NCBI GenBank assembly: GCA_965222605.1
Contig: OZ244960.1
Location: 608,001 to 672,000 of the forward strand
Reading direction: 5' to 3'
DNA: 64,000 nucleotides
From: Candidatus Latescibacterota bacterium
GTDB lineage: Bacteria; Latescibacterota; UBA2968
The position numbers and the translations under genes are program-made. This document shows positions 1 through 64,000 of this stretch, piece after piece. The notes beneath the pieces were generated by a model. The model was not told the origin of the DNA. It saw only the letters and a program-made list of their open reading frames with translations, and ran no database searches. Positions within the stretch are counted from its first letter, which is position 1. Each line of letters starts with the position of its first letter.

Positions 1-994
1 TGGGCAGGCGCTGCGCGCTCCCCCAGGAATAACTGAAGAATTTGTGGTGGAAATAGAGCCTGGGGTTGTGGACGTACTCCCAGACAATCTCTCCGCTAAC
101 CGGCTCGACCTCGATCAGACGCGTGTAGATCCGGGTCTCCCTCGGATATCCCCCCAGGCCGCCATTGTCATAGACCAGGATATTTCCGTTGTCCAGCATA
201 TTGGGGTGGTGCTGTCCTACCAAATTGCCAGGCCCCCACCGCCAGACCACATCGCCGGTATCTCGATCTACGATATAAATGGTATTGGTATTCCGTTGGC
301 TGCTGAGAATATTGCCCTTTCGAAATCGGAGATCTCGTCTGCCCAGGGGGTTATCGGGCAGCACCTCGACCGTATTGGTGTGCAGATAATCTCCTGGCCC
401 GGTCCCCATGTGGGTGCCCGGTGCTTCCCGGATCAGACGCTTCCCTTCCTCAGTAAACCCGAACTCCTCGAAATGTTCGCTGGAGTGCCACGCCCACACG
501 GCCTGCCCCTCAGGCGTTACCTCTACGAAGTAATCCGAACTCAGTGGGTGGTCTGAAATGGTGGGATTCCGCACTTCCTCGCTTGCCAGAATGAGCGTAT
601 TTCCGTTTTCCAGACGCTGGAAGTCGTGGTGGGCGCCTTTGATTTTGTAACCGGGGTCCCACGCAATCAACCCCGAAGCGCCGTGGGGATCTTCCTCGGC
701 TCCCTCGGGACGGTAATGCCATACCACGTTTCCATCCCAGTCCATTTCGGTAATCCAGTTGGATCCGTAGAGAATACGACCTTCTCCCATGTACTTCGCG
801 TGGGTCGCCGTCTTTCTGTTCGCCCCCTCACCGACAAACCACATATGAACGACCTCACCGGTCATGTCGATCAGATAAATCGCGGGTGAACTGACCGGGC
901 AGAACAGCGTGTAACCCCTGAAACATTTCTGCGGATGATAGACCGTGACGCCCTTTGGCCAGTCCAGGACAGACCGCTGAGAAATGGACAGCAT
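1..994 (-). CDS. Arylsulfate sulfotransferase (ASST) family protein, runs off the left edge of the window
   Basis: Not in the ORF track (no stop in window). Manual translation from ATG 994 (SD GAAAGGAG): MLSISQRSVLDWPKGVTVYHPQKCFRGYTLFCP..IYLIDMTGEVVHMW; in-frame end EIVWEYVHNPRLYFHHKFFSYSWGSAQRLP, typical of ASST. Confidence 0.8.
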   Translation of the reverse strand, partial: MLSISQRSVLDWPKGVTVYHPQKCFRGYTLFCPVSSPAIYLIDMTGEVVHMWFVGEGANRKTATHAKYMGEGRILYGSNWITEMDWDGNVVWHYRPEGAEEDPHGASGLIAWDPGYKIKGAHHDFQRLENGNTLILASEEVRNPTISDHPLSSDYFVEVTPEGQAVWAWHSSEHFEEFGFTEEGKRLIREAPGTHMGTGPGDYLHTNTVEVLPDNPLGRRDLRFRKGNILSSQRNTNTIYIVDRDTGDVVWRWGPGNLVGQHHPNMLDNGNILVYDNGGLGGYPRETRIYTRLIEVEPVSGEIVWEYVHNPRLYFHHKFFSYSWGSAQRLP

Positions 995-1008
995 ACAAAA
1001 GGCTCCTT

Positions 1009-2991
1009 TCAATACGAATGGATCCGGTGCCCGCCTCCAGAAAACCAGATGGCGTCGACTCCGAACAGGAGCGTCACGCCCAGCGCCCAGCCCACCAGCA
1101 GCCCCACCACAAAAGGTCGAAACCGCCGGTAAAGCATCACGCCCCCAATTTTCATAATCATCGTCTTGACGCCCCAGGCCATAAATAGCGTCCACCCGAT
1201 CCGGTGCATCACGAACGTGGGCGAAAAGGCCAGTCCGATCGGATGGACGGGCCACCAGGGAAATCGATATCTCAGAAATGTCAGCAGGGCCATAAGCCCC
1301 GCCCCGAGGCCAAAAAACAGCAATCGCCGCCAGTCTGTGGAAAAAGGCGCCGTCATCGTATTCATCACGATGTAAAAAGGCCGCTGGCTACCCGCGGCGA
1401 AGACCCACTCATTGAAATTAAAGGCCCCGTAGGTGTATCCCAGGTAGAGCGTGTACCCGGTTGATGCAGCAATCCCGACCGCCAGCGCCAGCATGACCGC
1501 GCCCCCGATTCCTTTTCGGCGTTCTTTGGCTACGTCCGCCAGCCGGGCAGTATGGGCCAGTGCCGGCATGAACAGCCCCGCGCTCCGGGCAACCAGCACG
1601 TAGGTAAAAGCCAGCACTGTCAGCCCGGTTCTCGGCGCTTCGGCCGTACCCAGCAGATAGAGCGTCGCCGCCTGGGGCGTCATAGGCGCCCGGGCGTAAA
1701 GCAGCCCGGATTGCGCCACCATCTTGGCCAGACCGGTATAGATCGTAAACGCAAACAGGATGAGCGGAATGGCCAGCTTGTATTCCATCCCTGCGCAAGC
1801 AAGCCAGAAGACGAGAAAGCACAGACTTCCGGCCAGCCCGAACACCGCTGTCCTGTACGACACGATCTCCCCTGAATCATCCACCGGATAGGTGGTATCG
1901 AGGGCTTTTTTTACCACTTCCCGCAGGTGCTTGCGGGCGATAAACAGACCCCAGACAACCATAAAAAAAAAGGCCCCCCAGCTCTGCCAGCCCGTGATTG
2001 CGTCGTAGGAAGACCAGGGATCGAGAGAAGACCCGATCGTATATCCGATCCGGTTCAGTACGCCAGCCTGAACAATAAAAAACAGAAAAAAAAACCACAT
2101 ACTGAACAGCACTTCCAGGCTGGCAAAAAAAGAAAACGCGAACGTATAAAAACTGATATTGGTAGAAAACCATGGAAAACCGGTCGCAATCGTAAAATTC
2201 CGGGCCGCGAAAGGAAATTCGGGAGCGGCCGGCCAGAAATAGGACAGGATATTCCAGCAAACCATCCCAAATGGAATAGCCATCCCTATCCAGAATAGCT
2301 TCCCCCGCATGAACTCCGGCATCAGCTCTATGCCGCTGGATTTCTCGGATATATCGATCCCCACCTGGATCAGCGGGTAGTCCAGCTTTTCGTATTCCAC
2401 CCACTGCTTCCGCATCATCGCCCCAATACAGAGCGAGGCCAGTGCCACGGCTGCAATAAAGCAGAACCACCAGAACAGCGGCACGTACCACACCGACAGC
2501 GGGGCTGCCACATCCGGGGGCAGCCCCTCGAAAAACCACTTCAGCCCGTTGTCCCGGTCAACTGGTGCCATCCAGGAAGGGATATAATCGTGGAAATATT
2601 CGGCCCATCGGTTCTCTGGCGTCGCGTAATAATACGGCGAGGCCAGAATGCCCAAAAAAAATCCGATGAACCCCCAGGTGGGTACCACGCTCCCTACCAG
2701 GATCATCGCCAGAAGCGTCAATTTTTCAGCGGGACGGAGGGCCTGCTTCAGACCGACGGCGCACAGGAGGGAATCACAAAAAACGATTAGAAAAAAAACG
2801 ACAAACGCGGCTAAAGGGAACTGGCTCAGATTGATATGGGAGGAATGAACAATATAGTTGGTATATGTAACCCAGAGATTGATGATCACAACGCCTGCCA
2901 ATCCCAGACACAAACTGGAGGCCGACACATACCGGCTACGCCCTGGTCGGAATGCTTCCAAAGGGTAATGTGTCTCCGATAATGCCATCAA
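1009..2991 (-). CDS. DUF6785/DUF6784-type polytopic inner-membrane protein (putative transporter)
   Basis: 660 aa, many TM segments; PYYYATPENRW, RKQWVEYEKLDYPL, LRYRFPWWPVHPIG, KIGGVMLYRR; paralog at 42558-44534. Confidence 0.8.
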   Translation of the reverse strand: MMALSETHYPLEAFRPGRSRYVSASSLCLGLAGVVIINLWVTYTNYIVHSSHINLSQFPLAAFVVFFLIVFCDSLLCAVGLKQALRPAEKLTLLAMILVGSVVPTWGFIGFFLGILASPYYYATPENRWAEYFHDYIPSWMAPVDRDNGLKWFFEGLPPDVAAPLSVWYVPLFWWFCFIAAVALASLCIGAMMRKQWVEYEKLDYPLIQVGIDISEKSSGIELMPEFMRGKLFWIGMAIPFGMVCWNILSYFWPAAPEFPFAARNFTIATGFPWFSTNISFYTFAFSFFASLEVLFSMWFFFLFFIVQAGVLNRIGYTIGSSLDPWSSYDAITGWQSWGAFFFMVVWGLFIARKHLREVVKKALDTTYPVDDSGEIVSYRTAVFGLAGSLCFLVFWLACAGMEYKLAIPLILFAFTIYTGLAKMVAQSGLLYARAPMTPQAATLYLLGTAEAPRTGLTVLAFTYVLVARSAGLFMPALAHTARLADVAKERRKGIGGAVMLALAVGIAASTGYTLYLGYTYGAFNFNEWVFAAGSQRPFYIVMNTMTAPFSTDWRRLLFFGLGAGLMALLTFLRYRFPWWPVHPIGLAFSPTFVMHRIGWTLFMAWGVKTMIMKIGGVMLYRRFRPFVVGLLVGWALGVTLLFGVDAIWFSGGGHRIHSY

Positions 2992-3003
2992 TATCCCGGT
3001 AAA

Positions 3004-3984
3004 TTATGGCGTCTTCGCACAGCGAAATCCGATATCCATATGCTTCAAAGTGGGAAAAGCCCGCATTCGGTTTGTCGTACGCAAATTGCTCTGATAATCA
3101 ATCCAGGCGCCGCCTCTTAGCACGCGGGTGAGGCCTTCCGAAGGCCCTTTCGGATTTTGGGCCGCATGGATTTCATAGACGTTTTCATCGTACCAGTCCG
3201 CACACCATTCCCACACATTACCGAGCAAATCGTGAATCCCATAAACACTCACACCATCCGCATAACTTCCCACAGGTGCGGTAAATACATACCCATCAGC
3301 GGCTGGATCCGGATCCCGGGCATAATCCGCATGTCCCCGCCAGTTTAACCTCACCCCGTCAAACTTATCTCCCCACGGATAGATCCTGCCTTCGGTCCCC
3401 CGAGCGGCCTTCTCCCACTCTGCCTCAGTGGGCAGGCGCTTCCCGGCCCAGCGGCAGTACGCATCGGCATCAACCCAGGCCACACCCACCACCGGCTGCT
3501 CCAGCCCTTTAAACCGGGAATCTCCCCAATAAATCGGCGGAGGATATTCCAGGGCCTCCAGAAACGCTCGATACTGTCCATTCGTCACTTCATACCGGTC
3601 AATCCAGAATGCGTCCAGAACCACGGTATGCACCGGGCGCTCGTCCTCATCGCCGTCTTGAAATCCCATCGAAAATTTCCCGGCGGGAATCGGGACCATA
3701 TCCAGATCCAGGCGCCTCCGACTGTACCGGACAGAATCCTGAATCCGCACCGCAGACTTTGGCACCCACCCTTCGGTGCTGTCAGCGATCCGCACGTTCA
3801 ACCACCCCTCGACCGTTTCCAGGACCTTTACGCTGTCGCCCGGAGCCAGGCGGGCCTTAACGCGAAACCCCTGTCCGGGTCCTGACCGGACGTCCACACC
3901 AGAGGTCACTGTCCCGGACTGCACTTCTATCCCCCGCGCTGTTCCGAAACAGATCCCGATCAGAAAACAAATCAAGATACGCAT
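3004..3984 (-). CDS. Secreted SH3-domain + FGE-sulfatase (SUMF1/EgtB-like) domain protein
   Basis: Signal-like N-terminus; VRSGPG..GWV SH3b; RLPTEAEWEKAARG, GNVWEWCADWY, GFRCA; start estimated. Confidence 0.85.
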   Translation of the reverse strand: MRILICFLIGICFGTARGIEVQSGTVTSGVDVRSGPGQGFRVKARLAPGDSVKVLETVEGWLNVRIADSTEGWVPKSAVRIQDSVRYSRRRLDLDMVPIPAGKFSMGFQDGDEDERPVHTVVLDAFWIDRYEVTNGQYRAFLEALEYPPPIYWGDSRFKGLEQPVVGVAWVDADAYCRWAGKRLPTEAEWEKAARGTEGRIYPWGDKFDGVRLNWRGHADYARDPDPAADGYVFTAPVGSYADGVSVYGIHDLLGNVWEWCADWYDENVYEIHAAQNPKGPSEGLTRVLRGGAWIDYQSNLRTTNRMRAFPTLKHMDIGFRCAKTP

Positions 3985-3994
3985 ATCATCTGTT

Positions 3995-5446
3995 CTAAGG
4001 CTCCTCTGTTTCTCCCACATCCCCCGGCCTGATCACGCGATCCATCATTCCAGCACGGTCGTGAATCCTCATGGTCTCCGCCTGCCAGTTCGGATTATAA
4101 AGCTCTCCGAGCATCGTCGAGTGTACCAGTTCATGCACGCTATTCCCGCGCTTATCTACAAAAACAAACTTGTAATATCCGATCTGATCGTAAGACCAAA
4201 TCTCGTACGATTTTCCGGTGGAATGGTAATCATGGCGTTCCACATGATCGGGAGGACCGTATTTGATATAGACCCGGCCCCTGTCCGTATTCGACCCCTT
4301 ATGCCTGGGCAGGGCGGGAAAATTCGTATCGGCATAATGAATGCGCTTGAAATACTCTGCGGCAAATTCGTTTTCCGGCGTATTCGGCGTGGGATCCCGC
4401 TTCTTCCAGAACGCGAGAATAAACCGCACCTTTTCCTCCGGATCTAACCCGCGATATTCATCCAGTTCTTCGCCTTCAGCAATATACTGAATCTGATTGT
4501 AGTACCGTTCCAAAGACGCCTCATCCGTTGCCAGGGAGACCTCCTCCAGCCTCCAGATTTGAAACAGTCGCCTGCCTGTTACAATTTTTCCCGTACCATT
4601 ATCTTTCACCAGCACCTGCAAAACATAACGGTCTGGAGAAAGCCCTTGAATATCCAGTGAATCGCCCATCACGCAACTGGTGCCCGGCTTTCTGAACCGC
4701 TTGGAAGAATAACTTTTAACCTGGAATCCCGTGGTATCCAGAATGGTGTATGCCAGATCGAATGTCTTCGGAGCGTCCTGGATAGCCAGATTATAAATCT
4801 CGAAATACACGTGTAATGCAGATCGGTCCTGCAAAAAACGTCGGGTGATATTGGGCACCACCCGCTTTCCATTTTTCACGAATCGACCCGGCCTGTTGGC
4901 ATCTCCAATGTGGGAGGCCAACTGCAAATTGCTGATCGACAGCGTCTTTGCGCCAAAAGCAGGTACAACAATCTCGCCCCGATAAGCGCCTTCGGCACCG
5001 GAATGCGTATCGATCACCTCCACCGTCAATTGATATGAGCCCGGCAGCAAAAGAAAAGAAAACACATCCAGAATTGTGGTATTTCCCGTATCCTTTTCAC
5101 CGGAACTCAGATCCATACCTCGCCGCCAGACCTGATCAACCTGTGAACCTATCTTCGGGGCCGTTTCCCCGGAAGCCAGAGCCTGGATGCGAACCTGGTA
5201 ATCCGCCCGATACCGGTCTTCTTCCCGAACAAACGAAAAACCATTTAGGGACAGAAGCATATCCACCTCAACATAGGTCTTCTCCTCTGTTGCTCGAAAT
5301 GCTTCCCAATCCATCCTGAACCGGATTTGTCCACTGCTCGTCAGAAGGCGGTCCTGTCCGAGACCATCGGACACAGTGCTTTCCACTGGTCCGACCACCC
5401 CGCATAAGACGACCAGGCAAATAGATGCACACCATCTTGCCATCAT
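3995..5446 (-). CDS. GWxTD domain-containing protein
   Basis: FWKKRDPTPNTPENEF..YFKRIHYAD..GSNTDRGRVYIKYGPPD..YEIWSY. Confidence 0.85.
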   Translation of the reverse strand: MMARWCASICLVVLCGVVGPVESTVSDGLGQDRLLTSSGQIRFRMDWEAFRATEEKTYVEVDMLLSLNGFSFVREEDRYRADYQVRIQALASGETAPKIGSQVDQVWRRGMDLSSGEKDTGNTTILDVFSFLLLPGSYQLTVEVIDTHSGAEGAYRGEIVVPAFGAKTLSISNLQLASHIGDANRPGRFVKNGKRVVPNITRRFLQDRSALHVYFEIYNLAIQDAPKTFDLAYTILDTTGFQVKSYSSKRFRKPGTSCVMGDSLDIQGLSPDRYVLQVLVKDNGTGKIVTGRRLFQIWRLEEVSLATDEASLERYYNQIQYIAEGEELDEYRGLDPEEKVRFILAFWKKRDPTPNTPENEFAAEYFKRIHYADTNFPALPRHKGSNTDRGRVYIKYGPPDHVERHDYHSTGKSYEIWSYDQIGYYKFVFVDKRGNSVHELVHSTMLGELYNPNWQAETMRIHDRAGMMDRVIRPGDVGETEEP

Positions 5447-5471
5447 TGTCTTGACTCCCGGGTAAAACGCG

Positions 5472-5514
5472 AAAAAAAGCAAGCAACCACCAATGTGTTC
5501 ATCGGTGGTTGCTT
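5472..5514 (-). terminator. Intrinsic terminator after the PorV-like gene
   Basis: AAGCAACCACC / GGTGGTTGCTT stem followed on the minus strand by GC-T7. Confidence 0.7.
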
Positions 5515-5532
5515 AACAATAAATGTTGTCGC

Positions 5533-6471
5533 CTAAAAGGAGCCGCCGATCGTCAGTCTCAGCGGAGCATCAAAATGATTGCCAAAGTTGCTATATGCAA
5601 GATCCAGGGTAAACTTCCGACCCCCAAATTCCCGCTTGAGACCAACACCCAGGGAAAAATCCTCCAGGTCGTAATTCCACTTGTAACCGCCCCGCAAAGC
5701 AAGCGTATTGGCCAACCAGAGTTCTGCGCCCATATGCACCCGCGCCTCGAAATCTACGAAAAACACATTCTGGGCAGACACTGTCAAATAGGTCGGATCT
5801 CCCTTCTCACCCAGAACTTCCATCGCCCCGCCGATTGAGTAAACCACGGGCATAAACATTCGATCCAGAACCACTTTATTGTCCTTTCCAAAATTCTGCA
5901 AAGACATCGCGATTCGGGCCGACCTGAACCCCGTATAGAACATCGTACCCATATCGATGGAAAACGTCCTGTTTGTCCTGTCCGCCAATTCCTGTTGCAC
6001 AAACCGGATCTGTGCCCCGAAGGACATCTTGTTGGTCAGTTGAACCGCAAAGGACCCGCCCAGTGCCATATTGGAATTGTTAAAAATCTGACCTGTTCCG
6101 CCAGGTTGAAAGATCGTGGTTTCTTCAAATGCCGGAAGCTGAAGCGTCACGAGGCTCATTCCCCAGACCATATTACCCGTCTTATACGCAACCGCCCCGG
6201 AATAAAATTTCGAATCCACCAGCCAGCGGGTGTACGTAAACATATACTCCGCCCGCTTGATCCTGGTCAATCCCGCGGGATTCTGAAAAATCCCATTGAT
6301 ATCATCTGCAATCGCCGCATAAGCGTCGCCCATCGCCGCCGAACGCGTGGACTGGCCTACCTTGAGAAAAGTGAACCCGGCCGTGCCGACCTTCTTAAAT
6401 CCCGCATCGGCAGTTTCCGATAACAGAACCAGGACGGAGGCCATTACCCCTGTCAAAATCAAACGCACCAT
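5533..6471 (-). CDS. PorV/PorQ family outer-membrane barrel
   Basis: FTFLKVGQSTRSAAMGDAY..NPAGL; terminal F; paralog at 44664-45635. Confidence 0.85.
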   Translation of the reverse strand: MVRLILTGVMASVLVLLSETADAGFKKVGTAGFTFLKVGQSTRSAAMGDAYAAIADDINGIFQNPAGLTRIKRAEYMFTYTRWLVDSKFYSGAVAYKTGNMVWGMSLVTLQLPAFEETTIFQPGGTGQIFNNSNMALGGSFAVQLTNKMSFGAQIRFVQQELADRTNRTFSIDMGTMFYTGFRSARIAMSLQNFGKDNKVVLDRMFMPVVYSIGGAMEVLGEKGDPTYLTVSAQNVFFVDFEARVHMGAELWLANTLALRGGYKWNYDLEDFSLGVGLKREFGGRKFTLDLAYSNFGNHFDAPLRLTIGGSF

Positions 6472-6513
6472 GTTAAATTCCTCCTTGAAAAATAGAGCAG
6501 AACCAGGCTCCTC

Positions 6514-8889
6514 CTACCGGATCACCGCAAAAATCCCTTTGGCAATCTTTCCCTCCTGTCCCGGCACCAGCGACTCTACGATATAAAAATAATGTCCGCT
6601 GGAAACCTGCGTTGAAAAATTGTACGTCGCCTGGGTCCAGATCTGCTCACCGGCCGGCGCGTCGGTCGGCCTCCGGGGATGGTCGATCACACCCACCAGG
6701 TCTCCCGAAATCGAATAAATAGATATCTTGCACTTCCTTGGAATATTTACAAATCGGATCCGCTCACTACCGGCATATCGGTGAACATCGTCCGGAATAT
6801 AGGGGTTGGGGACCACCCGCACCGGCTCCAGCAGCGCATCCTTCTGATCAGTTGCAATCACAATGGGGCTGTCCGAAAGGTTCACCCGCTGCTCCGGTGC
6901 CGCCCCTCCGCTTTCCAGCCCCGTCTGAATCCGCTGCTGCTGTCCCGAATCCAGATCGCTCAGCGTGGAAATGCCGTTGGTCCATGTGCTATGGCCGGTA
7001 TCGTAGCTTCGCACCGAGTAGTAATACTCAAACCCGGGCACCGACTCGACATCGTGGTAGGTATAAATCCCCGGCTCGCTTGCTGATTCCCTTCCGGCGG
7101 AAACCCAGGTCGCGTTCGCATCGTATTCCGTGTTTGCGGGGTAGGGACCTCCCGCGGGAATATCCGCAATTTGGGTCCACGGACCGATATGTCTGAACTC
7201 AGCCCGATAGACCCGATATCCTTTCACATCCTGTGCGTCGGCACCCGTATAATCCGGATCTATGGCACTGTCCACTGCGTCGGACCATGAAATGGCCAGG
7301 TTGCCGTTCTCATCGCTGGCCACCTTGATGGCCACGTCCGGCGGTGGTTTCGGGAGCTTATACCCATTATCATAGGCGAATTGCGCCCGCTCCAGATGCT
7401 GCAACAGCGCCCGCTCCCCGTCGGCCAGGTGTGTCTTATCTCCCATTCTGGACCAGACGAATACGTCCATCGGGCCGCCACCTGGCCCGGCAAACTCCGC
7501 TCCACTGCCCGCCACAAACGCCACCACGATTTTGGCCTTATCCCCGGGCGCCAGATCGTATGGCCCATAGACCTGAGCGGTAGTCGCTTTTTGAAGCGTG
7601 GTCGGATTCTCCATAATGGCCGGTGTAGTTCCCTTCCCGATCAGTTCCATGTAAATCTCTTCGTCCGCGCTCTTCCCCGGAGCAGGCATGGTGAAGTCTG
7701 ATTGACTGGTGACTGGCCACCAGGTTGCGCTGACCGGCTGGTCTGCCACCTTGGGTGCCACGTAGATCTCGGCATCGTTCGTAAACGGAGGCATATAATC
7801 CAGCGGCGCAAATCCAATATACTGAAACGCCATCAACTGTCCTTCGATCAGAGCACCCCGGGATTGCACCCCCGAAGGGGCCTGATTCAGAAAAACGGGA
7901 CCGCCTGTATCATCGTCCGAGGTCGTGGGATCGTCTCCGTCGTACACATAGAAAATCTTCTTTCCCCTCAACCCGGGCAGACCGTCGAAATTGGACGCCT
8001 CGCTGTATTTGATCCAGTCGTCACCCATACCCGGCTGATGCCAGTACGCATGCCCGCCCACGCCGGCATTGAGCCAGGATCGTTGCGCTTCAGATACGTA
8101 CATATTATTGACAAAAGCAAAGTAGGCATTATTCAGCGTAACCGGCAATCCCCGGTCGGCGTCGGGCAGGCCGTCTCCGGTTGCATCCCCCGTGTTCTCA
8201 AACGCAATCTCCAGAATAAAGAAATCGTCGTAATCGGGGTAGCTCCACGCCTTCGCCCGCCGCGTCACCGTGATACCTCGTTCGGTCGTCCACTGAGAAA
8301 TCACGATCTCCTCGGCCTCCGTACTGACCGGTATATACCGCCCGTACTCGTAATTGTGGATCTCCGTCAGGTCCGCCACAATCGCAGGCGCGCCCGGCCA
8401 GTAATTGGCCTTTAACGCGCCGGTCATGTGCGAAGTGGCCTGGATACCCAGATCCCGCTCGGGACCTTTGGAAGGATCGTATATCATCTCGGCAATATCG
8501 TCCGTGTTCACCCACGGGTTAGACCCGGAGACATTGAACTCCATCCCCTCTCTGGTCATAATCCAGATCCCTTCTCCACGGCCGCAGTTGTAGAGAAACT
8601 CTGGCTCGGTGTAGGACTGGATGACCTGTCTGGGGTCCGACCCCCAGTACTCTTCAAAATCCCGGCTCGAAACCCGGAACCCCGGGTACATCAGATCCAC
8701 CTCGTCTCCGAAGTAGGTGTCCTGGCGATATCCCTGGGTTCCCGTCTTGCGAAATGTACTCCAGAGTTGGCCTCGCGTCAGGCTTCTCTGCACCTCCGGC
8801 TGCTGGGCCAAAACGGCATCCCATCCGCCCGGGCCGATCAAGACGACGGCTACGATGAGGCACCATAGGCTTGTCTTGATGTTGCTCAT
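6514..8889 (-). CDS. Large secreted protein with FN3-like region and T9SS/FlgD-Ig-like C-terminal domain
   Basis: Signal peptide; GYRVYR..YYYSVRSYD; VRVVPNPY..IYSISGDLV..SGHYFYIVES..FAVIR; paralog at 45646-48021. Confidence 0.7.
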   Translation of the reverse strand: MSNIKTSLWCLIVAVVLIGPGGWDAVLAQQPEVQRSLTRGQLWSTFRKTGTQGYRQDTYFGDEVDLMYPGFRVSSRDFEEYWGSDPRQVIQSYTEPEFLYNCGRGEGIWIMTREGMEFNVSGSNPWVNTDDIAEMIYDPSKGPERDLGIQATSHMTGALKANYWPGAPAIVADLTEIHNYEYGRYIPVSTEAEEIVISQWTTERGITVTRRAKAWSYPDYDDFFILEIAFENTGDATGDGLPDADRGLPVTLNNAYFAFVNNMYVSEAQRSWLNAGVGGHAYWHQPGMGDDWIKYSEASNFDGLPGLRGKKIFYVYDGDDPTTSDDDTGGPVFLNQAPSGVQSRGALIEGQLMAFQYIGFAPLDYMPPFTNDAEIYVAPKVADQPVSATWWPVTSQSDFTMPAPGKSADEEIYMELIGKGTTPAIMENPTTLQKATTAQVYGPYDLAPGDKAKIVVAFVAGSGAEFAGPGGGPMDVFVWSRMGDKTHLADGERALLQHLERAQFAYDNGYKLPKPPPDVAIKVASDENGNLAISWSDAVDSAIDPDYTGADAQDVKGYRVYRAEFRHIGPWTQIADIPAGGPYPANTEYDANATWVSAGRESASEPGIYTYHDVESVPGFEYYYSVRSYDTGHSTWTNGISTLSDLDSGQQQRIQTGLESGGAAPEQRVNLSDSPIVIATDQKDALLEPVRVVPNPYIPDDVHRYAGSERIRFVNIPRKCKISIYSISGDLVGVIDHPRRPTDAPAGEQIWTQATYNFSTQVSSGHYFYIVESLVPGQEGKIAKGIFAVIR

Positions 8890-8937
8890 AAAGCACCCTC
8901 CTTCAAATCATTTCGTGGCGATTACATCGCCTCGATA

Positions 8938-11900
8938 TTAGAACATAATCTGGAACCCTGCCTCGATCTGCCTGGGGAACCCGACCCACCGGGTATTTTC
9001 TTGGGGATCGCCGAACGTCCTATAATTTGCATTCGTCGGCGCCGGCAGAATCAGGCCATAGCGGTACCAGCTATTTCTGTTGCTCCTGGAAAGGGCCCTG
9101 ACGTCCCGCTGGTTAAACAGGTTCGTCATATTCAGGAGAAAACTCGCCCTGAGTTTGTCGTTAACCCGAAACTGCTTTTCAAAGGCCAGATCGGTCATCG
9201 TTTGCATCGGCGCAAATTTATTCTCGGCTGCCTGCCCGGGCAACTGCACGGACACCGACTCGCCAGACTTGATCCGGTAGATCAGGTTGACCCGGATATC
9301 GCCCAGAATCGTCCCATAGGTCGGCGGCGTCTGATACACAAAACTCACCTTGCCGAAACTCTGTCGGCTCGACCCCTCGCCGATTTCCCCTCCGGTTGTG
9401 ATCGTTCGCCCTGCGGGAATCCGGTTCGGCCGGTTGAAAGACCAGAGTCCGGGAACGCCATAGACCGGAATCAACGGTTCGTCGGTAAGCGGATCCCAGT
9501 CTAAAGCCGTTCCGGCCCGCACCGACTGGATCATTGCATCGGCGGCCGCACTCAACACCTGAACTTCTTCGGACGTCAGCGGAACCGGCACTTCGTTTCC
9601 GGTGTTGGTGTCCCGGGTGAAAGTCAGCCAGTAATCCCCGTTGGCAATAAAACTTCCGTCGGGAATATAAAAGGTGCGCTGCTCGGCAAGCTGCCCCCGG
9701 GTGTGCCACTGCTGGTTGAAGGAGATTTGAAAGGAAAGGTTGTCGCTGAACGCCTTCCGCAGGGACAGTTCGAACCCCTTCGTATCCTCAAACGCGTTGT
9801 TCAGCGCTGTCCGGCTCGTCCGGATAAATCCCCGCTTCTGCGGATCCCACCAGTACGGATTCCAGTTGCCTACATAATCCGTTCCACTCCTGTAATACGT
9901 AGTCACACTGGCCGTATAATCGCGGTAGAAATTCCAGTCCGTCCCCACTTCCCACTCTATGGTGGACTCAAAGCCCAGGTCGGTGCTGGAAGATGATCCC
10001 CGCTGCACAAGCTGGTTGTAAAGTTCGGTGTCGTCAATCCGGCCATTGCCGTTGAAGTCCGCCGAGGATTTTCCGCCCCAGAACGAGTTGACATAGACCC
10101 GGTAGAGCGAAGGCATCTGGGCGAACACCCCATAGGAGAAGTGAATCGCGGCATCGGCTGTAATCGGATGGGATACCCCGATCCGCGGACTCCACTTCTG
10201 GTGGGGTTTGGTCTTTACCCTGGGCGCGTAAAGCTGGTGCCGCCGGTACGAGTTGGCCATCGGCGCCACCATCCAGAGTCCGGTAGATACGGCCACCGGC
10301 TCGAAGTTGTGATCCCAGCGATCGTAGCGAAGGCCGACGTTGACGATCATTCCCTCAAACTCCATCTTGTCCTGAAGGTACACCGATGTCATAATCGGGT
10401 TGATCGGTTCCCCGATCTCATCCGGCTGGCTCACGGTCTCCAGACGGGGACTCCCGTTGGATCGGACCTGTAGCCAGGTCCACCAGAGGCTGTGGTAAGA
10501 CATCTCAACTCCGGTCTTGACCAGGTGGCCTTTCGTCACCTGACTGGTCAGGTCGAACTTGATGCCATACCGTTGCCGGTTGTCCGCCTCATAGGAAGTC
10601 TGCCGGTTGAAATCCACGGTAAACCAACCGTCTGCGTCCAGGCTTACTCTCTCTGCGGGAATGCCTTCCAGAGGGCTATTCTGATCCGTAGGCACATCGG
10701 TGGTATCCCTCGCATCCCGAAACCAGGACAGCCGGAACTCATAAAACGTCTTGGGACTCAACGTGTGGGTCAAAGAGAGATAGGATAGATCGTTCTTAAA
10801 AAGATTCTTACCTGCGCCGCTCTGACCCTCCGGCAAAAAGATGTTCCGCGTGTGATTTCGCTGTGTTCCCAGAAAAGTCTGGTGGCGCTCGTAGATACCC
10901 CCCAGTTTCACCTTCATATTGTCCCGCGCATCCCACGCCAGCTTGTAGGATCCCTGGAAATTTCCCGGAGAGGAAAACCAGTTGGTCTGTGAGACTGGAT
11001 TTTCAAAAAATCCTCGCATCTCGGCTCGTGGTGTTGGTGAGACCAGCCCCTGATATTTTCCGGAAACGAAGAAGGAAGCGATTCCCCCGATCGGTCCGGA
11101 TCCGGTCCCTTCGGCCCAGTGCCCATGCACACCCGTATAATCGTACCGCTCGTGGACCTTTCGCCCATTGGTATCCACTTCGTTTTCCCAGGTCGGATCG
11201 CCCCACTTCATTTTACCCTGATGCACGGCGCTATCAAAGAGATTGTTTCCCCAGTGCTTCTTCCTAGGAGCCGTCCACCTGTACTCCGCTTTTCCGTGAA
11301 AATCCTTGCCCCCCTCCTTTGTGATCACATTCACGACACCGCCGATGGCATTCCCATATTCGGCCGCCATACCGCCCGTAATCACCGTCACCTCCTGCAC
11401 CGCCCCGGCATTGATCCCGGTAAACGGCAGTTGGTGCCGCAATTCAGAGGCCTCCATCGGAACGCCGTCCAGCATAATCACCACATCGGACGTGCCCGTC
11501 CGGAGGTGCCCCCGGTTCCCGGAGTAACTGCCCCGCAGCGTCGGCAGGCCGTCCAGGCCAGCCCCCGCCTGAAGGGCGACAATATCCGAGATTTCCCGGA
11601 TGCTGGAAAGCTGCTCAATATCCTCCGCGGTCACCACATACTGGCTCGTGGTCTTGTCCGGCTCGATCGGTGGGCGCTTGGCCACCACCGTCAACTCAGC
11701 CAGTTCAACCGTGGTCTCCTTCAGCGTAAAGTTCAGCGTTCTTGTAAAATCTGCCGCAACCGAAACCCCGGTCTGGGTCTGATTGGCATACCCCACCAGC
11801 GAAGCTACCATAGTATAACGCCCGGGAGAAACCGACAGGATCAGATAGACACCTTCCGCATCTGTAGTGCCCCCCAGTCGTATTCCCTCGAGCACCACGT

Positions 11901-12048
11901 TAGCCCCGGGCAGGGGATTGCCCTGCTCATCACTGACCCTGCCCGTAAGTTTCCCCGTGGTGCCCCCGAACGCCCCCCCTGCTGCCAAAGCGACAACCAA
12001 CACACCAAGCAGGAGGCTGGCCTTCCTCACAAACAGGCGATTGTCCAT
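8938..12048 (-). CDS. TonB-dependent receptor with N-terminal carboxypeptidase-regulatory-like domain
   Basis: GKLTGRV..PLPGANV; plug ITGGMAAEYGNAIGGVVNVITKEG; YLQDKMEFEGMIVNVGLRYD; SPRIGVSHPIT; terminal F. Confidence 0.9.
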   Translation of the reverse strand: MDNRLFVRKASLLLGVLVVALAAGGAFGGTTGKLTGRVSDEQGNPLPGANVVLEGIRLGGTTDAEGVYLILSVSPGRYTMVASLVGYANQTQTGVSVAADFTRTLNFTLKETTVELAELTVVAKRPPIEPDKTTSQYVVTAEDIEQLSSIREISDIVALQAGAGLDGLPTLRGSYSGNRGHLRTGTSDVVIMLDGVPMEASELRHQLPFTGINAGAVQEVTVITGGMAAEYGNAIGGVVNVITKEGGKDFHGKAEYRWTAPRKKHWGNNLFDSAVHQGKMKWGDPTWENEVDTNGRKVHERYDYTGVHGHWAEGTGSGPIGGIASFFVSGKYQGLVSPTPRAEMRGFFENPVSQTNWFSSPGNFQGSYKLAWDARDNMKVKLGGIYERHQTFLGTQRNHTRNIFLPEGQSGAGKNLFKNDLSYLSLTHTLSPKTFYEFRLSWFRDARDTTDVPTDQNSPLEGIPAERVSLDADGWFTVDFNRQTSYEADNRQRYGIKFDLTSQVTKGHLVKTGVEMSYHSLWWTWLQVRSNGSPRLETVSQPDEIGEPINPIMTSVYLQDKMEFEGMIVNVGLRYDRWDHNFEPVAVSTGLWMVAPMANSYRRHQLYAPRVKTKPHQKWSPRIGVSHPITADAAIHFSYGVFAQMPSLYRVYVNSFWGGKSSADFNGNGRIDDTELYNQLVQRGSSSSTDLGFESTIEWEVGTDWNFYRDYTASVTTYYRSGTDYVGNWNPYWWDPQKRGFIRTSRTALNNAFEDTKGFELSLRKAFSDNLSFQISFNQQWHTRGQLAEQRTFYIPDGSFIANGDYWLTFTRDTNTGNEVPVPLTSEEVQVLSAAADAMIQSVRAGTALDWDPLTDEPLIPVYGVPGLWSFNRPNRIPAGRTITTGGEIGEGSSRQSFGKVSFVYQTPPTYGTILGDIRVNLIYRIKSGESVSVQLPGQAAENKFAPMQTMTDLAFEKQFRVNDKLRASFLLNMTNLFNQRDVRALSRSNRNSWYRYGLILPAPTNANYRTFGDPQENTRWVGFPRQIEAGFQIMF

Positions 12049-12075
12049 AACAATACCCCCTTGCTGAAATAGAGA

Positions 12076-12792
12076 TTATTCGCCGGAAATATAAAACTTC
12101 AGTCCTGCGCCCACATCGAGTAAATGGAAGAAACTCGTTTTCTGGATGCCCCACACGGCAAAGGGACGAAGTTCTCCCAACACAAAATTGTAGCGTACCC
12201 GCAGATCCAGCGCGGCTCGTTCACTAAAAAAGAACAGCGTTCCACCCCCCACATTGATGCTGAGTGCCGTCCGCGTATCTTCGACCGGTTCCAGCAGGAT
12301 CGCCGGGTCAGGCGGCGCTCCTGGACTCGACGGTTTCTGCTCCGGATAGATCAGCCCGCTAACCTTGTTGGCATAATCGTAAAATCCGGTCCCGAATGTG
12401 ATGTAGGGCGCCCCTCCCTGGCCAAACCCGTTTTGCTTCAAAGCCAACAGCCAGTTGACTGATATACTGTTGAAGGTCATGTCCGAGCTGGCCTGTGGAC
12501 TTCTGTGATCCTTCCCATCAGCAAACCTGAAGGTCCGCTCCTCCAAACTCCCGTCGGAAAATTTGGCGTAGTGGTACTCCACCTCCATCAGCTTGCGAGG
12601 GCTGAGCATGTGGTGGACTGACACGCCAAACTTGCCGGTATCTGTGTACATATCCCGGAACTTGAAGAAGGGCCTGTAGAGAGAGCCAAACACACCGCCC
12701 CCCCAGTTTCCAGACAGGTCGGCGGCCTTTGCAGCTGAAGCCGATAACCAGACCGACAGAAATATCAAGCCAATGACTTTGATATATCTCAT
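12076..12792 (-). CDS. Small outer-membrane beta-barrel protein
   Basis: Signal peptide, alternating beta strands, PYITFGTGFY, GAGLKFY; paralog at 51166-51858. Confidence 0.75.
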   Translation of the reverse strand: MRYIKVIGLIFLSVWLSASAAKAADLSGNWGGGVFGSLYRPFFKFRDMYTDTGKFGVSVHHMLSPRKLMEVEYHYAKFSDGSLEERTFRFADGKDHRSPQASSDMTFNSISVNWLLALKQNGFGQGGAPYITFGTGFYDYANKVSGLIYPEQKPSSPGAPPDPAILLEPVEDTRTALSINVGGGTLFFFSERAALDLRVRYNFVLGELRPFAVWGIQKTSFFHLLDVGAGLKFYISGE

Positions 12793-13004
12793 CGTTTTGT
12801 CTCCTTTCTCCTTAATCGTTGAGATACGCTGTGATCCAATGTCGAAAAACTGTTTTCATTTTCTTTAAGGGATATCACAACAGCTACAAGCCCAAGGGAC
12901 TGATCCCTCGGGTTGACCGCACAGATCCTCTGTTTCGGGATCCTGTCCCCTCAATAAGATTTATGCAGTCGTAAAATGTGCTTAGAGCTTTGTTAATTCT
13001 CTGC

Positions 13005-13034
13005 TTGACAAAAGTAGAGAATTAACAATATACT
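13005..13034 (+). promoter_or_regulatory. Sigma70-like promoter with overlapping inverted repeat
   Basis: TTGACA-N18-TATACT; 17-bp inverted repeat 12990-13006 / 13012-13028. Confidence 0.65.
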
Positions 13035-13040
13035 GTATGG

Positions 13041-13124
13041 CCTGAGAAGGTTTGTGAATCTCCTCATGACATCCAAGCCGTTAGCCTCTCCTCACCAAAG
13101 TTGATGCTAACGGCTTACTTTTTT
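13041..13124 (+). ncRNA. Candidate two-hairpin small RNA, copy 1
   Basis: Follows the promoter; hairpin TGAGAAGGTT..AATCTCCTCA; hairpin AAGCCGTTAGC..CTCACCAAAGTT..GCTAACGGCTT plus T6; similar unit at 52038-52132. Confidence 0.6.
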
Positions 13125-13526
13125 AGGCCCTTATTCTTTCAGAATCTCCAGCCAGTCGGCACGCAGATGGTTTCTGAGTTCGCGGTAGTATTCTGGGCCT
13201 CTGCCCTTCCCCCGCCTGCCTTCCACTTCTTGTTTTCATCGCCTCCAAATCGTCTTCCGTGGCGCGTTTAATCACCAGATCAACCATTGGATATTGTCAA
13301 ACAAAAGCATTCTTTCATGTATTTATTAGAATGATTTATGGTCAAATCAAATATATATTCGCTTTTTTCTCTGTCAAGTGTTTTCTGCCATTTGCCGGCG
13401 CAAAGAGAGCAATCCTGCAAAGCCTACCTTTTAACCTAGATCGGGCTCGACCAGGCAGAATCGCTCTGCGCCTTTCCACAGCACCCGCTCTCTGATCCTC
13501 TGCCCTCTGCTGCCTTCAGCCGCACG

Positions 13527-15287
13527 TCACCGGTTTCGCATCTGTTCAACCACTGGTGTCGCTGGCGCCTCGCCGCTATAAAGTGCCCGCCCCCGCTCGT
13601 AGGACACCTCCACCTCGCCATCCCTCACTTCCAGCCGGGGCACGTTGTAATCTCTCGCATCCCGATCCGTGCCGCGCATCACGGCCAAATGCGCGTCCGT
13701 CATGCCCTCCACCATATCGTCGCCCCAGCGGTTCCACGGATGCACTATCTCCCCACCGCTGCGGTGAAAACTCCGCGACGAGTATTTGATCAAAATACCC
13801 CGCCTCGGGATGGGATTCTTCCACGCCGTGGTGCCGTGCGTCGTCGAGCCATCGGCAAAAAACAGCACATCTCCCGCCTCCATCACCAACTGCTTCGCCA
13901 GACCCATGTGGTCGTCGCATGACCGCACGCCCGGCGGCGTGGGGTATTTTCCCTTATGAGAACCCGGCACACAGGCAAACCCGCCAAGACCGGGCGGCAC
14001 ATCCCGCAACTGCCATGTAACCGTCACCGCCTCCGAATAGCTTCGCCCATTCTGAAACTGATAGCCCATGGGTGGATACATCGGTTCCCCGGCATCGTGC
14101 AAAGCATGGCCAGATGTCCCCTGGACAGAGCAAAACGCCGCAGGCCCACTCATTCGCGCACCGCTCCCACCCATCCACGTCAACCTGTGCTGCACCAGCG
14201 GATGGGCCACCATCTTCCGAAACGGCTCGCAATACAGCTCGGGAAGATCCAGCAAACCGCCCAGCACCGGACGTCCCGTGCCCGCCAGACTCTTCGACCC
14301 TCGCGACAATTCCTCCTGCACCACAATCCGATCCTCAAACTTGTCAACCGCCTCATTCGCCTTCTCCAACCATTCCTCGTCCATCACCCCTTTGAGAATC
14401 AAATACCCGTTCAATTCCCAGAAATAAAACTCTTTTTCATCGATATTGGAATTGGGATCTCGACTGTAAATTGAAGGATGAAACACCTCTCGCGATTCAT
14501 CCAGTTTTACAGTCTCGCCATCCGTCACAACCACAGGCGGAGGCGTCGAGTACTCATAATCCGGTTTGTAAAGCGACGCGCGCTGTTCGGGACTGATATT
14601 CCCATGCCACTCGGGAGACGGATCCTCCGCAACCTTTGGCCCCGTGCCCGCAGACTGAATCGCCGCCCGCCCCACATACTCGTAACTCAACAGCCGTTGC
14701 GACCCCTTCTCTCGCCACGGCCGCACCCCCTGCAATACCGTCCCTGCCACCAGAAATAGATCTCCAGCCTTCAGCGCTGGTTGGAACGTCAGACCCATAT
14801 CGTCCTTACCCGTAGCCACATCTCCTGGTGTCTCCACATTGACCTTGTGTGTACACGGCACCATCACAAATCCGCCATCGCCCTCTTCCACATCCTCAAG
14901 CGCCCAGATCGCCCGCACTGCCTGGCAATACCGGCGGCCATTCTGAAAATAATACGCCCTGGCCGGATTTCTCGGCTCATTGCCCCCCACCAGAGGTGCT
15001 CCTACATCCCAGGTCTCATCGCACAACAACTCTGGCTCCCGGTCCAACCGAAATCCATAGCCTACGACCTGATTCAGATACCACACCAATTGTGGATGAA
15101 TCATCAAATCCCGAAACACATCCCGAAGTGGAGAAGCCCATCTCAGCATCCCCTCACTCTGTCCCCCTTCGTCCAGCGCTTCATTCAGCGCCTTCACTTC
15201 ACCTCGGTTCAGCACGCCCGGGATGTGCAAATAGCCTGCCACATCAAAGCAGTAATTCTCCTCGTTGCTCATCGCTTCCCGGTCCAT
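13527..15287 (-). CDS. Two-domain PhyH-like Fe(II)/2OG dioxygenase
   Basis: Two repeats starting YCFDVAGYL and YFWELNGYL; GGFACVPGSHK; AGDVLFF..HG. Confidence 0.85.
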   Translation of the reverse strand: MDREAMSNEENYCFDVAGYLHIPGVLNRGEVKALNEALDEGGQSEGMLRWASPLRDVFRDLMIHPQLVWYLNQVVGYGFRLDREPELLCDETWDVGAPLVGGNEPRNPARAYYFQNGRRYCQAVRAIWALEDVEEGDGGFVMVPCTHKVNVETPGDVATGKDDMGLTFQPALKAGDLFLVAGTVLQGVRPWREKGSQRLLSYEYVGRAAIQSAGTGPKVAEDPSPEWHGNISPEQRASLYKPDYEYSTPPPVVVTDGETVKLDESREVFHPSIYSRDPNSNIDEKEFYFWELNGYLILKGVMDEEWLEKANEAVDKFEDRIVVQEELSRGSKSLAGTGRPVLGGLLDLPELYCEPFRKMVAHPLVQHRLTWMGGSGARMSGPAAFCSVQGTSGHALHDAGEPMYPPMGYQFQNGRSYSEAVTVTWQLRDVPPGLGGFACVPGSHKGKYPTPPGVRSCDDHMGLAKQLVMEAGDVLFFADGSTTHGTTAWKNPIPRRGILIKYSSRSFHRSGGEIVHPWNRWGDDMVEGMTDAHLAVMRGTDRDARDYNVPRLEVRDGEVEVSYERGRALYSGEAPATPVVEQMRNR

Positions 15288-15440
15288 CTCTGACCTCCTG
15301 TTAGAAGATTGGGGTTTATTAGTACATTTAATACATGGTACGCTAATTTTTGGCTCAATTCAAAATAAAAATGCTTATACTGTTACAATGGAATTTCTCC
15401 GTGCGTCTCTGGATCAGATCGGCCTGCTCCAGGAGGAACA

Positions 15441-16733
15441 TTAAGGCAACGCATACACCCACATAAACCTTCGGTCGTAGATCAGTGCTTCCTCCCTACC
15501 GTCATTGTTCATATCACAAACCTGCATAGCATAGCTATAACCGATGTCGTCGAGCCGTGTGCGCTCCAGGATACCCGCTGGACAATCGGGATGTTTTGCA
15601 TTCGCAGGCGGTGAAAACTCCAGCGATATCTCACCATCCCCATCCATCCCCCAGGGCCATCCGCCATCGGCATACCCGATCCATGTCTGGCTCCCTCGAA
15701 GCGCGATAATCGGCCGGTTTCTGTGCATGCGGAGCTTTTCCCCGCCTTTGGGAAAACCCATCGGCCAGACCCGCTCAGTGGGCCTGCTCCAAATTTCTAC
15801 GCCGGATGGATCGTAGAGCACCACAGGGCCGTTTGGCGAATTGTAGAGCGCGACCTGAAATTCAGAATCCGAACGGAAGCGTCCCAGAGCCGTACCCTGG
15901 CAATGAATGTGTTCTCTCGAAAAATAAGTCCTGCCACCCGCGCCAAAAAGGTGCAGCTTGTCGGACGCGGCAATAGAAAAAACCGGACCGCTGGCAGTGT
16001 GAAACACATCCGTGTAATCCACATGCTGTTGGTCTGCATTCAGTGTTTCCGGATCAACAGCATCCACCGTCCACAAAATCTGCCCATTCACACCCACGGC
16101 ACAGTATCCGATTAGATACGTCTGCTCGTCATCCACATCCAGGGACAAAATGTGGTGCCCACCTCCCGGAACAGCTTTGGGTCCCCATACCGGCTCCAGA
16201 TCCGCATTCAGACCCAGCACCGGCTCGCCATACCGCCACAAACCATTTCCAGCCTCTCCATTTTTGATCGCAATAGCAGCCTCGTGTTTATCGGTGGGCC
16301 GTGCAGTGGTCTGGAGGATATAATAATTTTCATCGGGAAGACGGGCGCTTTTTACCTCCTCCCCCGTCTCACCGTCCAGGATCACAACCCTATTGCCATC
16401 TGCTACGACCACTTCAATGCGTCCGTCCCCGTCAATATCCCCTGTAGCGATACAGGCCTCGTAGGAGTGAGAGATATAGGGAAAGTGCGACGGGTTTGGC
16501 GTCCCCCAGGTCCACAGGCGCTGGCCATCTGCGCGAAAGGCCGAGACAGACACGGACTTGGGAAACAGCGCTTTTACAAAATCCCAACTCCTGAACGGCT
16601 CCGGCCCAAAGATGCCCGGTCCCTGATAGGTGAGAATCTCCGGAATCCCATCTCCGTCGATATCTGCCGGAAAACACTCTGCCCCGCCGTATTCCTCAAA
16701 CGCGATCTCAAACATACACGATACCGTTGTCAT
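15441..16733 (-). CDS. FG-GAP/VCBS-like repeat beta-propeller protein
   Basis: DIDGDGIPEIL, GDIDGDGRIEVV, DMNNDGREEA motifs. Confidence 0.65.
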   Translation of the reverse strand: MTTVSCMFEIAFEEYGGAECFPADIDGDGIPEILTYQGPGIFGPEPFRSWDFVKALFPKSVSVSAFRADGQRLWTWGTPNPSHFPYISHSYEACIATGDIDGDGRIEVVVADGNRVVILDGETGEEVKSARLPDENYYILQTTARPTDKHEAAIAIKNGEAGNGLWRYGEPVLGLNADLEPVWGPKAVPGGGHHILSLDVDDEQTYLIGYCAVGVNGQILWTVDAVDPETLNADQQHVDYTDVFHTASGPVFSIAASDKLHLFGAGGRTYFSREHIHCQGTALGRFRSDSEFQVALYNSPNGPVVLYDPSGVEIWSRPTERVWPMGFPKGGEKLRMHRNRPIIALRGSQTWIGYADGGWPWGMDGDGEISLEFSPPANAKHPDCPAGILERTRLDDIGYSYAMQVCDMNNDGREEALIYDRRFMWVYALP

Positions 16734-16804
16734 TGCAGATCCCTTTTCATACACAAAACCGGGACTTGCGGTAAGCCCCGGTTCTATACACCCTGCAAAA
16801 CTAT

Positions 16805-16890
16805 CTATAGCCCCTGCAATTCAATCTCACCAGTGGCAATGCGCTGCAACGTCCGGACGTAGAGCCTGTGTTCCTGTTGCAACATCCGGG
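16805..16890 (-). pseudogene. 3' remnant resembling a formyltransferase (PurN-like) C-terminus
   Basis: Manual translation RMLQQEHRLYVRTLQRIATGEIELQGL*. Confidence 0.4.
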
Positions 16891-16999
16891 GCCTCGCTTG
16901 CAATCGTCCTGTTTTGCAGGCGTCGAGGATGGCCTGCATATTGGTACCTCTGAAAGCCCAGCTGCAAGATCCGTCCAATCGGCATTTTCCCGTTCCTCC

Positions 17000-18739
17000 C
17001 TAATCCACCTTTTCCCCTGGCTTCCGATAAGAAGCCGAATATCGGTCGCCCTCTGGATCGTAAGACACATGCACCTGTCCATCGTGTACTACCAACCTGG
17101 GCACCGTGCGGTCCCGTCCATCGCGTTCGGGACCGCGCATAACCGCAAACTGTTCCTCAGTCATATCTTCGACCATATCGCCCCAGCGCTCCTGGGGATC
17201 GATCACGCCACCACCCCAGTTAGAGTTTTTGGACTGATATTTAACCAGCACACCCCGTCTGGGAATCGGATTTTTCCACGCCAGCGCGCCGTGTGTACAC
17301 CCACCATCCATAAAAAATAACACATCTCCCGCTTTCATCGCCGGCTGCGCCACCAGTCCCATCGTCTCGTCGCATGTACGGACTCCCGGAGGCATCGAAT
17401 ACTGCGTCTTGTGAGAACCTGGCACACAGGCAAACCCACCCAGATCCGGCTCCACATCCCGCAACTGCCACGTAACCGTCACCGTCTCGCAATGACTCCG
17501 ACCATTCTTAAACTGGTAGCCCCGCGAAGGACTCATCGGCTCATTCCCATCGTGCAAAGAGTGCCCCGATGTGCCCTGAACCGCACAGAATACCGTACCG
17601 CCACCCGTGCGATACCCGCTGGCTCCCATCCAGTTCAGCCGATGCACCACAGCGGGATGGGCAATCATCCGCCGGAACGAATCGCAATAGGGCGCGGGCA
17701 AATCCACCAAACCCGACAATAACGGCCGCCCCGTCCCGGCCTGGCTCTTCGAACCTCGCGCCAGTTCGTCACCAACCACAACCCGGTCCTGGAATTTATC
17801 TACCGCCCCATTAGCCTTTTCCAGCCATCCCTCGTCCATCACCCCGCGTACCACCAGATAGCCATTCAAATCCCAAAAATAAAATTCCTTCTCATCAATG
17901 GTCGAATTTGGGTCTTTGATATAAATCGAAGGGTGAATCACCTCAGAACTCTCTTCCACCCACGTCTTTTCACCATCGGTATTCAGTACCGGTGGCGGAT
18001 TAGATCCCTTAAACCCCGGCCTGTACATCACCGCCTTCTGTTCGGGAGGCGCACTCTCCGTCCACCCGGGTCGCGTTTCGATTTCAGCGCCCGGTCCCGG
18101 TCCATTCGACTGAATAACCGCCCGCCCCGCATACCAGTACGTCAACAGCCGTTTCGATGCTCCCGTCCACGGGCGCATCCCCTGCAAAGTAGATTCGGCC
18201 AGCAAAAATAAATCGCCCGCCTTTAGCACTGGCTGTTTCACCAGCCCCATATCGTCCTGTCCAGTCGCCAGATCCTGGGGCGTTTCCACATTGCTCTGAT
18301 GACTCGCCTGAACCACCACCAGTCCGCCATCTCCTTCCTTCACATCCTCCAGCACCCAGATCGCCTTCACCCCCTGGCACGATCGGCGACCATTTTGAAT
18401 AAAATACGCCCGGGACGGATTCCGAGGTTCATCTCCACCAACCAGGCCCTGTCCAATCTCCCCCTCACGGCTCCCTAACAATCGGGGCGCCTGATCCAGT
18501 CGGAACCCATGTCCAGTAATTTGATTCAAATACCACACCAGTTGCGGATGCACCAGCAAATCCCGAAATAAATCTCGCTGGGGTGCCTCCCAACCCAGCA
18601 TGCCTTCAGACGCGTCCACCTCGTCCAATGCTCTGTTCAAAGCCTCAACTTCCCCCCGGCTCAACACCCCTGGAACATGCAAATAGCCCGCCACATCAAA
18701 CGCATAGTCCTCTTCATTGCTCATCTCTTCCCGGTCCAT
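17000..18739 (-). CDS. Two-domain PhyH-like Fe(II)/2OG dioxygenase, paralog of 13527-15287
   Basis: Same architecture; shared start region CCGGTCCATCTCTGACCTCCTGTT (plus strand). Confidence 0.85.
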   Translation of the reverse strand: MDREEMSNEEDYAFDVAGYLHVPGVLSRGEVEALNRALDEVDASEGMLGWEAPQRDLFRDLLVHPQLVWYLNQITGHGFRLDQAPRLLGSREGEIGQGLVGGDEPRNPSRAYFIQNGRRSCQGVKAIWVLEDVKEGDGGLVVVQASHQSNVETPQDLATGQDDMGLVKQPVLKAGDLFLLAESTLQGMRPWTGASKRLLTYWYAGRAVIQSNGPGPGAEIETRPGWTESAPPEQKAVMYRPGFKGSNPPPVLNTDGEKTWVEESSEVIHPSIYIKDPNSTIDEKEFYFWDLNGYLVVRGVMDEGWLEKANGAVDKFQDRVVVGDELARGSKSQAGTGRPLLSGLVDLPAPYCDSFRRMIAHPAVVHRLNWMGASGYRTGGGTVFCAVQGTSGHSLHDGNEPMSPSRGYQFKNGRSHCETVTVTWQLRDVEPDLGGFACVPGSHKTQYSMPPGVRTCDETMGLVAQPAMKAGDVLFFMDGGCTHGALAWKNPIPRRGVLVKYQSKNSNWGGGVIDPQERWGDMVEDMTEEQFAVMRGPERDGRDRTVPRLVVHDGQVHVSYDPEGDRYSASYRKPGEKVD

Positions 18740-18771
18740 CTCTGACCTCCTGTTGGAAGATACCGCGAATA

Positions 18772-19788
18772 TTAAATCTGATGCACCGCCTTGCGCTTCG
18801 TGCGCATACTGGCGTGCGATTCTGGCGACCCATCGTGAAACGTGCCAAACCAGTAATCAAATGGAAAATCGTTCTCCCCGTAATTGCACTCAAAATAGCG
18901 GTGATGTAACTGGTGAAAGAACGACGCCGCGGGCATTCTATCACTCCCTCCCACCTCAATTTTATCAAACCCCACATGCCCCTGCGCCGGCGTAAACGCC
19001 GCATGTTGTGCATTCATCAACATGTGAATCGGATGGGATGGCACCACCCAGTGAATCAGAATACAGCTAAAATACAACAAATGCTCAATCGGGTGCATAG
19101 CCAGCCCGGACCAGGGCCCGATATTGATATTCTTGTGATGCAAATAGTGCGCGGACTTGTACAGAGGTTTCCAATGGGTCAGGCGGTGAGCCCAATAAAA
19201 ATGGAAAAGCCGCCAGAACTGAATACCACATAGCAACGCAACAAAGTAAACCGGTTCTGTGCGCCAATCGACATAAGGGATAATCTCATTGGCAAACGCC
19301 CACATAGAAACCACTTCATAAGCCGTCCAGATCGTGCCCCCACTCACACAACTCCAAAAAATATTGTCGCGCAGTTGATTGCCCCCCAAAAACTTGCGAT
19401 TTGATGTGGCGAGCCATTTCGACGTGTATTTATACCGCGTGCCCTGCGCTTTGAACCTGTAGAAATACACATGCCACGCGCCCACAATGACGATTAGCAT
19501 CGCAATATTGCGCACATACATCTCGGCAATCCAATCCACGCGGAACTCCGCACAGCGCTCGAGCGCGGGTTGCAGATAAAGCCATGTTCCAATGGCAATA
19601 AGCATATAAATCGCGTTCCAGGGCCACAAATAGCCGGGAAAACCGAACATCCACTTCAGCGCCTCAACAGGACGCGGAGGCCACGCAAAAATCGGCGCAG
19701 GCGCCGGGCGTTTTGCGGGCTGCCACTCGCCACTTTCATCCCGAGCAACGCCATCTACGACTTCTCTCTCCACTTTGGTATCAGCCAT
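18772..19788 (-). CDS. Sterol desaturase / fatty acid hydroxylase family protein
   Basis: His boxes HFYWAHRLTH, HYLHH, HQLHH; NYG. Confidence 0.9.
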   Translation of the reverse strand: MADTKVEREVVDGVARDESGEWQPAKRPAPAPIFAWPPRPVEALKWMFGFPGYLWPWNAIYMLIAIGTWLYLQPALERCAEFRVDWIAEMYVRNIAMLIVIVGAWHVYFYRFKAQGTRYKYTSKWLATSNRKFLGGNQLRDNIFWSCVSGGTIWTAYEVVSMWAFANEIIPYVDWRTEPVYFVALLCGIQFWRLFHFYWAHRLTHWKPLYKSAHYLHHKNINIGPWSGLAMHPIEHLLYFSCILIHWVVPSHPIHMLMNAQHAAFTPAQGHVGFDKIEVGGSDRMPAASFFHQLHHRYFECNYGENDFPFDYWFGTFHDGSPESHASMRTKRKAVHQI

Positions 19789-19880
19789 CTTGCCCCTCCT
19801 TGTTGCGAAAATCCAACCTGTAGTTGCCTTTCCCCTACCGCCACCAATCCCTGCCTCTCGTCTATGTCTGTCTGGACAAT

Positions 19881-19938
19881 ATCCTATATCCTACGGGCCC
19901 TCATCCTGCTCATCCTTTTATCCTGCTCATCCTGATCC
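19881..19938. repeat. Degenerate ATCCT-core short periodic repeat
   Basis: atcctatatcct..catcctgctcatccttttatcctgctcatcctgatcc. Confidence 0.55.
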
Positions 19939-20597
19939 TAAATCCTCCCGCTGACCCACTGAATACCCCGCATTAACACCGCCTGAAAATTTTCATCCTT
20001 CCACGTCTGATTGTCGTGCCCGCTCTGAAGGCAAAACACCTGCGTATCATTGTATTGTCGCGTCCAGCCAATCGACTTCATACACACCGGGTGATCTGTC
20101 GTCAGCAGCAACTGGCTATCCGCATCCGGCTCGCCCATCACATAAGTCTCATCGATCATCCCCCAATCGGATATCCCTCGCGTAATCGGATGATCCCCAT
20201 CCTCTATCGCAATCCGCATCGTCTCATCGTGGCTAAACGACTCAAACGACCCCGCAACAACACCGGCCATCTGCACCCAGGGGTCCCAATTTGGAAATGC
20301 CAAAATCGCGTGGTGCAACAACACAATACCCTTACCCGTTGCCAGCCAGGATTCCAGCGCGCTTCGAGGTCGCCCCATCCACCCGGGGCGGTTCTCATCT
20401 GTCGGACCTTCCTTGTGCATATTGTAAAACACAGCCACATCGTAAAAATCGCGGTCCTCTTCTCGCGACGATGCAAAATCCTCCAACGGCTGAATATAAG
20501 CATCCACACCTTCTATCTTGCGGAACAACCCGTGAAAATTCGGCACATCAAAACGGTGACCGCCGGTCACCACCGCCACCTTAATAGTGTCGTCCAT
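19938..20597 (-). CDS. ThuA domain-containing protein
   Basis: VVTGGH, GKGIVLLHH, HPITRG..DETY, GHD. Confidence 0.85.
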   Translation of the reverse strand: MDDTIKVAVVTGGHRFDVPNFHGLFRKIEGVDAYIQPLEDFASSREEDRDFYDVAVFYNMHKEGPTDENRPGWMGRPRSALESWLATGKGIVLLHHAILAFPNWDPWVQMAGVVAGSFESFSHDETMRIAIEDGDHPITRGISDWGMIDETYVMGEPDADSQLLLTTDHPVCMKSIGWTRQYNDTQVFCLQSGHDNQTWKDENFQAVLMRGIQWVSGRI

Positions 20598-20620
20598 AAT
20601 CATACCTCCCTCAAAACAAC

Positions 20621-22069
20621 CTACCGACCTCGATTTGTCTCCCACACCGGACACTCCTGCCATGGCTCAAAATCTGGATTCTCTTCGGGAATCTTGGCTT
20701 CGATCTCCTCCTGCCACGCCTTCAAAAGTCCGTGCAACCGATCTCGTACATCGGGTAATTCACCTGAGAGGTCATGCTCCTCGCCAATATCCTCTCGCAG
20801 ATTGTACAACTCGACATGCCCGGATTCAAAAAATTCGATCAGTTTATAATCCCCCGCTCGAACAGAAGATCCAGGTGTCCCTCCCTGATTGCCATAATGC
20901 GGGAAATGCCAGTAAATCGCATCGCGCGTCAGATCGCCCCCCTTTAACAAAGGCGCGATACTCACCCCATCGCAATGCTGTTCGGGAATCAGATCCAGAC
21001 CCGCCATTTCCAGTATCGTCGGATAATAATCTGTACTTGTCACAGGAACATCGCAAACAGACCCCGCCTGTACCACGCCGGGCCATTTGACAATCAGCGG
21101 TTCCCGCGTTCCGCCTTCATACATCCAGCCCTTACCTTCAGCGAGCGGTGCATTGCACGTTGGCGAGCCTTCACTCGTCGCCAACCCACCATTATCTGAG
21201 GTGAACATAATCGCGGTATTATCGGCAATGCCCGCTGCTTCCAGCGCATATAGAATGCGCCCCACACTTTCATCCATGCTTTCGATCATCGCGGCATAAA
21301 CCGGATCGGACTGCACCTTCCGTCGCGTAATGCGCCTATCCTTCTTGTGTGCGCCAGGAAAAAAATCGCCCTCTTCAAACGGCTCAATTTTATCCAGGCC
21401 CATTGCTTTTGCTTTCTCTTTGTACTTCTCGATCTTTTCTCGCTTCGCCTGAATGGGTGTATGCACGGTATAATACCACAAATTCAGGAAAAACGGGCGA
21501 TCATCGCGGTTCTCGATCAAATCTATAACGCGATCCGTCAAATAATCCGTCAAATACGTACCATCTGGTACATCCACATCGTCCAACACCGGAATCGTCC
21601 AGGGACTAAAATAACCTCCTCGCCCGGGCGATCCCTGTTCACACCCGCCCACATTCACATCAAACCCGTGTTCATCGGGATAAAACGCAGGCCCGCCCAA
21701 ATGCCATTTGCCAACATGCCAGGTCGTATATCCCCCATCCTTCATCGCCTGTGCAAGCGTACGCTCTTCATGGGGCAGATACCTGAAATAGGGCACATCG
21801 ATCAATTTTCCGCGATTGGGATGATTCCTACCCATCCAATCAATAAAATTCGTCACCCCAACCCGCGCGGGATATTTGCCACTCATCACACTCGCGCGCG
21901 TTGGCGAACACACCGGGCACGACGCATACGCATCCGTAAACTTCATCCCCTCGGCGCACAACCGATCCAAATTGGGCGTTTCGTAAAACTCACTTCCGTA
22001 ACACGTCGTATCTGCCCATCCGTAATCGTCTAACAAAATAAAGATAATATTTGGTTTGCCCATTGCCAT
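20621..22069 (-). CDS. Cys-type sulfatase
   Basis: PNIIFILLDDYG, CSPTRAS, GKWHLG, SDNG. Confidence 0.93.
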   Translation of the reverse strand: MAMGKPNIIFILLDDYGWADTTCYGSEFYETPNLDRLCAEGMKFTDAYASCPVCSPTRASVMSGKYPARVGVTNFIDWMGRNHPNRGKLIDVPYFRYLPHEERTLAQAMKDGGYTTWHVGKWHLGGPAFYPDEHGFDVNVGGCEQGSPGRGGYFSPWTIPVLDDVDVPDGTYLTDYLTDRVIDLIENRDDRPFFLNLWYYTVHTPIQAKREKIEKYKEKAKAMGLDKIEPFEEGDFFPGAHKKDRRITRRKVQSDPVYAAMIESMDESVGRILYALEAAGIADNTAIMFTSDNGGLATSEGSPTCNAPLAEGKGWMYEGGTREPLIVKWPGVVQAGSVCDVPVTSTDYYPTILEMAGLDLIPEQHCDGVSIAPLLKGGDLTRDAIYWHFPHYGNQGGTPGSSVRAGDYKLIEFFESGHVELYNLREDIGEEHDLSGELPDVRDRLHGLLKAWQEEIEAKIPEENPDFEPWQECPVWETNRGR

Positions 22070-23061
22070 TATATCTCCACATCCACACTCTTGCCAGAAG
22101 CACCCGACTCGCGTGCCGCGTGCAACACCTGCATCACCCGCAAACCGTGTTCGGCGGTAATAATCAACGCCTCACCCTCGCGCAAATGCCGGGCAATATT
22201 CGCGTGCAGATTTTCGCGCGGGACCGCATCGGTGCGCTCTTCCTGCGAATCTTCCCCATAAACCGTAACCTCATTACCTCCCCCACGCGCACACACAAGC
22301 GTGGCTTCCGTGCCCAGAACAATCCACTTATACGGCAGAGAATAATAAGAAATATCCGCCTTGGCAGCCCGCGCACGCACGCCATTGTCAAACACCATCA
22401 CAATATCAAACAAATCGTCTGAATCGCCCCACTTCGTATGCCGCACATCGGCAAATACCGATACCACCTTGTGACCCGACATCAAATCGATAATCTGCTC
22501 GATCCAGTGCGGACCAAAATCCAACAGGGTTCCCCCACCCGCCGCGGCTGTCACGCGCCATTGCTGATTGTAATCGGGCACACCAAAACCCACTGCGGGC
22601 CGCGCACCCATCGTGCGATTCTCAAGCGCAACAATCTCGCCAACCGCACCATCTAAAACCGCGTGCTTCACCAGACAATAATCGCGATCGTAATGCCGGT
22701 TGTGGTGCATCGTCAACATCACGCCATTGTCTTTGGCCGCCTGCACCATTTCCTCGGCCTCTGGCCCGGTCAAAGCCATGGGCTTTTCAATCAGCATGTG
22801 CTTCTTCGCCGCTGCCACCTTGAGCGCGTCGGCATAATGCGCCGCCGAATGCGTCGTAATCAAGACCAACTCGACATCCCAACCGAGAAATTCATCGAGA
22901 TTATCGGTCGCACGCATGCCTTCGGCAACCGCCGCTTCCCGCCTGGATTCCGTAATATCGCACACCCCCACCACATCGTACAACCCCGTCTCGCGCATCG
23001 TTCTCAGATGACCGCCAGCCACCCGCCCAAACCCGATAATACCTGCTCTAACTCTTTCCAT
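22069..23061 (-). CDS. Gfo/Idh/MocA family oxidoreductase
   Basis: GIIGFG, EKP, GGGTLLDFGPH. Confidence 0.9.
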   Translation of the reverse strand: MERVRAGIIGFGRVAGGHLRTMRETGLYDVVGVCDITESRREAAVAEGMRATDNLDEFLGWDVELVLITTHSAAHYADALKVAAAKKHMLIEKPMALTGPEAEEMVQAAKDNGVMLTMHHNRHYDRDYCLVKHAVLDGAVGEIVALENRTMGARPAVGFGVPDYNQQWRVTAAAGGGTLLDFGPHWIEQIIDLMSGHKVVSVFADVRHTKWGDSDDLFDIVMVFDNGVRARAAKADISYYSLPYKWIVLGTEATLVCARGGGNEVTVYGEDSQEERTDAVPRENLHANIARHLREGEALIITAEHGLRVMQVLHAARESGASGKSVDVEI

Positions 23062-23787
23062 TTATTTTTCCTCATCATCTCCGTATTCTTCACCGCGATA
23101 AGCCGCGCGCAATTCGGCGATATTCGTCGCCTTCTTAACGCGCTCTTGAAGCGCCTCCTCTCCTGCGATCAGTTCCTTTACATTCGCCAACACCTCCGCC
23201 ATCCGATCTGCGGGAAATTTAACCGCGCCATTTTCATCCATGTGAATAATCTCGCCAGGGGCAACATCCATGCCGCAAATCGACACCGGCACATTCACCG
23301 CCTGCACAGCCTGATCGCCATGGCCCGGCGATATACCCGTCAACAAATACTGAAATTCCATCGGACGGATTTCATCGATATCTCTCGACGGCCCATTTGA
23401 CACGCATCCCACGCACCCCAGTGCTTTCATCGTCGTCGTCATATTGCCACCTGCAAGCCCCACCTTACCCGCAATCTCCGGCGGGAACTTCTGCTCCAGT
23501 GCCAGTATCGTCGGCTTTGGCGATGCATCCAAAGCCTCGGACACATCCATAAATGACAACCGGCTAAATCCCGCATCTGGCAACGCAAAAGTACACGTCA
23601 CGGCATAACCGCACCGCGCGCCGAGTTCTGGATACATACACTTAATCGTCTGATCCGTGTACCAATTTTCAGTCCAGGGATTGTAAAGCCCCAAACACAA
23701 CGGATTATTCGGATACGTCGCCACCACATTTGTAATAGACGGTGTATCGAAATTCTCCAACTCCTTCAAAATCTCCTGCTCTGTCAT
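23062..23787 (-). CDS. RraA / HMG-aldolase family protein
   Basis: GYAVT, NGPSRDIDEI, VAPGEIIHMDENG. Confidence 0.85.
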   Translation of the reverse strand: MTEQEILKELENFDTPSITNVVATYPNNPLCLGLYNPWTENWYTDQTIKCMYPELGARCGYAVTCTFALPDAGFSRLSFMDVSEALDASPKPTILALEQKFPPEIAGKVGLAGGNMTTTMKALGCVGCVSNGPSRDIDEIRPMEFQYLLTGISPGHGDQAVQAVNVPVSICGMDVAPGEIIHMDENGAVKFPADRMAEVLANVKELIAGEEALQERVKKATNIAELRAAYRGEEYGDDEEK

Positions 23788-24761
23788 GGTATTCTCCTTT
23801 TACCAATTTTCACCACATGTTCCTGATCCCAATCCTGGATCAACGGTTCCAAATCATTCCAAAACGCTTCGGGAATTTCAATACTGCCAGCTTCAGCATT
23901 TTGAATGGTCTCTGCTTTATTTCGCCCCCCGCAAATCGCCGTTGCAATCAACGGATGCCGCGTACACCACTGCAGCGATGCAGCCACCAGTGGAATGCCA
24001 TAATCGTCGCAAAGCGCTTTTATCCTTCCAACGCGGTCTAAAACCGCCTGACTAAAATTGCGATTCACATAAGAATGGCCGGGCACTGGTCCCGTCGCCA
24101 ACAAACCGCGTTCCAGAGGCGTAGCAAGTGCAATGCCCACATTGTGTTTTTCAGCACCGGGAAAAATGAAGGTATCCGCCGTGCGGTTCAACAAACTCCA
24201 TGCATCGGGAACCACCGCAGCATCAAACTCGCCCGTTTCAATATAGGGACCATTTGAATCGGGATCATTGGCGGCAATACCAACAAAACGCACCACACCC
24301 TCATCCTGCAATTTTCGCAACGCCCCAAGTGCGCCATCTTTTGCCATCACCTGTTGCATGGGAAAATCCATAGGATCGTGAATATACAGCACGCCAAACG
24401 CATCCATTCCCAACCGCTCCTGACTGCCTTCCACCTGCCGCATCACCCCGTCAAAAGAGAAATCGTATTCTTCTCCCGATCTTCCCACTTTTGTCGTCAC
24501 CGTACACTTTTCTGCCAGATCGGGGCGTTCGCGCAACGCGCGACCAATAATTTTTTCACTCGCGGTATCTCCGTAAAGTGGTGCAGTATCGACCAGTGTA
24601 CACCCAGCCTCAATAGCAGCCGCCACATTCTCTACCCCCACATCTTCATCAACTCCCGGCGACAAACGACCATCTACCCCCATCGTGCGAGCGAGAAATG
24701 CCGTACCAAAACCGACGATTGGAACCTCCAACCCCGTTCTACCCAATACCTTACTCTGCAT
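23784..24761 (-). CDS. Aldo/keto reductase
   Basis: LGRTGL, DTAPLYG..SE, TKVG, YIHDP. Confidence 0.9.
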   Translation of the reverse strand: MQSKVLGRTGLEVPIVGFGTAFLARTMGVDGRLSPGVDEDVGVENVAAAIEAGCTLVDTAPLYGDTASEKIIGRALRERPDLAEKCTVTTKVGRSGEEYDFSFDGVMRQVEGSQERLGMDAFGVLYIHDPMDFPMQQVMAKDGALGALRKLQDEGVVRFVGIAANDPDSNGPYIETGEFDAAVVPDAWSLLNRTADTFIFPGAEKHNVGIALATPLERGLLATGPVPGHSYVNRNFSQAVLDRVGRIKALCDDYGIPLVAASLQWCTRHPLIATAICGGRNKAETIQNAEAGSIEIPEAFWNDLEPLIQDWDQEHVVKIGKRRIP

Positions 24762-24791
24762 CGCAAATCTCCTCCTGAAAAAACCCCTCGC

Positions 24792-24820
24792 ATAATAGAC
24801 GACAGAACCCCGCGTGTCAA
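24792..24820 (-). promoter_or_regulatory. Sigma70-like promoter upstream of the aldo/keto reductase gene run
   Basis: TTGACA-N17-TATTAT on the minus strand, about 30 bp upstream of the start codon. Confidence 0.7.
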
Positions 24821-24964
24821 TGCGAAAAAATCCCCTGCTCTGTGTGGTAAGTGATGTTACACAGCTTTAAGCAGATTAGCGTTGCTTGTCGAAAGTGTTG
24901 ATGATGATTCCACCTTTTTCTTTTTGTTCTGCCTTCGGCGTGGAGTCGAAGTGATAAAGACGGG

Positions 24965-25022
24965 TGTCATTGCGGCATGGTGTTAGCCGCCACGCCGCAG
25001 GCACAACGTCAGTAATCCAGTC
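24965..25022. repeat. Palindromic REP-like element, left flank of the defence island
   Basis: TGTCATTGCGGCATGGTGTTAGCCGC..AATCCAGTC; inverted copy at 38686-38720. Confidence 0.6.
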
Positions 25023-25034
25023 GAGAAAAAAATA

Positions 25035-25087
25035 TTGACAAACTATCTCGTTATGTTATATTTGAAAATATTATGATAAATATAACA
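25035..25087 (+). promoter_or_regulatory. hsdM promoter with putative operator
   Basis: TTGACA-N16-TATATT (TGn extended -10); inverted repeat TGTTATATTT-N14-AAATATAACA across the -10 and ATG. Confidence 0.6.
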
Positions 25088-26908
25088 AATATACACAACA
25101 TTTCTGCTGTTTTGCGTGCCATCCGTGCCCATCTTGACCTGACACAGGAAGAACTCGCGGATCGCCTCGGCGTTGCCTTCGCCACCGTCAACCGCTGGGA
25201 AGGCGGCGTAACTAAGCCTCAGAAGGCAGCGCGAGAGGCAATCGCCGCACTCGCGGCCGATGCGGGAATCGACATTGCGGAAGTTACCGCAGAACCAGTC
25301 GAAGCAGCAGCACAAGTGACAAGACGACGGCGCGTTTCAAAAGCTCCTTCCACGAAGACTATGGAACAAATGCTGTGGGACGCAGCCTGCTCCATCCGAG
25401 GCGAAAAAGATGCGGCCAAGTTCAAAGATTATTTGCTCCCGCTCTTGTTCCTCAAACGCCTGTCCGATGTCTTCGACGATGAAATCGAGCGTCTTGCAGA
25501 GGAATATGGCGATCAAGAGACTGCCCTGGAAATTGCCGAGCTTGACCACGGACTATTGCGCTTTTATATCCCACCTGAGGCGCGATGGGCTGTCATAAAT
25601 GGACGCGAGAGTCATAATTGGCCTGATGACCAGGGGCGAAGTACGCGCCCGAAGGACATTGGCGAGCACCTGACCAAAGCAGTTCGCGCCATCGTACGGC
25701 ATAACCCCTCGCTCTCCGGCGTCATAGACCTTGAGGATTTCGCTGCCGAGCGCAATGGTGAGCGCGATATCAATCCCGCGAAACTCACCGAGGTCGTTGA
25801 GACCTTCTCCGATCCGCGCTACCGCCTGGGACTTGCCGACGTGCAACCCGATTTTCTCGGACGCGCCTACGAGTTCCTCCTGCGGAAATTTGCCGAAGGC
25901 TCTGGCCAAAGCGCGGGTGAATTTTTCACCCCAACCGAAGTCGGCCTTCTAATGGCCCACATCATGCGTCCAAGACCCGGCGAGGAATGCCACGACTATG
26001 CTTGCGGTTCGGCTGGTCTTCTCGTAAAACTCCAACTCATCGCTCGCGAACTCGATCCCATTAGTCGCGTGCCTCTCAAGCTCTATGGACAGGAACTACA
26101 GGCCGAAAGCTATGCGGTCGCCAAAATGAATGCTACCATCCACGACATGGAAACTGAAATTGAGCGCGGCGATACGATGATCAATCCGAAGTTCAAAACC
26201 GCAGACAGCAAAATCCGCACTTATGACATCGCGGTCGCTAATCCTATGTGGAATCAGCCATTCAATCCGGACATCTTCGCCGACGATCCCTTCGACCGCT
26301 TCCGTACCCAGGGCGGCGTCACCACAGGCAAAGGCGACTGGGCATGGCTTCAGCACACCCTCACCTGCTTGAACGAACGTGGACGTGCGGCTGTGGTGCT
26401 CGACACCGGCGCAGTAACGCGCGGCTCAGGAGCCAAACACGAAGACCGGGAACGCAACATCCGCAATTGGTTCGTCGAACACGATCTGATTGACGGCGTG
26501 ATCCTCCTCCCAGACAATCTGTTCTACAACACCAGTGCCGCTGGCGTAATCATCGTTCTCTCAAAGCGCAAACCCGCCGCACGGCAGAACAAAATCGTCC
26601 TCCTCAACGCCAGCCAGCGCGTGCGTAAGGGCCGTCCCAAAAACTATATCCCGGAAGAAGATCTACGCCCACTCGCAGCGGCCTACCTCAAGGGCGAACC
26701 TGTCGAGGGTGAGATCGCGGTCATCACGCGGAAGCAAGCAGAGGAAGCAGACTATAACCTCAGCCCGAGCCGATGGGTGGGGCAGACAGATATAGCGGTT
26801 CAGCGTCCGATAAAGGAGATTGTTGCTGAAATGCAGCGTCTTGATGATGAAGCCCGCGAGGTGGATGCGCGCTTGTTAGATATGTTGGCACAATTGCAAG
26901 AGAAATGA
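25073..26908 (+). CDS. hsdM: Type I R-M methyltransferase with N-terminal XRE HTH
   Basis: [24 protein letters not shown]; [10 protein letters not shown]; GEFFTP; DYACGSAG; NPMW; LFYNT. Confidence 0.92.
26540..26778 (+). repeat. Direct repeat copy 1 (hsdM 3' region)
   Basis: Near-identical to 27299-27533. Confidence 0.9.
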
Positions 26909-26936
26909 ACCTCAGAGAAGAAAGGAGAAGAAAAAT

Positions 26937-27308
26937 ATGGGCGCAACACACGTAACGGTCAGGATTACGAACCCCGCCGACCCGGACAAGTTCTGGGAGG
27001 GGCTTTTTCTGGTTGACACTGGCGCGACGGATTCCCTCGCGCCCAGGCCGCACCTGGAAGCCATCGGCCTCAAACCCGAGGGAAAACGCGTGTATGAACT
27101 GGCCGACGGCAGCGAGATCGCAGTGGATGTCGCCGTTGCCAAAATTGAGTTCATGGGCGAGTTCGTCGGCGGGACGATCATATTCGGCGAGGCCGACGCG
27201 GAGCCGTTGTTGGGCGTGACGGCACTGGAATCCGTCGGTATAGAAGTAGATCCGCTGAATCAGCAGTTGAAGAGGTTGCCAGCCGTGCGGCTCAAGGGGC
27301 TGGCGTAA
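26937..27308 (+). CDS. Clan AA aspartic protease (AF_0612-like)
   Basis: [26 protein letters not shown]. Confidence 0.88.
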
Positions 27309-27684
27309 TCATCGTCCTCTCAAAGCGCAAACCCGCCGCACGGCAGAACAAAATCGTCCTCCTCAACGCCAGCGCGTGCGTAAGGGCCGACCAAAAAACT
27401 ATATCCCGGAAGAAGACCTGCGCCCACTCGCAGCAGCCTATCTCAAAGGCGAACCAGTCGAGGGTGAGATCGCAGTCATAACGCGGGAGCAAGCAGAGGA
27501 AGCAGACTATAACCTCAGCCCAAGCCGATGGGTTTTAGGAATAGAGAACAATGAAGTATCTTCAGTCAAGGAATTAATTGATCAACTCGCCACGCTATCA
27601 AAAGAGCAATTCGAGCATGATGAAAAACTATTTGCACTCTTGAAGCCACTAACTGATGGAACGCTCAATGTCGCTACTGACTGA
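27299..27684 (+). pseudogene. Second hsdM 3' fragment with a different C-terminal tail
   Basis: 235-bp repeat of 26540-26778 with a 4-bp deletion, then a divergent tail overlapping the hsdS start. Confidence 0.8.
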
Positions 27685-28915
27685 ATGGGGCCAGTGTCGC
27701 TTAAGTGAGGTAACTATTCCGGCAACGAAATGGAATCCTCGCCTCAATCTCCGTCCTTCAATCCGTTATATCGATGTTTCGGCTGTCTCTCGGGATGAAC
27801 TCAGGATCGTCTCTGAGACAACATACTCATCAAAGGATGCCCCAAGCCGGGCTCGCAAAATCGTAAAGACTGGAGATACAATCTTCGCAACGATCCGCCC
27901 CACTCTGCGACGAATTGCACAGATACCGTCGTCTCTGGATGGTGAAATTGTCTCCACAGCCTTTTGTGTCCTTCGACCCGATCCTCAGGTGATTGACGCG
28001 GATTTTCTCTACTTCGCTACACAGCTTGAGTACGTGATAAAGGGTATTGCTGGCATGGAGTCAGGCGCAAGCTATCCGGCGGTGAGGGATGTTGACGTTC
28101 TCGATCAAGTAATTTCACTTCCTCCTTTGCTTGAGCAACGGGAAATTGCCACAGTTCTCAACACCATACGCACTGCTTTGCTTCATCAAACCAAATGTGA
28201 AGAGAACGCAACCGCTCTCAAACGCGCTACGATGCAAGAGGTATTCACTCAGGGCCTGCGGGGCGAAGCGCAGAAGGAAACCGAAATCGGTCCGGTACCG
28301 GAGAGTTGGAACTTGTCAACGCTGGGAACACTTTGCGAAAACACTAATCCTGTTGATATCCGATCCGAGGCTGACCGGGTGATTGAGTATGTAGATGTCT
28401 CCTCCATCTCCCGCGATTATATGTGCATAGAAAATACGTCCCGATTCATACTCAGAGAAGCTCCCGGTCGTGCTAGAAAACGCATTTTGACTGGCGACGT
28501 TATATTTGCGACTGTGCGACCCACGCTCCTGCGTGTTGCCGTTATCCCCGAGGAACTGGACAATCAGGTTTGCTCCACTGCGTTCTGTGTCTTGCGCCGG
28601 GACAGCAAGATGAGCATCCACAATTTCATCTACTACGTCGTGCAACGGGACCAGTTTATCCAGCAACTCGCCGAGATTGAAACTGGTGCTAGTTACCCGG
28701 CTGTAACAGATCGGATAGTCAAGGAACAGATAGTTCCGGTGCCGAGCCTAGATGAACAGTGCGAAATCGTCGCCATCCTCAACACCATTGACCGCAAGAT
28801 TGACCTGCACCGAAGGAAACGCGCAGTGCTTGACGACCTGTTCAAAGCACTGCTGCACAAGCTGATGACGGGTGAGATTCGCGTAGGTGATCTTGCCCTG
28901 ACGAATAATGAGTGA
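27656..28915 (+). CDS. hsdS: Type I R-M specificity subunit
   Basis: Two TRDs, [10 protein letters not shown] and [34 protein letters not shown]. Confidence 0.93.
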
Positions 28916-28988
28916 AAGTAGGGTATTGAACTGACCTCATCACTGATACCGCAACCGACAAAATTAGCATCCAGAAGGAAAATTCACC

Positions 28989-30743
28989 GTGAATATTGAT
29001 TCCATATACTTCAAGGGACATCTTTGCTTTCAAAAAGAGTGGGCTGGATTCGACACAATCGAGCCTATCAACGTCATTATAGGACGCAATAACTCAGGAA
29101 AATCGCACCTTTTGGATTTGGTTGAAGCATTATTTAGCAAAGACAAAATTGACAGACAAAATTGGCAATATCGATGTAGTGGCGCATTAGACGAGGAGTC
29201 ATTGAGAAGTGTACTTCCCCATTACATAGGCGATGAACAAGAAGGAATTTTCTTGACCGATGAAGATCAAAAAGATCAATGGTATAAATTTTCACGACGT
29301 TTGATTGATGTTGCGATGACCTGGGAGGTTGACGCAAATGGGGATGTATTTAATGAAGTCTTCCCCGACGATTTTGAATTAGGTCCCTTTTATAATAAAT
29401 GCCTAGCCCATGAATATGTTAGAAAGGTCCTACAGCATATAAATCATCAGTTTAACGAGCATTCATTCCGCAGACTTCTCGCAGATAGAGACATTAAAAC
29501 CGAGCCAGAAGATCTTAATCTAACACTTGAACCGGATGGAAATGGTGCTTCCAACATAGTACGGCGTTTCCTCCTTACCGCCAACGAGGAATTTCCGGGA
29601 GAGGTGATCAAACAGGAACTTCTGGATGCTCTGAATTTCATTTTTGGAAATGACGGCGAGTTTTCAGAAATCACGGTACAAGTTCATGATGATGAAAAAT
29701 CAGATGGGACAAAAGGGCATTGGGAAATCTATCTCCGTGAAGATAAAAAGGGCTTGATTTCCTTGAGCAAATCGGGAAGCGGGCTGAAGACTATTCTTCT
29801 AGTTCTGCTGAACTTATTGGTCGTGCCCAAGGCCAAGATAGAGGAGAACAGAAACAGATCTGATTTTGTATTCGCTTTCGAAGAACTCGAAAACAATCTT
29901 CATCCAGCACTTCTGCGGCGGCTTTTTCAGTATATTGAAAAATACGCTATCAATGAAAACGCACATATTTTTTTAACAACTCATTCAAGCACGGCATTGG
30001 ACTTCTTTAGTCTCTCAAATAATGCTCAAATAATCCATGTTTTACATGATGGCGAGTCGGCTCGCACGACAACAGTTTCCGCACACTTTGATCGCCTCAG
30101 AGTAGTATATGAATTGGGTGCGAAACCATCGGATTTGCTCCAGGCAAATGGCATAGTTTGGGTGGAAGGACCGTCGGACAGAATTTATCTCAATCGCTGG
30201 ATTGACCTCTACTCGAAAGGTCGTTTTCAGGAGGGTCGGGATTATCAGTGTGCATTCTACGGCGGAGCGCTTTTGGCACGGACACAATTCAAGGCTCCCG
30301 AGGAAGCAGAAGCTGATCTTGTAAATCTGCTCCGGGTTAATCCAAATATCATTGTTGTGTGTGATGGGGACCGAGTCTCCAAAGACTCTGAGATAAAAGG
30401 TAGGGTGAAGAGGATTAATACGGAGGTACAAAAAATACCTGATGCTCATATTTGGATAACCGATGCTAAGGAAATTGAAAATTATATTCCCGGTTCTGTT
30501 CTCGAGAGGGCATTAGACCGTTCAGGTCTTCGTGATCCTGAACAGTATGAGAACTTCTTTCCCCTTAAAAAAGCATGTTCCGAGTCATATATCGAAGCCA
30601 ACCTGAATCGGCGTAATGTCGATAAGGTGGATTTAGCCATGTCAAGTGTTCAGTACATGGAAAACGGCATAATGGCAAAGCGATTTGATTGGGAAGAACA
30701 GATGAAGAAAATTGTTGCTCGTATAAAATCCTGGAATTCTTGA
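28989..30743 (+). CDS. OLD-family ATP-dependent endonuclease (ABC ATPase + TOPRIM)
   Basis: GRNNSGKS, SGSG, FEELENNLHP, TTHS, VEGPSD, DGD. Confidence 0.88.
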   Translation: MNIDSIYFKGHLCFQKEWAGFDTIEPINVIIGRNNSGKSHLLDLVEALFSKDKIDRQNWQYRCSGALDEESLRSVLPHYIGDEQEGIFLTDEDQKDQWYKFSRRLIDVAMTWEVDANGDVFNEVFPDDFELGPFYNKCLAHEYVRKVLQHINHQFNEHSFRRLLADRDIKTEPEDLNLTLEPDGNGASNIVRRFLLTANEEFPGEVIKQELLDALNFIFGNDGEFSEITVQVHDDEKSDGTKGHWEIYLREDKKGLISLSKSGSGLKTILLVLLNLLVVPKAKIEENRNRSDFVFAFEELENNLHPALLRRLFQYIEKYAINENAHIFLTTHSSTALDFFSLSNNAQIIHVLHDGESARTTTVSAHFDRLRVVYELGAKPSDLLQANGIVWVEGPSDRIYLNRWIDLYSKGRFQEGRDYQCAFYGGALLARTQFKAPEEAEADLVNLLRVNPNIIVVCDGDRVSKDSEIKGRVKRINTEVQKIPDAHIWITDAKEIENYIPGSVLERALDRSGLRDPEQYENFFPLKKACSESYIEANLNRRNVDKVDLAMSSVQYMENGIMAKRFDWEEQMKKIVARIKSWNS

Positions 30744-30875
30744 AGAGCCTGCATCGTAACCAGCGAATATGAGATATTGGAGTGCAAGAACACAACAAAA
30801 ACTCGGTAGGAAGCGGCTATACAAAGGGATCGCGATTGAGGCTACCCAATGCACATCTATCGCAGGAGGTGAGAG

Positions 30876-31062
30876 GTGTTAAAGGAACATGAACAGATCG
30901 TATTCACTCATCCACATCCACCCGGATGAAGAAGCCCTTGTAGTGGAGTTCATGTCCCTCAATGGCGACACAGTGGCCATCGCGACGGTGTTGCTGTCAC
31001 AGGCGCGCCCTGTGACCAACGCGGACCTCACACATGCGAGAACAGTTCTGGCGGCCGTCTGA
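30876..31062 (+). pseudogene. DUF4926-like gene with internal deletion and frameshift
   Basis: GTG-LKEHEQIVFT, then in another frame IHIHPDEEALVVEFMSLNGDTVAIATVLLSQARPV..*. Confidence 0.65.
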
Positions 31063-31377
31063 TCGCTTTTGTATCGATTTCGGCAACAGTGTCGCAGATT
31101 TTCGACGGTGAGAAGATTTCCGAGACAGCGTTGCGGATTTTATCCAATCCGTCAATAGGAAAGATGCGACAGACAGTGTCTGTTAAATCTACTGAACACG
31201 TTGAGAGTTCATAGACGCTGTCTGCGAAAAATTGGAGTACTTAGCATTTGTTGACGAAATTCCTGCAATTGGACCGACACCGTCGGACGAATCTGTTTCC
31301 CTACCACCAGCCGCATTGCGTCTCTTGAAAGACGCAATTATGGAGGAATGAACCTGTAGTATGACCCAGATGAGGAT

Positions 31378-32781
31378 ATGGCCATGACCCTTGATGAAAT
31401 CTCAACGTTGGCCCAAACCGGTGAATCCGAAACGCTGGAGTTCAAGCGCACGACGGGAACTCGGCGGGAAGCGGCCAGAACCATTTGTGCCATGCTCAAC
31501 CAGCGCGGCGGACAGGTATTGTTCGGTGTGACATCAGAAGGAAATGTGGTTGGGCAACAGGTGAGCGAACGTACCATCGAGGGGTTGAGTGCCGAACTTC
31601 AGAGAATAGATCCCCCGGCGTTTCCAACGGTTGAGCGAGTACCCACAGCGGAAGGTCGCGAGGTGCTTGTGGTTCGCGTAAGTCAAGGGACAGCGCGACC
31701 TTATGCGTACCGCGGCACCGCCTATCGTCGGGTTGGAAATACCACTGTAGCGATGTCGGCTGACGAGTACAACCAAATGCTCTTCGAGCGTATGCACAGC
31801 GAGCAGCGCTGGGAAAATCAACCCGCTACTGGATGGACGGTAGATGATCTGGATGTGGGAGAAATTCGACGCACAGTGGCAGAGGCAGTTCGACGAGGCC
31901 GACTGGAGGAGCCTCTGAGTCGGGAGCCAGCGGATCTCTTGCGCGGACTTGGACTTTTGCGTGACGGTGTGTTGTTCCGAGCAGCGGTGGTGTTGTTCGG
32001 CAAAGCCGAGCGCATCGAGTTCGATATGCCGCAGTGTCTGCTTCGCGTAGCCCGTTTCCGCGGTCTCGACAAGATGGCGTTCCTGGACAATCGCCAGTTC
32101 AATGGCAACGCTTTCGCACTGCTCGCCAGCGCAGAACGTTTCCTGCGCGACACCTTGCCAATCGCCGGTCGGTTCGAGCCGGGCCGCTTTGAGCGTATAG
32201 ACGAACCACTCTATCCGCCTTTAGCCACGCGCGAAGCACTGGCAAACGCGCTGTGCCATCGCGACTATTCGATTGGCGGTGGCTCAGTAGGGGTGGCGAT
32301 CTACGACGACCGCCTGGAGGTGACATCCTCTGGCTCACTCCACTTCGGGTTGACCCCAGAGAAACTGTTTGCACCACACGAATCGCGGCCCTGGAATCCA
32401 CTAATCGCTGGTACTTTCTACCGTCGTGGCGTCATTGAAAGGTGGGGAAGTGGGACCCTCAAGATCGCGGAGCATGTGAGTGCAGCGGGTCTTCCGCCCC
32501 CTGAGATAGAGGATGACGGAGGGTGTGTCACTGTGCGCTTCCGACACGGCCAATTCGTACCGCAACAGCCCACCGGAAGAGGAACAGTCGAACGGCAAGA
32601 GGCCATTTTTGCTCTTCTGGAACGTGCGGAGGACGGTCTGATGCGCGGCGAGATTCGCGCGCAGTTGGATCCTGCTATCAGTGAGCGTCAACTACGAAGG
32701 GCACTGGAAGAATTGAGAGAAAAAGGGTTGGTCGTGTCCACGGGTCGCGGACTGTCCGCACGCTGGAAACGCAAGGTATAG
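31378..32781 (+). CDS. Schlafen/AlbA_2 + HATPase_c_4 (RecG-C-like) + wHTH protein
   Basis: ESETLEFK, CAMLNQRGG..FGV, REALANALCHRDY, ERWGSG, C-terminal HTH. Confidence 0.88.
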   Translation: MAMTLDEISTLAQTGESETLEFKRTTGTRREAARTICAMLNQRGGQVLFGVTSEGNVVGQQVSERTIEGLSAELQRIDPPAFPTVERVPTAEGREVLVVRVSQGTARPYAYRGTAYRRVGNTTVAMSADEYNQMLFERMHSEQRWENQPATGWTVDDLDVGEIRRTVAEAVRRGRLEEPLSREPADLLRGLGLLRDGVLFRAAVVLFGKAERIEFDMPQCLLRVARFRGLDKMAFLDNRQFNGNAFALLASAERFLRDTLPIAGRFEPGRFERIDEPLYPPLATREALANALCHRDYSIGGGSVGVAIYDDRLEVTSSGSLHFGLTPEKLFAPHESRPWNPLIAGTFYRRGVIERWGSGTLKIAEHVSAAGLPPPEIEDDGGCVTVRFRHGQFVPQQPTGRGTVERQEAIFALLERAEDGLMRGEIRAQLDPAISERQLRRALEELREKGLVVSTGRGLSARWKRKV

Positions 32782-32823
32782 AGTTGATGTATATTGGCCC
32801 GATGTGCAGACGGTCTGGAGACA

Positions 32824-32878
32824 GGGGCACTATTGGGGCACTATTGGGGCACTATTGGGGCACTATTGGGGCACTATT
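32824..32878 (+). repeat. Tandem repeat (GGGGCACTATT)x5
   Basis: Five perfect 11-bp copies, 83 bp upstream of hsdR. Confidence 0.95.
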
Positions 32879-32961
32879 CCGAACTCACGACTTTCGATAC
32901 AAGTGCAAGGTGATCCTTACCGATTACTCGTATGCCCCAGATTTCTACATGAGGTAAACAG

Positions 32962-35907
32962 ATGACCGACCTAAAAATCACAGAGGCTGGCACTGTCCAA
33001 TTCCCCATGGTTCGCCACGCAGCCGAGATCAGTTGGACCGCGATATCGCCCATTGTTGCCAGACAGAAACGCGGCGATGAAACGGGGTTGCTATTTCGTG
33101 ACGAACTCGAAACAAAGCTCACCGAGTTCAATCCGTGGATGTCTTCCGATACCATACGTCAGATCATTGAGCGGATAGAGGCAATTCCACCGACGATTGA
33201 GGGAAACCGCGAGATGCTTAGTTGGCTACGCGGTGAGCGGCAATGGTACGACGAGGATGAAGAGCGTCATCCACACGTACAGTTAATCGACTTTGACACA
33301 CCAAGTGCCAACGTTTTTTACGTCACATGGGAATGGAAACTCAAACCTCCGTCCCGAAAGGGCAACCGGGCAGACGTAATGTTTGTCATCAACGGCGTGC
33401 CAGTCGCCATTGTCGAACACAAGAACCCAACAGATAGCAATGCTATTGAACGGGGTATCACCCAGTTGCGACGCTACGAAATGGAGACGCCCGAGTTGAT
33501 GGGAACCGCGCAACTTTTCAACGTCACACATCTCCTCGAATACTGGTACGGTGTCACCTGGAACGCCTCGCGCCGCTTCATGGCACGTTGGAAGGAACGC
33601 CCGGATGAGACTTATCAATTCGCTGTACAGTCCTTCTTTGAGCCAACAGATTTTCTACGCACACTGCGAGACTGGATACTTTTCTATGTCGAAGATGGCG
33701 AGACCCGGAAATCTATACTGCGCCAGCATCAACGCCGCGCAATTGACCGCATTCTCGAACGCTGTGCCGAACCATCCAGACGTCGGGGGTTAATATGGCA
33801 CACCCAGGGATCCGGTAAAACCTTTACACTACTCACCGCCGCACGGCTGATTCTGGAACACAAGGATCGATTCCACACGCCGACCGTGGTGGTAGTCGTA
33901 GATCGCAGAGAACTCGAAGGACAGCTCAAGGAATGGGTTGAACGCCTGCTCGGTGAGATGCAACAACAGGACATCGCGGTATGGCGAGCAAACTCCAGGG
34001 ACGACCTTCGGGACATGCTCAAAACCGACAAACGCGGCTTGATCCTATCCATGATCCACAAGTTTGAGGGCATTGAACAAAACGCCAACATCCGCGACAA
34101 TATCTATGTTTTCATAGACGAGGCGCACCGCTCAGTCGCCAAAGACCTGGGCACTTATCTGATGGCGGCGGTCCCAAATGCTACCATCATCGGTTTTACC
34201 GGCACACCGATCGCTCAGACAGAGCAGGGGAAAGGCACTTTCAAAATTTTTGGCGTTGAAGACGAGCAAGGTTATCTCGATAAGTATTCGATCAGTGAGT
34301 CTATAGAAGACGAAACAACGCTACCGATCCGCCATACTATGGCACCGAGTGAAATGACTGTGCCAACTGAGCAACTCGATAAAGAATTCTTTGAACTTGC
34401 TCAAGCCGAAGGTGTTACCGATGTCGATGAACTCAATAAGGTCCTCGACCAGGCCGTGGGCTTACGCACCTTTCTGACTGCTGATGATCGCATTGAAAAG
34501 ATCGCCAAATACCTAGCTGAGCACTTTGTGGAAAACGTGGCTCCACTCGGCTACAAGGCATTCATCGTGGGTGTGAACCGCGAAGCCTGCGCCAAATACA
34601 AACGCGCACTCGACAAACTCCTGCCATCCGACTGGACAGCACCTGTCTATACAGAGAATACTTCCGACATCATCGACCGCCCCCTCGTTGCGGAACTCCA
34701 ACTCACTGAGGACCAGGAGGCGGACACGCGCCGTCTGTTTAAGAAGGCGGATGAGAACCCAAAGATCCTCATTGTAACCGACAAATTGCTGACGGGCTAC
34801 GACGCGCCGCTTCTCTATTGCATGTATCTCGACAAGCCAATGCGCGATCACGTCCTCTTACAGGCTATTGCGCGCGTGAACCGCCCGCATGTGGACGCGA
34901 ACGGCACCCGCAAGCCCATCGGCCTCATTGTCGATTTCGTCGGCGTGCTCCGCGAACTGAGAAAAGCATTGCGATTCGACTCATCCGACGTCAGCGGTGT
35001 GATTGAGGATATCGGTCTGCTGTTAAATGACTTTCTGAACAAGATAGAAAAGGCAAAAACGGACTACCTCACTATTTGGGGAAACAGCGGTGCAGACGAG
35101 AGTCTCGAAAGGATTGTCTATGGACGCTTCTTCGACGCGGAATCGCGCAAAGCGTTTTTCGAAGCCTACAAGGATATTGAGGCACTTTGGGAGATTTTAT
35201 CGCCCTCGCCGGACCTGCGCGACCACATTGAGACCTACAAGCGACTCGCCCATCTTTATTTTGCTGTTCGGAATGCCTATGCTACCAGCACTAACCCCGT
35301 GATAGACTTAGCCAACAAGACGCGCTCCCTGGTCCAGGAGAGCGCTACCCAGGAAGGTCTCGGCTACCTGACGAAAACAGCGACATTCGACGTAAACACT
35401 CTCGAAACACTCCGAAACGAGTCTGGCTCACAAGAGGCCAACGTGTTCAACCTCGTGCGCGGCTTGCGGCAGGAAGTTGAACAAGAATCGGAAATGGCGT
35501 CTGTACTGCTGCCTTTGAAAGAACGCGCTGAACGCATTTTGAAGGACTTGGAGGATCGCAAAATAACCGCACTCCAGGCAATGGATCAGTTAGATATCCT
35601 TGCTAGAGAAAAAGAGGAAGCTGTCGAGGCTGCAGAGAACAGCGGACTTTCGCCGCGTGCATTTGGTATTCATTTGGCACTGAAGGACGATCCGAATATG
35701 GAGGCTATCGGCATATCGACATTGAACGTGGCGCAGGAAGTGGAAACGCTTCTCAACCGCTTTCCCAATGCGGCTGTCAACGCCGACGAACAACGGCGGC
35801 TACGTGCGGCTCTCTATCTCCCGCTTCTGCGACTGGACAAGGATGAACGCAGCCGCGTCGTGGATCGCGTCCTTTCAATTCTTCTGGACACAGATACCGA
35901 TGAGTAG
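32962..35907 (+). CDS. hsdR: Type I R-M restriction subunit
   Basis: RADV..VEHK nuclease motif; HTQGSGKT; DEAHR; GFTGTP; LLTGYD; QAIARVNR. Confidence 0.95.
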
Positions 35908-36193
35908 CGATCAACGCAAGGTCATCCGCACCCGCGTCGAATACTGGACGCGGCGATTGAACGTCCGTCCCCGGCAGATTCGCGTTCAACACATGACCCG
36001 GAAGTGGGGTTCTTGCTCAACATCCGGGATTATCACACTCGCCATTGATCTGGCTGATCGGGAAGTGGGATTTCAAGACTTCGTCATCGCACACGAGTTG
36101 TTGCATCTTCGCGTTCCCAACCATGGAAGATTATTTAAGGCATTGATGACCGTTCATGTGCCTGAGTGGAAGAAATACAACATCACAAAATAG
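35900..36193 (+). CDS. Short M48/YgjP (DUF45) metallopeptidase-domain protein
   Basis: KWGSCS, HELLHL..NH; overlaps the hsdR stop. Confidence 0.85.
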
Positions 36194-36478
36194 AGCACTG
36201 TTTACGGTTCAATTTTCCAATCTCATCGCTCGTTGCTGTATAAAAAAAGGCAACCGATTAGTGTGCTCTTTGGTGCCATCGATTGGCTACTCAAAGAATG
36301 GTCCAATCATATCTTGCTGATCCCAACATCTCGTGCTCTCGCTACGCTGACGGCGTCATCGCGCAGAGAGAGAATTTGGAGTTGCGAAGGTATTACAGAA
36401 TTTCAAATGGTCCCTATATCTCCCATATTCGCATACATCAAGAGATCACTATCAAATCCCGAGAGGTGACAAACAACC

Positions 36479-37657
36479 ATGTCCAATATTCTGAAAAAAC
36501 TCCGGCTTGACTTTAATCCCTTCGAGCCAGCGGCAACAGGTGCGCCCCTACATGCCAAATTGCCGCCCCCAAAAGAATTGGAATATCGAGTGAAAGAACT
36601 CCTCGACTTACATCAATCAGGAGCCGGTGGTGTAAACGCCATCGTCATCGTTGGAGAGTATGGAGCCGGAAAGACCTGCTTCCTGCAATGGCTCCATAGC
36701 GAGGTCTTTCCAAGCCGTCACATCAAATCCTTCTACTTCGATAACTCTGGAGTGCAATTTTACGACCTCGCCAATAGGTTGTTGAGTACTATCGGTCGCA
36801 AGGACTTCGCCAAATTTATCTGGGAGCTTGCTGGTGCGTATGTGACCGTTCCATATCAGGGAAGGCTTTTCCAAAAGGGCTATGAGGAATATTTGTCGAC
36901 CTGGTTTCGTCCGGGTCGCCAACAGGACTTGACGAGCCCCCTCCAAGAGGCCATCAAAAGTGCAAATGTGACCACTAACGAACAGATCGCTCACTGTCTT
37001 GCCCGGATCGTTACCGAGATTGTGAAAAAACCATATTTCGAATATCGGGACTTCATACCGAGACAGAGCGGCAGCATGGTTCCGGAAGGAGAGGAAGCAC
37101 CTTACTTCCGCGCAATATTGAAAACGATCTTACAAGGAACGAGTGCCAAAGCCATTGCATTCCTCATTGACGAATTCGAGGAAATAGGTCTTCAAAAAAG
37201 GCTCACCAGACGTGCTGCACATGATTACTTGGCAACGCTGAAACGTTTGATAAACCTCGCTCAAAGCGAACAGGTTGACTTCTGGATTGTCTTTTCAATG
37301 ACACCTGATGCTTATGAGATCACTAAGGAGCTTGAACCTTCGCTGATTGAGCGCATTTCTGACCAAATATTAAATATCGATCTCTTAACGAGTTCAGAAG
37401 CACTGGCCTTAATGAGATCACGGATAGAGGCTGCTCGATCAAGCGAGACAGACGAATCAATAGGAGATATTTTCCCGTTTCCTGATGATATTGGCTTCCG
37501 ATTCAACACCTACTCGAATCCCAGACGGCTGATAAAGACATGTTTTCGGGCAATTGCACAGGCGGATGCAGATGTTCAGCTACCATTTACTGAAGACTAT
37601 CTTCACAAAATTGAAGACGAACTTTATCCCCAATTGACTAATAACCTTTGGTGCTAG
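36479..37657 (+). CDS. P-loop ATPase; last codons replaced by an IS insertion
   Basis: NPF, GEYGAGKT, LIDEFEE, NPRRLI. Confidence 0.8.
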   Translation: MSNILKKLRLDFNPFEPAATGAPLHAKLPPPKELEYRVKELLDLHQSGAGGVNAIVIVGEYGAGKTCFLQWLHSEVFPSRHIKSFYFDNSGVQFYDLANRLLSTIGRKDFAKFIWELAGAYVTVPYQGRLFQKGYEEYLSTWFRPGRQQDLTSPLQEAIKSANVTTNEQIAHCLARIVTEIVKKPYFEYRDFIPRQSGSMVPEGEEAPYFRAILKTILQGTSAKAIAFLIDEFEEIGLQKRLTRRAAHDYLATLKRLINLAQSEQVDFWIVFSMTPDAYEITKELEPSLIERISDQILNIDLLTSSEALALMRSRIEAARSSETDESIGDIFPFPDDIGFRFNTYSNPRRLIKTCFRAIAQADADVQLPFTEDYLHKIEDELYPQLTNNLWC

Positions 37658-38544
37658 TAGATAAGAAGTTGTAAGTCGCCAGAAGTTTACCTATGCTGAA
37701 TGAGTTAGCACCTCATTCATTCACAGCAGGGAGGTAAACTTCATGACGACTGAAATGCTGATCATTGACCTGTTCTGTCGGGTAGATGATCAAACGCAAG
37801 ACCTTGAGAAACATCCTCAAGCCAAGCTCTATCCCAGCGAAGTCATCACGTTGGCCTTGCTTTTTGCGATTAAAGGGGTGGGCAATCGCGCCTATTATGA
37901 TTGGCTGATAAACGATTGGCAGCACCTGTTTCCTAACTTACCTCATCGCACGCGCTTGTTTCGCCTCTTTTTAAGGCATCAACACGCCACAAGCCGATTT
38001 TTAGCCGAAAAGAGCGTGTTGGGCATCATTGATAGCTATGGCATTGAGTTGATTCATCCGATCCGAGAAGGCAGAAGTCCTGCTCAGATCGGGAAGAAAG
38101 GCAAATCGAATTATCGCTGGATTGTCGGTGGCAAGCTCTGTCTGTTGATCAATCAATGGGGTCTCATCGTGGATTGGGACTGTCAGACAGCTAATGTTCA
38201 CGATACCACCTTCCACCATCTCATCAAGCAGGTGCAATCAGACATGGTCGTCTTTGCCGATGTCGGCTTTCAAAAAGCGCAAGACAACCCAGAAAACTTA
38301 AAAATCTGTCCGCGTGGCACTTGGAATGAGCGCATGGTGGTTGAAACCATCTTATCTATGATGACGCTCGTGTGGCATTTTAAGAAAGTCATGCATCGGG
38401 TCTGGAGCTATTTTGCAATGCGATTGGCTTTTACCATGGCCGCCTTCAATATCTTGGTACAATGGCAGGGCTTTAAACCCGATGAAGATGGGTTCATTAA
38501 CCTTGCCATCGCACACTTCAGAATATAACACTAGCACCAAAGGT
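37644..38544 (+). mobile_element. IS982-family insertion sequence, 901 bp
   Basis: Perfect 15-bp TIRs ACCTTTGGTGCTAGT / ACTAGCACCAAAGGT; 5-bp target duplication TAATA (37639-43, 38545-49). Confidence 0.88.
37743..38528 (+). CDS. IS982-family DDE transposase
   Basis: SEVITL, IIDS, GKL, NVHD, ADVGF, RMVVET. Confidence 0.85.
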   Translation: MTTEMLIIDLFCRVDDQTQDLEKHPQAKLYPSEVITLALLFAIKGVGNRAYYDWLINDWQHLFPNLPHRTRLFRLFLRHQHATSRFLAEKSVLGIIDSYGIELIHPIREGRSPAQIGKKGKSNYRWIVGGKLCLLINQWGLIVDWDCQTANVHDTTFHHLIKQVQSDMVVFADVGFQKAQDNPENLKICPRGTWNERMVVETILSMMTLVWHFKKVMHRVWSYFAMRLAFTMAAFNILVQWQGFKPDEDGFINLAIAHFRI

Positions 38545-38645
38545 TAATAGCGAGAATGGGCAACCAGGAAAGAAGAGCAAAACTTCAGGAAAGTAGTGTT
38601 TCTGGACACAATGACACTATATTCGGCTTTGTCTGGAGTACGCTA

Positions 38646-38796
38646 AGTGCTCTGTCAAAAAAATTAGCTGATATATTTCTTAATAGACTGGATTGCGGCT
38701 AAAACCATGCCGCAATGACAACCGTCGTTCGTCACGCCTGCATGTTTTAAGCAGGCGTCCAGTGGATTTATGCAGAAACTTATTTGACAGACCACT
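38646..38796. repeat. MITE-like element enclosing two palindromic REP-like units
   Basis: Ends AGTGCTCTGTCAAA / TTTGACAGACCACT (13/14 inverted match); internal CTGGATTGCGGC..GCCGCAATGAC and GTCACGCCTGC..GCAGGCGTCCAG. Confidence 0.5.
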
Positions 38797-38943
38797 CAGG
38801 AGCTATGACAAGCTGTGACAGGCCATCACAGAATCGCGGGAAAAAAATGACCCCCCCGACTACTCCGTAATGGAGAGAGCCCGCCTGGAGCTCTTGTCAT
38901 CGGGAGGGAACCTTTTATTTATCGGGCTGGATGAACCAAATAT

Positions 38944-39690
38944 CTAAACCGCCATCGCCTCTTCTTGCAGCTGCGCCATCCCTTCAAACTCGCGCCAGAT
39001 ATCGGCCATAGCATCCGTGCTATTTTCGCCGGCATCGACGTGTCTGGGTCTAAAAATCACGGCATAACGGATATCGGGCGAATGATTTGGACCCCCATTG
39101 TGATACATCTGGTGATGGCAGATCACGGCATCGCCCGCTTCGCCCATAAACTGAATCGGCCCATGCGGCAAATCGACATCGGGAATCCGGCGATTGGCCT
39201 TTGCCGTCTCCACGTAATTGGGATCTTTCTGAAACGCCGCTTCAAAAACGCGATGGGACCCCGGCCAAAAACAGAAATTGCCCATAAACGGTCGCGGAAC
39301 ATCGTGAACCAGAACCACGACAAGCAGCGTCATACCGCGATTCAGCAACCCATCCTTCAACTTCCCACCCAAATCCAGATGCCCACCCCTCAGCGGACGC
39401 TCCTCTGCATCGGGAAAATTGAGCTTCACACTGCCCCCTCGCGGCGGGATCAACTTCCCCTCTCCCACAACTGACTCGCACAGACCCCATAGCGGCGATT
39501 TATTAAACAAATCTGTAATCACCGGCTCACTGCTCAACCCAGGGTTCCGCCCTTGCGCCATCACTTTGAAACGCATGTGCCGATTAATGGCCTTGCGCGC
39601 CTGATCGGCCATCAACTTTGGCACAGCACCTCGAACAAGCACATATCCATTTTCGTAAAACTGTCGCTTTTGCGCTTTGGTCATTTGCAT
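38944..39690 (-). CDS. PhyH family dioxygenase (HxD type)
   Basis: FYENGY, GHLD, WPGSH, GDAVICHHQMYH..R. Confidence 0.85.
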   Translation of the reverse strand: MQMTKAQKRQFYENGYVLVRGAVPKLMADQARKAINRHMRFKVMAQGRNPGLSSEPVITDLFNKSPLWGLCESVVGEGKLIPPRGGSVKLNFPDAEERPLRGGHLDLGGKLKDGLLNRGMTLLVVVLVHDVPRPFMGNFCFWPGSHRVFEAAFQKDPNYVETAKANRRIPDVDLPHGPIQFMGEAGDAVICHHQMYHNGGPNHSPDIRYAVIFRPRHVDAGENSTDAMADIWREFEGMAQLQEEAMAV

Positions 39691-39709
39691 GGGAACCTCC
39701 TATTAGTTA

Positions 39710-40678
39710 TCAATCATAATCCAGCACAACCTTAATCGCCTCATCTCGATGATCCACAAACAATTCAAAACCCTTTTGCACCTCTGTAAACGGCAAATGG
39801 TGTGTAATAATTGGCGAGACATCAATGCGTCCCTGCGCGATCATACCCATAGCCAGGGGATAATCATTCAACGAATCTGGCCCCACAGAGCCGACCAGCG
39901 TCACATTCTTTCCGAAAAACTCGCGATAATTAAACGCATACACATCGTCATCGGGCACGCCAAACGCCAGTACCGTACCCAGACGCCTGGTTAAATTCAG
40001 ACACAAATTGACCGTATCCTGATTGTGTCCCACAATCTCCACCACCAGATCGGCCATCCGCCCATCCGTAATATTTCTAACTGCAGCTACCACATCTTCC
40101 CTATCGGGATTCACCACATGGGTTGCCCGCATCTTTTTGGCCGCCTCGAGACGAAAATCGACCGTATCGACAGCAACAACGGTCTTCGCCCCCAAATTGC
40201 TCAGCAAATGCGTCATCAACAAACCCATTGGTCCCTGCCCCACCACCACGGCGTCCTGATTGATAATATTGCCCAATTTGCGACACGCCCAGATCACCGT
40301 CCCCAGAGGCTGAGACATCAACAATTCATCGAGCGGTTCATAATCTGCGAGATGCACCCCCACATTCTCGCTCGAAATATAATACTCAGCCAACCCACCA
40401 ATACCCGCCGTGGGTCGCGCCTGCACAAAATCCCCTGGCTGAAACCTATCCGACGCCGACGCAACCACCGTTCCAATACACTCGTGAATTGAAGTCCCGA
40501 TATTCATCGGATACACCGCGGCCGGTTGTTTCAACACAAACTTTGGCGAATCCGACCCACAAATCGCGGTCATATGCGCCTTAACCTTTATCGACCCTCT
40601 TGGAAAATCTTCAATATTCGGCTCATCGGCCTCAAACATCTCAATCTGCCGATGAGCGACGACGTGTGCTGCTTTCAC
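39710..40678 (-). CDS. Zinc-binding (MDR) dehydrogenase
   Basis: ICGSD, HECIG, GQGPMG; GTG start. Confidence 0.9.
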   Translation of the reverse strand: MKAAHVVAHRQIEMFEADEPNIEDFPRGSIKVKAHMTAICGSDSPKFVLKQPAAVYPMNIGTSIHECIGTVVASASDRFQPGDFVQARPTAGIGGLAEYYISSENVGVHLADYEPLDELLMSQPLGTVIWACRKLGNIINQDAVVVGQGPMGLLMTHLLSNLGAKTVVAVDTVDFRLEAAKKMRATHVVNPDREDVVAAVRNITDGRMADLVVEIVGHNQDTVNLCLNLTRRLGTVLAFGVPDDDVYAFNYREFFGKNVTLVGSVGPDSLNDYPLAMGMIAQGRIDVSPIITHHLPFTEVQKGFELFVDHRDEAIKVVLDYD

Positions 40679-40709
40679 CCATTCCTCCTTTAGAAACTGT
40701 CAAACCAAC

Positions 40710-40736
40710 GGGCGGGCACAGGGGCACCGCCCCTAC
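40710..40736 (-). repeat. GTAG-type REP-like palindrome
   Basis: GTAGGGGCGGTGCCCCTGTGCCCGCCC on the minus strand. Confidence 0.55.
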
Positions 40737-40774
40737 ATTGCTCAGATGAATTGCTGCTGAGTCACTCTATCGCA

Positions 40775-42535
40775 TCAATCCGCCGCCTCAATCCGCGAGG
40801 TCTCTAACTCGCTGCGCTGTCCCAACCATATAAACACACCGCCAACGCCCAGCACAAAACCGCCCACAAACAGAATCCCCAGACGTCCAATCAGGGGATT
40901 GGGCAACAAGACAAGTGTGCAAATCAACCCACCAATAATCGCAGCAAAACTACCGATAATTTTGAGCTGGCGCAAATCATTTGGCACGCCGATCTCTTTT
41001 TCAAAATCAACCGGCATCAGCATGCGATCAAAAAAGCCCTGCGCCTGCCTCTTATAAAATTCGGGTGCGCGATTCCAGAACGGCACTGTCAACAAATAAG
41101 CCACCACCCCCACTGAAAGATTGATAAACACCTTCTGTTGAAATGACCAGGTCTCGCCAAAAATTTCCGCACTAAAAAACCCAATTGCAGATGGGATCAA
41201 CGTAACACTCACCGTCACAATCGCCGCCCAACTCGGCGACGTGCGAATAAACAGCCCCAGCAGCGCAGGTACAGCCATCGGCAACGCCAGCAATGCGCCG
41301 ATATTCAACATATGCTCGAACACCCCCCGGCCCTCAGTATTTGCAAAATACGTGGCAATGCTCACAATGAACACCCCAAACACCGCTGAAAACACCTGCC
41401 CCAACCGCATCAGGCTTTTGCCCTGCATAGTCGCCCGCCCAAACAACCGGCACAGCGTCGGATAAATATCATTGGTAAAAATCGCTGCATTGCGGTTCAA
41501 CCCCGAATCCATCGAACTCATCGTCGCCGCAAACATCGCCACCACCATCAGCCCCGTCATGCCCAGCGGCAACACATTCAAACTCGCAATTGCATACGCC
41601 GCTTCCGCAGCCTTGGGAATATCGATCGCCATCACCTCGGCGTGAAACAAAAGTCGCGCAGTCATCGGCGGAATAAACCACAGGAACGCACCCGCGGTCA
41701 TCAGCACAAAGCCCAACCACGCCGCCTTTTGCGCCTCGCGTCCATCCTTCACCAAAAAATACCTCTGTGCCGACGTAAGCGTATTGTATCCAATCACATT
41801 CTTCAGCAACATCGCTATAGCCCACGCATAGGTATAGGCCCGCAGCGGAAACTGGTCAGGCGTATTAAACACGCCATAAGCCGACGACAGCCCCATATCC
41901 TGAATCCCCTGAAACAGAGCGCCCACGCCGCCGATCTTCACCAGACACAACACCCCCACCAGAATGGTAATGGGAATGAGGATAAGCGTTTGTAGAAAAT
42001 CTGTAGCCGTCACAGCCCAGCTACCGCCAATCAGCGAATAGAGCAACACCACCGCGCCCACCACCACGATCACCTGCTCGATTTTATATCCAAACACCGC
42101 CGAACAGAAAATCGCCAAACCCAGAAGATGTAGCGATGAATACAGGGTCTGCATGACAAATGACATCCACGCGTAAAATTGTTGCGTTGGAATGCCAAAG
42201 CGCAGGCGAATCACTTCGGGGCCTGTAATGGCCCGGGTCTGTCGAAACCATTTGGCGAGAAACAAACCGTTAATAGCAAAACCCACGGAATTTGCCAGAT
42301 AAATCACCAGCACACTCCAGCCGGCTTCATAAGCCGCACCCGCCGCGCCTGAAAAAGTCCACGCACTAAACGCCGTCATAAACGCACTCGACCCCACCAG
42401 CCACCAGGTGCCCTTGCAACCGTTTCGAAAATAGTCGCTCACATTTTCATTAAAACGGCGAAACACCATGCCCACCCCAACCAGCACGGCCAAATAACAT
42501 CCGATCACAACATATTCAACCGATGTTTCACTCAT
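40775..42535 (-). CDS. Sodium:solute symporter family transporter
   Basis: DYFRNG, FSAWTFSGAAG, AVTATDFLQ, AATMSSMDSGLN. Confidence 0.9.
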   Translation of the reverse strand: MSETSVEYVVIGCYLAVLVGVGMVFRRFNENVSDYFRNGCKGTWWLVGSSAFMTAFSAWTFSGAAGAAYEAGWSVLVIYLANSVGFAINGLFLAKWFRQTRAITGPEVIRLRFGIPTQQFYAWMSFVMQTLYSSLHLLGLAIFCSAVFGYKIEQVIVVVGAVVLLYSLIGGSWAVTATDFLQTLILIPITILVGVLCLVKIGGVGALFQGIQDMGLSSAYGVFNTPDQFPLRAYTYAWAIAMLLKNVIGYNTLTSAQRYFLVKDGREAQKAAWLGFVLMTAGAFLWFIPPMTARLLFHAEVMAIDIPKAAEAAYAIASLNVLPLGMTGLMVVAMFAATMSSMDSGLNRNAAIFTNDIYPTLCRLFGRATMQGKSLMRLGQVFSAVFGVFIVSIATYFANTEGRGVFEHMLNIGALLALPMAVPALLGLFIRTSPSWAAIVTVSVTLIPSAIGFFSAEIFGETWSFQQKVFINLSVGVVAYLLTVPFWNRAPEFYKRQAQGFFDRMLMPVDFEKEIGVPNDLRQLKIIGSFAAIIGGLICTLVLLPNPLIGRLGILFVGGFVLGVGGVFIWLGQRSELETSRIEAAD

Positions 42536-42557
42536 AGAGAAATTCTCCGTTTGGCCA

Positions 42558-44534
42558 TTACCAATGATGCACCAGATGCCCTTGCCCAAAGAAAAACAAC
42601 ACATCGACGAGAAAAATCAATCCAATGCCCAGAACATAACCGAGCATCAGCCCCATAAACAAAGGCAGAGATTGGCGATAAAGTCCGATACCGCCAATTT
42701 TTAACAAAACGGACTTGACCATCCACGCCACAAAAACCGTAAACACTTGCCGCTGCAAAATACCCGTTGTAAACACCGTCAACCCAATGGGACTCAACGG
42801 CCACCACAAAAAACGATAGCGCAGAAAACTACACACAGACGCGATACTCGCACCAATACCAAAAAACATCAGCCTATCCAGACTGATGCCAAAGGGATTT
42901 TGCAATTTTTTCACCACATTGCTAAAAATCACCACATTCCCTGAATTGAACGTATAAACATTAAAATTATACGCCCCATACATATAGCCCAAATAGAGCG
43001 TGAACACCGCCGAAATAACCAGCGACAATACAAGGGCACACATCGTTGTCCAGAATAATGACCGGGTCTTGAGCTTGAGCCTTGCGCCCATCTGCGCGAT
43101 ATGTGCCAGCGTAGAAGCACCAAAAGTATTGCCCAGGCCAAATGTCGAATAAGACAGCGCCAAAGATGCGGCACTATTGGTATCCATCTGCCGAATACCA
43201 ATCGTATAAAACGCAAAACTCTGCGGCGTAATGGGCATCCGCGCATAAGCCAAACCCGACTCGGCCACAAACCGCGTCACCCCCACCGTCATCAAAATCA
43301 GCGCAAAAAGAAAAACGCCGGACACGAGCGCAGACATGCCCGAGTGCCACAACCAGAAAAAGAGAAATGCAGACCCCACAATAATACCCCATACAGCCGC
43401 CCGATAAGACAACAGTTCATCCGAATCATCCACGGCATCATCGCCGCGCATCGCCTTGCGCCACACATCCCGCAAATGCGCGCGCGCCATCCACACACTC
43501 AACGCCGTAAATGCAAAAAAAGCCCCCATCGCCTGCCAGCCCAATGCAGCACCGCCGCGAGACCCCCAGATATCCGACGCGCCAATAGAATATCCCAAAC
43601 GGTCAAAAACACCGGTTTGCACAATACCCAGCGCGTAAAAAAACCATAGACTGAACAACACATCGAGATTGGTAAAAAAGGCGAAGCCCAGCACAAAAAA
43701 ATTCAATTTGATCGTAACACTCGGAAACCCGCGCCCAAGTGGCAAAGCCCATCTATCCATCAACGGAATAGATGGAAATGTGTGCCAAAAATAGCCCACG
43801 ATATTCCACACCATCACAACCACGGGAATTGTCAATCCAACCCAAAACAGCCGGGAATGCAGAAGCCTGTATTTTCCAACCTCAACCTCTTCCAACATCG
43901 TCAACGGCACTTCCGCCAGGGGAAAAGGCAGGCGTTCTCGATCCACCCACTGCCGCCGCAACACGGCCATCAGCGCCACGCTCACCAGCGCCAGTGCAAT
44001 GAGAAAAACACCCCACCACACAAGCGGCGTCATCCACGCATCCCAGGGAATATCAACGCCAGGGGGTTTGCCCTCAAAAAAATACGTCATCTGCTTTGCC
44101 TGATTGGGCGGCGCGGCCCACTTTGGCAATCCATCCAACAAATAATCGCCCCACTGATTCTCGGGCGATGCATAATAATAAGGCGCGGCAATCCCCCCAA
44201 TGAACAAACCCATAAAATTCGCCGCCGGCACAGCCCCTGCAATCCACCCCATCGAAAAGACCACTACCATTTCGCCCTGCGACAGCGCCCATCGCGGCGT
44301 TACCCGCGCAAGCAGAACATTTAACGGCCACGCTATTACCGTAAAAACCACCATAGTCGCCATGGGCAAATGGGCAAAAACCATACGCGACGAATGCACG
44401 ATATAGGCCGAATAAGCGGGCAAAAAATTCACCAAAAACGTCACACCAATCCCGACCCAAAAGGCACGTGCAGTTACACTCAGGTGCTTGCTCTCCGGGT
44501 ACAAATCCCGATCCATCGCTTTCAACTCAGCCAT
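42558..44534 (-). CDS. DUF6785/DUF6784-type polytopic membrane protein
   Basis: PYYYASPENQW, RRQWVDRERLPFPL, LRYRFLWWPLSPIG; paralog of 1009-2991. Confidence 0.8.
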   Translation of the reverse strand: MAELKAMDRDLYPESKHLSVTARAFWVGIGVTFLVNFLPAYSAYIVHSSRMVFAHLPMATMVVFTVIAWPLNVLLARVTPRWALSQGEMVVVFSMGWIAGAVPAANFMGLFIGGIAAPYYYASPENQWGDYLLDGLPKWAAPPNQAKQMTYFFEGKPPGVDIPWDAWMTPLVWWGVFLIALALVSVALMAVLRRQWVDRERLPFPLAEVPLTMLEEVEVGKYRLLHSRLFWVGLTIPVVVMVWNIVGYFWHTFPSIPLMDRWALPLGRGFPSVTIKLNFFVLGFAFFTNLDVLFSLWFFYALGIVQTGVFDRLGYSIGASDIWGSRGGAALGWQAMGAFFAFTALSVWMARAHLRDVWRKAMRGDDAVDDSDELLSYRAAVWGIIVGSAFLFFWLWHSGMSALVSGVFLFALILMTVGVTRFVAESGLAYARMPITPQSFAFYTIGIRQMDTNSAASLALSYSTFGLGNTFGASTLAHIAQMGARLKLKTRSLFWTTMCALVLSLVISAVFTLYLGYMYGAYNFNVYTFNSGNVVIFSNVVKKLQNPFGISLDRLMFFGIGASIASVCSFLRYRFLWWPLSPIGLTVFTTGILQRQVFTVFVAWMVKSVLLKIGGIGLYRQSLPLFMGLMLGYVLGIGLIFLVDVLFFFGQGHLVHHW

Positions 44535-44663
44535 CGCAATCTCTCAAAAACTTAGAAGTGCCCACTCGCAGAATTTCCCGCGCAATGTACCTCAAAAAGA
44601 AAGTGTGTGCAAGGAATCCATCCCCTGCACACACCTGGATTAGCGATCAATCACAGACAGCTA

Positions 44664-45635
44664 TTAGAACGCCCCACTCACAGCAACGCGCAGCGGTGCA
44701 TCGAAATACACACCGCCATCGCTATACGACACATCCACGCGGATATCGCGTTCGCCAAAAGCGTACTTCAGACCAACGCCCAGACTGTAATCCTCCACGT
44801 CGTAGTTGACCTTATACCCACCGCGCAATGCGAGCGTATTGGCAATCCATAGCTCACCGCCAAAATTCCACCGCTGACCGTAATCAGTTGCCATAATGGT
44901 CTCACCCGCAAGCGTCAAATACGTCGGGTCGCCCTGCTCGCCATAGATTTCACCTGCCAGCCCAAAATTGAAATTGATCGGCGGTGAAAACTGCTCGGTT
45001 TCCACAGTAATACCGGAACCCACATTGCGCGCTGCGGCGGCGATTCGCAAACTGCGATAGCCCGTATATGCCGAAATACCCAGGTCAAACTGAAATGTAC
45101 TCGTCGTTTTGAGCACCAGATCTTCCTGAACCCACCGCGCTTGCGCCCCCCAGGACACTTTATCGGTCATCTGACGCGCAAACATAAACCCAATGGCCGT
45201 ATCGCCGCCCTGAATCATGCGCCCGGTGCCTGTGGCCTGAAAAATCGTCGTTTCTTCCACTTCTTCGGGCGTGAAGCTCACAATTGAAACGCCAAACGTA
45301 TTGCCGCCCCATTTGTAGGCCAATGTCCCCGAATACAATCCCGAATTGACCAGCCAGCGCGTGTAGGACAGCGCGTACTCGCCGCCTGAAACAAATCCCA
45401 ATGCGCCGGGATTGTAAAAAAACGCATCAATACCGCCGTTCATCGCAACAAAGGCTTCGCCCATAGCCACGGCCCGGGGCGACGCGCCGATTTTGAGAAA
45501 TGCCAGCGACGACTGGCCCTTCACCGGCAAAATCGTACTGTATTCGCCAAAATCCGACTGTGCAAAGGCCGGCCCCATCATCAGCCCGACACCTAGCAGA
45601 AGTGCCAGGGCCGTTGTCAACATTCGTTTGTTCAT
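44664..45635 (-). CDS. PorV/PorQ family outer-membrane barrel
   Basis: FLKIGASPRAVAMGEAF..NPGAL; ELWIANTLALRGGYK shared with the paralog. Confidence 0.85.
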   Translation of the reverse strand: MNKRMLTTALALLLGVGLMMGPAFAQSDFGEYSTILPVKGQSSLAFLKIGASPRAVAMGEAFVAMNGGIDAFFYNPGALGFVSGGEYALSYTRWLVNSGLYSGTLAYKWGGNTFGVSIVSFTPEEVEETTIFQATGTGRMIQGGDTAIGFMFARQMTDKVSWGAQARWVQEDLVLKTTSTFQFDLGISAYTGYRSLRIAAAARNVGSGITVETEQFSPPINFNFGLAGEIYGEQGDPTYLTLAGETIMATDYGQRWNFGGELWIANTLALRGGYKVNYDVEDYSLGVGLKYAFGERDIRVDVSYSDGGVYFDAPLRVAVSGAF

Positions 45636-45645
45636 GTCACGCTCC

Positions 45646-48021
45646 TTATCTCAGAATGTAAAACGTCCCCATCACCTTTTGCCCCATACTTTCGGGTGTC
45701 AGTGATTCTACGACGTAAAAGTAGATGCCGCTGGCCACATCCGGCGCAGTCTCGTTGCGTTCAATTTGGAACCACGATGCCTCACCTGCGTTGGGGTCGT
45801 CGTGCAGGATTTCACCCACGATTTCGCCGGCCACATTGTAGATCAGCACGCGGCTTTTGGGGGGCAATCCCAGGAAGCGGATCTTTTTTGAACTCTGGTA
45901 ATTATAACCCGATTCCGACAAACTGAATGGATTGGGCACCACGCGCACGCGCTTTTCCGGCCAGGACGGCGCCAGACCCGGCTGAAACGGGCTGAGGTCC
46001 AGGTTCACGCGCTGCTCGGGGGCAGAATATCCACCTTCGAGTCCAGCCTGTAAATGACTCTGCACTTCTGCGGGCAAATCGCCAATGCTCGACATGCCAT
46101 TGCTCCACGAATCGCGCGGTTTGGCAAAAGCCCGCACATTGTAAAAGTATCGGAACCCGGCAACCGCCGTATTATCGCGCCACACGTATTGGCCGCCCGA
46201 ATAGTCCCAGGTAGATCCGGAGGTACCTGCAGTGACTGTACCGATGTGCTCCCATGGCCCAAATTCCTGATAGGCAGATCGGAACACGCGATATCCCACC
46301 ACATCGGCATCGCCAAAATCGGGATGCACCGACGATTCGGCGGCATCGTTCCATGTCAACGTAATCTCTGCATCCTGATTGACCCCCGGCGCGAACTTCA
46401 CATCGGGTGGATAATCGGGCAGATCGTACATATTGTCGTACGCGAATTGTGCGGCATTCAAATGCGCCACAAGAGCGGCTTCTCCCTTGCTCAACCGCGC
46501 CAATCGTTCTTCTTCGGGCAGTGGAATGTCTTTCAAACAAAATGTCTGTATATCCACTGCATACGCCGACTGGCCTTCGCGGGATATCGCCTGCGCGCCT
46601 GTCCCGGCGACATAAGCCACCACGATCTTGGCCTTCTCGCCCACAGCCAGATTATACGGCCCAAAAGTGAGTGCATTGGCCATAGCGTTGACAGTGGATG
46701 GGTTATCATCGGTTGTTCCTGAAAACGTTTCGTAAATACCCTGCTCAGAATCGCTCTGCAAATTCGGCAAATCCGTGCTCAAACCCCAGAAATCGCGCGT
46801 TTCCCACCATTTTGACGTCCTGGGTTGATCGCCTTGCGGATTGACGTATTTGCCCTGGTCGCTGGCATTGAATACATGCGACGGCCCGCTATCGCGATAG
46901 GCCAATGGAGCAACGCTCACATATTGCGGCGATCTCATTTGCCCGTCAAACACGCCACCCGGCAGTCTTTTCGCATTGCCGTGTACGCTTTCGATATAAA
47001 CGGGTTGCCCGGTGTCTTCTTCCGAGCGCTGGATACTGTCGCCATCCCACTGATAGTTCATCTTCAAATCGACATATTCAGCAGGTCCGTCGTAATTCGG
47101 CGCACCCGTATAGCGATACTCATCGTCTTGCGGCTGATACGATCCGGGCATACCAGATCCAAGACCGTTCCAATTGCCCTCGCCCGACATGCTCACCGTA
47201 AAGCCCTGAACAAATGAGAAATACGCCCCCGTTAGATTATGTCCAGCACCGCCATTCACATCGGCAACACCATCGCCATCAGAGTCACCCGTGTTCTCAA
47301 ATTCCACTTCTAAAATGAAGAAATCGTCAAAGCCCTGATAACTCCATGCCATAGCCTTGCGCGTAATCGTAACACCGTGTTTGGTCGTCCACCTGCTAAA
47401 AACGATATCTTCCGCGCGGTCGTCCTTATCGGCGTCCATGTACTGGCCCCACCGATGATTGAGGACTTCATAGGGCACGCCCGTTCTCGGCGCATCGGTT
47501 TGCAATGCAGCACCGGGATACCAGTTGGGCATAATTGCTCCCGTCCCCAATCCATGGGGTGGCACTTCGACCTGGTATCCCCAGTTGGCTTCGGGACTAT
47601 TGGCAATATCGTAATACATCGGTGAGATATCCGCCGAAGGCGTCCACGGTCCCGAATACGACACCCCGTATTCGCCACCGACATTGGTCAACACCCATAT
47701 ACCTTCTCCTCCCGACAAATTTTGCGCCTCATTTTTTTGCTCGGCCCAGCTAAAACCGTTCTTTTTGCCGAAATACTCAATGTAGTCTGCACCGGCCATG
47801 TTGAGCATAAGGCCATTGCCCATGCCCGGATACGTCAAGCGGGGCGCGCCGCGAGAACTTCGGTCGTCCCAGACGCCGCCCTGAGTCCCCTCATTGCGGA
47901 ACCCGGTCCAGAGTTGCCCGCGCGTGAGTTGTCGCATATTCTGCGTGTCCAGGGAATAGACCTCAAACGCCCACCCCACAACCACTATCATCAGGACAGC
48001 AGCGAGAAATTTCCTGTTCAT
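45646..48021 (-). CDS. Large secreted protein with FN3-like and T9SS/FlgD-Ig-like C-terminal domain
   Basis: LTRGQLW, WSYQGFDDFFILE, VRVVPNPF..SGIYFYVVES..FYILR; paralog of 6514-8889. Confidence 0.7.
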   Translation of the reverse strand: MNRKFLAAVLMIVVVGWAFEVYSLDTQNMRQLTRGQLWTGFRNEGTQGGVWDDRSSRGAPRLTYPGMGNGLMLNMAGADYIEYFGKKNGFSWAEQKNEAQNLSGGEGIWVLTNVGGEYGVSYSGPWTPSADISPMYYDIANSPEANWGYQVEVPPHGLGTGAIMPNWYPGAALQTDAPRTGVPYEVLNHRWGQYMDADKDDRAEDIVFSRWTTKHGVTITRKAMAWSYQGFDDFFILEVEFENTGDSDGDGVADVNGGAGHNLTGAYFSFVQGFTVSMSGEGNWNGLGSGMPGSYQPQDDEYRYTGAPNYDGPAEYVDLKMNYQWDGDSIQRSEEDTGQPVYIESVHGNAKRLPGGVFDGQMRSPQYVSVAPLAYRDSGPSHVFNASDQGKYVNPQGDQPRTSKWWETRDFWGLSTDLPNLQSDSEQGIYETFSGTTDDNPSTVNAMANALTFGPYNLAVGEKAKIVVAYVAGTGAQAISREGQSAYAVDIQTFCLKDIPLPEEERLARLSKGEAALVAHLNAAQFAYDNMYDLPDYPPDVKFAPGVNQDAEITLTWNDAAESSVHPDFGDADVVGYRVFRSAYQEFGPWEHIGTVTAGTSGSTWDYSGGQYVWRDNTAVAGFRYFYNVRAFAKPRDSWSNGMSSIGDLPAEVQSHLQAGLEGGYSAPEQRVNLDLSPFQPGLAPSWPEKRVRVVPNPFSLSESGYNYQSSKKIRFLGLPPKSRVLIYNVAGEIVGEILHDDPNAGEASWFQIERNETAPDVASGIYFYVVESLTPESMGQKVMGTFYILR

Positions 48022-48039
48022 ATCACTATCCTCCAATTT

Positions 48040-51000
48040 TCAAAACTGAATTTCCAGACCGATTTCCACTTTGCGCGGATTGTACCTGTAGCGCGTGGAT
48101 TCTCTTGGGTCGCCATAAAGCAAATACCCGGTATCATCTGGCGGGGGTAGCCGCAGCCCGTACTGCACATAAGTAAAATCCGAATTTCGGATCTCGGAGC
48201 TCTTTTCATTGAACAAATTGCTCACTTCCAAAAATAGCGTGGGACGCAATTTGCCAATAGCTCGAAAATCTTTGGCCGCGTACAGATCCGTCTTCATCGT
48301 CGATGCTCCTGTGCGAAATTCGCGCGGGCCAATCGGGGGGACATACTCAAACGGCTGGCCGCTGAAAATGCGGTAGATCATGCTCACGCGCAGACCCCCA
48401 AATGGATTGATCGCGCCCATTTTGGGACCATAAGCCATCGGCGTGGCATAATACAACTGAAGCGACAACTGATTCCTGCGCTGCCCGCTGATAGGCTCTG
48501 CCGAAAAGACATTTCCGTTTGCGGCTGTCCAGATACCGTTGTCATTGGTTTTGATGGGTGGCTGCCAGACCCCTGCACCAGGGCCTTGTGACCCGGCCTG
48601 CCCGATCCACGCCACGATATTTGCCTCGGCTCTGGCACTGATGTCGGCCACTTGCTCAGACGTGAGCGGCACGGGTCTTTCCGAACCGTCGGATTGCACT
48701 TCCCAATCAGTCCAGTAGTGCCCAGCCGCAATAAAATCGGCATTGGGAAGCACATACCAGTTTGACGAATGTTTTCCGTAGTGAACGCCGCCCGGATCGC
48801 GCACCCATTCGGCATTGTAGGACAAATGGAACTGGAAATTGTTGCTAAACGTCTTTTTCAGCGACAGTTCGATCCCGCGCGCTGTTTGCCATCGGGTATT
48901 GCGTATTGCGTTGACCTGTGCGGACTGGCCTTTGAGCGGATCTACCCAATAGGAAATATTGTTTCTGGCGTACAACCCCTCGTCGCGCCGATAGTGTGCC
49001 GTAATACTGGCCGTATAATCAGCTACAAAGTTCCAGTCCACCCCCATTTCCATACTCGTCGTGCGCTGGGGGTTCATGCCTTCGGACGGCTGCCGCGCCG
49101 TGGTATGCACTTCCATAGCATTCCACTTTTCGGTCTCGTCAATTACGCCATTGCCGTTGAGGTCATTGTCTGGCGCCTCGCTTGAAAACTGTCTGCGATG
49201 GGTTTCGAGGAGCACGGGAAAGACGTTCGCTCGACCAATGAAATAGTGCGCTGCCAACTGGTCTGTAATCGGATGCGACAGGCCCAAGCGCGGACTCAGC
49301 GCCGTCATCGTTGGCGTCGAACTATCGAGATGGTCCATTTCATACCGCGCCCGCGTAAACGTGCTGTACATCGGCGATTTGCCCAGCGCCTCTCCCATTG
49401 AGCCGTTGCGCCCAAAATTGTAATAATCCCAGCGTAAGCCCAGATTGGCAATCAGGCCGCCGTACTCGATCTTGTCCTGCACATACAGGTTCAGCGTCCA
49501 GGGTTTCACATTTTCGCCCAGGTTAAACCCATCGGCCACAAATTCGAGAAAGCGGCTCTTGGTATTGTCAAAATCTTCTCGCGTGCGGTGATAGGCCCGC
49601 TGCGTGAGCACCAACCCCGTCTGAATCAAGTGCGACCGATTGACCTGACTCACGAAATCGTATTTGATGCCGTATTTCGTATCTTCCTCTTCGGTATATT
49701 CGCGCACCAGCGTGGGCAAATTGAAAAAACCCGCCTTATCTTTGCGCACTGCTTCGGTGGCAGCCGGCACATCGAACGCATCGCGATCGTATTTGTTGTA
49801 GAAAAATTTCAGATCGTAATACGTGTTTTTGCCCAATGTATGTGTCAACGTCAACACCTCGAGCTGCCGCGACAATGTGTAAGTACCCGAAGCTGAAAAA
49901 TCCTCGAGGAAGAAAATATTTTGCGTATTGTTGCGCGTTGATCCCTGAAACTGATCCGACCTTTGATACATGCCCAGTGCCTTAATCTTGATATTTGCGC
50001 TGGGGCGATACGTCAACGTGGCCTGCATGCGCGGCGGATTATCCGATATCTGCTCAACTGCGGGAAACCTGGCCGGGTCGCGGGAATAACTCACGCTGGC
50101 AAAATACGAAAAATCGCGTGTGAGCGGCCCGCCCAGCGTGCCTTCTAAGCGGTGCCCACGCTTGTCCGTATATTCGACGCGTTCGTGCGCCATACGCTCG
50201 ACATCGTCAGACGTTCCCAGCGTGCGATCAGGTCCTGGATCCATATATGTTTCGTTCACCCAATCGGGATTGTTCCACTGCACATTGTCTTCAAATCCAG
50301 GGCTTTCATGCACATCTCTGCCCCAGTGTTTTTTGCCCGCTGGTGTGAACTTATACTCCACCCGACCAGAGAAATTGCCCCGGCCTTCTTTTGTCACCAG
50401 GCTCACAATGCCCGCACCCGCATTGCCAAATTCCGCATTCATACCACCGGTTAGCACACTCAGTTCCTGAATGGCCGTAGTGTTCACGCCTGTGAGCAGA
50501 CTCCGATCGACCTCAATCCCATCGATATAATAGCCCACCTGCGTCCCCGCTTGCACCTGCGTTGTGCTTCCGCGAATGCGATTGCTACCATCCAGTGCCA
50601 TACCCGGTTGCAATGCGATCAATTGCGATGTCGATCTCACCTGCGGCACGGCCTGAATATCTGCCGAAGAAACCACGTATTTGCTCGTGGTTTTGTCTGG
50701 CTCAACAGGTGGCCGCTCCGCAATAACAATCAGTTCGGCCAATTCGAGACTGGATTCTTTCAGTGCAAAATTCACTGTGGATGTATAATCCACAATCACC
50801 TGCACTTCTTCTTTCTTTTCTGTGCCATAGCCCACTATCGTCGCCGTCAGGGTGTACATTCCGGGATCCACGGCCAGAATTAAATAGCGACCCTCTGTAT
50901 CGGTGGTGGCTCCTTTGCGGGTACCTTCAAGCACCACATTCGCGCCCGGCAAAGACTCACCCGTGGCGGCATCTGTGATGACACCCGTGATCTTTCCCGC

Positions 51001-51066
51001 TGTTGCTGCCATTGCCGACGTATCCATCAGCAAGAACAAAATAAATCCCAATATTAACCGCTTCAT
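48040..51066 (-). CDS. TonB-dependent receptor
   Basis: GKITGVI..LPGANV; TGGMNAEFGNA; YVQDKIEY..NLGLRWD; SPRLGLSHPIT; terminal F. Confidence 0.9.
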   Translation of the reverse strand: MKRLILGFILFLLMDTSAMAATAGKITGVITDAATGESLPGANVVLEGTRKGATTDTEGRYLILAVDPGMYTLTATIVGYGTEKKEEVQVIVDYTSTVNFALKESSLELAELIVIAERPPVEPDKTTSKYVVSSADIQAVPQVRSTSQLIALQPGMALDGSNRIRGSTTQVQAGTQVGYYIDGIEVDRSLLTGVNTTAIQELSVLTGGMNAEFGNAGAGIVSLVTKEGRGNFSGRVEYKFTPAGKKHWGRDVHESPGFEDNVQWNNPDWVNETYMDPGPDRTLGTSDDVERMAHERVEYTDKRGHRLEGTLGGPLTRDFSYFASVSYSRDPARFPAVEQISDNPPRMQATLTYRPSANIKIKALGMYQRSDQFQGSTRNNTQNIFFLEDFSASGTYTLSRQLEVLTLTHTLGKNTYYDLKFFYNKYDRDAFDVPAATEAVRKDKAGFFNLPTLVREYTEEEDTKYGIKYDFVSQVNRSHLIQTGLVLTQRAYHRTREDFDNTKSRFLEFVADGFNLGENVKPWTLNLYVQDKIEYGGLIANLGLRWDYYNFGRNGSMGEALGKSPMYSTFTRARYEMDHLDSSTPTMTALSPRLGLSHPITDQLAAHYFIGRANVFPVLLETHRRQFSSEAPDNDLNGNGVIDETEKWNAMEVHTTARQPSEGMNPQRTTSMEMGVDWNFVADYTASITAHYRRDEGLYARNNISYWVDPLKGQSAQVNAIRNTRWQTARGIELSLKKTFSNNFQFHLSYNAEWVRDPGGVHYGKHSSNWYVLPNADFIAAGHYWTDWEVQSDGSERPVPLTSEQVADISARAEANIVAWIGQAGSQGPGAGVWQPPIKTNDNGIWTAANGNVFSAEPISGQRRNQLSLQLYYATPMAYGPKMGAINPFGGLRVSMIYRIFSGQPFEYVPPIGPREFRTGASTMKTDLYAAKDFRAIGKLRPTLFLEVSNLFNEKSSEIRNSDFTYVQYGLRLPPPDDTGYLLYGDPRESTRYRYNPRKVEIGLEIQF

Positions 51067-51079
51067 AGACCTCCTCCTA

Positions 51080-51165
51080 TGTGAAGTGTGAAGTGTGATG
51101 AAGCACCCGCCTTCTGGGTGGTGTGGGGTGGCCTTCTCACTTCTTACTTCTCACTTCTTACTTCA
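51080..51165. repeat. Heptamer-periodic inverted repeat (long hairpin)
   Basis: (TGTGAAG)n ... (CTTCTCA/CTTCTTA)n. Confidence 0.7.
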
Positions 51166-51858
51166 TTACCAGTACAGTTTGAACGCCGTCCTGAAATCGA
51201 ACATGGCAAGTGGAAATACGCCGGGCAGATCCCACGACTCCATCGGACGCAAATCACCCAAAATCATGTGATAACGCCCGCGGATATCCAGCCCGAATCG
51301 CCCCTGCACCACCGTCATGCCCAACCCCAAATTTGCCCCCAGAGCTGTATGTTCATCCTCTCGGTCATCCAGCATCAGATCCTGATTCAAAGGCTCCTCT
51401 TTTTGTCCCGGATAAATCAGACCAGTGATCCTATCCTGATAATCGTAGAACCCCGCACCCACAGCGATATAGGGCAAAAGCTGCAAATCGCCACCGGACT
51501 TTCGGGGATTGAGATACGCCAGAGCATTGATCAAAAAGCTATTGAGGTTAAACCGAGAGTTGGCATCTGGACTCAAATATTTTTGTTTGTCAATGGGCCA
51601 CGTAAACGCCAGAGCTTCGATTTTTCCGTCATCCATTGTCATATGGTGGTATTCAAACTCCATCGTGGCGCGCGAACTGACCTGATAATCGAGCACCGCA
51701 CCATATACCTGAGAAGCCGAATACCGGTCGTGAAACCCCAGCACGGGCACGCTGCGGTTAAAAAACACGCCAGCACCGTACCGGGTCTCCTGGGCAGAGA
51801 CCGGCACCGCGATAAACAATGCCAGCAGCCACACCTTCAACATCAAATATCTATTCAT
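51166..51858 (-). CDS. Small outer-membrane beta-barrel protein
   Basis: Signal peptide; MEFEYH, GFYDY..GLIYPGQK shared with 12076-12792; terminal W. Confidence 0.75.
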   Translation of the reverse strand: MNRYLMLKVWLLALFIAVPVSAQETRYGAGVFFNRSVPVLGFHDRYSASQVYGAVLDYQVSSRATMEFEYHHMTMDDGKIEALAFTWPIDKQKYLSPDANSRFNLNSFLINALAYLNPRKSGGDLQLLPYIAVGAGFYDYQDRITGLIYPGQKEEPLNQDLMLDDREDEHTALGANLGLGMTVVQGRFGLDIRGRYHMILGDLRPMESWDLPGVFPLAMFDFRTAFKLYW

Positions 51859-52002
51859 AGATATGTCTCCTTTTAACAGTCAACGGTTGTATAACATTCT
51901 ACATCTCATGTCATATCTCCTCCTTTCCCAATAGCACAACGTATTGTCGCCATTGAAGCAATGTACAAGTTCAATCGTCAGTTTTTTCCTCCTTTCTCAA
52001 TC

Positions 52003-52031
52003 TTGACAAAACCATTTAAAATTGTTAAAGT
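52003..52031 (+). promoter_or_regulatory. Sigma70-like promoter
   Basis: TTGACA-N17-TAAAGT with TGn. Confidence 0.55.
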
Positions 52032-52037
52032 CTCTGC

Positions 52038-52132
52038 CTTTTGTCGTATGATGGGTTTCTAAATCCTTCATACGGCTACCTGGTCGTTAGCCCGATCTCG
52101 CCAAAGTTCGAAGGCTAACGGGCCTTTTTTTT
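52038..52132 (+). ncRNA. Candidate two-hairpin small RNA, copy 2
   Basis: Hairpin GTCGTATGATGGGTTT..AAATCCTTCATACGGC; hairpin CGTTAGCC..CTCGCCAAAGTT..GGCTAACG plus T8. Confidence 0.6.
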
Positions 52133-52169
52133 ATGACCACACCGACACTCCTAATGTTCCAACCCTTGC

Positions 52170-52940
52170 TCAAATCCCCAGCTTTTTGATAAACGCCAGA
52201 TTCTTTGCGTGATCGGCATTGGGGTCGTCGCCCGAAGGCGTCTCCAGAACAATATACCCATCATAACCGATCTCGCGCATCGCCGCATCTACCGAATCAA
52301 AATCCACGCGCCCATCCCCCAACGCCTGCCGGTCCGTATCCTTGGCGTGAATCATCCCCACACCATCGTGTCCCAACTTCAAAATTTCTTCAGCAGGATC
52401 CTGTCCGCGCGACATCGTATTGCCCGTATCGTGATACACCTTCACCGCGCAAGACCCCACGCGGTCTAAAATCATCACCAGTTGATCCGCGCTAAATGTC
52501 GTCTCCAGATCCAAAATCACGTCGTGTTTTTCCGCAACTTCGCCCAGTGCTTTGAACCCATCCACCAGTTGATCCCATGTCGAACTCGGCCACTCATCCA
52601 TATCTCGCGGAAACATCGGCACCAGAATATGCCGCGTATCAACCGCCGCACACGCCCCAATCACATGCGTCAAAATCTCAACGCCCTCGGCGCGCTTTTC
52701 CGCTTCTGGCAAGGCGGGATGAAATTGTGAAAATACCCCCGGCGACAGAGAAGAAATCTCAACACCCGCTGCATCTGCCAATCCCTTCAACTTCTCTGCT
52801 CCCCCATCTTCCCACAAAATATTCTCCCCATAGTCTCGCCCAACACAAAACTCCACCCCATCAAATCCAATATCTTTCGCCACCGAAAACAACGTTTCCA
52901 TCGGTGCTTTTAACATATTATCTCGAATACCGTATTTCAC
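52170..52940 (-). CDS. Sugar phosphate isomerase/epimerase (xylose isomerase-like TIM barrel)
   Basis: GFDGVE, LET, DTGN, HAKD, GDGRVDF, LET. Confidence 0.88.
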   Translation of the reverse strand: MKYGIRDNMLKAPMETLFSVAKDIGFDGVEFCVGRDYGENILWEDGGAEKLKGLADAAGVEISSLSPGVFSQFHPALPEAEKRAEGVEILTHVIGACAAVDTRHILVPMFPRDMDEWPSSTWDQLVDGFKALGEVAEKHDVILDLETTFSADQLVMILDRVGSCAVKVYHDTGNTMSRGQDPAEEILKLGHDGVGMIHAKDTDRQALGDGRVDFDSVDAAMREIGYDGYIVLETPSGDDPNADHAKNLAFIKKLGI

Positions 52941-52990
52941 AACAGATCTCCTTTATCGTGTAAATGTGCGGAAGAACCCTTGAAACGCTG

Positions 52991-54106
52991 TCAACAGAAG
53001 ATTTCGTCTCCAATATCTAATTGCGGCGACACCGCACACAACACCTTCGCAAAGGCTTGCCGCTCGGCGGATGGCCCCACGGTCACGCGAATGCAGCGGG
53101 CGAGCGGAGCCACGCCCGGCATCCGCACGAAGACCCCGTGCTGCAAAAGCATCTGCATCAGCCGCCGCGCTCGTTCGCCACTACCCACGTCGAGGGCCAC
53201 AAAATTAGTCGCCGAAGGCACCGTTTGCAGCCCAAATTCCGCCGCCAGCACCGCGTATTCCCGTCGGCCTTCCTCTACTTGCCGCACCACCGAGCGCACG
53301 AACGCATCGTCGCCCAGCGAAGCAAGTGCCCCGGCTTGGGCGATGCGATTGACGCCAAAGTGATTGCGCACCTTGTCGAGCGCGGCCACCACATCGCGGT
53401 GTGCCAGCGCGTAGCCGACCCTAGCCCCAGCCATGCCGTGCACCTTGGAAAACGTCCGCAACCGCACCACCTGTGCCCGTTCCACTTCCAGCGGCAACAG
53501 GGCATCCTCCGGCGCGAAGTCGATATATGCCTCGTCGAGCAGCAACACACAATCCGGCGGCAACACCGCGATAAAATCCCGCAACTCGTCGGCTCGCTGA
53601 TAGGTGCCCATGGGGTTGTCGGGATTGGCCACGTAGATCAGCTTGGGGCGCACTTGCCGCGCCTTGTCCAACAGGGCCGGCAAGTCCTCCCGATCCGCGC
53701 GATAGGGCACCTTGTGCAACACCGCCCCGTGCCCCTCGACGTGGTAGTTAAACGTGGGATAGGCCCCCAGCGACGTCACCACCGCGTCGCCCGGCTCGGC
53801 AAAAAGGCGCACCAAAAGCCCCAACAGCTCGTCAATCCCCGCACCCAAGACGACCTCTTCCCGCGCCACCCCGTGCCGCACCGCCAACGCCGAGCGCAGC
53901 TCGTATCCCTCTGGATCGTTGTACCAATGCACTTGCTCCACCGCCTCTACCATGGCCTGCCGCGCCCGTGGCGAGATACCAAAATTGCTCTCGTTAGCCC
54001 CAACTCGCAGGGCGAGCGGCTGCCCTTGCTCCCGCTCCAATGCCTCGGGCGGCACAAAGGGAACGGTCGCTGGCAGGGCGCGGACGATGTGCGTAAACGG
54101 CAACAC
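52991..54106 (-). CDS. PLP-dependent aminotransferase, histidinol-phosphate aminotransferase-like
   Basis: ANES, NPDNPMG, DEAY, RTFSKVHGMAGARVGY. Confidence 0.9.
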   Translation of the reverse strand: MLPFTHIVRALPATVPFVPPEALEREQGQPLALRVGANESNFGISPRARQAMVEAVEQVHWYNDPEGYELRSALAVRHGVAREEVVLGAGIDELLGLLVRLFAEPGDAVVTSLGAYPTFNYHVEGHGAVLHKVPYRADREDLPALLDKARQVRPKLIYVANPDNPMGTYQRADELRDFIAVLPPDCVLLLDEAYIDFAPEDALLPLEVERAQVVRLRTFSKVHGMAGARVGYALAHRDVVAALDKVRNHFGVNRIAQAGALASLGDDAFVRSVVRQVEEGRREYAVLAAEFGLQTVPSATNFVALDVGSGERARRLMQMLLQHGVFVRMPGVAPLARCIRVTVGPSAERQAFAKVLCAVSPQLDIGDEIFC

Positions 54107-54109
54107 GGG

Positions 54110-54928
54110 TTAAGACCACACGTAGATTTCGTCGTCGTCTTCGGCATAACCAATGAAGACGGCGAGCACCACCCGCGGATCGTCCCCCTGCACCGCAGGG
54201 ACCTCGTGGATGCAGCGCGTATTGAAGAAATACAAATCGCCCGGCTCGAGCGCGACCTCGCAGTGCGCCACGCCATGCGCGGCCGCATATTCGTGAAAAC
54301 GGCCCTCGGCGATATACGGCTGTATCTCCTCGGTCCACAGACAGCGATGCAACACAGCCTGCACCCCAGGCCCTGCGGAATCCGCGTTCTGCACGCACAG
54401 CACACCGGCAAATTGGTGGGTAAAGCGCGCCACCTCGTAGTTGAACCGCTTTTCGCGCAGAACGACGTGGTCGATGTGCGGACTATAGGCGTGGGTCTCG
54501 TAGTGGATGCGAAAGATGGCCGGGCCGTACAAGCGCCCGTCGCGCTCGCGCGCCGTCTTAACCTCCTTATTGGAAGCCAACGCCTGCAAGTGCCGATAGA
54601 GCAGTTGCATCGGGTCGAGCAAACCCGCAAAAAGGGTAGCAAAAAGCGCGTGCGTCTCCTCCGCATCTGCTAAGAACGCCTCTTGGTCGCCGCCCAAATT
54701 GCCGAGGCTGGTGCCAATGTCGATGCGCGTGCGCTCGTCGCCCGCAGCGCGCAGCAACCCGCGCTCGGCAAAGCGTTCCATCAGCCGCTGGCAATCGGCT
54801 GGCGTACAGACCTGGGGCAACAGAATCGCCGGTATCTCCGCCCGAGCCAAGGCGCCGAGCGGATCGGCGCACTCGTCCGGCCCCACAGGCCGCCAAGCGG
54901 CTCTTGTGTGACCCTGTGGATACTTCAA
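54110..54928 (-). CDS. 2OG-Fe(II) oxygenase-like protein
   Basis: PHID, PGDLYFFNTRCIHEV..R; start uncertain (TTG 54928 or ATG 54973). Confidence 0.7.
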   Translation of the reverse strand: MKYPQGHTRAAWRPVGPDECADPLGALARAEIPAILLPQVCTPADCQRLMERFAERGLLRAAGDERTRIDIGTSLGNLGGDQEAFLADAEETHALFATLFAGLLDPMQLLYRHLQALASNKEVKTARERDGRLYGPAIFRIHYETHAYSPHIDHVVLREKRFNYEVARFTHQFAGVLCVQNADSAGPGVQAVLHRCLWTEEIQPYIAEGRFHEYAAAHGVAHCEVALEPGDLYFFNTRCIHEVPAVQGDDPRVVLAVFIGYAEDDDEIYVWS

Positions 54929-54960
54929 TGCGGATCCTTCCTTTTGCACGTTGACAAGAA

Positions 54961-55140
54961 TCACATCCCCCATACCACAACCGCCCCCCTTCGGTTGCCT
55001 CGCGGCGATACACCTTGTCGTCCCACGACGCGTCCTCACTGCGGTCAAAGAGTACCAAGTGCCCTTCTGCCACCGTGCAGCGGTCCAGGTAGGCGCGTGT
55101 CTGCGCCAGTCCTTCGCGCAGCGTCCGCTTAGCCTTTGCA
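54961..55140 (-). pseudogene. C-terminal remnant of an ATP-binding / PD-(D/E)XK-like protein
   Basis: EGLAQTRAYLDRCTVAEGHLVLFDRSEDASWDDKVYRRE, then frameshifted VVVWGM*. Confidence 0.6.
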
Positions 55141-55146
55141 GATGCC

Positions 55147-56520
55147 CTACGCCCAATTCTTCGGCCAGTCAAAATGCGCGTTGATATCTTCCACGTATTT
55201 CATCGGCTCATTGGGTTCAATATTAAACAGCGCGTCCAGCGTCTCCAACCCGTGCTGGTATGATTTTGTCTCTTTGCTTTCGAGCACGCCAAACAGCATC
55301 ATTGATTTATCCCCCGACAAAACCGCTTCGAGCGTGCGCTCCATATTGAGCCAATCGGGATAAATGCATTCCAGCATAATCTTCTTCGGCAACGGCGGCA
55401 CGCGCAAAGGCTGAATACCCTTCTTATTTACAATTGCGGGAACTTCCACCGCCACATCGTCGGGAATGCCCGGCAGCGCACCGCAATTGGGCATATTCAC
55501 CTGAAACTGACCTTCTATATTGTTGACCAGCCCATTCATAATCGGAATATGCTGCTCGTGTGTCATCTGATCGCCAAACAAATCAACCGGCCGAATTTTC
55601 TCATCATAAGCCGCCGCCTTCATCTGCTCGTATTTTTTTGCCTTGCCCGCCAGCACCGCATCGCGTCCGGCTGGCGTGTCTTTACCCCCATTGGGATCGT
55701 ACCAGTACTTCCGCGCATCCAAATCCGTGTGATACCACCAACCGCCCCGCCGAGGCGCATCGCCAATAGGCATCAAGCCATACATCTTGTATTGATGAAT
55801 CGCCGCGCGCGACATCTGCGTGGGAATAGCCTTGCCCCCTCGGGTCAACCGCTCCCAATACGCCTCGCTCTCCTCGGCAATCCACCGATCCAACTCTGGA
55901 TACATATCTTCGTTTTCATAGATAAAATCCGTCAGCCAAATATTGTGATTCAACCCCGGAGCCTGCCACGTTACCTCATCCGGATCCAACCCCAATGTAC
56001 TCGCCACCCCCGCATAGCCATAGTGCCCGTGACACAACCCGCACACCTTGATCCCCGTCTCCCGCGTCATCAATGTCGTTCCGGCAAATACCGGATTGCC
56101 CGCCAGCAAAATCCACGCATCGGGACACAGCTTCTCCATATCCCTCGCCACATCCAGCATCAGTTGCAAATTGTGATACTCAGGCATCCCGGTTTTATCG
56201 TAAAAATAACCGCGCTTCGCCGTCATCTTGCGCCGGCGCTGCATAAAATACTCATTGTGTGTCACCGTTGCCGTATTGATCACAAAATCGGCATCTTTTA
56301 ATGCGGCCTCCCTGCTCGTCGTTTTCTCAAACGTCATATTCGCGCTCAAATCCTCGGCATACCGCCGCCCGAGTTCGTAAATCGCATCGAGCACTTCCTC
56401 ATTGATATCCATAAAACAAACGTGGCTGCCATTCAACGCCTTTGTCAGACACAAATCCTTCACCAGACCGAGCGAAAATACCACGCTACCCGCACCAAAA
56501 ATCGTCACCTTATTTGCCAT
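55147..56520 (-). CDS. Family 4 glycoside hydrolase (alpha-glucosidase/galactosidase-like)
   Basis: GAGSVVF, DADFVIN, NPV, GLCHGH, GLNH. Confidence 0.92.
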   Translation of the reverse strand: MANKVTIFGAGSVVFSLGLVKDLCLTKALNGSHVCFMDINEEVLDAIYELGRRYAEDLSANMTFEKTTSREAALKDADFVINTATVTHNEYFMQRRRKMTAKRGYFYDKTGMPEYHNLQLMLDVARDMEKLCPDAWILLAGNPVFAGTTLMTRETGIKVCGLCHGHYGYAGVASTLGLDPDEVTWQAPGLNHNIWLTDFIYENEDMYPELDRWIAEESEAYWERLTRGGKAIPTQMSRAAIHQYKMYGLMPIGDAPRRGGWWYHTDLDARKYWYDPNGGKDTPAGRDAVLAGKAKKYEQMKAAAYDEKIRPVDLFGDQMTHEQHIPIMNGLVNNIEGQFQVNMPNCGALPGIPDDVAVEVPAIVNKKGIQPLRVPPLPKKIMLECIYPDWLNMERTLEAVLSGDKSMMLFGVLESKETKSYQHGLETLDALFNIEPNEPMKYVEDINAHFDWPKNWA

Positions 56521-56709
56521 TGCACACTCCTTAAAAAATTAGAAAGATCAAAACGACTCAAGCAATTTACGACATAGCATCTTAACCCGCCAGTCATTCA
56601 GAAACAGGTGTCATCCTGAAAAAATAGCACAAAGACCTTGACGTGGGATTATATTATATGTATAAATATATGTATCAAAATATGCCAACTAATGTGAAAC
56701 TGTGTGAAC

Positions 56710-56985
56710 ATGAACTTTGAGTGGGATTCTCAAAAAGACCTTATCAACCAGTCCAAACACCATGTCTCATTTTCTGAAGCTCAGCTTGCGTTTATGGATT
56801 CTCATCGCATTATTGCCGTTGACCATAAACACAGCACATCTGAAGAAACGCGATATTTTTGTTTTGGAAAGGTTGGAGAGCGCGTATTGACAGTCCGTTT
56901 TACTTATCGGGCAGACAAAATTCGCATATTTGGTGCCGGTTATTGGCGCGAAGGAAGGGAGCGTTATGAGCAAGAAAAAATATGA
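56710..56985 (+). CDS. BrnT family toxin
   Basis: FEWDSQK..N..KHHVSF, IRIFGA. Confidence 0.88.
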   Translation: MNFEWDSQKDLINQSKHHVSFSEAQLAFMDSHRIIAVDHKHSTSEETRYFCFGKVGERVLTVRFTYRADKIRIFGAGYWREGRERYEQEKI

Positions 56986-57211
56986 GAAAGCACCTTCTGG
57001 TATTGCGGAAGCAATCGAACAGGCAGAAGTGATTTCAGATTTTCTGCCGCCACCCGATCAACTCGTCCTGAAAGAAGAGACCGTGCGGATCACGCTAAAC
57101 CTCAACAAAAAGAGTGTCGATTTCTTCAAGCTAAGAGCTAGAGAAAATGGTATTCCCTATCAGCGTATGATCCGCAAAGTGCTCGATATTTACGCCGAGC
57201 GATTCTTATAA
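56966..57211 (+). CDS. BrnA/CopG-like antitoxin
   Basis: ITLNL..VDFFK..GIPYQRMIR; overlaps the toxin gene. Confidence 0.85.
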   Translation: MSKKKYEKAPSGIAEAIEQAEVISDFLPPPDQLVLKEETVRITLNLNKKSVDFFKLRARENGIPYQRMIRKVLDIYAERFL

Positions 57212-57259
57212 ACCGCTCGAGTTGTGATCTCTCCTCACCAATGCTTTCTCTGTACAGAC

Positions 57260-58048
57260 TCAACGATTCAGACGCCTTTTCCACTCATCGCCATCAAATT
57301 GCGGGTGATACACTTCGCTGAAAAACCGACGGTGCTCTGGCGAGAGTGAACTGAGCATCTCGTCTGTAAATCCGGGTTTGTGATGGCGCACATTGATGTG
57401 ATTATAAGCAAAAAACAGAGCCATCCGCGGCTCGTCCTGTGTCCAAACACAAGACGTATGGCGCACCGCCTCAGAAAAAACCAACAGAGATCCCGGTGGA
57501 CAGCCATAAGTATCCCACACATCCGAATCGGAATCGTCTAACAAAGGCAGCTTTTTTCTGTAATTGGACTTGTGACTCCCCGGAATAAACGCCGTCCCCC
57601 CTTTCCCCTTCTCCACGCCATTTAATTCCCAAACCACCCTCGTCATCCCGGAGTAAATCCGCCCATCGTGATACTGATAGCTATAATTGGGATTCACGGA
57701 CTTACCGCCGGCATGCGGCGTCCATCCCCTGTGATTATCTCCCTTAAAACGATAAGACAAAAACGCGCCTTCCAGGCGGATCTTCTCAGTCTCATCGTCA
57801 ATAACCGTATGCAACACCCGCATAATCGCCGGATGATCGATTAATACCGATGCGGCCCCCCCCGGCAAACAACACGCTTCGGGCGGCAGAGAATCTCTAT
57901 CGGTACGCAATTTCTCACACTGCGCCTTAATCGGCGCTATCTCATCCTCGCTCAAAACAGCCGGAAAAAGAATATATCCCTTCAGGTCAAACAGCACGGT
58001 TTCTTTCTCCGTCAAAGTTGGCGTCCATTCTTTTGCCGAAATACCCAT
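57260..58048 (-). CDS. PhyH family enzyme with HxG motif
   Basis: FDLKGY, PHAGG, GGTAFIPGSHK, FSEAVRH..R. Confidence 0.82.
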   Translation of the reverse strand: MGISAKEWTPTLTEKETVLFDLKGYILFPAVLSEDEIAPIKAQCEKLRTDRDSLPPEACCLPGGAASVLIDHPAIMRVLHTVIDDETEKIRLEGAFLSYRFKGDNHRGWTPHAGGKSVNPNYSYQYHDGRIYSGMTRVVWELNGVEKGKGGTAFIPGSHKSNYRKKLPLLDDSDSDVWDTYGCPPGSLLVFSEAVRHTSCVWTQDEPRMALFFAYNHINVRHHKPGFTDEMLSSLSPEHRRFFSEVYHPQFDGDEWKRRLNR

Positions 58049-58064
58049 CTCAAAACCTCCTATT

Positions 58065-59372
58065 TTAATTCTTTTCCACCCACCACATGTCCCGATGCTT
58101 TTCGGCCAAAGCCTGAAGTTCCTGCGCCACCTCGGGATACTCATCAATCACATTGGTCGTCTCGTAGGGATCGTTTTCCATATCAAAAAGCGACAACTCG
58201 ATATACGCCGTATCGTATCGCCCTGGCTCTCCGCCGTTGCCCGCTTCCGCAAGCGTGCGGTAACCGTGTGGCAAATGCAACTTCCACTTGCCATTCCCAC
58301 TGACCACCCCATCGAAATTTCGCGCAGTTGACACCGGATAATACACATGGGAATTGGTCGCATCTGGCTGGCACGTCACAATATCCCAAACATCGACCCC
58401 ATCAATCGGATAATCCGGCGAATCTGCCCCCGCCAACTTAGCAAACGTCGGCAAAAAATCCACCGAACAAAATGCCTGATGCGATATCTCCCCCGCGGGA
58501 ATACCATTGGGATAGCGCATCACACACGCCGAGCGCGTACCCCCGTCAAAACCCGTCCCCTTCGCCTCGCGATAAGGCGTCTTCCCAGCGTGATTGCCAT
58601 AAGAAATCCACGGACCGTTATCCGACGTAAAAACCATGATCGTATCATCCGCCACGCCCGCTTTTTCGAGCGCGTTCATAATCTCACCCACCGACCAATC
58701 GATCTCCATCATCACATCGGCATACAAACCTTTACCCGATTTGCCGTCAAATTTATCGCTGCAAAACAGCGGCACATGCGGCATATTGTGGGGCACGTAC
58801 AGAAAAAACGGCTCATCGGCATGACGCGCGATAAAATCGACCGCGTGCTCTGTGTACCAGGTCGTCAGCATCTTCTGCTGCTCTGGTGACACATCGTCAA
58901 TAACGATCTCCCCATTTTTCCAGAACTGCAATTCCATAGTATCAAAATGCCTGCTCTGCGGATGGTATTTCCACATATCGTTGGAATACATCAAACCCGA
59001 CGACTCATCAAACCCCCGAGCGGGCGGGCGCGTATCCTCGTGATCGCCAATATGCCACTTGCCAAACACCCCTGTTGCATAACCCGCGGGCTTGAGCACC
59101 TCGGCAATTGTAGCAAAACTCGGATCCAGGCCCCGCGCCCGGGGCGGAATCGCGCCATAAACCTTATGCCTGCCTGGATAACATCCCGTCAACAATGACG
59201 CCCGCGACGCCGAACAAATCGCCTGAGGCACGTAAAACTGGTGATAACAACATCCGCCTGCTGCCAATTTTTCCACATTGGGCGTCGGATACGCCGTCTC
59301 TCCAAATGGCCGAAAATCTGCCCATCCGGAATCATCTAAAAAAATCACCACAAAATTTGGCCTTCGGTTCAA
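58065..59372 (-). CDS. Cys-type arylsulfatase
   Basis: PNFVVIFLDD, CSASRASLLTG, GKWH, SDNGP; TTG start after AAGGAGG. Confidence 0.92.
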   Translation of the reverse strand: MNRRPNFVVIFLDDSGWADFRPFGETAYPTPNVEKLAAGGCCYHQFYVPQAICSASRASLLTGCYPGRHKVYGAIPPRARGLDPSFATIAEVLKPAGYATGVFGKWHIGDHEDTRPPARGFDESSGLMYSNDMWKYHPQSRHFDTMELQFWKNGEIVIDDVSPEQQKMLTTWYTEHAVDFIARHADEPFFLYVPHNMPHVPLFCSDKFDGKSGKGLYADVMMEIDWSVGEIMNALEKAGVADDTIMVFTSDNGPWISYGNHAGKTPYREAKGTGFDGGTRSACVMRYPNGIPAGEISHQAFCSVDFLPTFAKLAGADSPDYPIDGVDVWDIVTCQPDATNSHVYYPVSTARNFDGVVSGNGKWKLHLPHGYRTLAEAGNGGEPGRYDTAYIELSLFDMENDPYETTNVIDEYPEVAQELQALAEKHRDMWWVEKN

Positions 59373-59509
59373 GATAGAATCCTCCTTAAATACAAACTCA
59401 GCTATCTGTTTTGCAGTATGCATTGTTCTTGACGACAACACCATACTGCCCGATTATTATTGGAATGCACAATCCGCTATATCAAACGCCAATCTCTATG
59501 GAGTTTTCA

Positions 59510-60412
59510 ATGGCAACCATCTCCAAAGAAGCCACCTCTCGCGTTACCGAAGGCGATGTGGCCTTTTACCGCGAAAATGGATACCTCGTAATCCCCGATG
59601 CACTCACCCCCGAAGAAGTCCAAATCCTGCGCGACGAAACCACAGCCCTGTGCCGCGGGGAGCGCGGCGACATAGGCAATTTGCCCGCCTCTTTGCCCGA
59701 CGATACCGACGACGATGTGATCAAACACATCTTGTGTATCCACCACGTTCACAGAACCTCGCCCATCATGTACGACGCGCTATCCCATCCCGTGATGGTC
59801 GATGGCCTCACAAGCCTCATCGGTCCCAATGTCAAATGCATGCAATCGATGCTCTTCATCAAAAGCGCGGGAAAACCCGGACAAGCATGGCACCAGGATG
59901 AAATCTACATCCCCACCCGCGACCAATCACTCACTGGCGGCTGGTTTGCCCTGGACGATGCCACCACTGAAAACGGCTGCTTGTGGGTCATTCCCGGCTC
60001 GCACAAGCGCGGAATCTTATGGCCCCAACACGTACAGCACGACAAGCGTTTTGACTGCGCCCATGAAACCTTCCGATTTCCCTACACAGATGACGACGCC
60101 ATCCCCGTCGAAGTCAAAACCGGTGCCCTCGTCTTCTTTCACGGCTATCTGCTCCATCGCTCGTTCCCCAACCGCGCCAAGTCCGGCTTCCGCCGCGTAC
60201 TCGTCAATCACTACATGAGCGCGGAATCCCTCCTCCCCTGGCGCAACCTGAAACCCGGCGAACGCATGGCAACGGCAGACATACGAGAAATCATCATGAT
60301 CGCCGGCGACGACCCTTATGCGTACAAAGGCACCGAAATAACGGGACAACCGCATGTGCGATCTGCCGGCGATGGCGGATGCGGCGACGGCAGACAAGAT
60401 GTGCGATCATAA
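59510..60412 (+). CDS. Phytanoyl-CoA dioxygenase family protein (HxD type)
   Basis: WHQD, ENGCLWVIPGSH, LLHRS. Confidence 0.92.
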   Translation: MATISKEATSRVTEGDVAFYRENGYLVIPDALTPEEVQILRDETTALCRGERGDIGNLPASLPDDTDDDVIKHILCIHHVHRTSPIMYDALSHPVMVDGLTSLIGPNVKCMQSMLFIKSAGKPGQAWHQDEIYIPTRDQSLTGGWFALDDATTENGCLWVIPGSHKRGILWPQHVQHDKRFDCAHETFRFPYTDDDAIPVEVKTGALVFFHGYLLHRSFPNRAKSGFRRVLVNHYMSAESLLPWRNLKPGERMATADIREIIMIAGDDPYAYKGTEITGQPHVRSAGDGGCGDGRQDVRS

Positions 60413-60417
60413 AAATC

Positions 60418-61833
60418 TTACTGATACTGATCGCCCGGTGCGGGCAAGTACGTTTTCGCAATTTCCGGATCGGTCTCTGTATCCTCAATCAACTGTCTGA
60501 GCGCGTCGTGCAACCGCCTTGCTTCTTCGGGATGGTCTGCAATCACATTTTTCTTTTGACCGGGATCTTCCGGCATATAAAACAACTCATCCACGCGGCG
60601 CTCTGGCATATTGCGACAATCGTATCGCTCAATGCGAATCGGTTTGGGACCTTTGTATTTCAGATCTTTATTGGGCCAATACACCAGTGTCCATGTGCCA
60701 TCAGTAATTGTCGCAGGCACAGTGCCCCAGCTATCATTCAAATTGCGCCCGCTAATTGCAAAATCCCGATGCATCACCGTCTTGCCCTGCAAAACATCGG
60801 CAAATGCTTTCCCCTGCACGCCATTGGGCACATCCAATCCCGCCAGATCGCAAAGCGTGGGAAACACATCTACCGGCTGCACCAGACTATCCACCTGTTT
60901 GCCCGCCATCATCCCATCCGGATGATACACCATAAACGGAATGTGAATCATGGGATCGTAAAGCTGCCCCCAATCTCCCCAGGGCTTGCCCTGTAATCCG
61001 TGGTCGCCAAAATAGTGCCCGTGATCTGCCATCAGCACAAAAATCGTATTCTCCTTTAGACCCAACACACCTATCGTATCCCACAACATACCCAACCACC
61101 GATCCGTCATCGTCACCTCAGCGGCATATAACGCGCGCACGTGGTTGAGTTCCTCATCCGTCATATAATTGCTAAATCCATAACACGGATAAATAAGCTC
61201 ATCGCCTTCATAACCCGGATCGTACATATCCACATAATACTGCGGCGGATCCCACGGCTCGTGCGGATCCCACGAATCAATCCACAGAAAAAACCCATCC
61301 TTCACATAATTCCGCTCCAGCCAGTGCATCGCCTCGGTAAACACGCGCGGACCCAAATAATCCGATTCAAACAAACGCCCGCGCTGGTTAGCCAGATAGC
61401 GCATCACCCCGGATTTTACTTTATCCTCACTGGCCGGCCATGCGATCTCCTCTAATTCATCGCTAATCCACGGCTCACCCCCCTGCCCGCGAATCCATGA
61501 AATAGAACCAAATCCGCGATCCAGAAAATTGCCCTGAGTCATAAACATCGGCGTATCAAAAATCAGCCCGGTTGTATATCCCGCGCGGCGAAAACGCTCG
61601 GCCATCGTGGGCAAATTACCTTCCATTTTATCCCATGTATTAAACGGATGCCCCCAACGTCCCGTAAACAAATCGCGCCGACACGGCAGGGTCGGAAACG
61701 ATCCTGAATACGCCTTTGAAAACACCAGCGACTCACGCGCGATGCGATCCATATTCGGCGTCCTTGCCCGGTCGCCATAAGCACCCACGTGGTCTGTCCG
61801 CAACGAATCCAGCATCACACAAATAATATTCAT
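60418..61833 (-). CDS. Sulfatase-like hydrolase with TxPxR motif
   Basis: LDSLRTD, FPTLPCRRDLFTG, DPHEPWDPP, ADHGH. Confidence 0.85.
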   Translation of the reverse strand: MNIICVMLDSLRTDHVGAYGDRARTPNMDRIARESLVFSKAYSGSFPTLPCRRDLFTGRWGHPFNTWDKMEGNLPTMAERFRRAGYTTGLIFDTPMFMTQGNFLDRGFGSISWIRGQGGEPWISDELEEIAWPASEDKVKSGVMRYLANQRGRLFESDYLGPRVFTEAMHWLERNYVKDGFFLWIDSWDPHEPWDPPQYYVDMYDPGYEGDELIYPCYGFSNYMTDEELNHVRALYAAEVTMTDRWLGMLWDTIGVLGLKENTIFVLMADHGHYFGDHGLQGKPWGDWGQLYDPMIHIPFMVYHPDGMMAGKQVDSLVQPVDVFPTLCDLAGLDVPNGVQGKAFADVLQGKTVMHRDFAISGRNLNDSWGTVPATITDGTWTLVYWPNKDLKYKGPKPIRIERYDCRNMPERRVDELFYMPEDPGQKKNVIADHPEEARRLHDALRQLIEDTETDPEIAKTYLPAPGDQYQ

Positions 61834-61843
61834 ACATTTCTCC

Positions 61844-62833
61844 TCATCCTGAAAGACGCCCAACTCCCCTCAACACAGTCTCCTGAACCAGCAACTCGTG
61901 TTCGTATGAGCGGTCCGGCGCGCGCGTACCTCGAATAGCCGCCAAAAACGCCTCCAATTCCAAATCGTACAAACCCTGCCGCGATTGCTGTGCCACATCG
62001 ACAAATTGCACACCCGCTTCAAACCCATCGCGCGCCTCGTCCAAACACAGGCGGATTTTCTCCGCAGGCTCCATCGGCTCCATAATCGCGCTACCCTTTG
62101 TGCCATATACCTCAAACCTGCGCGCATTGGGACGCGGCTCCAATGCCGCAATATCGACAATGGCAATCGCCCGCTCAAATTCAAAAATGCCCACCCCATT
62201 ATCCGTAAATCCCTCAACCTCGCGCATATCATCGCGCAAAAACGGCGTCACGCGCTCGGGCCTTCCCAACAGATGGACAATCTGATCGAGCTGATGCCCG
62301 CTCAAATCAAAAAACACTCCCCCCTGATGCACAGAGACAGTTTCTTTCTGCGCTTTCCCCAAAAACGTGGACATATGCGCCCGAACCGCAAACACATCGC
62401 CCAAAAAACCCGAATGCACCCACTCTGCGATCTTGCAATACCCATCGTGATACCGAAACATGTATCCCATCTGAATCAGCAAATCTTGCGCCTGTGCCTG
62501 TGCAATGATCTCCTGCCACTGATCCCAACTCTCACCAGCGGGCTTGTCATACCACGCATGCTTCCCCGCCCGAATGATAGCCTCTGTCTGATCTAAACTC
62601 TCGGCATTTGCACCCTCTGATGCAACAGCCACAATCTCATCATCGCCCAGCATTTCCGCTTCGGACTCAAACCAATAAACGCCTTCGTAACTGCCCGATT
62701 GCGCCATCTCATCGCGGCGTCTCACATCGGGTTCAAACACGCCAACCACCTCAACCTCTGCATTGGTTTGCATCGACCGCACTTTCCCGGCTGCGTGACC
62801 GTGTTTTGTACCGTATTGCGCCATTTTAACCAT
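61844..62833 (-). CDS. Gfo/Idh/MocA family oxidoreductase
   Basis: DKP, QMGYMFRY, GGVFFDLSGH. Confidence 0.85.
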   Translation of the reverse strand: MVKMAQYGTKHGHAAGKVRSMQTNAEVEVVGVFEPDVRRRDEMAQSGSYEGVYWFESEAEMLGDDEIVAVASEGANAESLDQTEAIIRAGKHAWYDKPAGESWDQWQEIIAQAQAQDLLIQMGYMFRYHDGYCKIAEWVHSGFLGDVFAVRAHMSTFLGKAQKETVSVHQGGVFFDLSGHQLDQIVHLLGRPERVTPFLRDDMREVEGFTDNGVGIFEFERAIAIVDIAALEPRPNARRFEVYGTKGSAIMEPMEPAEKIRLCLDEARDGFEAGVQFVDVAQQSRQGLYDLELEAFLAAIRGTRAPDRSYEHELLVQETVLRGVGRLSG

Positions 62834-62844
62834 TGCTCGCTCTC

Positions 62845-63681
62845 CTAAATGTCAACAAACCCTCGTTGTGCCCGTTCTTGTTCCGCCACATCCAGAATGC
62901 GTCGAATCAGCAAGCTCTCCAGACGCGGAATATTTGCCTTACCACTTTCAAAAAGGTCCATAATCGCCTCGGTAGAACGCGGAAAAATCACCACTCGATC
63001 CACCTCCATATACCGCGTTTCTTCTGTCGTTGTCACAACAGCAGCCTGCGGCGTCCTGTGTTTTTCATACAGATTGATCACCGCCGTTCGGTTGCCCGTA
63101 AAATCGATCAAAATCTGATTGTACTTCCCGGTCCCCCGGCGCATCAGCCGTTTAGCCCCCGTACCCATACAACTCACCACAATTTCTGTCGGGTGAATAC
63201 CATACTCATCAAAAGACCGCCCACTCTGCCAGACAACCAGATGTTTCACCTTGCGAGGACCGACTTCCCGCACAAAATCCTGCACATTGCTATACCGCAG
63301 TGCGGACGAAGTCTGTATTGGAACGCGGTACTTATCTGCAAGCGCGAATATCTGTTGCGCCGTATCGAGATCGGGCGCAAATGTCTTATCCACATAAGTA
63401 GCTTTGCCAAATGGAAAAACCACCTCACACATTGCCAGATGGCGCTCCGGATTCCTCGGCGCCAGAATGAGATAATAATCAACCGCATCGTTCAACGCCT
63501 GAACATCTCGAAAATAGGGCACCCCATTTTCCTCTGCCCATGCGAGACTCGATTTCTGGCGAATACCCGTACAACCCGTCACCACAAACCCCCGATGCTT
63601 CAATTCATTTCTGAACGCACTCAAATACACATTTGCGTGAAAATTATTTAGATCGAGATCGTAAAAACCGACGCGTTTCAA
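62845..63681 (-). CDS. Gfo/Idh/MocA-like oxidoreductase
   Basis: VDKTFA, SSALRY, YGIH; TTG start. Confidence 0.75.
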   Translation of the reverse strand: MKRVGFYDLDLNNFHANVYLSAFRNELKHRGFVVTGCTGIRQKSSLAWAEENGVPYFRDVQALNDAVDYYLILAPRNPERHLAMCEVVFPFGKATYVDKTFAPDLDTAQQIFALADKYRVPIQTSSALRYSNVQDFVREVGPRKVKHLVVWQSGRSFDEYGIHPTEIVVSCMGTGAKRLMRRGTGKYNQILIDFTGNRTAVINLYEKHRTPQAAVVTTTEETRYMEVDRVVIFPRSTEAIMDLFESGKANIPRLESLLIRRILDVAEQERAQRGFVDI

Positions 63682-63716
63682 GTAGCAAACTCCTTATCTA
63701 AATAGAGGTTAAAAGA

Positions 63717-63881
63717 TTATCTCAAACCCAGCCGTTCATACTGTTCCGGGGGCGCATCACATGCTTCCATCCCCGTGCGCTCTGCCAGCCGTTTAAAATT
63801 TGGCGTATGCGTCCACTCACACCCATAGGGCGACAACAGATGTCGATTTAAAGAATCAAACATCACCACAACTGCTTTCAT
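63717..63881 (-). pseudogene. Sulfatase with large internal deletion
   Basis: MKAVVVMFDSLNRH..TPNFKRLAERT joined directly to the C-terminal-like DAPPEQYERLGLR*. Confidence 0.75.
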
Positions 63882-63897
63882 ATCTCCTCCTGTTTGT

Positions 63898-64000
63898 TCA
63901 AATCCCCACTTCCAACCGATGGGTTGTATCCACAACCGGATCATCTCCTTCAATAAACCGCGCCATAGTATTGTGTGTCGCCGGTCGGGTTTTAAAATCC
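63898..64000 (-). CDS. 3' end of an unidentified gene entering from the right edge
   Basis: Open frame ..RFIEGDDPVVDTTHRLEVGI* ending just before the next SD. Confidence 0.45.
   Translation of the reverse strand, partial: DFKTRPATHNTMARFIEGDDPVVDTTHRLEVGI

Follow-up and report, generated by a model that had tools for sequence, protein, structure and literature searches.

The 64,000-nucleotide stretch of a Latescibacterota genome analysed here (the window) carries two copies of a four-gene module that, with moderate confidence, appears to be a self-contained outer membrane (OM) unit for nutrient capture and import, similar in function to the SusC/SusD core but built from different parts. Both copies (Table 1) lie on the minus strand and share the order small OM barrel, TonB-dependent receptor (TBDR), a secreted protein of ∼790 amino acids that is called BIG here, and a PorV/PorQ-family barrel; the last three are referred to as the triad. 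BIG would be exported by Sec and then cross the OM through the genome's T9SS-type translocon (SprA), and its C-terminal β-sandwich would stay uncleaved on the adjacent PorV/PorQ-type barrel, as that of PorZ does on PorQ in Porphyromonas gingivalis; with this domain kept and bound to the barrel, BIG would thus be a non-lipidated, barrel-tethered surface protein. Its supersandwich, held on an Fn3 spacer, would bind and possibly cut a glycan beside the co-encoded TBDR, perhaps contacting the receptor as a lid or binder. The TBDR would import the resulting product, and the inner membrane step would fall to a secondary transporter, which could be the DUF6785 protein with its OPT fold, an SSF symporter, or the two together. 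The small barrel presumably has a part in the same process, and the many diverged copies of the module may differ in substrate specificity. A literature search found no paper describing the module.

Table 1. Features of the two modules and adjoining genes (positions are those of the window)
Feature	Position	Strand	Remarks
Sigma-70-like promoter match	13350..13377	-	TTGACA-16-TATATT, 11/12; in 734-nt gap upstream of OMP1; consensus match only
OMP1, small OM β-barrel, 238 aa, signal peptide	12076..12792	-	First gene of module 1
TBDR1, 1036 aa	8938..12048	-	Carboxypeptidase-regulatory-like N-domain, plug, long barrel
BIG1, 791 aa, secreted	6514..8889	-	
PorV/PorQ-family OM barrel, 312 aa	5533..6471	-	Dedicated to module 1
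Terminator-like hairpin	5480..5515	-	16 pairs then T-run, directly 3′ of module-1 PorV-like stop codon
GWxTD-domain protein	3995..5482	-	TIGR04514 106 bits, PF20094 42 bits
SH3 + FGE-sulfatase-domain protein	3004..4020	-	Sulfatase-maturing-enzyme-like; PF03781 229.8 bits, SH3_3 45.7 bits
DUF6785+DUF6784 polytopic membrane protein, 660 aa	1009..2991	-	Module 1; PF20581 365.6 bits, PF20580 66.9 bits
OMP2, small OM barrel, 230 aa	51166..51858	-	First gene of module 2; PF13505 28.8 bits
TBDR2, 1008 aa	48040..51066	-	CarbopepD_reg_2 69 bits, Plug 30.3 bits
BIG2, 796 aa	45646..48036	-	BIG1 paralogue
PorV/PorQ-family barrel, 323 aa	44664..45635	-	Module 2; NF033709 144.8 bits
Terminator-like hairpin	44601..44636	-	16 pairs then T-run, between module-2 PorV-like gene and DUF6785
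DUF6785+DUF6784 transporter, 658 aa	42558..44534	-	Module 2; PF20581 377.5 bits
Sodium:solute symporter (SSF)	40775..42604	-	Overlaps DUF6785 gene end; PF00474 132.8 bits, TIGR00813 153.7 bits

The initial annotation had noticed the same order of four OM or secreted genes at both loci, conserved blocks in every partner and a DUF6785-type gene downstream, and had read these as a PorV-anchored lid beside a TBDR with its own importer; the observation is confirmed and the interpretation partly supported. The gene coordinates match exactly, and all the quoted motifs (GLIYPxQK, PPxEPDKTTS, HWGxxxxxS, LTRGQLW, WSYxxxDDFFILE, and ELWxANTLALRGGYK) are visible in the alignments of the two modules. In pairwise BLASTP the BIG proteins are 36% identical (E 2e-148), the TBDRs 36% (E 0.0), the PorV-like barrels 47% (E 3e-94), the small barrels 34% (E 3e-39), and the DUF6785 proteins 39% (E 7e-161). 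Intergenic gaps are 27, 48, and 42 nt within module 1 and 99, 3, and 10 nt within module 2. Terminator-like elements lie 3′ of 18 of the 28 PorV-like module genes, compared with 44 of 200 random genes; promoter-like sites are not enriched in the region (12 found, shuffle mean 8.5).

Chance does not explain the shared gene order of the two loci: the genome has 28 occurrences of it, and 76 of 80 related loci in other genomes have it as well. The 28 triads of the 6.3-Mb genome have constant order and orientation, 22 are accompanied by the small barrel, and every one of the 28 BIG homologues lies within a triad. Three of the four foreign loci without a full triad are cut by the end of the contig or locus, and in a second phylum-level group the same triad is present in all seven loci, with BIG far diverged (tblastn 60–84 bits). 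The neighbourhood survey that had been suggested thus finds synteny kept across several phylum labels (Latescibacterota, Marinimicrobia/Fidelibacterota, KSB1, and Gemmatimonadota), unlike the classical PULs of Bacteroidota. Loci labelled Marinimicrobia have two BIG genes, an extra type-A CTD gene and a single barrel, and the ratio of barrel to BIG is not always 1:1. For the co-phylogeny of the partners, also proposed at the outset, identity matrices were compared: among the 22 full modules (5 near-identical pairs of 231 left out) the BIG and PorV identity matrices are the best-correlated pair (Spearman 0.655) and those of TBDR and BIG follow at 0.551, values reached by 0 of 1000 permutations in each case, but such co-divergence and synteny are explicable by en-bloc duplication alone and are no proof of contact.

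BIG1 comprises a signal peptide (residues ∼1–28), a galactose-mutarotase-like β-supersandwich (∼31–510), an Fn3 domain (∼515–640), a linker and a C-terminal β-sandwich (∼686–791; AF2 model pLDDT 87.8, pTM 0.89). The BIG N-terminus, judged by eye, is a Sec signal peptide without a lipobox. BIG1 belongs to no Pfam or NCBIfam family, and PDB sequences likewise link it to no enzyme family. Structural comparison (VIA) matches its supersandwich to 1lf6_A (Z 18.6, rmsd 2.8 over 231 residues) and 2cqs_A (Z 18.4), a fold that GH15, GH94, GH65, and GH116 enzymes have in their sugar-facing N-domains (Z 17–18.6). Eleven residues (R39, Y185, E193, Q384, Y444, W215, Y217, D221, D222, E227, and E231) are invariant or nearly so in all 51 aligned members, very distant ones included, a pattern easier to reconcile with a single chemistry or contact common to all copies than with 28 distinct binding sites, and one that makes an enzymatic role possible. 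BIG might then be a surface-displayed enzyme (a new β-sandwich glycan depolymerase, epimerase, or lyase) cutting polymer for the TBDR, SusG-like rather than SusD-like, in a scheme otherwise unchanged, tethering included. Some supersandwich proteins are indeed catalytic (aldose epimerases, Z 11–13), and the matched chains include a GH174 endo-fucanase (9k1g_B, Z 13.8), an alginate lyase (3a0o_A, Z 12.0), and a dermatan-sulfate epimerase (6hzn_A, Z 11.3), all acting on sulfated or acidic glycans, though the alignments may fall on other domains of these enzymes. An enzyme nevertheless seems unlikely: the best matches are non-catalytic N-domains, the catalytic (α/α)6 domain is absent from the BIG1 model, enzyme families are missing from its sequence matches, and the conserved polar and aromatic residues are equally compatible with a metal site or receptor contact.

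In Foldseek the tail of BIG1 matches the structures of PorZ (5m11) and PorU (6za2). Sequence matches of this domain across the 51 family members are weak and split among models at E ≤ 0.1: 29 match PorZ (best E 6.2e-9), 28 match CHU_C, taken here as Pfam's type-B signal model, and 15 (NCBIfam) or 8 (Pfam) match type A. BIG1 alone matches none of the PorZ, CHU_C, or type-A CTD models at this threshold, and residues ∼695–782 of BIG2 give weak matches to CHU_C (E 0.0043) and PorZ (E 0.007). The CTD named in the initial annotation is therefore a T9SS-type β-sandwich, closest to that of PorZ, but it is not clearly type A; hence PorZ held on PorQ by an uncleaved CTD is a better precedent than PorV shuttling type-A cargo. 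As in the PorQ-PorZ and PorV-PorU pairs of the P. gingivalis T9SS attachment complex, a PorV/PorQ-family barrel is here paired with a secreted protein that has a similar C-terminal β-sandwich. The passengers differ, as PorZ has β-propellers and BIG has a GalM-like supersandwich. P. gingivalis has one pair per cell, which serves A-LPS cargo attachment, whereas this genome encodes 28 pairs, each with its own TBDR and presumably each tethered. In the literature, PorZ is described as anchored on the P. gingivalis surface by PorQ with its CTD uncleaved (PMC10947112), the CTDs of both PorZ and PorU as not cleaved (PMC10947112, PMC10202324), and cognate PorV-like barrels are proposed in a review to shield CTDs from cleavage (PMC10202324). 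There is also a type-B precedent, in which the cargo gene adjoins that for the barrel responsible for its secretion and anchoring (PMC10947112, citing PMC9143113). SprB-SprF of Flavobacterium and PG1035-PorP of P. gingivalis follow this same principle, which the weak CHU_C matches recall, but their barrels are PorP/SprF-like and a TBDR is absent from those systems, whereas it belongs to the module here.

The initial annotation's assignment of the last barrel to the PorV type holds at family level, with NF033709 scores of 159.2 bits in module 1 (cut-off 90) and well above the cut-off also in module 2. The module-1 barrel scores higher with the PorQ equivalog (74.9 bits) than with that of PorV (58.7 bits), each below its own cut-off; the family profile matches Flavobacterium johnsoniae PorV (6h3i_F, E 3.2e-18), and no PorP/SprF model is matched at E ≤ 0.01. 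Weak matches of the module-1 barrel to FadL/TodX (23.7 bits) and UPF0164 (26.7 bits) would suit a quite improbable arrangement in which the linked genes form no tethered complex. BIG would then be ordinary T9SS cargo, either set free or attached to LPS by the PorU-like sortase, and the barrel would act on its own beside the TBDR as a FadL-like channel whose product is small or hydrophobic. The genome does have a PorU-like gene and one separate PorV candidate, which may serve general secretion and could, together with the PorU-like protein, serve all cargo, and the loci with two BIG genes per barrel agree with such an arrangement. Against it, the PorV/PorQ model gives the barrel a much better score than FadL does, a PorV-family gene directly follows BIG in 28 of 28 cases (one of them interrupted by a transposase ORF), BIG and barrel are the tightest co-diverging pair, and the BIG tail resembles those of PorZ and PorU, which are uncleaved.

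As in SusC/SusD (RagA/RagB), a TBDR with a carboxypeptidase-regulatory-like N-domain and plug is encoded beside a partner that is probably surface exposed, there are many diverged copies per genome, and these lie amid glycan-catabolic genes (sulfatases, GH, and sugar oxidoreductases) with inner membrane transporters downstream. TBDR1 matches CarboxypepD_reg (70.3 bits), Plug (39.1 bits), and SusC/RagA TIGR04056 (78.6 bits), but both TBDRs reach only 78–91 bits against the SusC family cut-off of 368. As a single sequence the TBDR has no PDB match; its family profile matches the FepA plug (E 1.7e-17) and, over query residues 9–491, a SusC homolog (8aa4_A, E 1.2e-15). The module also differs in its two additional barrels and in its partner, which is a non-lipidated supersandwich, Fn3, and CTD protein in place of a SusD-fold lipoprotein. 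No SusD was recognised in the initial annotation, and in fact none of 41 window ORFs scanned matches a SusD family; the genome has a single PF07980 match of 33 bits, interrupted by a TAG stop. For the small barrel, OMP1 falls below the cut-offs of PF13505 OMP_b-brl (26.8 bits, cut-off 28.7) and TIGR04565 (35.9 bits, cut-off 60), and 18 of 25 family members match PF13505.

The search for core T9SS genes gave a divided answer. SprA is present (492+134 bits), as are 14 ordinary type-A CTD proteins, but GldK, GldL, and GldM were not detected in the genome, and 10 further genomes that carry the module likewise gave no GldM match. These searches had no positive control, matched nowhere and so carry no weight either way; a genuine lack of the three would cast doubt on export by a classical T9SS.

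The DUF6785 protein is a plausible candidate for the inner membrane importer because its model (DUF6785+DUF6784, AF2 pLDDT 83, pTM 0.86) has the OPT/Yellow-Stripe fold. It superposes over nearly its full length on barley Yellow Stripe 1, a solved OPT member (PDB 7wst, 7wsr) and its sole clear PDB match in Foldseek (7wst_A, E 1.9e-7, TM 0.55/0.59; next unrelated match E 1.6e-2). Identity in this alignment is 13%, no match to PF03169 (E ≤ 0.01) or to a PDB sequence is found, and the surrounding genes concern sugar catabolism, not peptides or metal chelates; the fold itself would suit peptides or sugars equally. The importer role that had been assigned to DUF6785 is thus tenable, but the gene is a frequent and optional companion, separated from the four-gene unit by a terminator-like hairpin. 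At least 11 of the 28 modules have it among the first three genes downstream (52 of the genome's ∼5220 called ORFs are DUF6785 genes), and in other lineages an SSF symporter joins or replaces it, one or the other being downstream in 64 of 80 foreign loci. Genes flanking the modules encode sulfatases, an FGE-type enzyme, GFO/IDH/MocA oxidoreductases, GH4, PhyH dioxygenases, BNR, β-helix, and 3-keto-disaccharide hydrolase proteins and UxuA, and point to sulfated or otherwise decorated sugars as candidate substrates. These catabolic neighbours and downstream importers, with the normal plug of the TBDR and its alignment to a SusC homolog, make two roles other than uptake very improbable: construction of a surface structure, for instance an adhesin or a coat, and TonB-energised display or secretion in lineages without a GldLM motor, with the TBDR-like barrel serving BIG. 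The undetected GldL and GldM and the distance of the TBDR from characterised importers might speak for such roles; we know of no TonB-dependent exporter. GWxTD genes number 36 in the genome and often adjoin modules; the start codon of the one beside module 1 is uncertain, and its listed TTG start overlaps the hairpin at 5480..5515.

Module 1 (1009-12792) is a single run of seven genes, all on the minus strand, that begins with a small barrel protein (OMP), a TonB-dependent receptor (TBDR), a large secreted protein here called BIG and a barrel of the PorV/PorQ family ("PorV-like"). The first four genes recur in unchanged order in module 2 (40775-51858), where a DUF6785 gene and an SSF symporter gene follow directly. 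The paralogous proteins are 34-47% identical (E 3e-39 to 0). The repeated gene order described in the initial annotation stands, and every sequence motif quoted there is present in the paralogue alignments. The gaps inside the four-gene unit are only 3-99 nt, and in both modules a hairpin lies just 3′ of the PorV-like stop codon; a comparable hairpin occurs within 130 nt of that stop in 18 of the 28 modules of this genome (see below) vs 44 of 200 random genes. With these short gaps and the hairpin, the four outer membrane genes look like a core transcription unit. An Rfam scan of the window found no RNA family. Metatranscriptome libraries from four studies yielded contigs that overlap parts or all of 900-13600; because such assembled contigs may include DNA carry-over, they do not prove transcription, an operon or termination at the hairpin, and bins that lack contigs carry no meaning. 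In two of the contig sets (X5 and X6) summed depth peaks in the bin 5140-5563 (20.6 and 14.1, respectively, mostly <8 elsewhere), where the hairpin and the 5′ end of the GWxTD gene lie; contig depth cannot rank expression.

Coordinates of module 1 genes, hairpins and other features of the window
Feature	Coordinates	Strand	Remarks
OMP, 238 aa	12076-12792	-	Module 1; barrel with signal peptide
TBDR, 1036 aa	8938-12048	-	Module 1; carboxypeptidase-regulatory-like N-domain and plug
BIG, 791 aa	6514-8889	-	Module 1; no Pfam or NCBIfam family
PorV/PorQ-family barrel, 312 aa	5533-6471	-	Module 1; NF033709 159 bits, cut-off 90
GWxTD-domain protein	3995-5482	-	Module 1; after PorV-like gene
SH3+FGE-sulfatase-domain protein		-	Module 1; between GWxTD and DUF6785 genes
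DUF6785+DUF6784 membrane protein, 660 aa	1009-2991	-	Last gene of module 1 run
Hairpin, 16 pairs, with T-run	5480-5515; 44601-44636		3′ of PorV-like stop codon, modules 1 and 2, respectively
PhyH-type genes	13527-15287; 17000-18739; 38944-39690; 57260-58147		Also in module flanks L084, L086, L088, L090, L094
HsdM	25073-26908		Type I restriction-modification, island
HsdS	27656-28915		Type I restriction-modification, island
AAA_15/AAA_21 ATPase	28989-30743		Island
Schlafen/AlbA_2 protein	31378-32781		Island
HsdR	32962-35907		Type I restriction-modification, island
DDE transposase	37743-38528		Island
AAA_22 ATPase	within 25073-38528		Island

The N-terminus of BIG reads by eye as a Sec signal peptide without a lipobox. 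Sequence comparison with the PDB returned nothing useful for this protein (best E 0.089, an Fn3). Its AlphaFold model, built with 51 homologues in the alignment, has a pLDDT of 87.8 and a pTM of 0.89, and in it residues ~31-510 form a galactose-mutarotase-like beta-supersandwich, in agreement with Foldseek. The best structural match of this part is the N-domain of a bacterial glucoamylase (1lf6_A; Z 18.6, rmsd 2.8 over 231 residues); the N-domains of GH94 phosphorylases (2cqs_A, Z 18.4), GH65 and GH116 enzymes are also near, and aldose epimerases rank after these (Z 11-13). Downstream of it come an Fn3 domain (~515-640) and, past a linker, a C-terminal beta-sandwich (~686-791). No CTD model matched BIG1, and BIG2 gave only weak matches; across the family, 51 members of which were compared at E≤0.1, PorZ is matched by 29 (best 6.2e-9), CHU_C by 28, TIGR04183 by 15 and PF18962 by eight. 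Foldseek pairs the tail sandwich with PorZ (5m11; E 3.1e-4, 126 columns, 21% identity) and PorU (6za2). From these mixed CTD-model matches and the PorZ and PorU structure matches, the tail is predicted to be a T9SS-type signal domain that is not clearly type A, and the earlier description of BIG as a CTD protein would fit the T9SS character of its tail but not clearly a type A assignment. When the whole genome was searched with TIGR04183, the cut-off was passed by 14 ordinary type-A CTD proteins, whereas four BIG paralogues scored under it. The predicted signal-peptidase sites VLA/QQ, VSA/QE and AFA/QS (by eye), at 8806-8889 (BIG1 N-terminus), 51790-51858 (OMP2) and 45540-45635 (PorV-like 2), would leave an N-terminal glutamine, which recalls the "Bacteroidetes Q-rule".

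The two TBDRs score 78.6 and 91 bits against the SusC/RagA model TIGR04056 (cut-off 368.25), with the match confined to the N-terminal part, and no SusD/RagB-like lipoprotein is adjacent; the modules thus lack both defining features of SusC/SusD systems and are not members of that group, although they would work alike in outline. The initial annotation saw no recognisable SusD-like lipoprotein here, and this is borne out on a wider scale: the family is absent from the 41 window ORFs scanned, and a PF07980 search of the whole genome gave a single 33-bit match with an internal TAG. The TBDR family profile aligns with the SusC homolog 8aa4_A (query 9-491, E 1.2e-15), so that the two receptors are distantly related. 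Both TBDRs carry the TonB-dependent receptor plug (PF07715; 39.1 and 30.3 bits, cut-off 23.9), and the motif ELTVVA preceding it, picked out by eye, may be a TonB-box-like element. About 800 residues follow the plug; they match no barrel Pfam model at E≤0.01. The TBDR profile, which matches FepA-type plugs, can be aligned with chains of FepA and SusC, and TBDR1 as a single sequence found no match in the PDB. The PorV-family identity proposed for the fourth gene was confirmed (NF033709, 159.2 and 144.8 bits, cut-off 90). Its PorQ equivalog score exceeds the PorV equivalog score, both being under their cut-offs, and its profile matches the solved Flavobacterium johnsoniae PorV (6h3i_F, E 3.2e-18). 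The small barrel is of OMP_b-brl type in 18 of 25 family members and has only a chance-level match in the PDB by sequence.

The search for core T9SS genes that had been suggested gave a mixed result. A 2086-aa frame encodes SprA (492+134 bits, over cut-off), and a 1900-aa PorU-like gene stays below its own cut-off (237+72 bits vs 420). GldK (TIGR03525) is represented in this genome only by partial FGE-domain matches of ≤102 bits vs a cut-off of 350. The GldM (TIGR03517) and GldL (TIGR03513) models had no match here and were silent in every genome searched (for GldM including 5 + 5 other module-bearing genomes, 41 genomes of another phylum and 14 control genomes); as the controls are silent too, these models do not speak to absence.

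The 6.34-Mb genome contains 28 TBDR-BIG-PorV triads (tblastn and a crude ORF call), always in this order and on a single strand. The small barrel precedes 22 of them, and the other six are shorter modules with more distant BIGs and no small barrel. All 28 BIG homologues of the genome lie inside a triad. At ~7.5 kb per copy, transporters excluded, the modules occupy ~3% of the 6.3 Mb. One of the 28 triads has an internal insertion, an IS4/IS5-type transposase ORF between BIG and the PorV-like gene of the module at ~577.6 kb (L085:6786-7586). Of 34 places above the PorV-family cut-off, 28 are in modules; a separate gene, the sole one that aligns over the full PorV equivalog length (G000:C1:1504701-1505669; 155 bits, cut-off 250), may serve general T9SS secretion. 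Elsewhere a PorV-family gene adjoins a DUF6785 gene with neither TBDR nor BIG (G000:C1:225438-228347).

BIG has 213 matches in a 90%-clustered database, and in a 50%-clustered library 639 clusters match at E≤1e-30, 3509 at 1e-10 and 8537 at 0.001, the weaker of which probably cover only the Fn3 domain or the tail. Where source names are given they read "hypothetical protein", except for two "T9SS type A sorting domain-containing protein" entries. The neighborhood survey bears out the synteny: among 80 loci fetched from species-representative genomes, many of them from close relatives and hence not independent, the triad is present in 76 and the small barrel as well in 71. A contig or locus end truncates three of the exceptions, and the fourth (L082) has no PorV-like gene in the 9 kb downstream. 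Most of these loci are labelled Latescibacterota; others are labelled Gemmatimonadota, KSB1 or Marinimicrobia/Neomarinimicrobiota/Fidelibacterota, with a few odd ones. In the window's own phylum, with scoring limited to about ten per genome, at least 69 of the 101 genomes sampled contain a match, among them all 19 that belong to its genus. A second phylum-level group, queried with a relative named Rubrivirga, has matches in 39 of 81 genomes (E≤1e-15), and the triad is kept, always without the small barrel, in all seven loci fetched from it. Gene composition around the triad varies, as in a Marinimicrobia-labelled locus where OMP is followed by a 328-aa protein that ends in a canonical type-A tail, then by TBDR, BIG, PorV-like and SSF, and last by a ceramidase-like gene and a second BIG.

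The DUF6785+DUF6784 protein is modelled as an all-helical transporter (pLDDT 83). By sequence the protein has no match in the PDB; by structure its model has one clear match there, barley Yellow Stripe 1 (7wst_A; E 1.9e-7, probability 1.00, TM 0.55/0.59), the next unrelated chain being at E 1.6e-2. Yellow Stripe 1 is the solved member of the OPT superfamily, and the modelled DUF6785 protein shares its fold without a sequence match to Pfam OPT (PF03169); only PF20581 and PF20580 match at E≤0.01. Feature scores to "peptide transporter"/OPT clusters, at 0.77-0.79, amount to no more than a lead. At least 11 of the 28 modules have the gene within three genes downstream, far above the chance expectation (by arithmetic) from 52 copies among ~5220 ORFs, and of the 80 foreign loci 57 are followed by DUF6785, 21 by SSF and 64 by either. 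DUF6785 is thus a frequent but separable neighbor of the four-gene unit: the downstream position noted in the initial annotation is common, but the hairpin intervenes and the gene would lie outside the core. We found no mention of DUF6785 in the open literature.

In Porphyromonas gingivalis the barrel PorQ is reported to hold PorZ at the cell surface, PorZ and PorU to keep their CTDs uncleaved, and the PorQ-PorZ complex to assemble without PorU or PorV; the authors suggest that PorQ can replace PorV at the translocon, collecting its own substrate (PMC10947112). A review generalizes to "cognate PorV-like barrels" that shield the CTD, including PorP/SprF with type-B cargo (PMC10202324), and other FCB phyla possibly have T9SS components (PMC11285876). 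Among documented mechanisms, that of this attachment complex comes nearest to the BIG-barrel pair: the module barrel belongs to the PorV/PorQ family, the BIG tail matches PorZ weakly at the family level, and the module would borrow the barrel and uncleaved-CTD principle of T9SS housekeeping parts. The direct observations are gene sets, folds and conservation, and the reading that we hold with moderate confidence is that BIG is tethered to its cognate barrel and captures ligand beside the TBDR for import. BIG would be exported, its tail would stay bound to the barrel encoded beside it, and its sugar-enzyme-type supersandwich would be presented next to the co-encoded TBDR, which would import the ligand, probably a glycan; an OPT-fold or SSF transporter would then move it over the inner membrane.

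That BIG is instead a surface enzyme, not a binder or lid, we consider unlikely; polar and aromatic residues are conserved even in its most distant members, which would suit one shared chemistry or one shared contact, and the model does not contain the catalytic (alpha/alpha)6 domain of the matched GH enzymes. Less probable still is that the barrel is an independent FadL-like channel with BIG as ordinary cargo. On the relation of the partners, matrices of pairwise identity, computed for each of the four proteins over the 22 full modules, correlate with one another (r 0.80-0.88, reached in 0 of 2000 permutations), and after removal of five near-identical pairs BIG-PorV is the tightest (Spearman 0.655), followed by TBDR-BIG (0.551). 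The proposed co-divergence of the partners is thus seen, as en-bloc duplication that is compatible with cognate contacts but does not prove them. A display or secretion device in place of an importer seems very improbable for a module whose receptor carries a TonB-dependent plug.

Nearly all understanding of how TonB-dependent receptors take up glycans together with a surface partner comes from SusC/SusD in Bacteroidota, and no description of such a TBDR-PorV module was found in the open literature. If the capture of ligand by a barrel-tethered BIG is correct, the module would be a second solution to this task from different parts, spread across several uncultured phyla. These phyla are important for carbon turnover in marine, sediment and host-associated settings. 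It is plausible, and we advance it tentatively, that a SusD-independent complex of this kind is the main glycan-import architecture in several little-studied FCB lineages, namely Latescibacterota, Marinimicrobia/Fidelibacterota, KSB1 and Gemmatimonadota-labelled MAGs, with a capture partner that is a soluble-type protein, exported in T9SS-like fashion and held by its own PorQ-like barrel rather than by a lipid anchor. Working roles would thereby be assigned to three unannotated families (BIG, DUF6785/DUF6784 and the dedicated PorV-family barrels), and the 28 modules offer natural cognate barrel-CTD pairs for study of CTD recognition by PorV-type barrels.

The surroundings of the modules (the window, and 68 scanned of the 134 ORFs of ≥150 aa that flank the other 26) contain sulfatases, an FGE-type enzyme, arylsulfotransferase-like proteins, GFO/IDH/MocA and other sugar oxidoreductases, GH4, BNR and beta-helix proteins, a 3-keto-disaccharide hydrolase, UxuA and many PhyH-type dioxygenases; six of the 68 are transposase or integrase genes. 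PhyH-type (phytanoyl-CoA dioxygenase-like) genes number four in the window and seven of the 68 flank ORFs, and two are ~580-aa forms whose ~290-aa N-terminal part belongs to no known family. GWxTD-domain genes, a domain name for which no mention was found in the open literature, occur at 36 places in the genome (3995-5482 and 35 others) and adjoin many modules on either strand. Directly after one module, a 1981-aa ORF (L091:13572-19517, own genome) with PcRGLX-like (rhamnogalacturonan-lyase-like) and sulfatase domains may be a giant sulfated-glycan-degrading enzyme. Upstream of module 2, ORF 54110-55156 has a 67-bit match to the WelO5 family (carrier-independent Fe/2OG halogenase-like) and sits among sugar-catabolic genes. 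A defense and mobile-element island (25073-38528) lies between the two modules.

What the first reader, a model, noticed from the sequence alone, without database searches (positions are those of the whole stretch)
13005..13124. Candidate cis-antisense small RNA conserved upstream of both TBDR-PorV operons (copy 1)
Seen: about 210 bp upstream of the first operon gene, on the opposite strand, TTGACA-N18-TATACT is followed by hairpin 1 (core GGTTT..AATC) and hairpin 2 (CCGTTAGC-loop with CTCACCAAAGTT-GCTAACGG) ending in a T-run. The same unit sits before the paralogous operon at 52003-52132, while the rest of the two intergenic regions looks unalignable. Known: read on the operon strand the loop is CTTTGG(T/C)GAG, a YUNR U-turn motif like that of CopT-type antisense targets, and cis-encoded sRNAs repress some Bacteroides PULs. 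Inference: an unnamed ~85-95 nt RNA controlling these uptake operons by antisense pairing or attenuation.
Basis: partly seen in the sequence, partly recalled or inferred. Interest (0 to 1): 0.85.

Follow-up and report, generated by a model that had tools for sequence, protein, structure and literature searches.

The report
Small RNA family beside uptake operons
A previously undescribed ~90-nucleotide RNA gene lies head-to-head with six outer-membrane nutrient-uptake operons in an uncultured Latescibacterota bacterium and probably regulates them, much as known small RNAs control sugar-uptake genes in gut Bacteroides.

Summary
At window 13005-13124 and 52003-52132 (+ strand) a TTGACA-N17/18-TAnnnT promoter is followed by a 5' hairpin, a terminator hairpin with a conserved loop (CUCRCCAAAGUU), and a U-run. 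No Rfam family matches it.

It belongs to a family. The genome has six copies, each upstream of and divergent from one of its 22 OMP / SusC-like TBDR / 79x-aa / PorV-PorQ operons. Covariance models find it in 16-17 of the 19-20 sampled genus genomes and 30 of 151 phylum genomes. A strict motif scan of 185,579 species found family members only in Latescibacterota records.

Both hairpins covary: 22 of 25 pairs change on both sides. G-U pairs outnumber A-C (101 vs 35), which favours the + strand. The promoter (37 of 45 loci) and the U-run (44 of 45) are conserved. Among paralogs the 5' half has diverged (30% identity) while the 3' stem-loop is kept (68%).

The function is inferred: regulation of the adjacent operon, DonS-like. 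Antisense overlap has sequence support in two paralog classes, including copy 1, where a conserved operon-strand promoter lies beyond the sRNA gene. It has none for copy 2. Transcription of the sRNA was not shown.

The parts
13005..13034 (+). Copy 1 promoter: TTGACA, 18-nt spacer, TATACT
   Evidence: 11 of 12 to consensus. A promoter of this type is present at 37 of 45 family loci against 5 of 225 control windows.
13041..13124 (+). Copy 1 predicted sRNA, about 84 nt (5' end predicted only). Hairpin 1 at 13043-13066; linker; hairpin 2 at 13075-13116 with loop core CTCACCAAAGTT at 13091-13102; U-run at 13119-13124.
   Evidence: z -4.7. Scores 46 bits with model R1 and 65.9 bits with R2. Ortholog in G019.
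52003..52031 (+). Copy 2 promoter: TTGACA, 17-nt spacer, TG-extended TAAAGT
   Evidence: TTGACA is invariant in the 13 orthologous loci aligned.
52038..52132 (+). Copy 2 predicted sRNA, about 95 nt (5' end predicted only). Hairpin 1 at 52043-52076; hairpin 2 at 52082-52124 with loop core CTCGCCAAAGTT at 52097-52108; U-run at 52125-52132.
   Evidence: z -5.2. Covariation in 12 orthologs on a MAFFT alignment. RNAalifold predicts the same two hairpins.
5533..12792 (-). Operon 1, divergent from copy 1: OMP beta-barrel 12076-12792; SusC-like TBDR 8938-12048; 791-aa protein of unknown family 6514-8889; PorV/PorQ-family protein 5533-6471.
   Evidence: (NF033709 at 159 bits against a cut-off of 90).
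44664..51858 (-). Operon 2, divergent from copy 2: OMP 51166-51858; TBDR 48040-51066; 796-aa protein 45646-48036; PorV/PorQ-family protein 44664-45635.
   Evidence: Near-identical contigs from RNA libraries cover the OMP gene and its upstream region as far as 51963.
13350..13377 (-). Candidate operon-strand promoter beyond copy 1 (TTGACA, 16-nt spacer, TATATT). A transcript from it would run antisense through the sRNA gene into operon 1.
   Evidence: 11 of 12. The same site is present in the G019 ortholog. Consensus match only; not shown to be used.

Best explanation
These are two of six paralogous genes for an 85-105 nt small RNA.

Each gene has:
- its own sigma-70-type promoter;
- a 5' hairpin whose sequence differs between paralogs but keeps its pairing;
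- a short linker;
- a 3' stem-loop (stem CCGUUAGCY / RGCUAACGG, about 20-nt loop with core CUCGCCAAAG) followed by a U-run, which serves as the intrinsic terminator and is conserved in sequence across paralogs.

Each gene is transcribed away from the first gene of an OMP / SusC-like TonB-dependent receptor / 79x-aa / PorV-PorQ operon.

Shown here: the gene anatomy, the RNA-level covariation, the strand preference, the linkage to the operons, and the restriction to Latescibacterota.

Inferred: the RNA regulates the adjacent operon after transcription starts. The most likely route is pairing with a long operon leader or read-through transcript that crosses the sRNA gene from a promoter or gene lying beyond it. 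That pairing would then cause cleavage, attenuation or transcriptional interference, as described for DonS-type RNAs of Bacteroides PULs. The shared 3' stem-loop would be the common recognition module, either as a kissing loop with the complementary leader hairpin or as a site for an unidentified protein. It could also let one sRNA act on the leaders of the other five operons.

My odds: real independently transcribed structured sRNA family, about 0.8. It regulates the neighbouring operon, about 0.5. The route is antisense pairing with an overlapping leader, about 0.35.
For: Structure
- 12 orthologs on a MAFFT alignment: 95.7% of cells paired, 5 pairs with changes on both sides, 0 of 500 shuffles as high, slid controls 19-50% paired.
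- RNAalifold finds the same two hairpins.
- 47 model hits (45 distinct rows): 93.4% paired, 22 of 25 pairs changed on both sides, 0 of 500 shuffles as high (this alignment was fitted to the model).

Strand
- 101 G-U cells against 35 A-C cells.
- Promoter with at least 9 of 12 matches at 37 of 45 loci against 5 of 225 control windows.
- U-run at 44 of 45 loci (these columns are part of the model).

Family size
- 6 hits in the own genome, followed by a gap from E = 1e-8 to E = 0.5.

Linkage to the operons
- All 6 own copies lie upstream of and divergent from one of the 22 paralogous operons.
- In relatives, 32 of 47 hits have a divergent OMP gene in the fetched flank and 6 more have a divergent TBDR gene.
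- Orthologs whose far flank differs (G001, G002) keep the sRNA next to the operon.

Selection on the 3' module
- Paralog identity is 0.68 in the 3' module and 0.30 in the 5' part, while the neighbouring OMP proteins are only 31-58% identical.
- The sRNA-bearing operons are scattered on the TBDR tree (5 changes needed; quick tree).

Overlap with an operon transcript
- An operon-strand TTGACA-N17-TATCTT island is conserved 36-107 nt beyond the sRNA terminator in 7 of 7 c3-type loci (c3 = third copy, G000 2276952-2277054), with variable sequence after it.
- TTGACA-N16-TATATT is present in 2 of 2 c1-type loci (c1 = copy 1 and its G019 ortholog).
- The antisense hairpin has no U-run after it, so it would not terminate such a transcript.

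Precedent
- DonS-type RNAs are described as 78-128 nt, divergently encoded to susC homologs and repressing them (passages in PMC7366714).
Against: - No transcript of the sRNA was seen. The RNA-library contigs that match this strain cover only the OMP2 gene and its upstream region, and contigs cannot show strand or ends.
- For copy 2 and its 12 other orthologs no operon-strand promoter was found beyond the sRNA (0 of 13). The upstream same-strand gene ends 40 nt from the terminator, so overlap there would need read-through.
- One copy (c5 = fifth copy, G000 2170905-2170991) is followed by a gene on the sRNA's own strand.
- Conservation of the loop across paralogs is not needed for purely cis-antisense recognition.
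- In more distant genomes some weaker hits sit beside other genes: an MMPL transporter and a Laminin_G_3 protein.
- Related genomes are not independent, so the counts overstate the number of independent events.
- E-values from my models are rough.
Confidence: 0.55

Rival explanations
1. Trans-acting or protein-binding sRNA family. The conserved 3' loop would be a seed for a common distant mRNA target, or a binding or sequestration site for a shared RNA-binding protein. Its position beside the operons would reflect co-regulation of transcription, not a direct action on the neighbour.
For: The loop and stem sequence are conserved across paralogs while the 5' halves are not. No overlap-generating promoter was found for the most widespread class, c2-type (0 of 13). 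FopS is a precedent for a multicopy family with one shared seed acting on SusC-like mRNAs (PMC11697453 passages).
Against: - Loop-to-mRNA duplex energies against the start regions of the 22 OMP, 22 TBDR, 11 79x-aa and 22 PorV-family genes are within about 1 sd of 300 random windows, apart from the trivial self-antisense matches.
- The Hfq, ProQ and RRM_1 families were not found in this 98.7%-complete genome, so no known chaperone is at hand.
- The tight divergent linkage, kept while the operon proteins diverged to 31-58% identity, is more than co-regulation needs.
Confidence: 0.2
2. The functional element is on the operon strand: a structured leader hairpin (loop AACUUUGGCGAG) bound by a protein or acting as a riboswitch-like element. 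On this reading the + strand promoter and U-run are secondary.
For: The minus-strand folds are also stable (z -4.7 and -3.6). The 8-bp core of hairpin 2 is Watson-Crick on both strands. Candidate upstream operon promoters exist in two paralog classes.
Against: G-U cells outnumber A-C cells 101 to 35. Frequent U-G pairs at the stem base (19 and 10 of 45 rows) would be A-C mismatches on the operon strand. A conserved TTGACA promoter at fixed distance and a U-run have no role for a leader element. No Rfam cis-regulatory family matches.
Confidence: 0.1
3. No RNA function: an intergenic terminator with a chance promoter, a DNA palindrome serving as an operator, or a repeat element carried along by operon duplication.
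For: Expression is unproven. The arms of hairpin 2 form a DNA inverted repeat. The copies could have spread with operon duplication.
Against: - Compensatory changes and G-U pairs point to selection at the RNA level.
- The 5' hairpin keeps its pairing although its sequence is replaced entirely.
- The 3' module stays 68% identical while the flanks and 5' halves are at about random identity.
- There are only six copies, each at the same position relative to an operon, unlike a mobile repeat.
- No gene lies upstream on the + strand for it to terminate.
Confidence: 0.07

Closest known systems
DonS-type PUL-associated cis-antisense sRNAs of Bacteroides (Cao et al. 2016). I saw this only as described in passages of PMC7366714 and PMC13750123; the original paper is not held.
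   Same: Size class (78-128 nt there, 85-105 nt predicted here). Several paralogs per genome. Each is encoded divergently, just upstream of a SusC-like TonB-dependent transporter operon. Both hosts belong to the FCB group of phyla (recalled).
   Different: - A different phylum (Latescibacterota).
- A sigma-70-type TTGACA promoter.
- The operon begins with a small OMP gene, and no SusD-family match was found in the four operon genes scanned.
- A 3' stem-loop sequence shared by the paralogs.
- Neither repression nor antisense overlap is shown here.
- Sequence homology to DonS could not be tested because I had no DonS sequence.
FopS, a family of 14 paralogous sRNAs in Bacteroides thetaiotaomicron (PMC11697453, abstract and passages)
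   Same: A multicopy sRNA family with one conserved module, connected with SusC-like transporter operons.
   Different: - FopS RNAs are 65-70 nt.
- Their conserved part is a 5' seed that pairs with susC start regions, and they bind the RRM protein RbpB.
- Only 4 of the 14 are classed as antisense.
- Here the conserved part is the 3' loop, no start-region complementarity was found, no RRM_1 protein was found, and every copy is linked to an operon.
Plasmid-type countertranscripts that use kissing loops (CopA/CopT, RNAI/RNAII). This comparison is from my own recall.
   Same: A convergent promoter pair is predicted around a short structured antisense RNA in the c1 and c3 classes. The loops are complementary by construction, and a YUNR word is present in the loop.
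   Different: The setting is chromosomal uptake operons. The loop sequence is shared between paralogs rather than diversified. Overlap is unproven. The YUNR word is expected by chance.

Membership tests
Any Rfam 15 family | Score at or above the family's gathering threshold | tested here: not met
   There were 0 matches in the whole 64-kb window at gathering thresholds. The best sub-threshold hits were the L13-Bacteroidia leader (14.7 bits against a threshold of 38, E 2.4) and Spy779816 (24.3 against 67, E 0.052).
DonS-type PUL-associated antisense sRNA | Short RNA (78-128 nt) encoded divergently to a susC-like gene of an uptake locus | tested here: met
   The predicted length is 85-105 nt from promoter to U-run; the ends were not measured. 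A divergent OMP or TBDR gene is present at 6 of 6 own copies and 38 of 47 hits.
DonS-type PUL-associated antisense sRNA | Overlap with, and repression of, the susC-like transcript | tested here: inconclusive
   Operon-strand promoters beyond the sRNA are present in the c1 class (2 of 2) and the c3 class (7 of 7), and absent from the c2 class (0 of 13). Repression cannot be tested with these tools.
DonS-type PUL-associated antisense sRNA | Sequence or structure homology to DonS | not tested
   No DonS sequence or model was available. The original paper is not held and supplements are closed.
FopS family | Conserved 5' seed (R1') pairing with susC translation-initiation regions | tested here: not met
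   The 5' halves are 30% identical between paralogs. The cognate start region ranks 18, 17, 12, 4, 5 and 16 of 22 for pairing with the 5' half.
FopS family | Partner RRM-1 protein (RbpB) | tested here: not met
   PF00076 was not found in the own genome, although the control genomes, including B. thetaiotaomicron, were hit.
Stand-alone bacterial sRNA gene (generic) | Own promoter, conserved structure, Rho-independent terminator, no conserved ORF | tested here: met
   The only ATG-started frames are 12 codons in copy 1 and 4 codons in copy 2, and they are unrelated (read). Actual transcription was not shown.

The most novel reading that the evidence does not exclude
The shared 3' stem-loop may be a universal interaction module. 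Every sRNA-bearing operon leader would carry its exact complement. The six sRNAs and six leaders would then form a cross-talking antisense network that ranks or mutually excludes paralogous uptake operons. It would operate in a phylum where the Hfq, ProQ and RRM-type chaperone families were not found, either without a protein through loop-loop kissing or through a new RNA-binding protein specific for this stem-loop.
Probability: 0.2. Interest if true: 0.75.

Novelty: new member of a known kind. Interest (0 to 1): 0.6.

Why it matters
Latescibacterota have no cultured member (recalled). My one full-text search found no paper on their small RNAs.

A well-supported sRNA family wired to SusC-like transporter operons would show that RNA control of glycan or nutrient uptake loci is not peculiar to gut Bacteroides. 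It would extend to a distant FCB-group lineage that, by the RNA runs found, lives in sponges.

The family also offers a clean case for asking how sRNAs work without Hfq, ProQ or RRM proteins, and why paralogs keep one common stem-loop. It is well enough supported to be proposed as a new RNA family. It also gives metatranscriptome studies six specific loci to examine.

Tried and rejected
Expression
- One run search and one laying of four runs.
- Two sponge metatranscriptome runs of one study hold near-identical contigs over the OMP2 gene and upstream to 51920 and 51963. None covers 51964-52132. A part without cover proves nothing, and sRNAs of about 90 nt are usually lost from such libraries.
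- Two runs of a second study hold contigs of 8.5 and 1.0 kb from a 90-95% relative that cover the sRNA region and its flanks. These cannot show a transcript.

Loop as a trans seed
- Duplex energies against operon start regions are no better than against random windows.
- The 5' half shows no preference for its own operon's start region.

Small peptide
- No conserved ORF (read).

The other 16 operons
- No family member lies upstream of them.
- Three looser regex hits were not confirmed by the models.

Gene orientation beyond the terminator
- Mixed, so no inference was drawn.

Hits outside the phylum
- Of the 43 loci found in the genome-contig scan, the 24 from other taxa scored nothing or at most 29.7 bits partial with model R2. 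Tens of chance matches are expected for that pattern.

Known chaperones
- Hfq, RRM_1 and ProQ were not found. CsrA and KH proteins were not searched.

Inner loop pairs
- RNAalifold suggests extra pairs inside the loop. They are invariant among orthologs and I did not test them across paralogs.

Literature
- Search for 'Latescibacteria' with 'small RNA': 1 paper, irrelevant.
- FopS and DonS searches.
- Supplementary files were not consulted because they are closed. FopS and DonS alignments there could bear on the question of homology.
- The look-up of encoding contigs was not called because it is closed.

Full report
**Observation.** Both units are present as described.
- Copy 1: TTGACA 13005-13010, 18-nt spacer, TATACT 13029-13034; hairpin 1 at 13043-13066; hairpin 2 at 13075-13116 with a 20-nt loop (core CTCACCAAAGTT, 13091-13102); T-run at 13119-13124.
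- Copy 2: TTGACA 52003-52008, 17-nt spacer, TG-extended TAAAGT 52026-52031; hairpin 1 at 52043-52076; hairpin 2 at 52082-52124 (core CTCGCCAAAGTT, 52097-52108); T-run at 52125-52132.
- The consensus scan finds both promoters, at 11 and 10 of 12 matches.
- The + strand RNAs fold with z = -4.7 and -5.2 against shuffles.
- The two intergenic regions align only at TTGACAAAA and hairpin 2.
- The genes to the left, on the minus strand, are an OMP beta-barrel, a TonB-dependent receptor with CarboxypepD_reg and Plug domains (SusC/RagA-like at the N-terminus only, below cut-off), a 79x-aa protein without any family, and a PorV/PorQ-family protein (NF033709, 159 and 145 bits against a cut-off of 90).

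**A family, not two copies.**
- A strict motif for hairpin 2 occurs in 13 of 41 related genomes, all of the window's genus, with 0 control matches.
- I built covariance model R1 from 12 orthologs of copy 2. It finds six places in the window's own 6.34-Mb genome at E <= 4e-5: G000 660034, 2276952, 621030, 5229696, 2170905(-) and 6044333. The next hits are at E >= 0.08.
- Model R2, built from 47 hits, finds the same six and then nothing better than E = 0.5.
- All six share a hairpin-2 stem built on GTTAGC / GCTAAC (ATTAGC / GCTAAT in one copy), a loop core resembling CTCGCCAAAG and a T-run. Their 5' hairpins are unrelated in sequence.
- Mean paralog identity is 0.68 in the 3' module and 0.30 in the 5' part.

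**RNA structure and strand.**
- On the MAFFT alignment of 12 orthologs, 95.7% of cells pair and 5 pairs change on both sides. No shuffle reaches this (0 of 500), and slid controls pair at 19-50%.
- RNAalifold independently predicts the same two hairpins on 14 sequences.
- On the model-fitted alignment of 47 hits (45 distinct rows), 93.4% of cells pair and 22 of 25 pairs change on both sides, including 8 of 11 in the terminator stem. This alignment leans towards the structure.
- G-U cells number 101 and A-C cells 35. U-G pairs at the base of hairpin 2 are frequent (19 and 10 of 45 rows), so the + strand is the better-pairing strand.
- A promoter with at least 9 of 12 matches lies just upstream in 37 of 45 loci, against 5 of 225 control windows (two identical rows were dropped).
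- A T-run follows the stem in 44 of 45 (these columns are part of the model).
- No ORF is conserved: 12 codons in copy 1 and 4 in copy 2, unrelated to each other.

**Linkage to the operons.**
- tblastn finds 22 paralogous OMP-TBDR-79x-PorV/Q operons in the genome.
- All six sRNA copies lie upstream of and divergent from one of them. Five lie about 150-265 nt from the OMP start. In the sixth, about 1.3 kb away, a GFO/IDH/MocA oxidoreductase gene comes first.
- Among the 47 hits in relatives:
  - 32 have a divergent OMP gene in the fetched flank (27 at 129-264 nt, 5 at 1.0-1.35 kb), and 6 more have a divergent TBDR gene.
  - Three of the rest are orthologs of the 1.3-kb class whose flank was too short to reach it.
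  - Two, from another family, sit beside an MMPL transporter or a Laminin_G_3 protein.
  - Four were not examined.
- Two orthologs of copy 2 have a different far flank and still keep the sRNA next to the operon.
- The sRNA-bearing operons are scattered on a quick tree of the 22 TBDRs (5 changes; 207 of 500 shuffles as low). Their OMPs are 31-58% identical.
- The 3' module has therefore been held by selection through old duplications or repeated recruitment.

**Distribution.**
- Titles of related records name Candidatus Latescibacterota MAGs.
- R1 hits 27 of 53 genomes of the order, including 17 of 20 in the genus.
- R2 hits 30 of 151 genomes sampled from the phylum: family f1 21 of 29, f2 4 of 19, f3 3 of 64, f4 1 of 2, and the other families 0 of 36.
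- A strict pattern scan over one genome from each of 185,579 species gave 43 loci. The 19 that R2 confirms (at least 38 bits) are all Latescibacterota or Latescibacteria records. The 24 others score nothing or at most 29.7 bits partial.

**Expression.** RNA libraries from sponges hold this strain's OMP2 gene and its upstream region to 51963. Nothing can be said about the sRNA itself (see Tried and rejected).

**Mechanism tests.**
- *Antisense overlap needs an operon-strand transcript across the sRNA gene.*
  - A scan of 45 loci finds an operon-strand promoter-like site within 300 nt beyond the sRNA terminator in 13. It finds one between the sRNA promoter and the first gene in 3.
  - The 13 include all 7 loci of the c3 class, where ACTAATAACTTGACA...TATCTT is a conserved island after the stop codon of the upstream gene and is followed by variable sequence.
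  - They also include both c1 loci (window 13377->13350).
  - None of the 13 c2 loci has one. There the upstream same-strand gene (xylose-isomerase-like TIM barrel) ends 40 nt from the terminator.
- *Trans pairing finds no support.* The loops do not pair better with the start regions of the operon genes than with random windows. The 5' halves do not prefer their own operon.
- *Known chaperones.* The Hfq, RRM_1 and ProQ families were not found in the genome, while the control genomes were hit.

**Comparison with what is known.**
- No Rfam family matches.
- The closest described system is the DonS type of Bacteroides: RNAs of 78-128 nt, divergently encoded to susC homologs, repressing them (passages; original paper not held).
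- FopS shares the idea of a multicopy family acting on SusC-like mRNAs, but it differs in its conserved part, its protein partner and its lack of linkage.
- I file the element as a new sRNA family of the PUL-associated kind, not as a member of either family.

**Verdict.** The sRNA gene family is well supported by comparative evidence. Its function and route are inferred, with antisense control of the neighbouring operon as the leading reading. Expression remains to be shown.

Noticed in passing
window 51985-51999 and 51912-51935 (read on the minus strand); also c3- and c5-type loci (L019, L022): The operon leaders carry extra Shine-Dalgarno-like boxes (GAGAAAGGAGG) without a usable start codon, one directly beside the sRNA -35 box. 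It is conserved in all copy-2 orthologs, and similar boxes occur in the c3 and c5 classes. A second box is followed by a mini-ORF (ATG ACA TGA in this genome).
   Followed up: partly
whole genome G000; window 6514-8889 and 45646-48036: The genome has 22 paralogous OMP-TBDR-79x-PorV/Q operons. The 79x-aa protein has no Pfam or NCBIfam family. Its nearest ESM Atlas clusters are unnamed proteins, most often from Gemmatimonadota, Ignavibacteriota and Fidelibacterota. It may be the functional counterpart of SusD.
   Followed up: partly
L021 1668-2375 (G000 about 5229863-5230570); L022 1301-1476: A GntR/FCD regulator gene lies on the operon strand just beyond the c4-type sRNA (c4 = fourth copy, G000 5229696-5229794) (Pfam FCD 74.8 bits, GntR 63.7 bits). 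What looks like a frameshifted GntR helix-turn-helix remnant lies beyond the c5 copy (read; not Pfam-tested).
   Followed up: partly
window 13125-13527: This 400-nt stretch has no long ORF. It holds the candidate minus-strand promoter (13377->13350). It also holds a 36-codon minus-strand frame ending at 13130, and another frame there reads like the C-terminus of a lost gene.
   Followed up: no
copy-2 intergenic region of relatives (alignment block 3): A perfect palindrome, AACTTCGTAGAAGTT, lies between the sRNA promoter and the OMP gene in most orthologs. It is partly deleted in this genome. It could be an operator.
   Followed up: no
G000 about 3795300-3795400 (upstream of the operon at 3795715): A promoter-like stretch resembling that of copy 2 (TTGTCAAC...TTGTTAAAGT) is followed about 165 nt later by a strong terminator hairpin. 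This may be a different divergent sRNA.
   Followed up: no
G000 552736-560106 and 4049311-4056684: Two of the 22 operons are near-identical (TBDR tree branch lengths of 0.01), which suggests a recent segmental duplication.
   Followed up: no
window 52170-55156: The genes upstream of copy 2 on the operon strand are a xylose-isomerase-like TIM barrel protein, a class I/II aminotransferase and a WelO5-like halogenase-family protein.
   Followed up: partly
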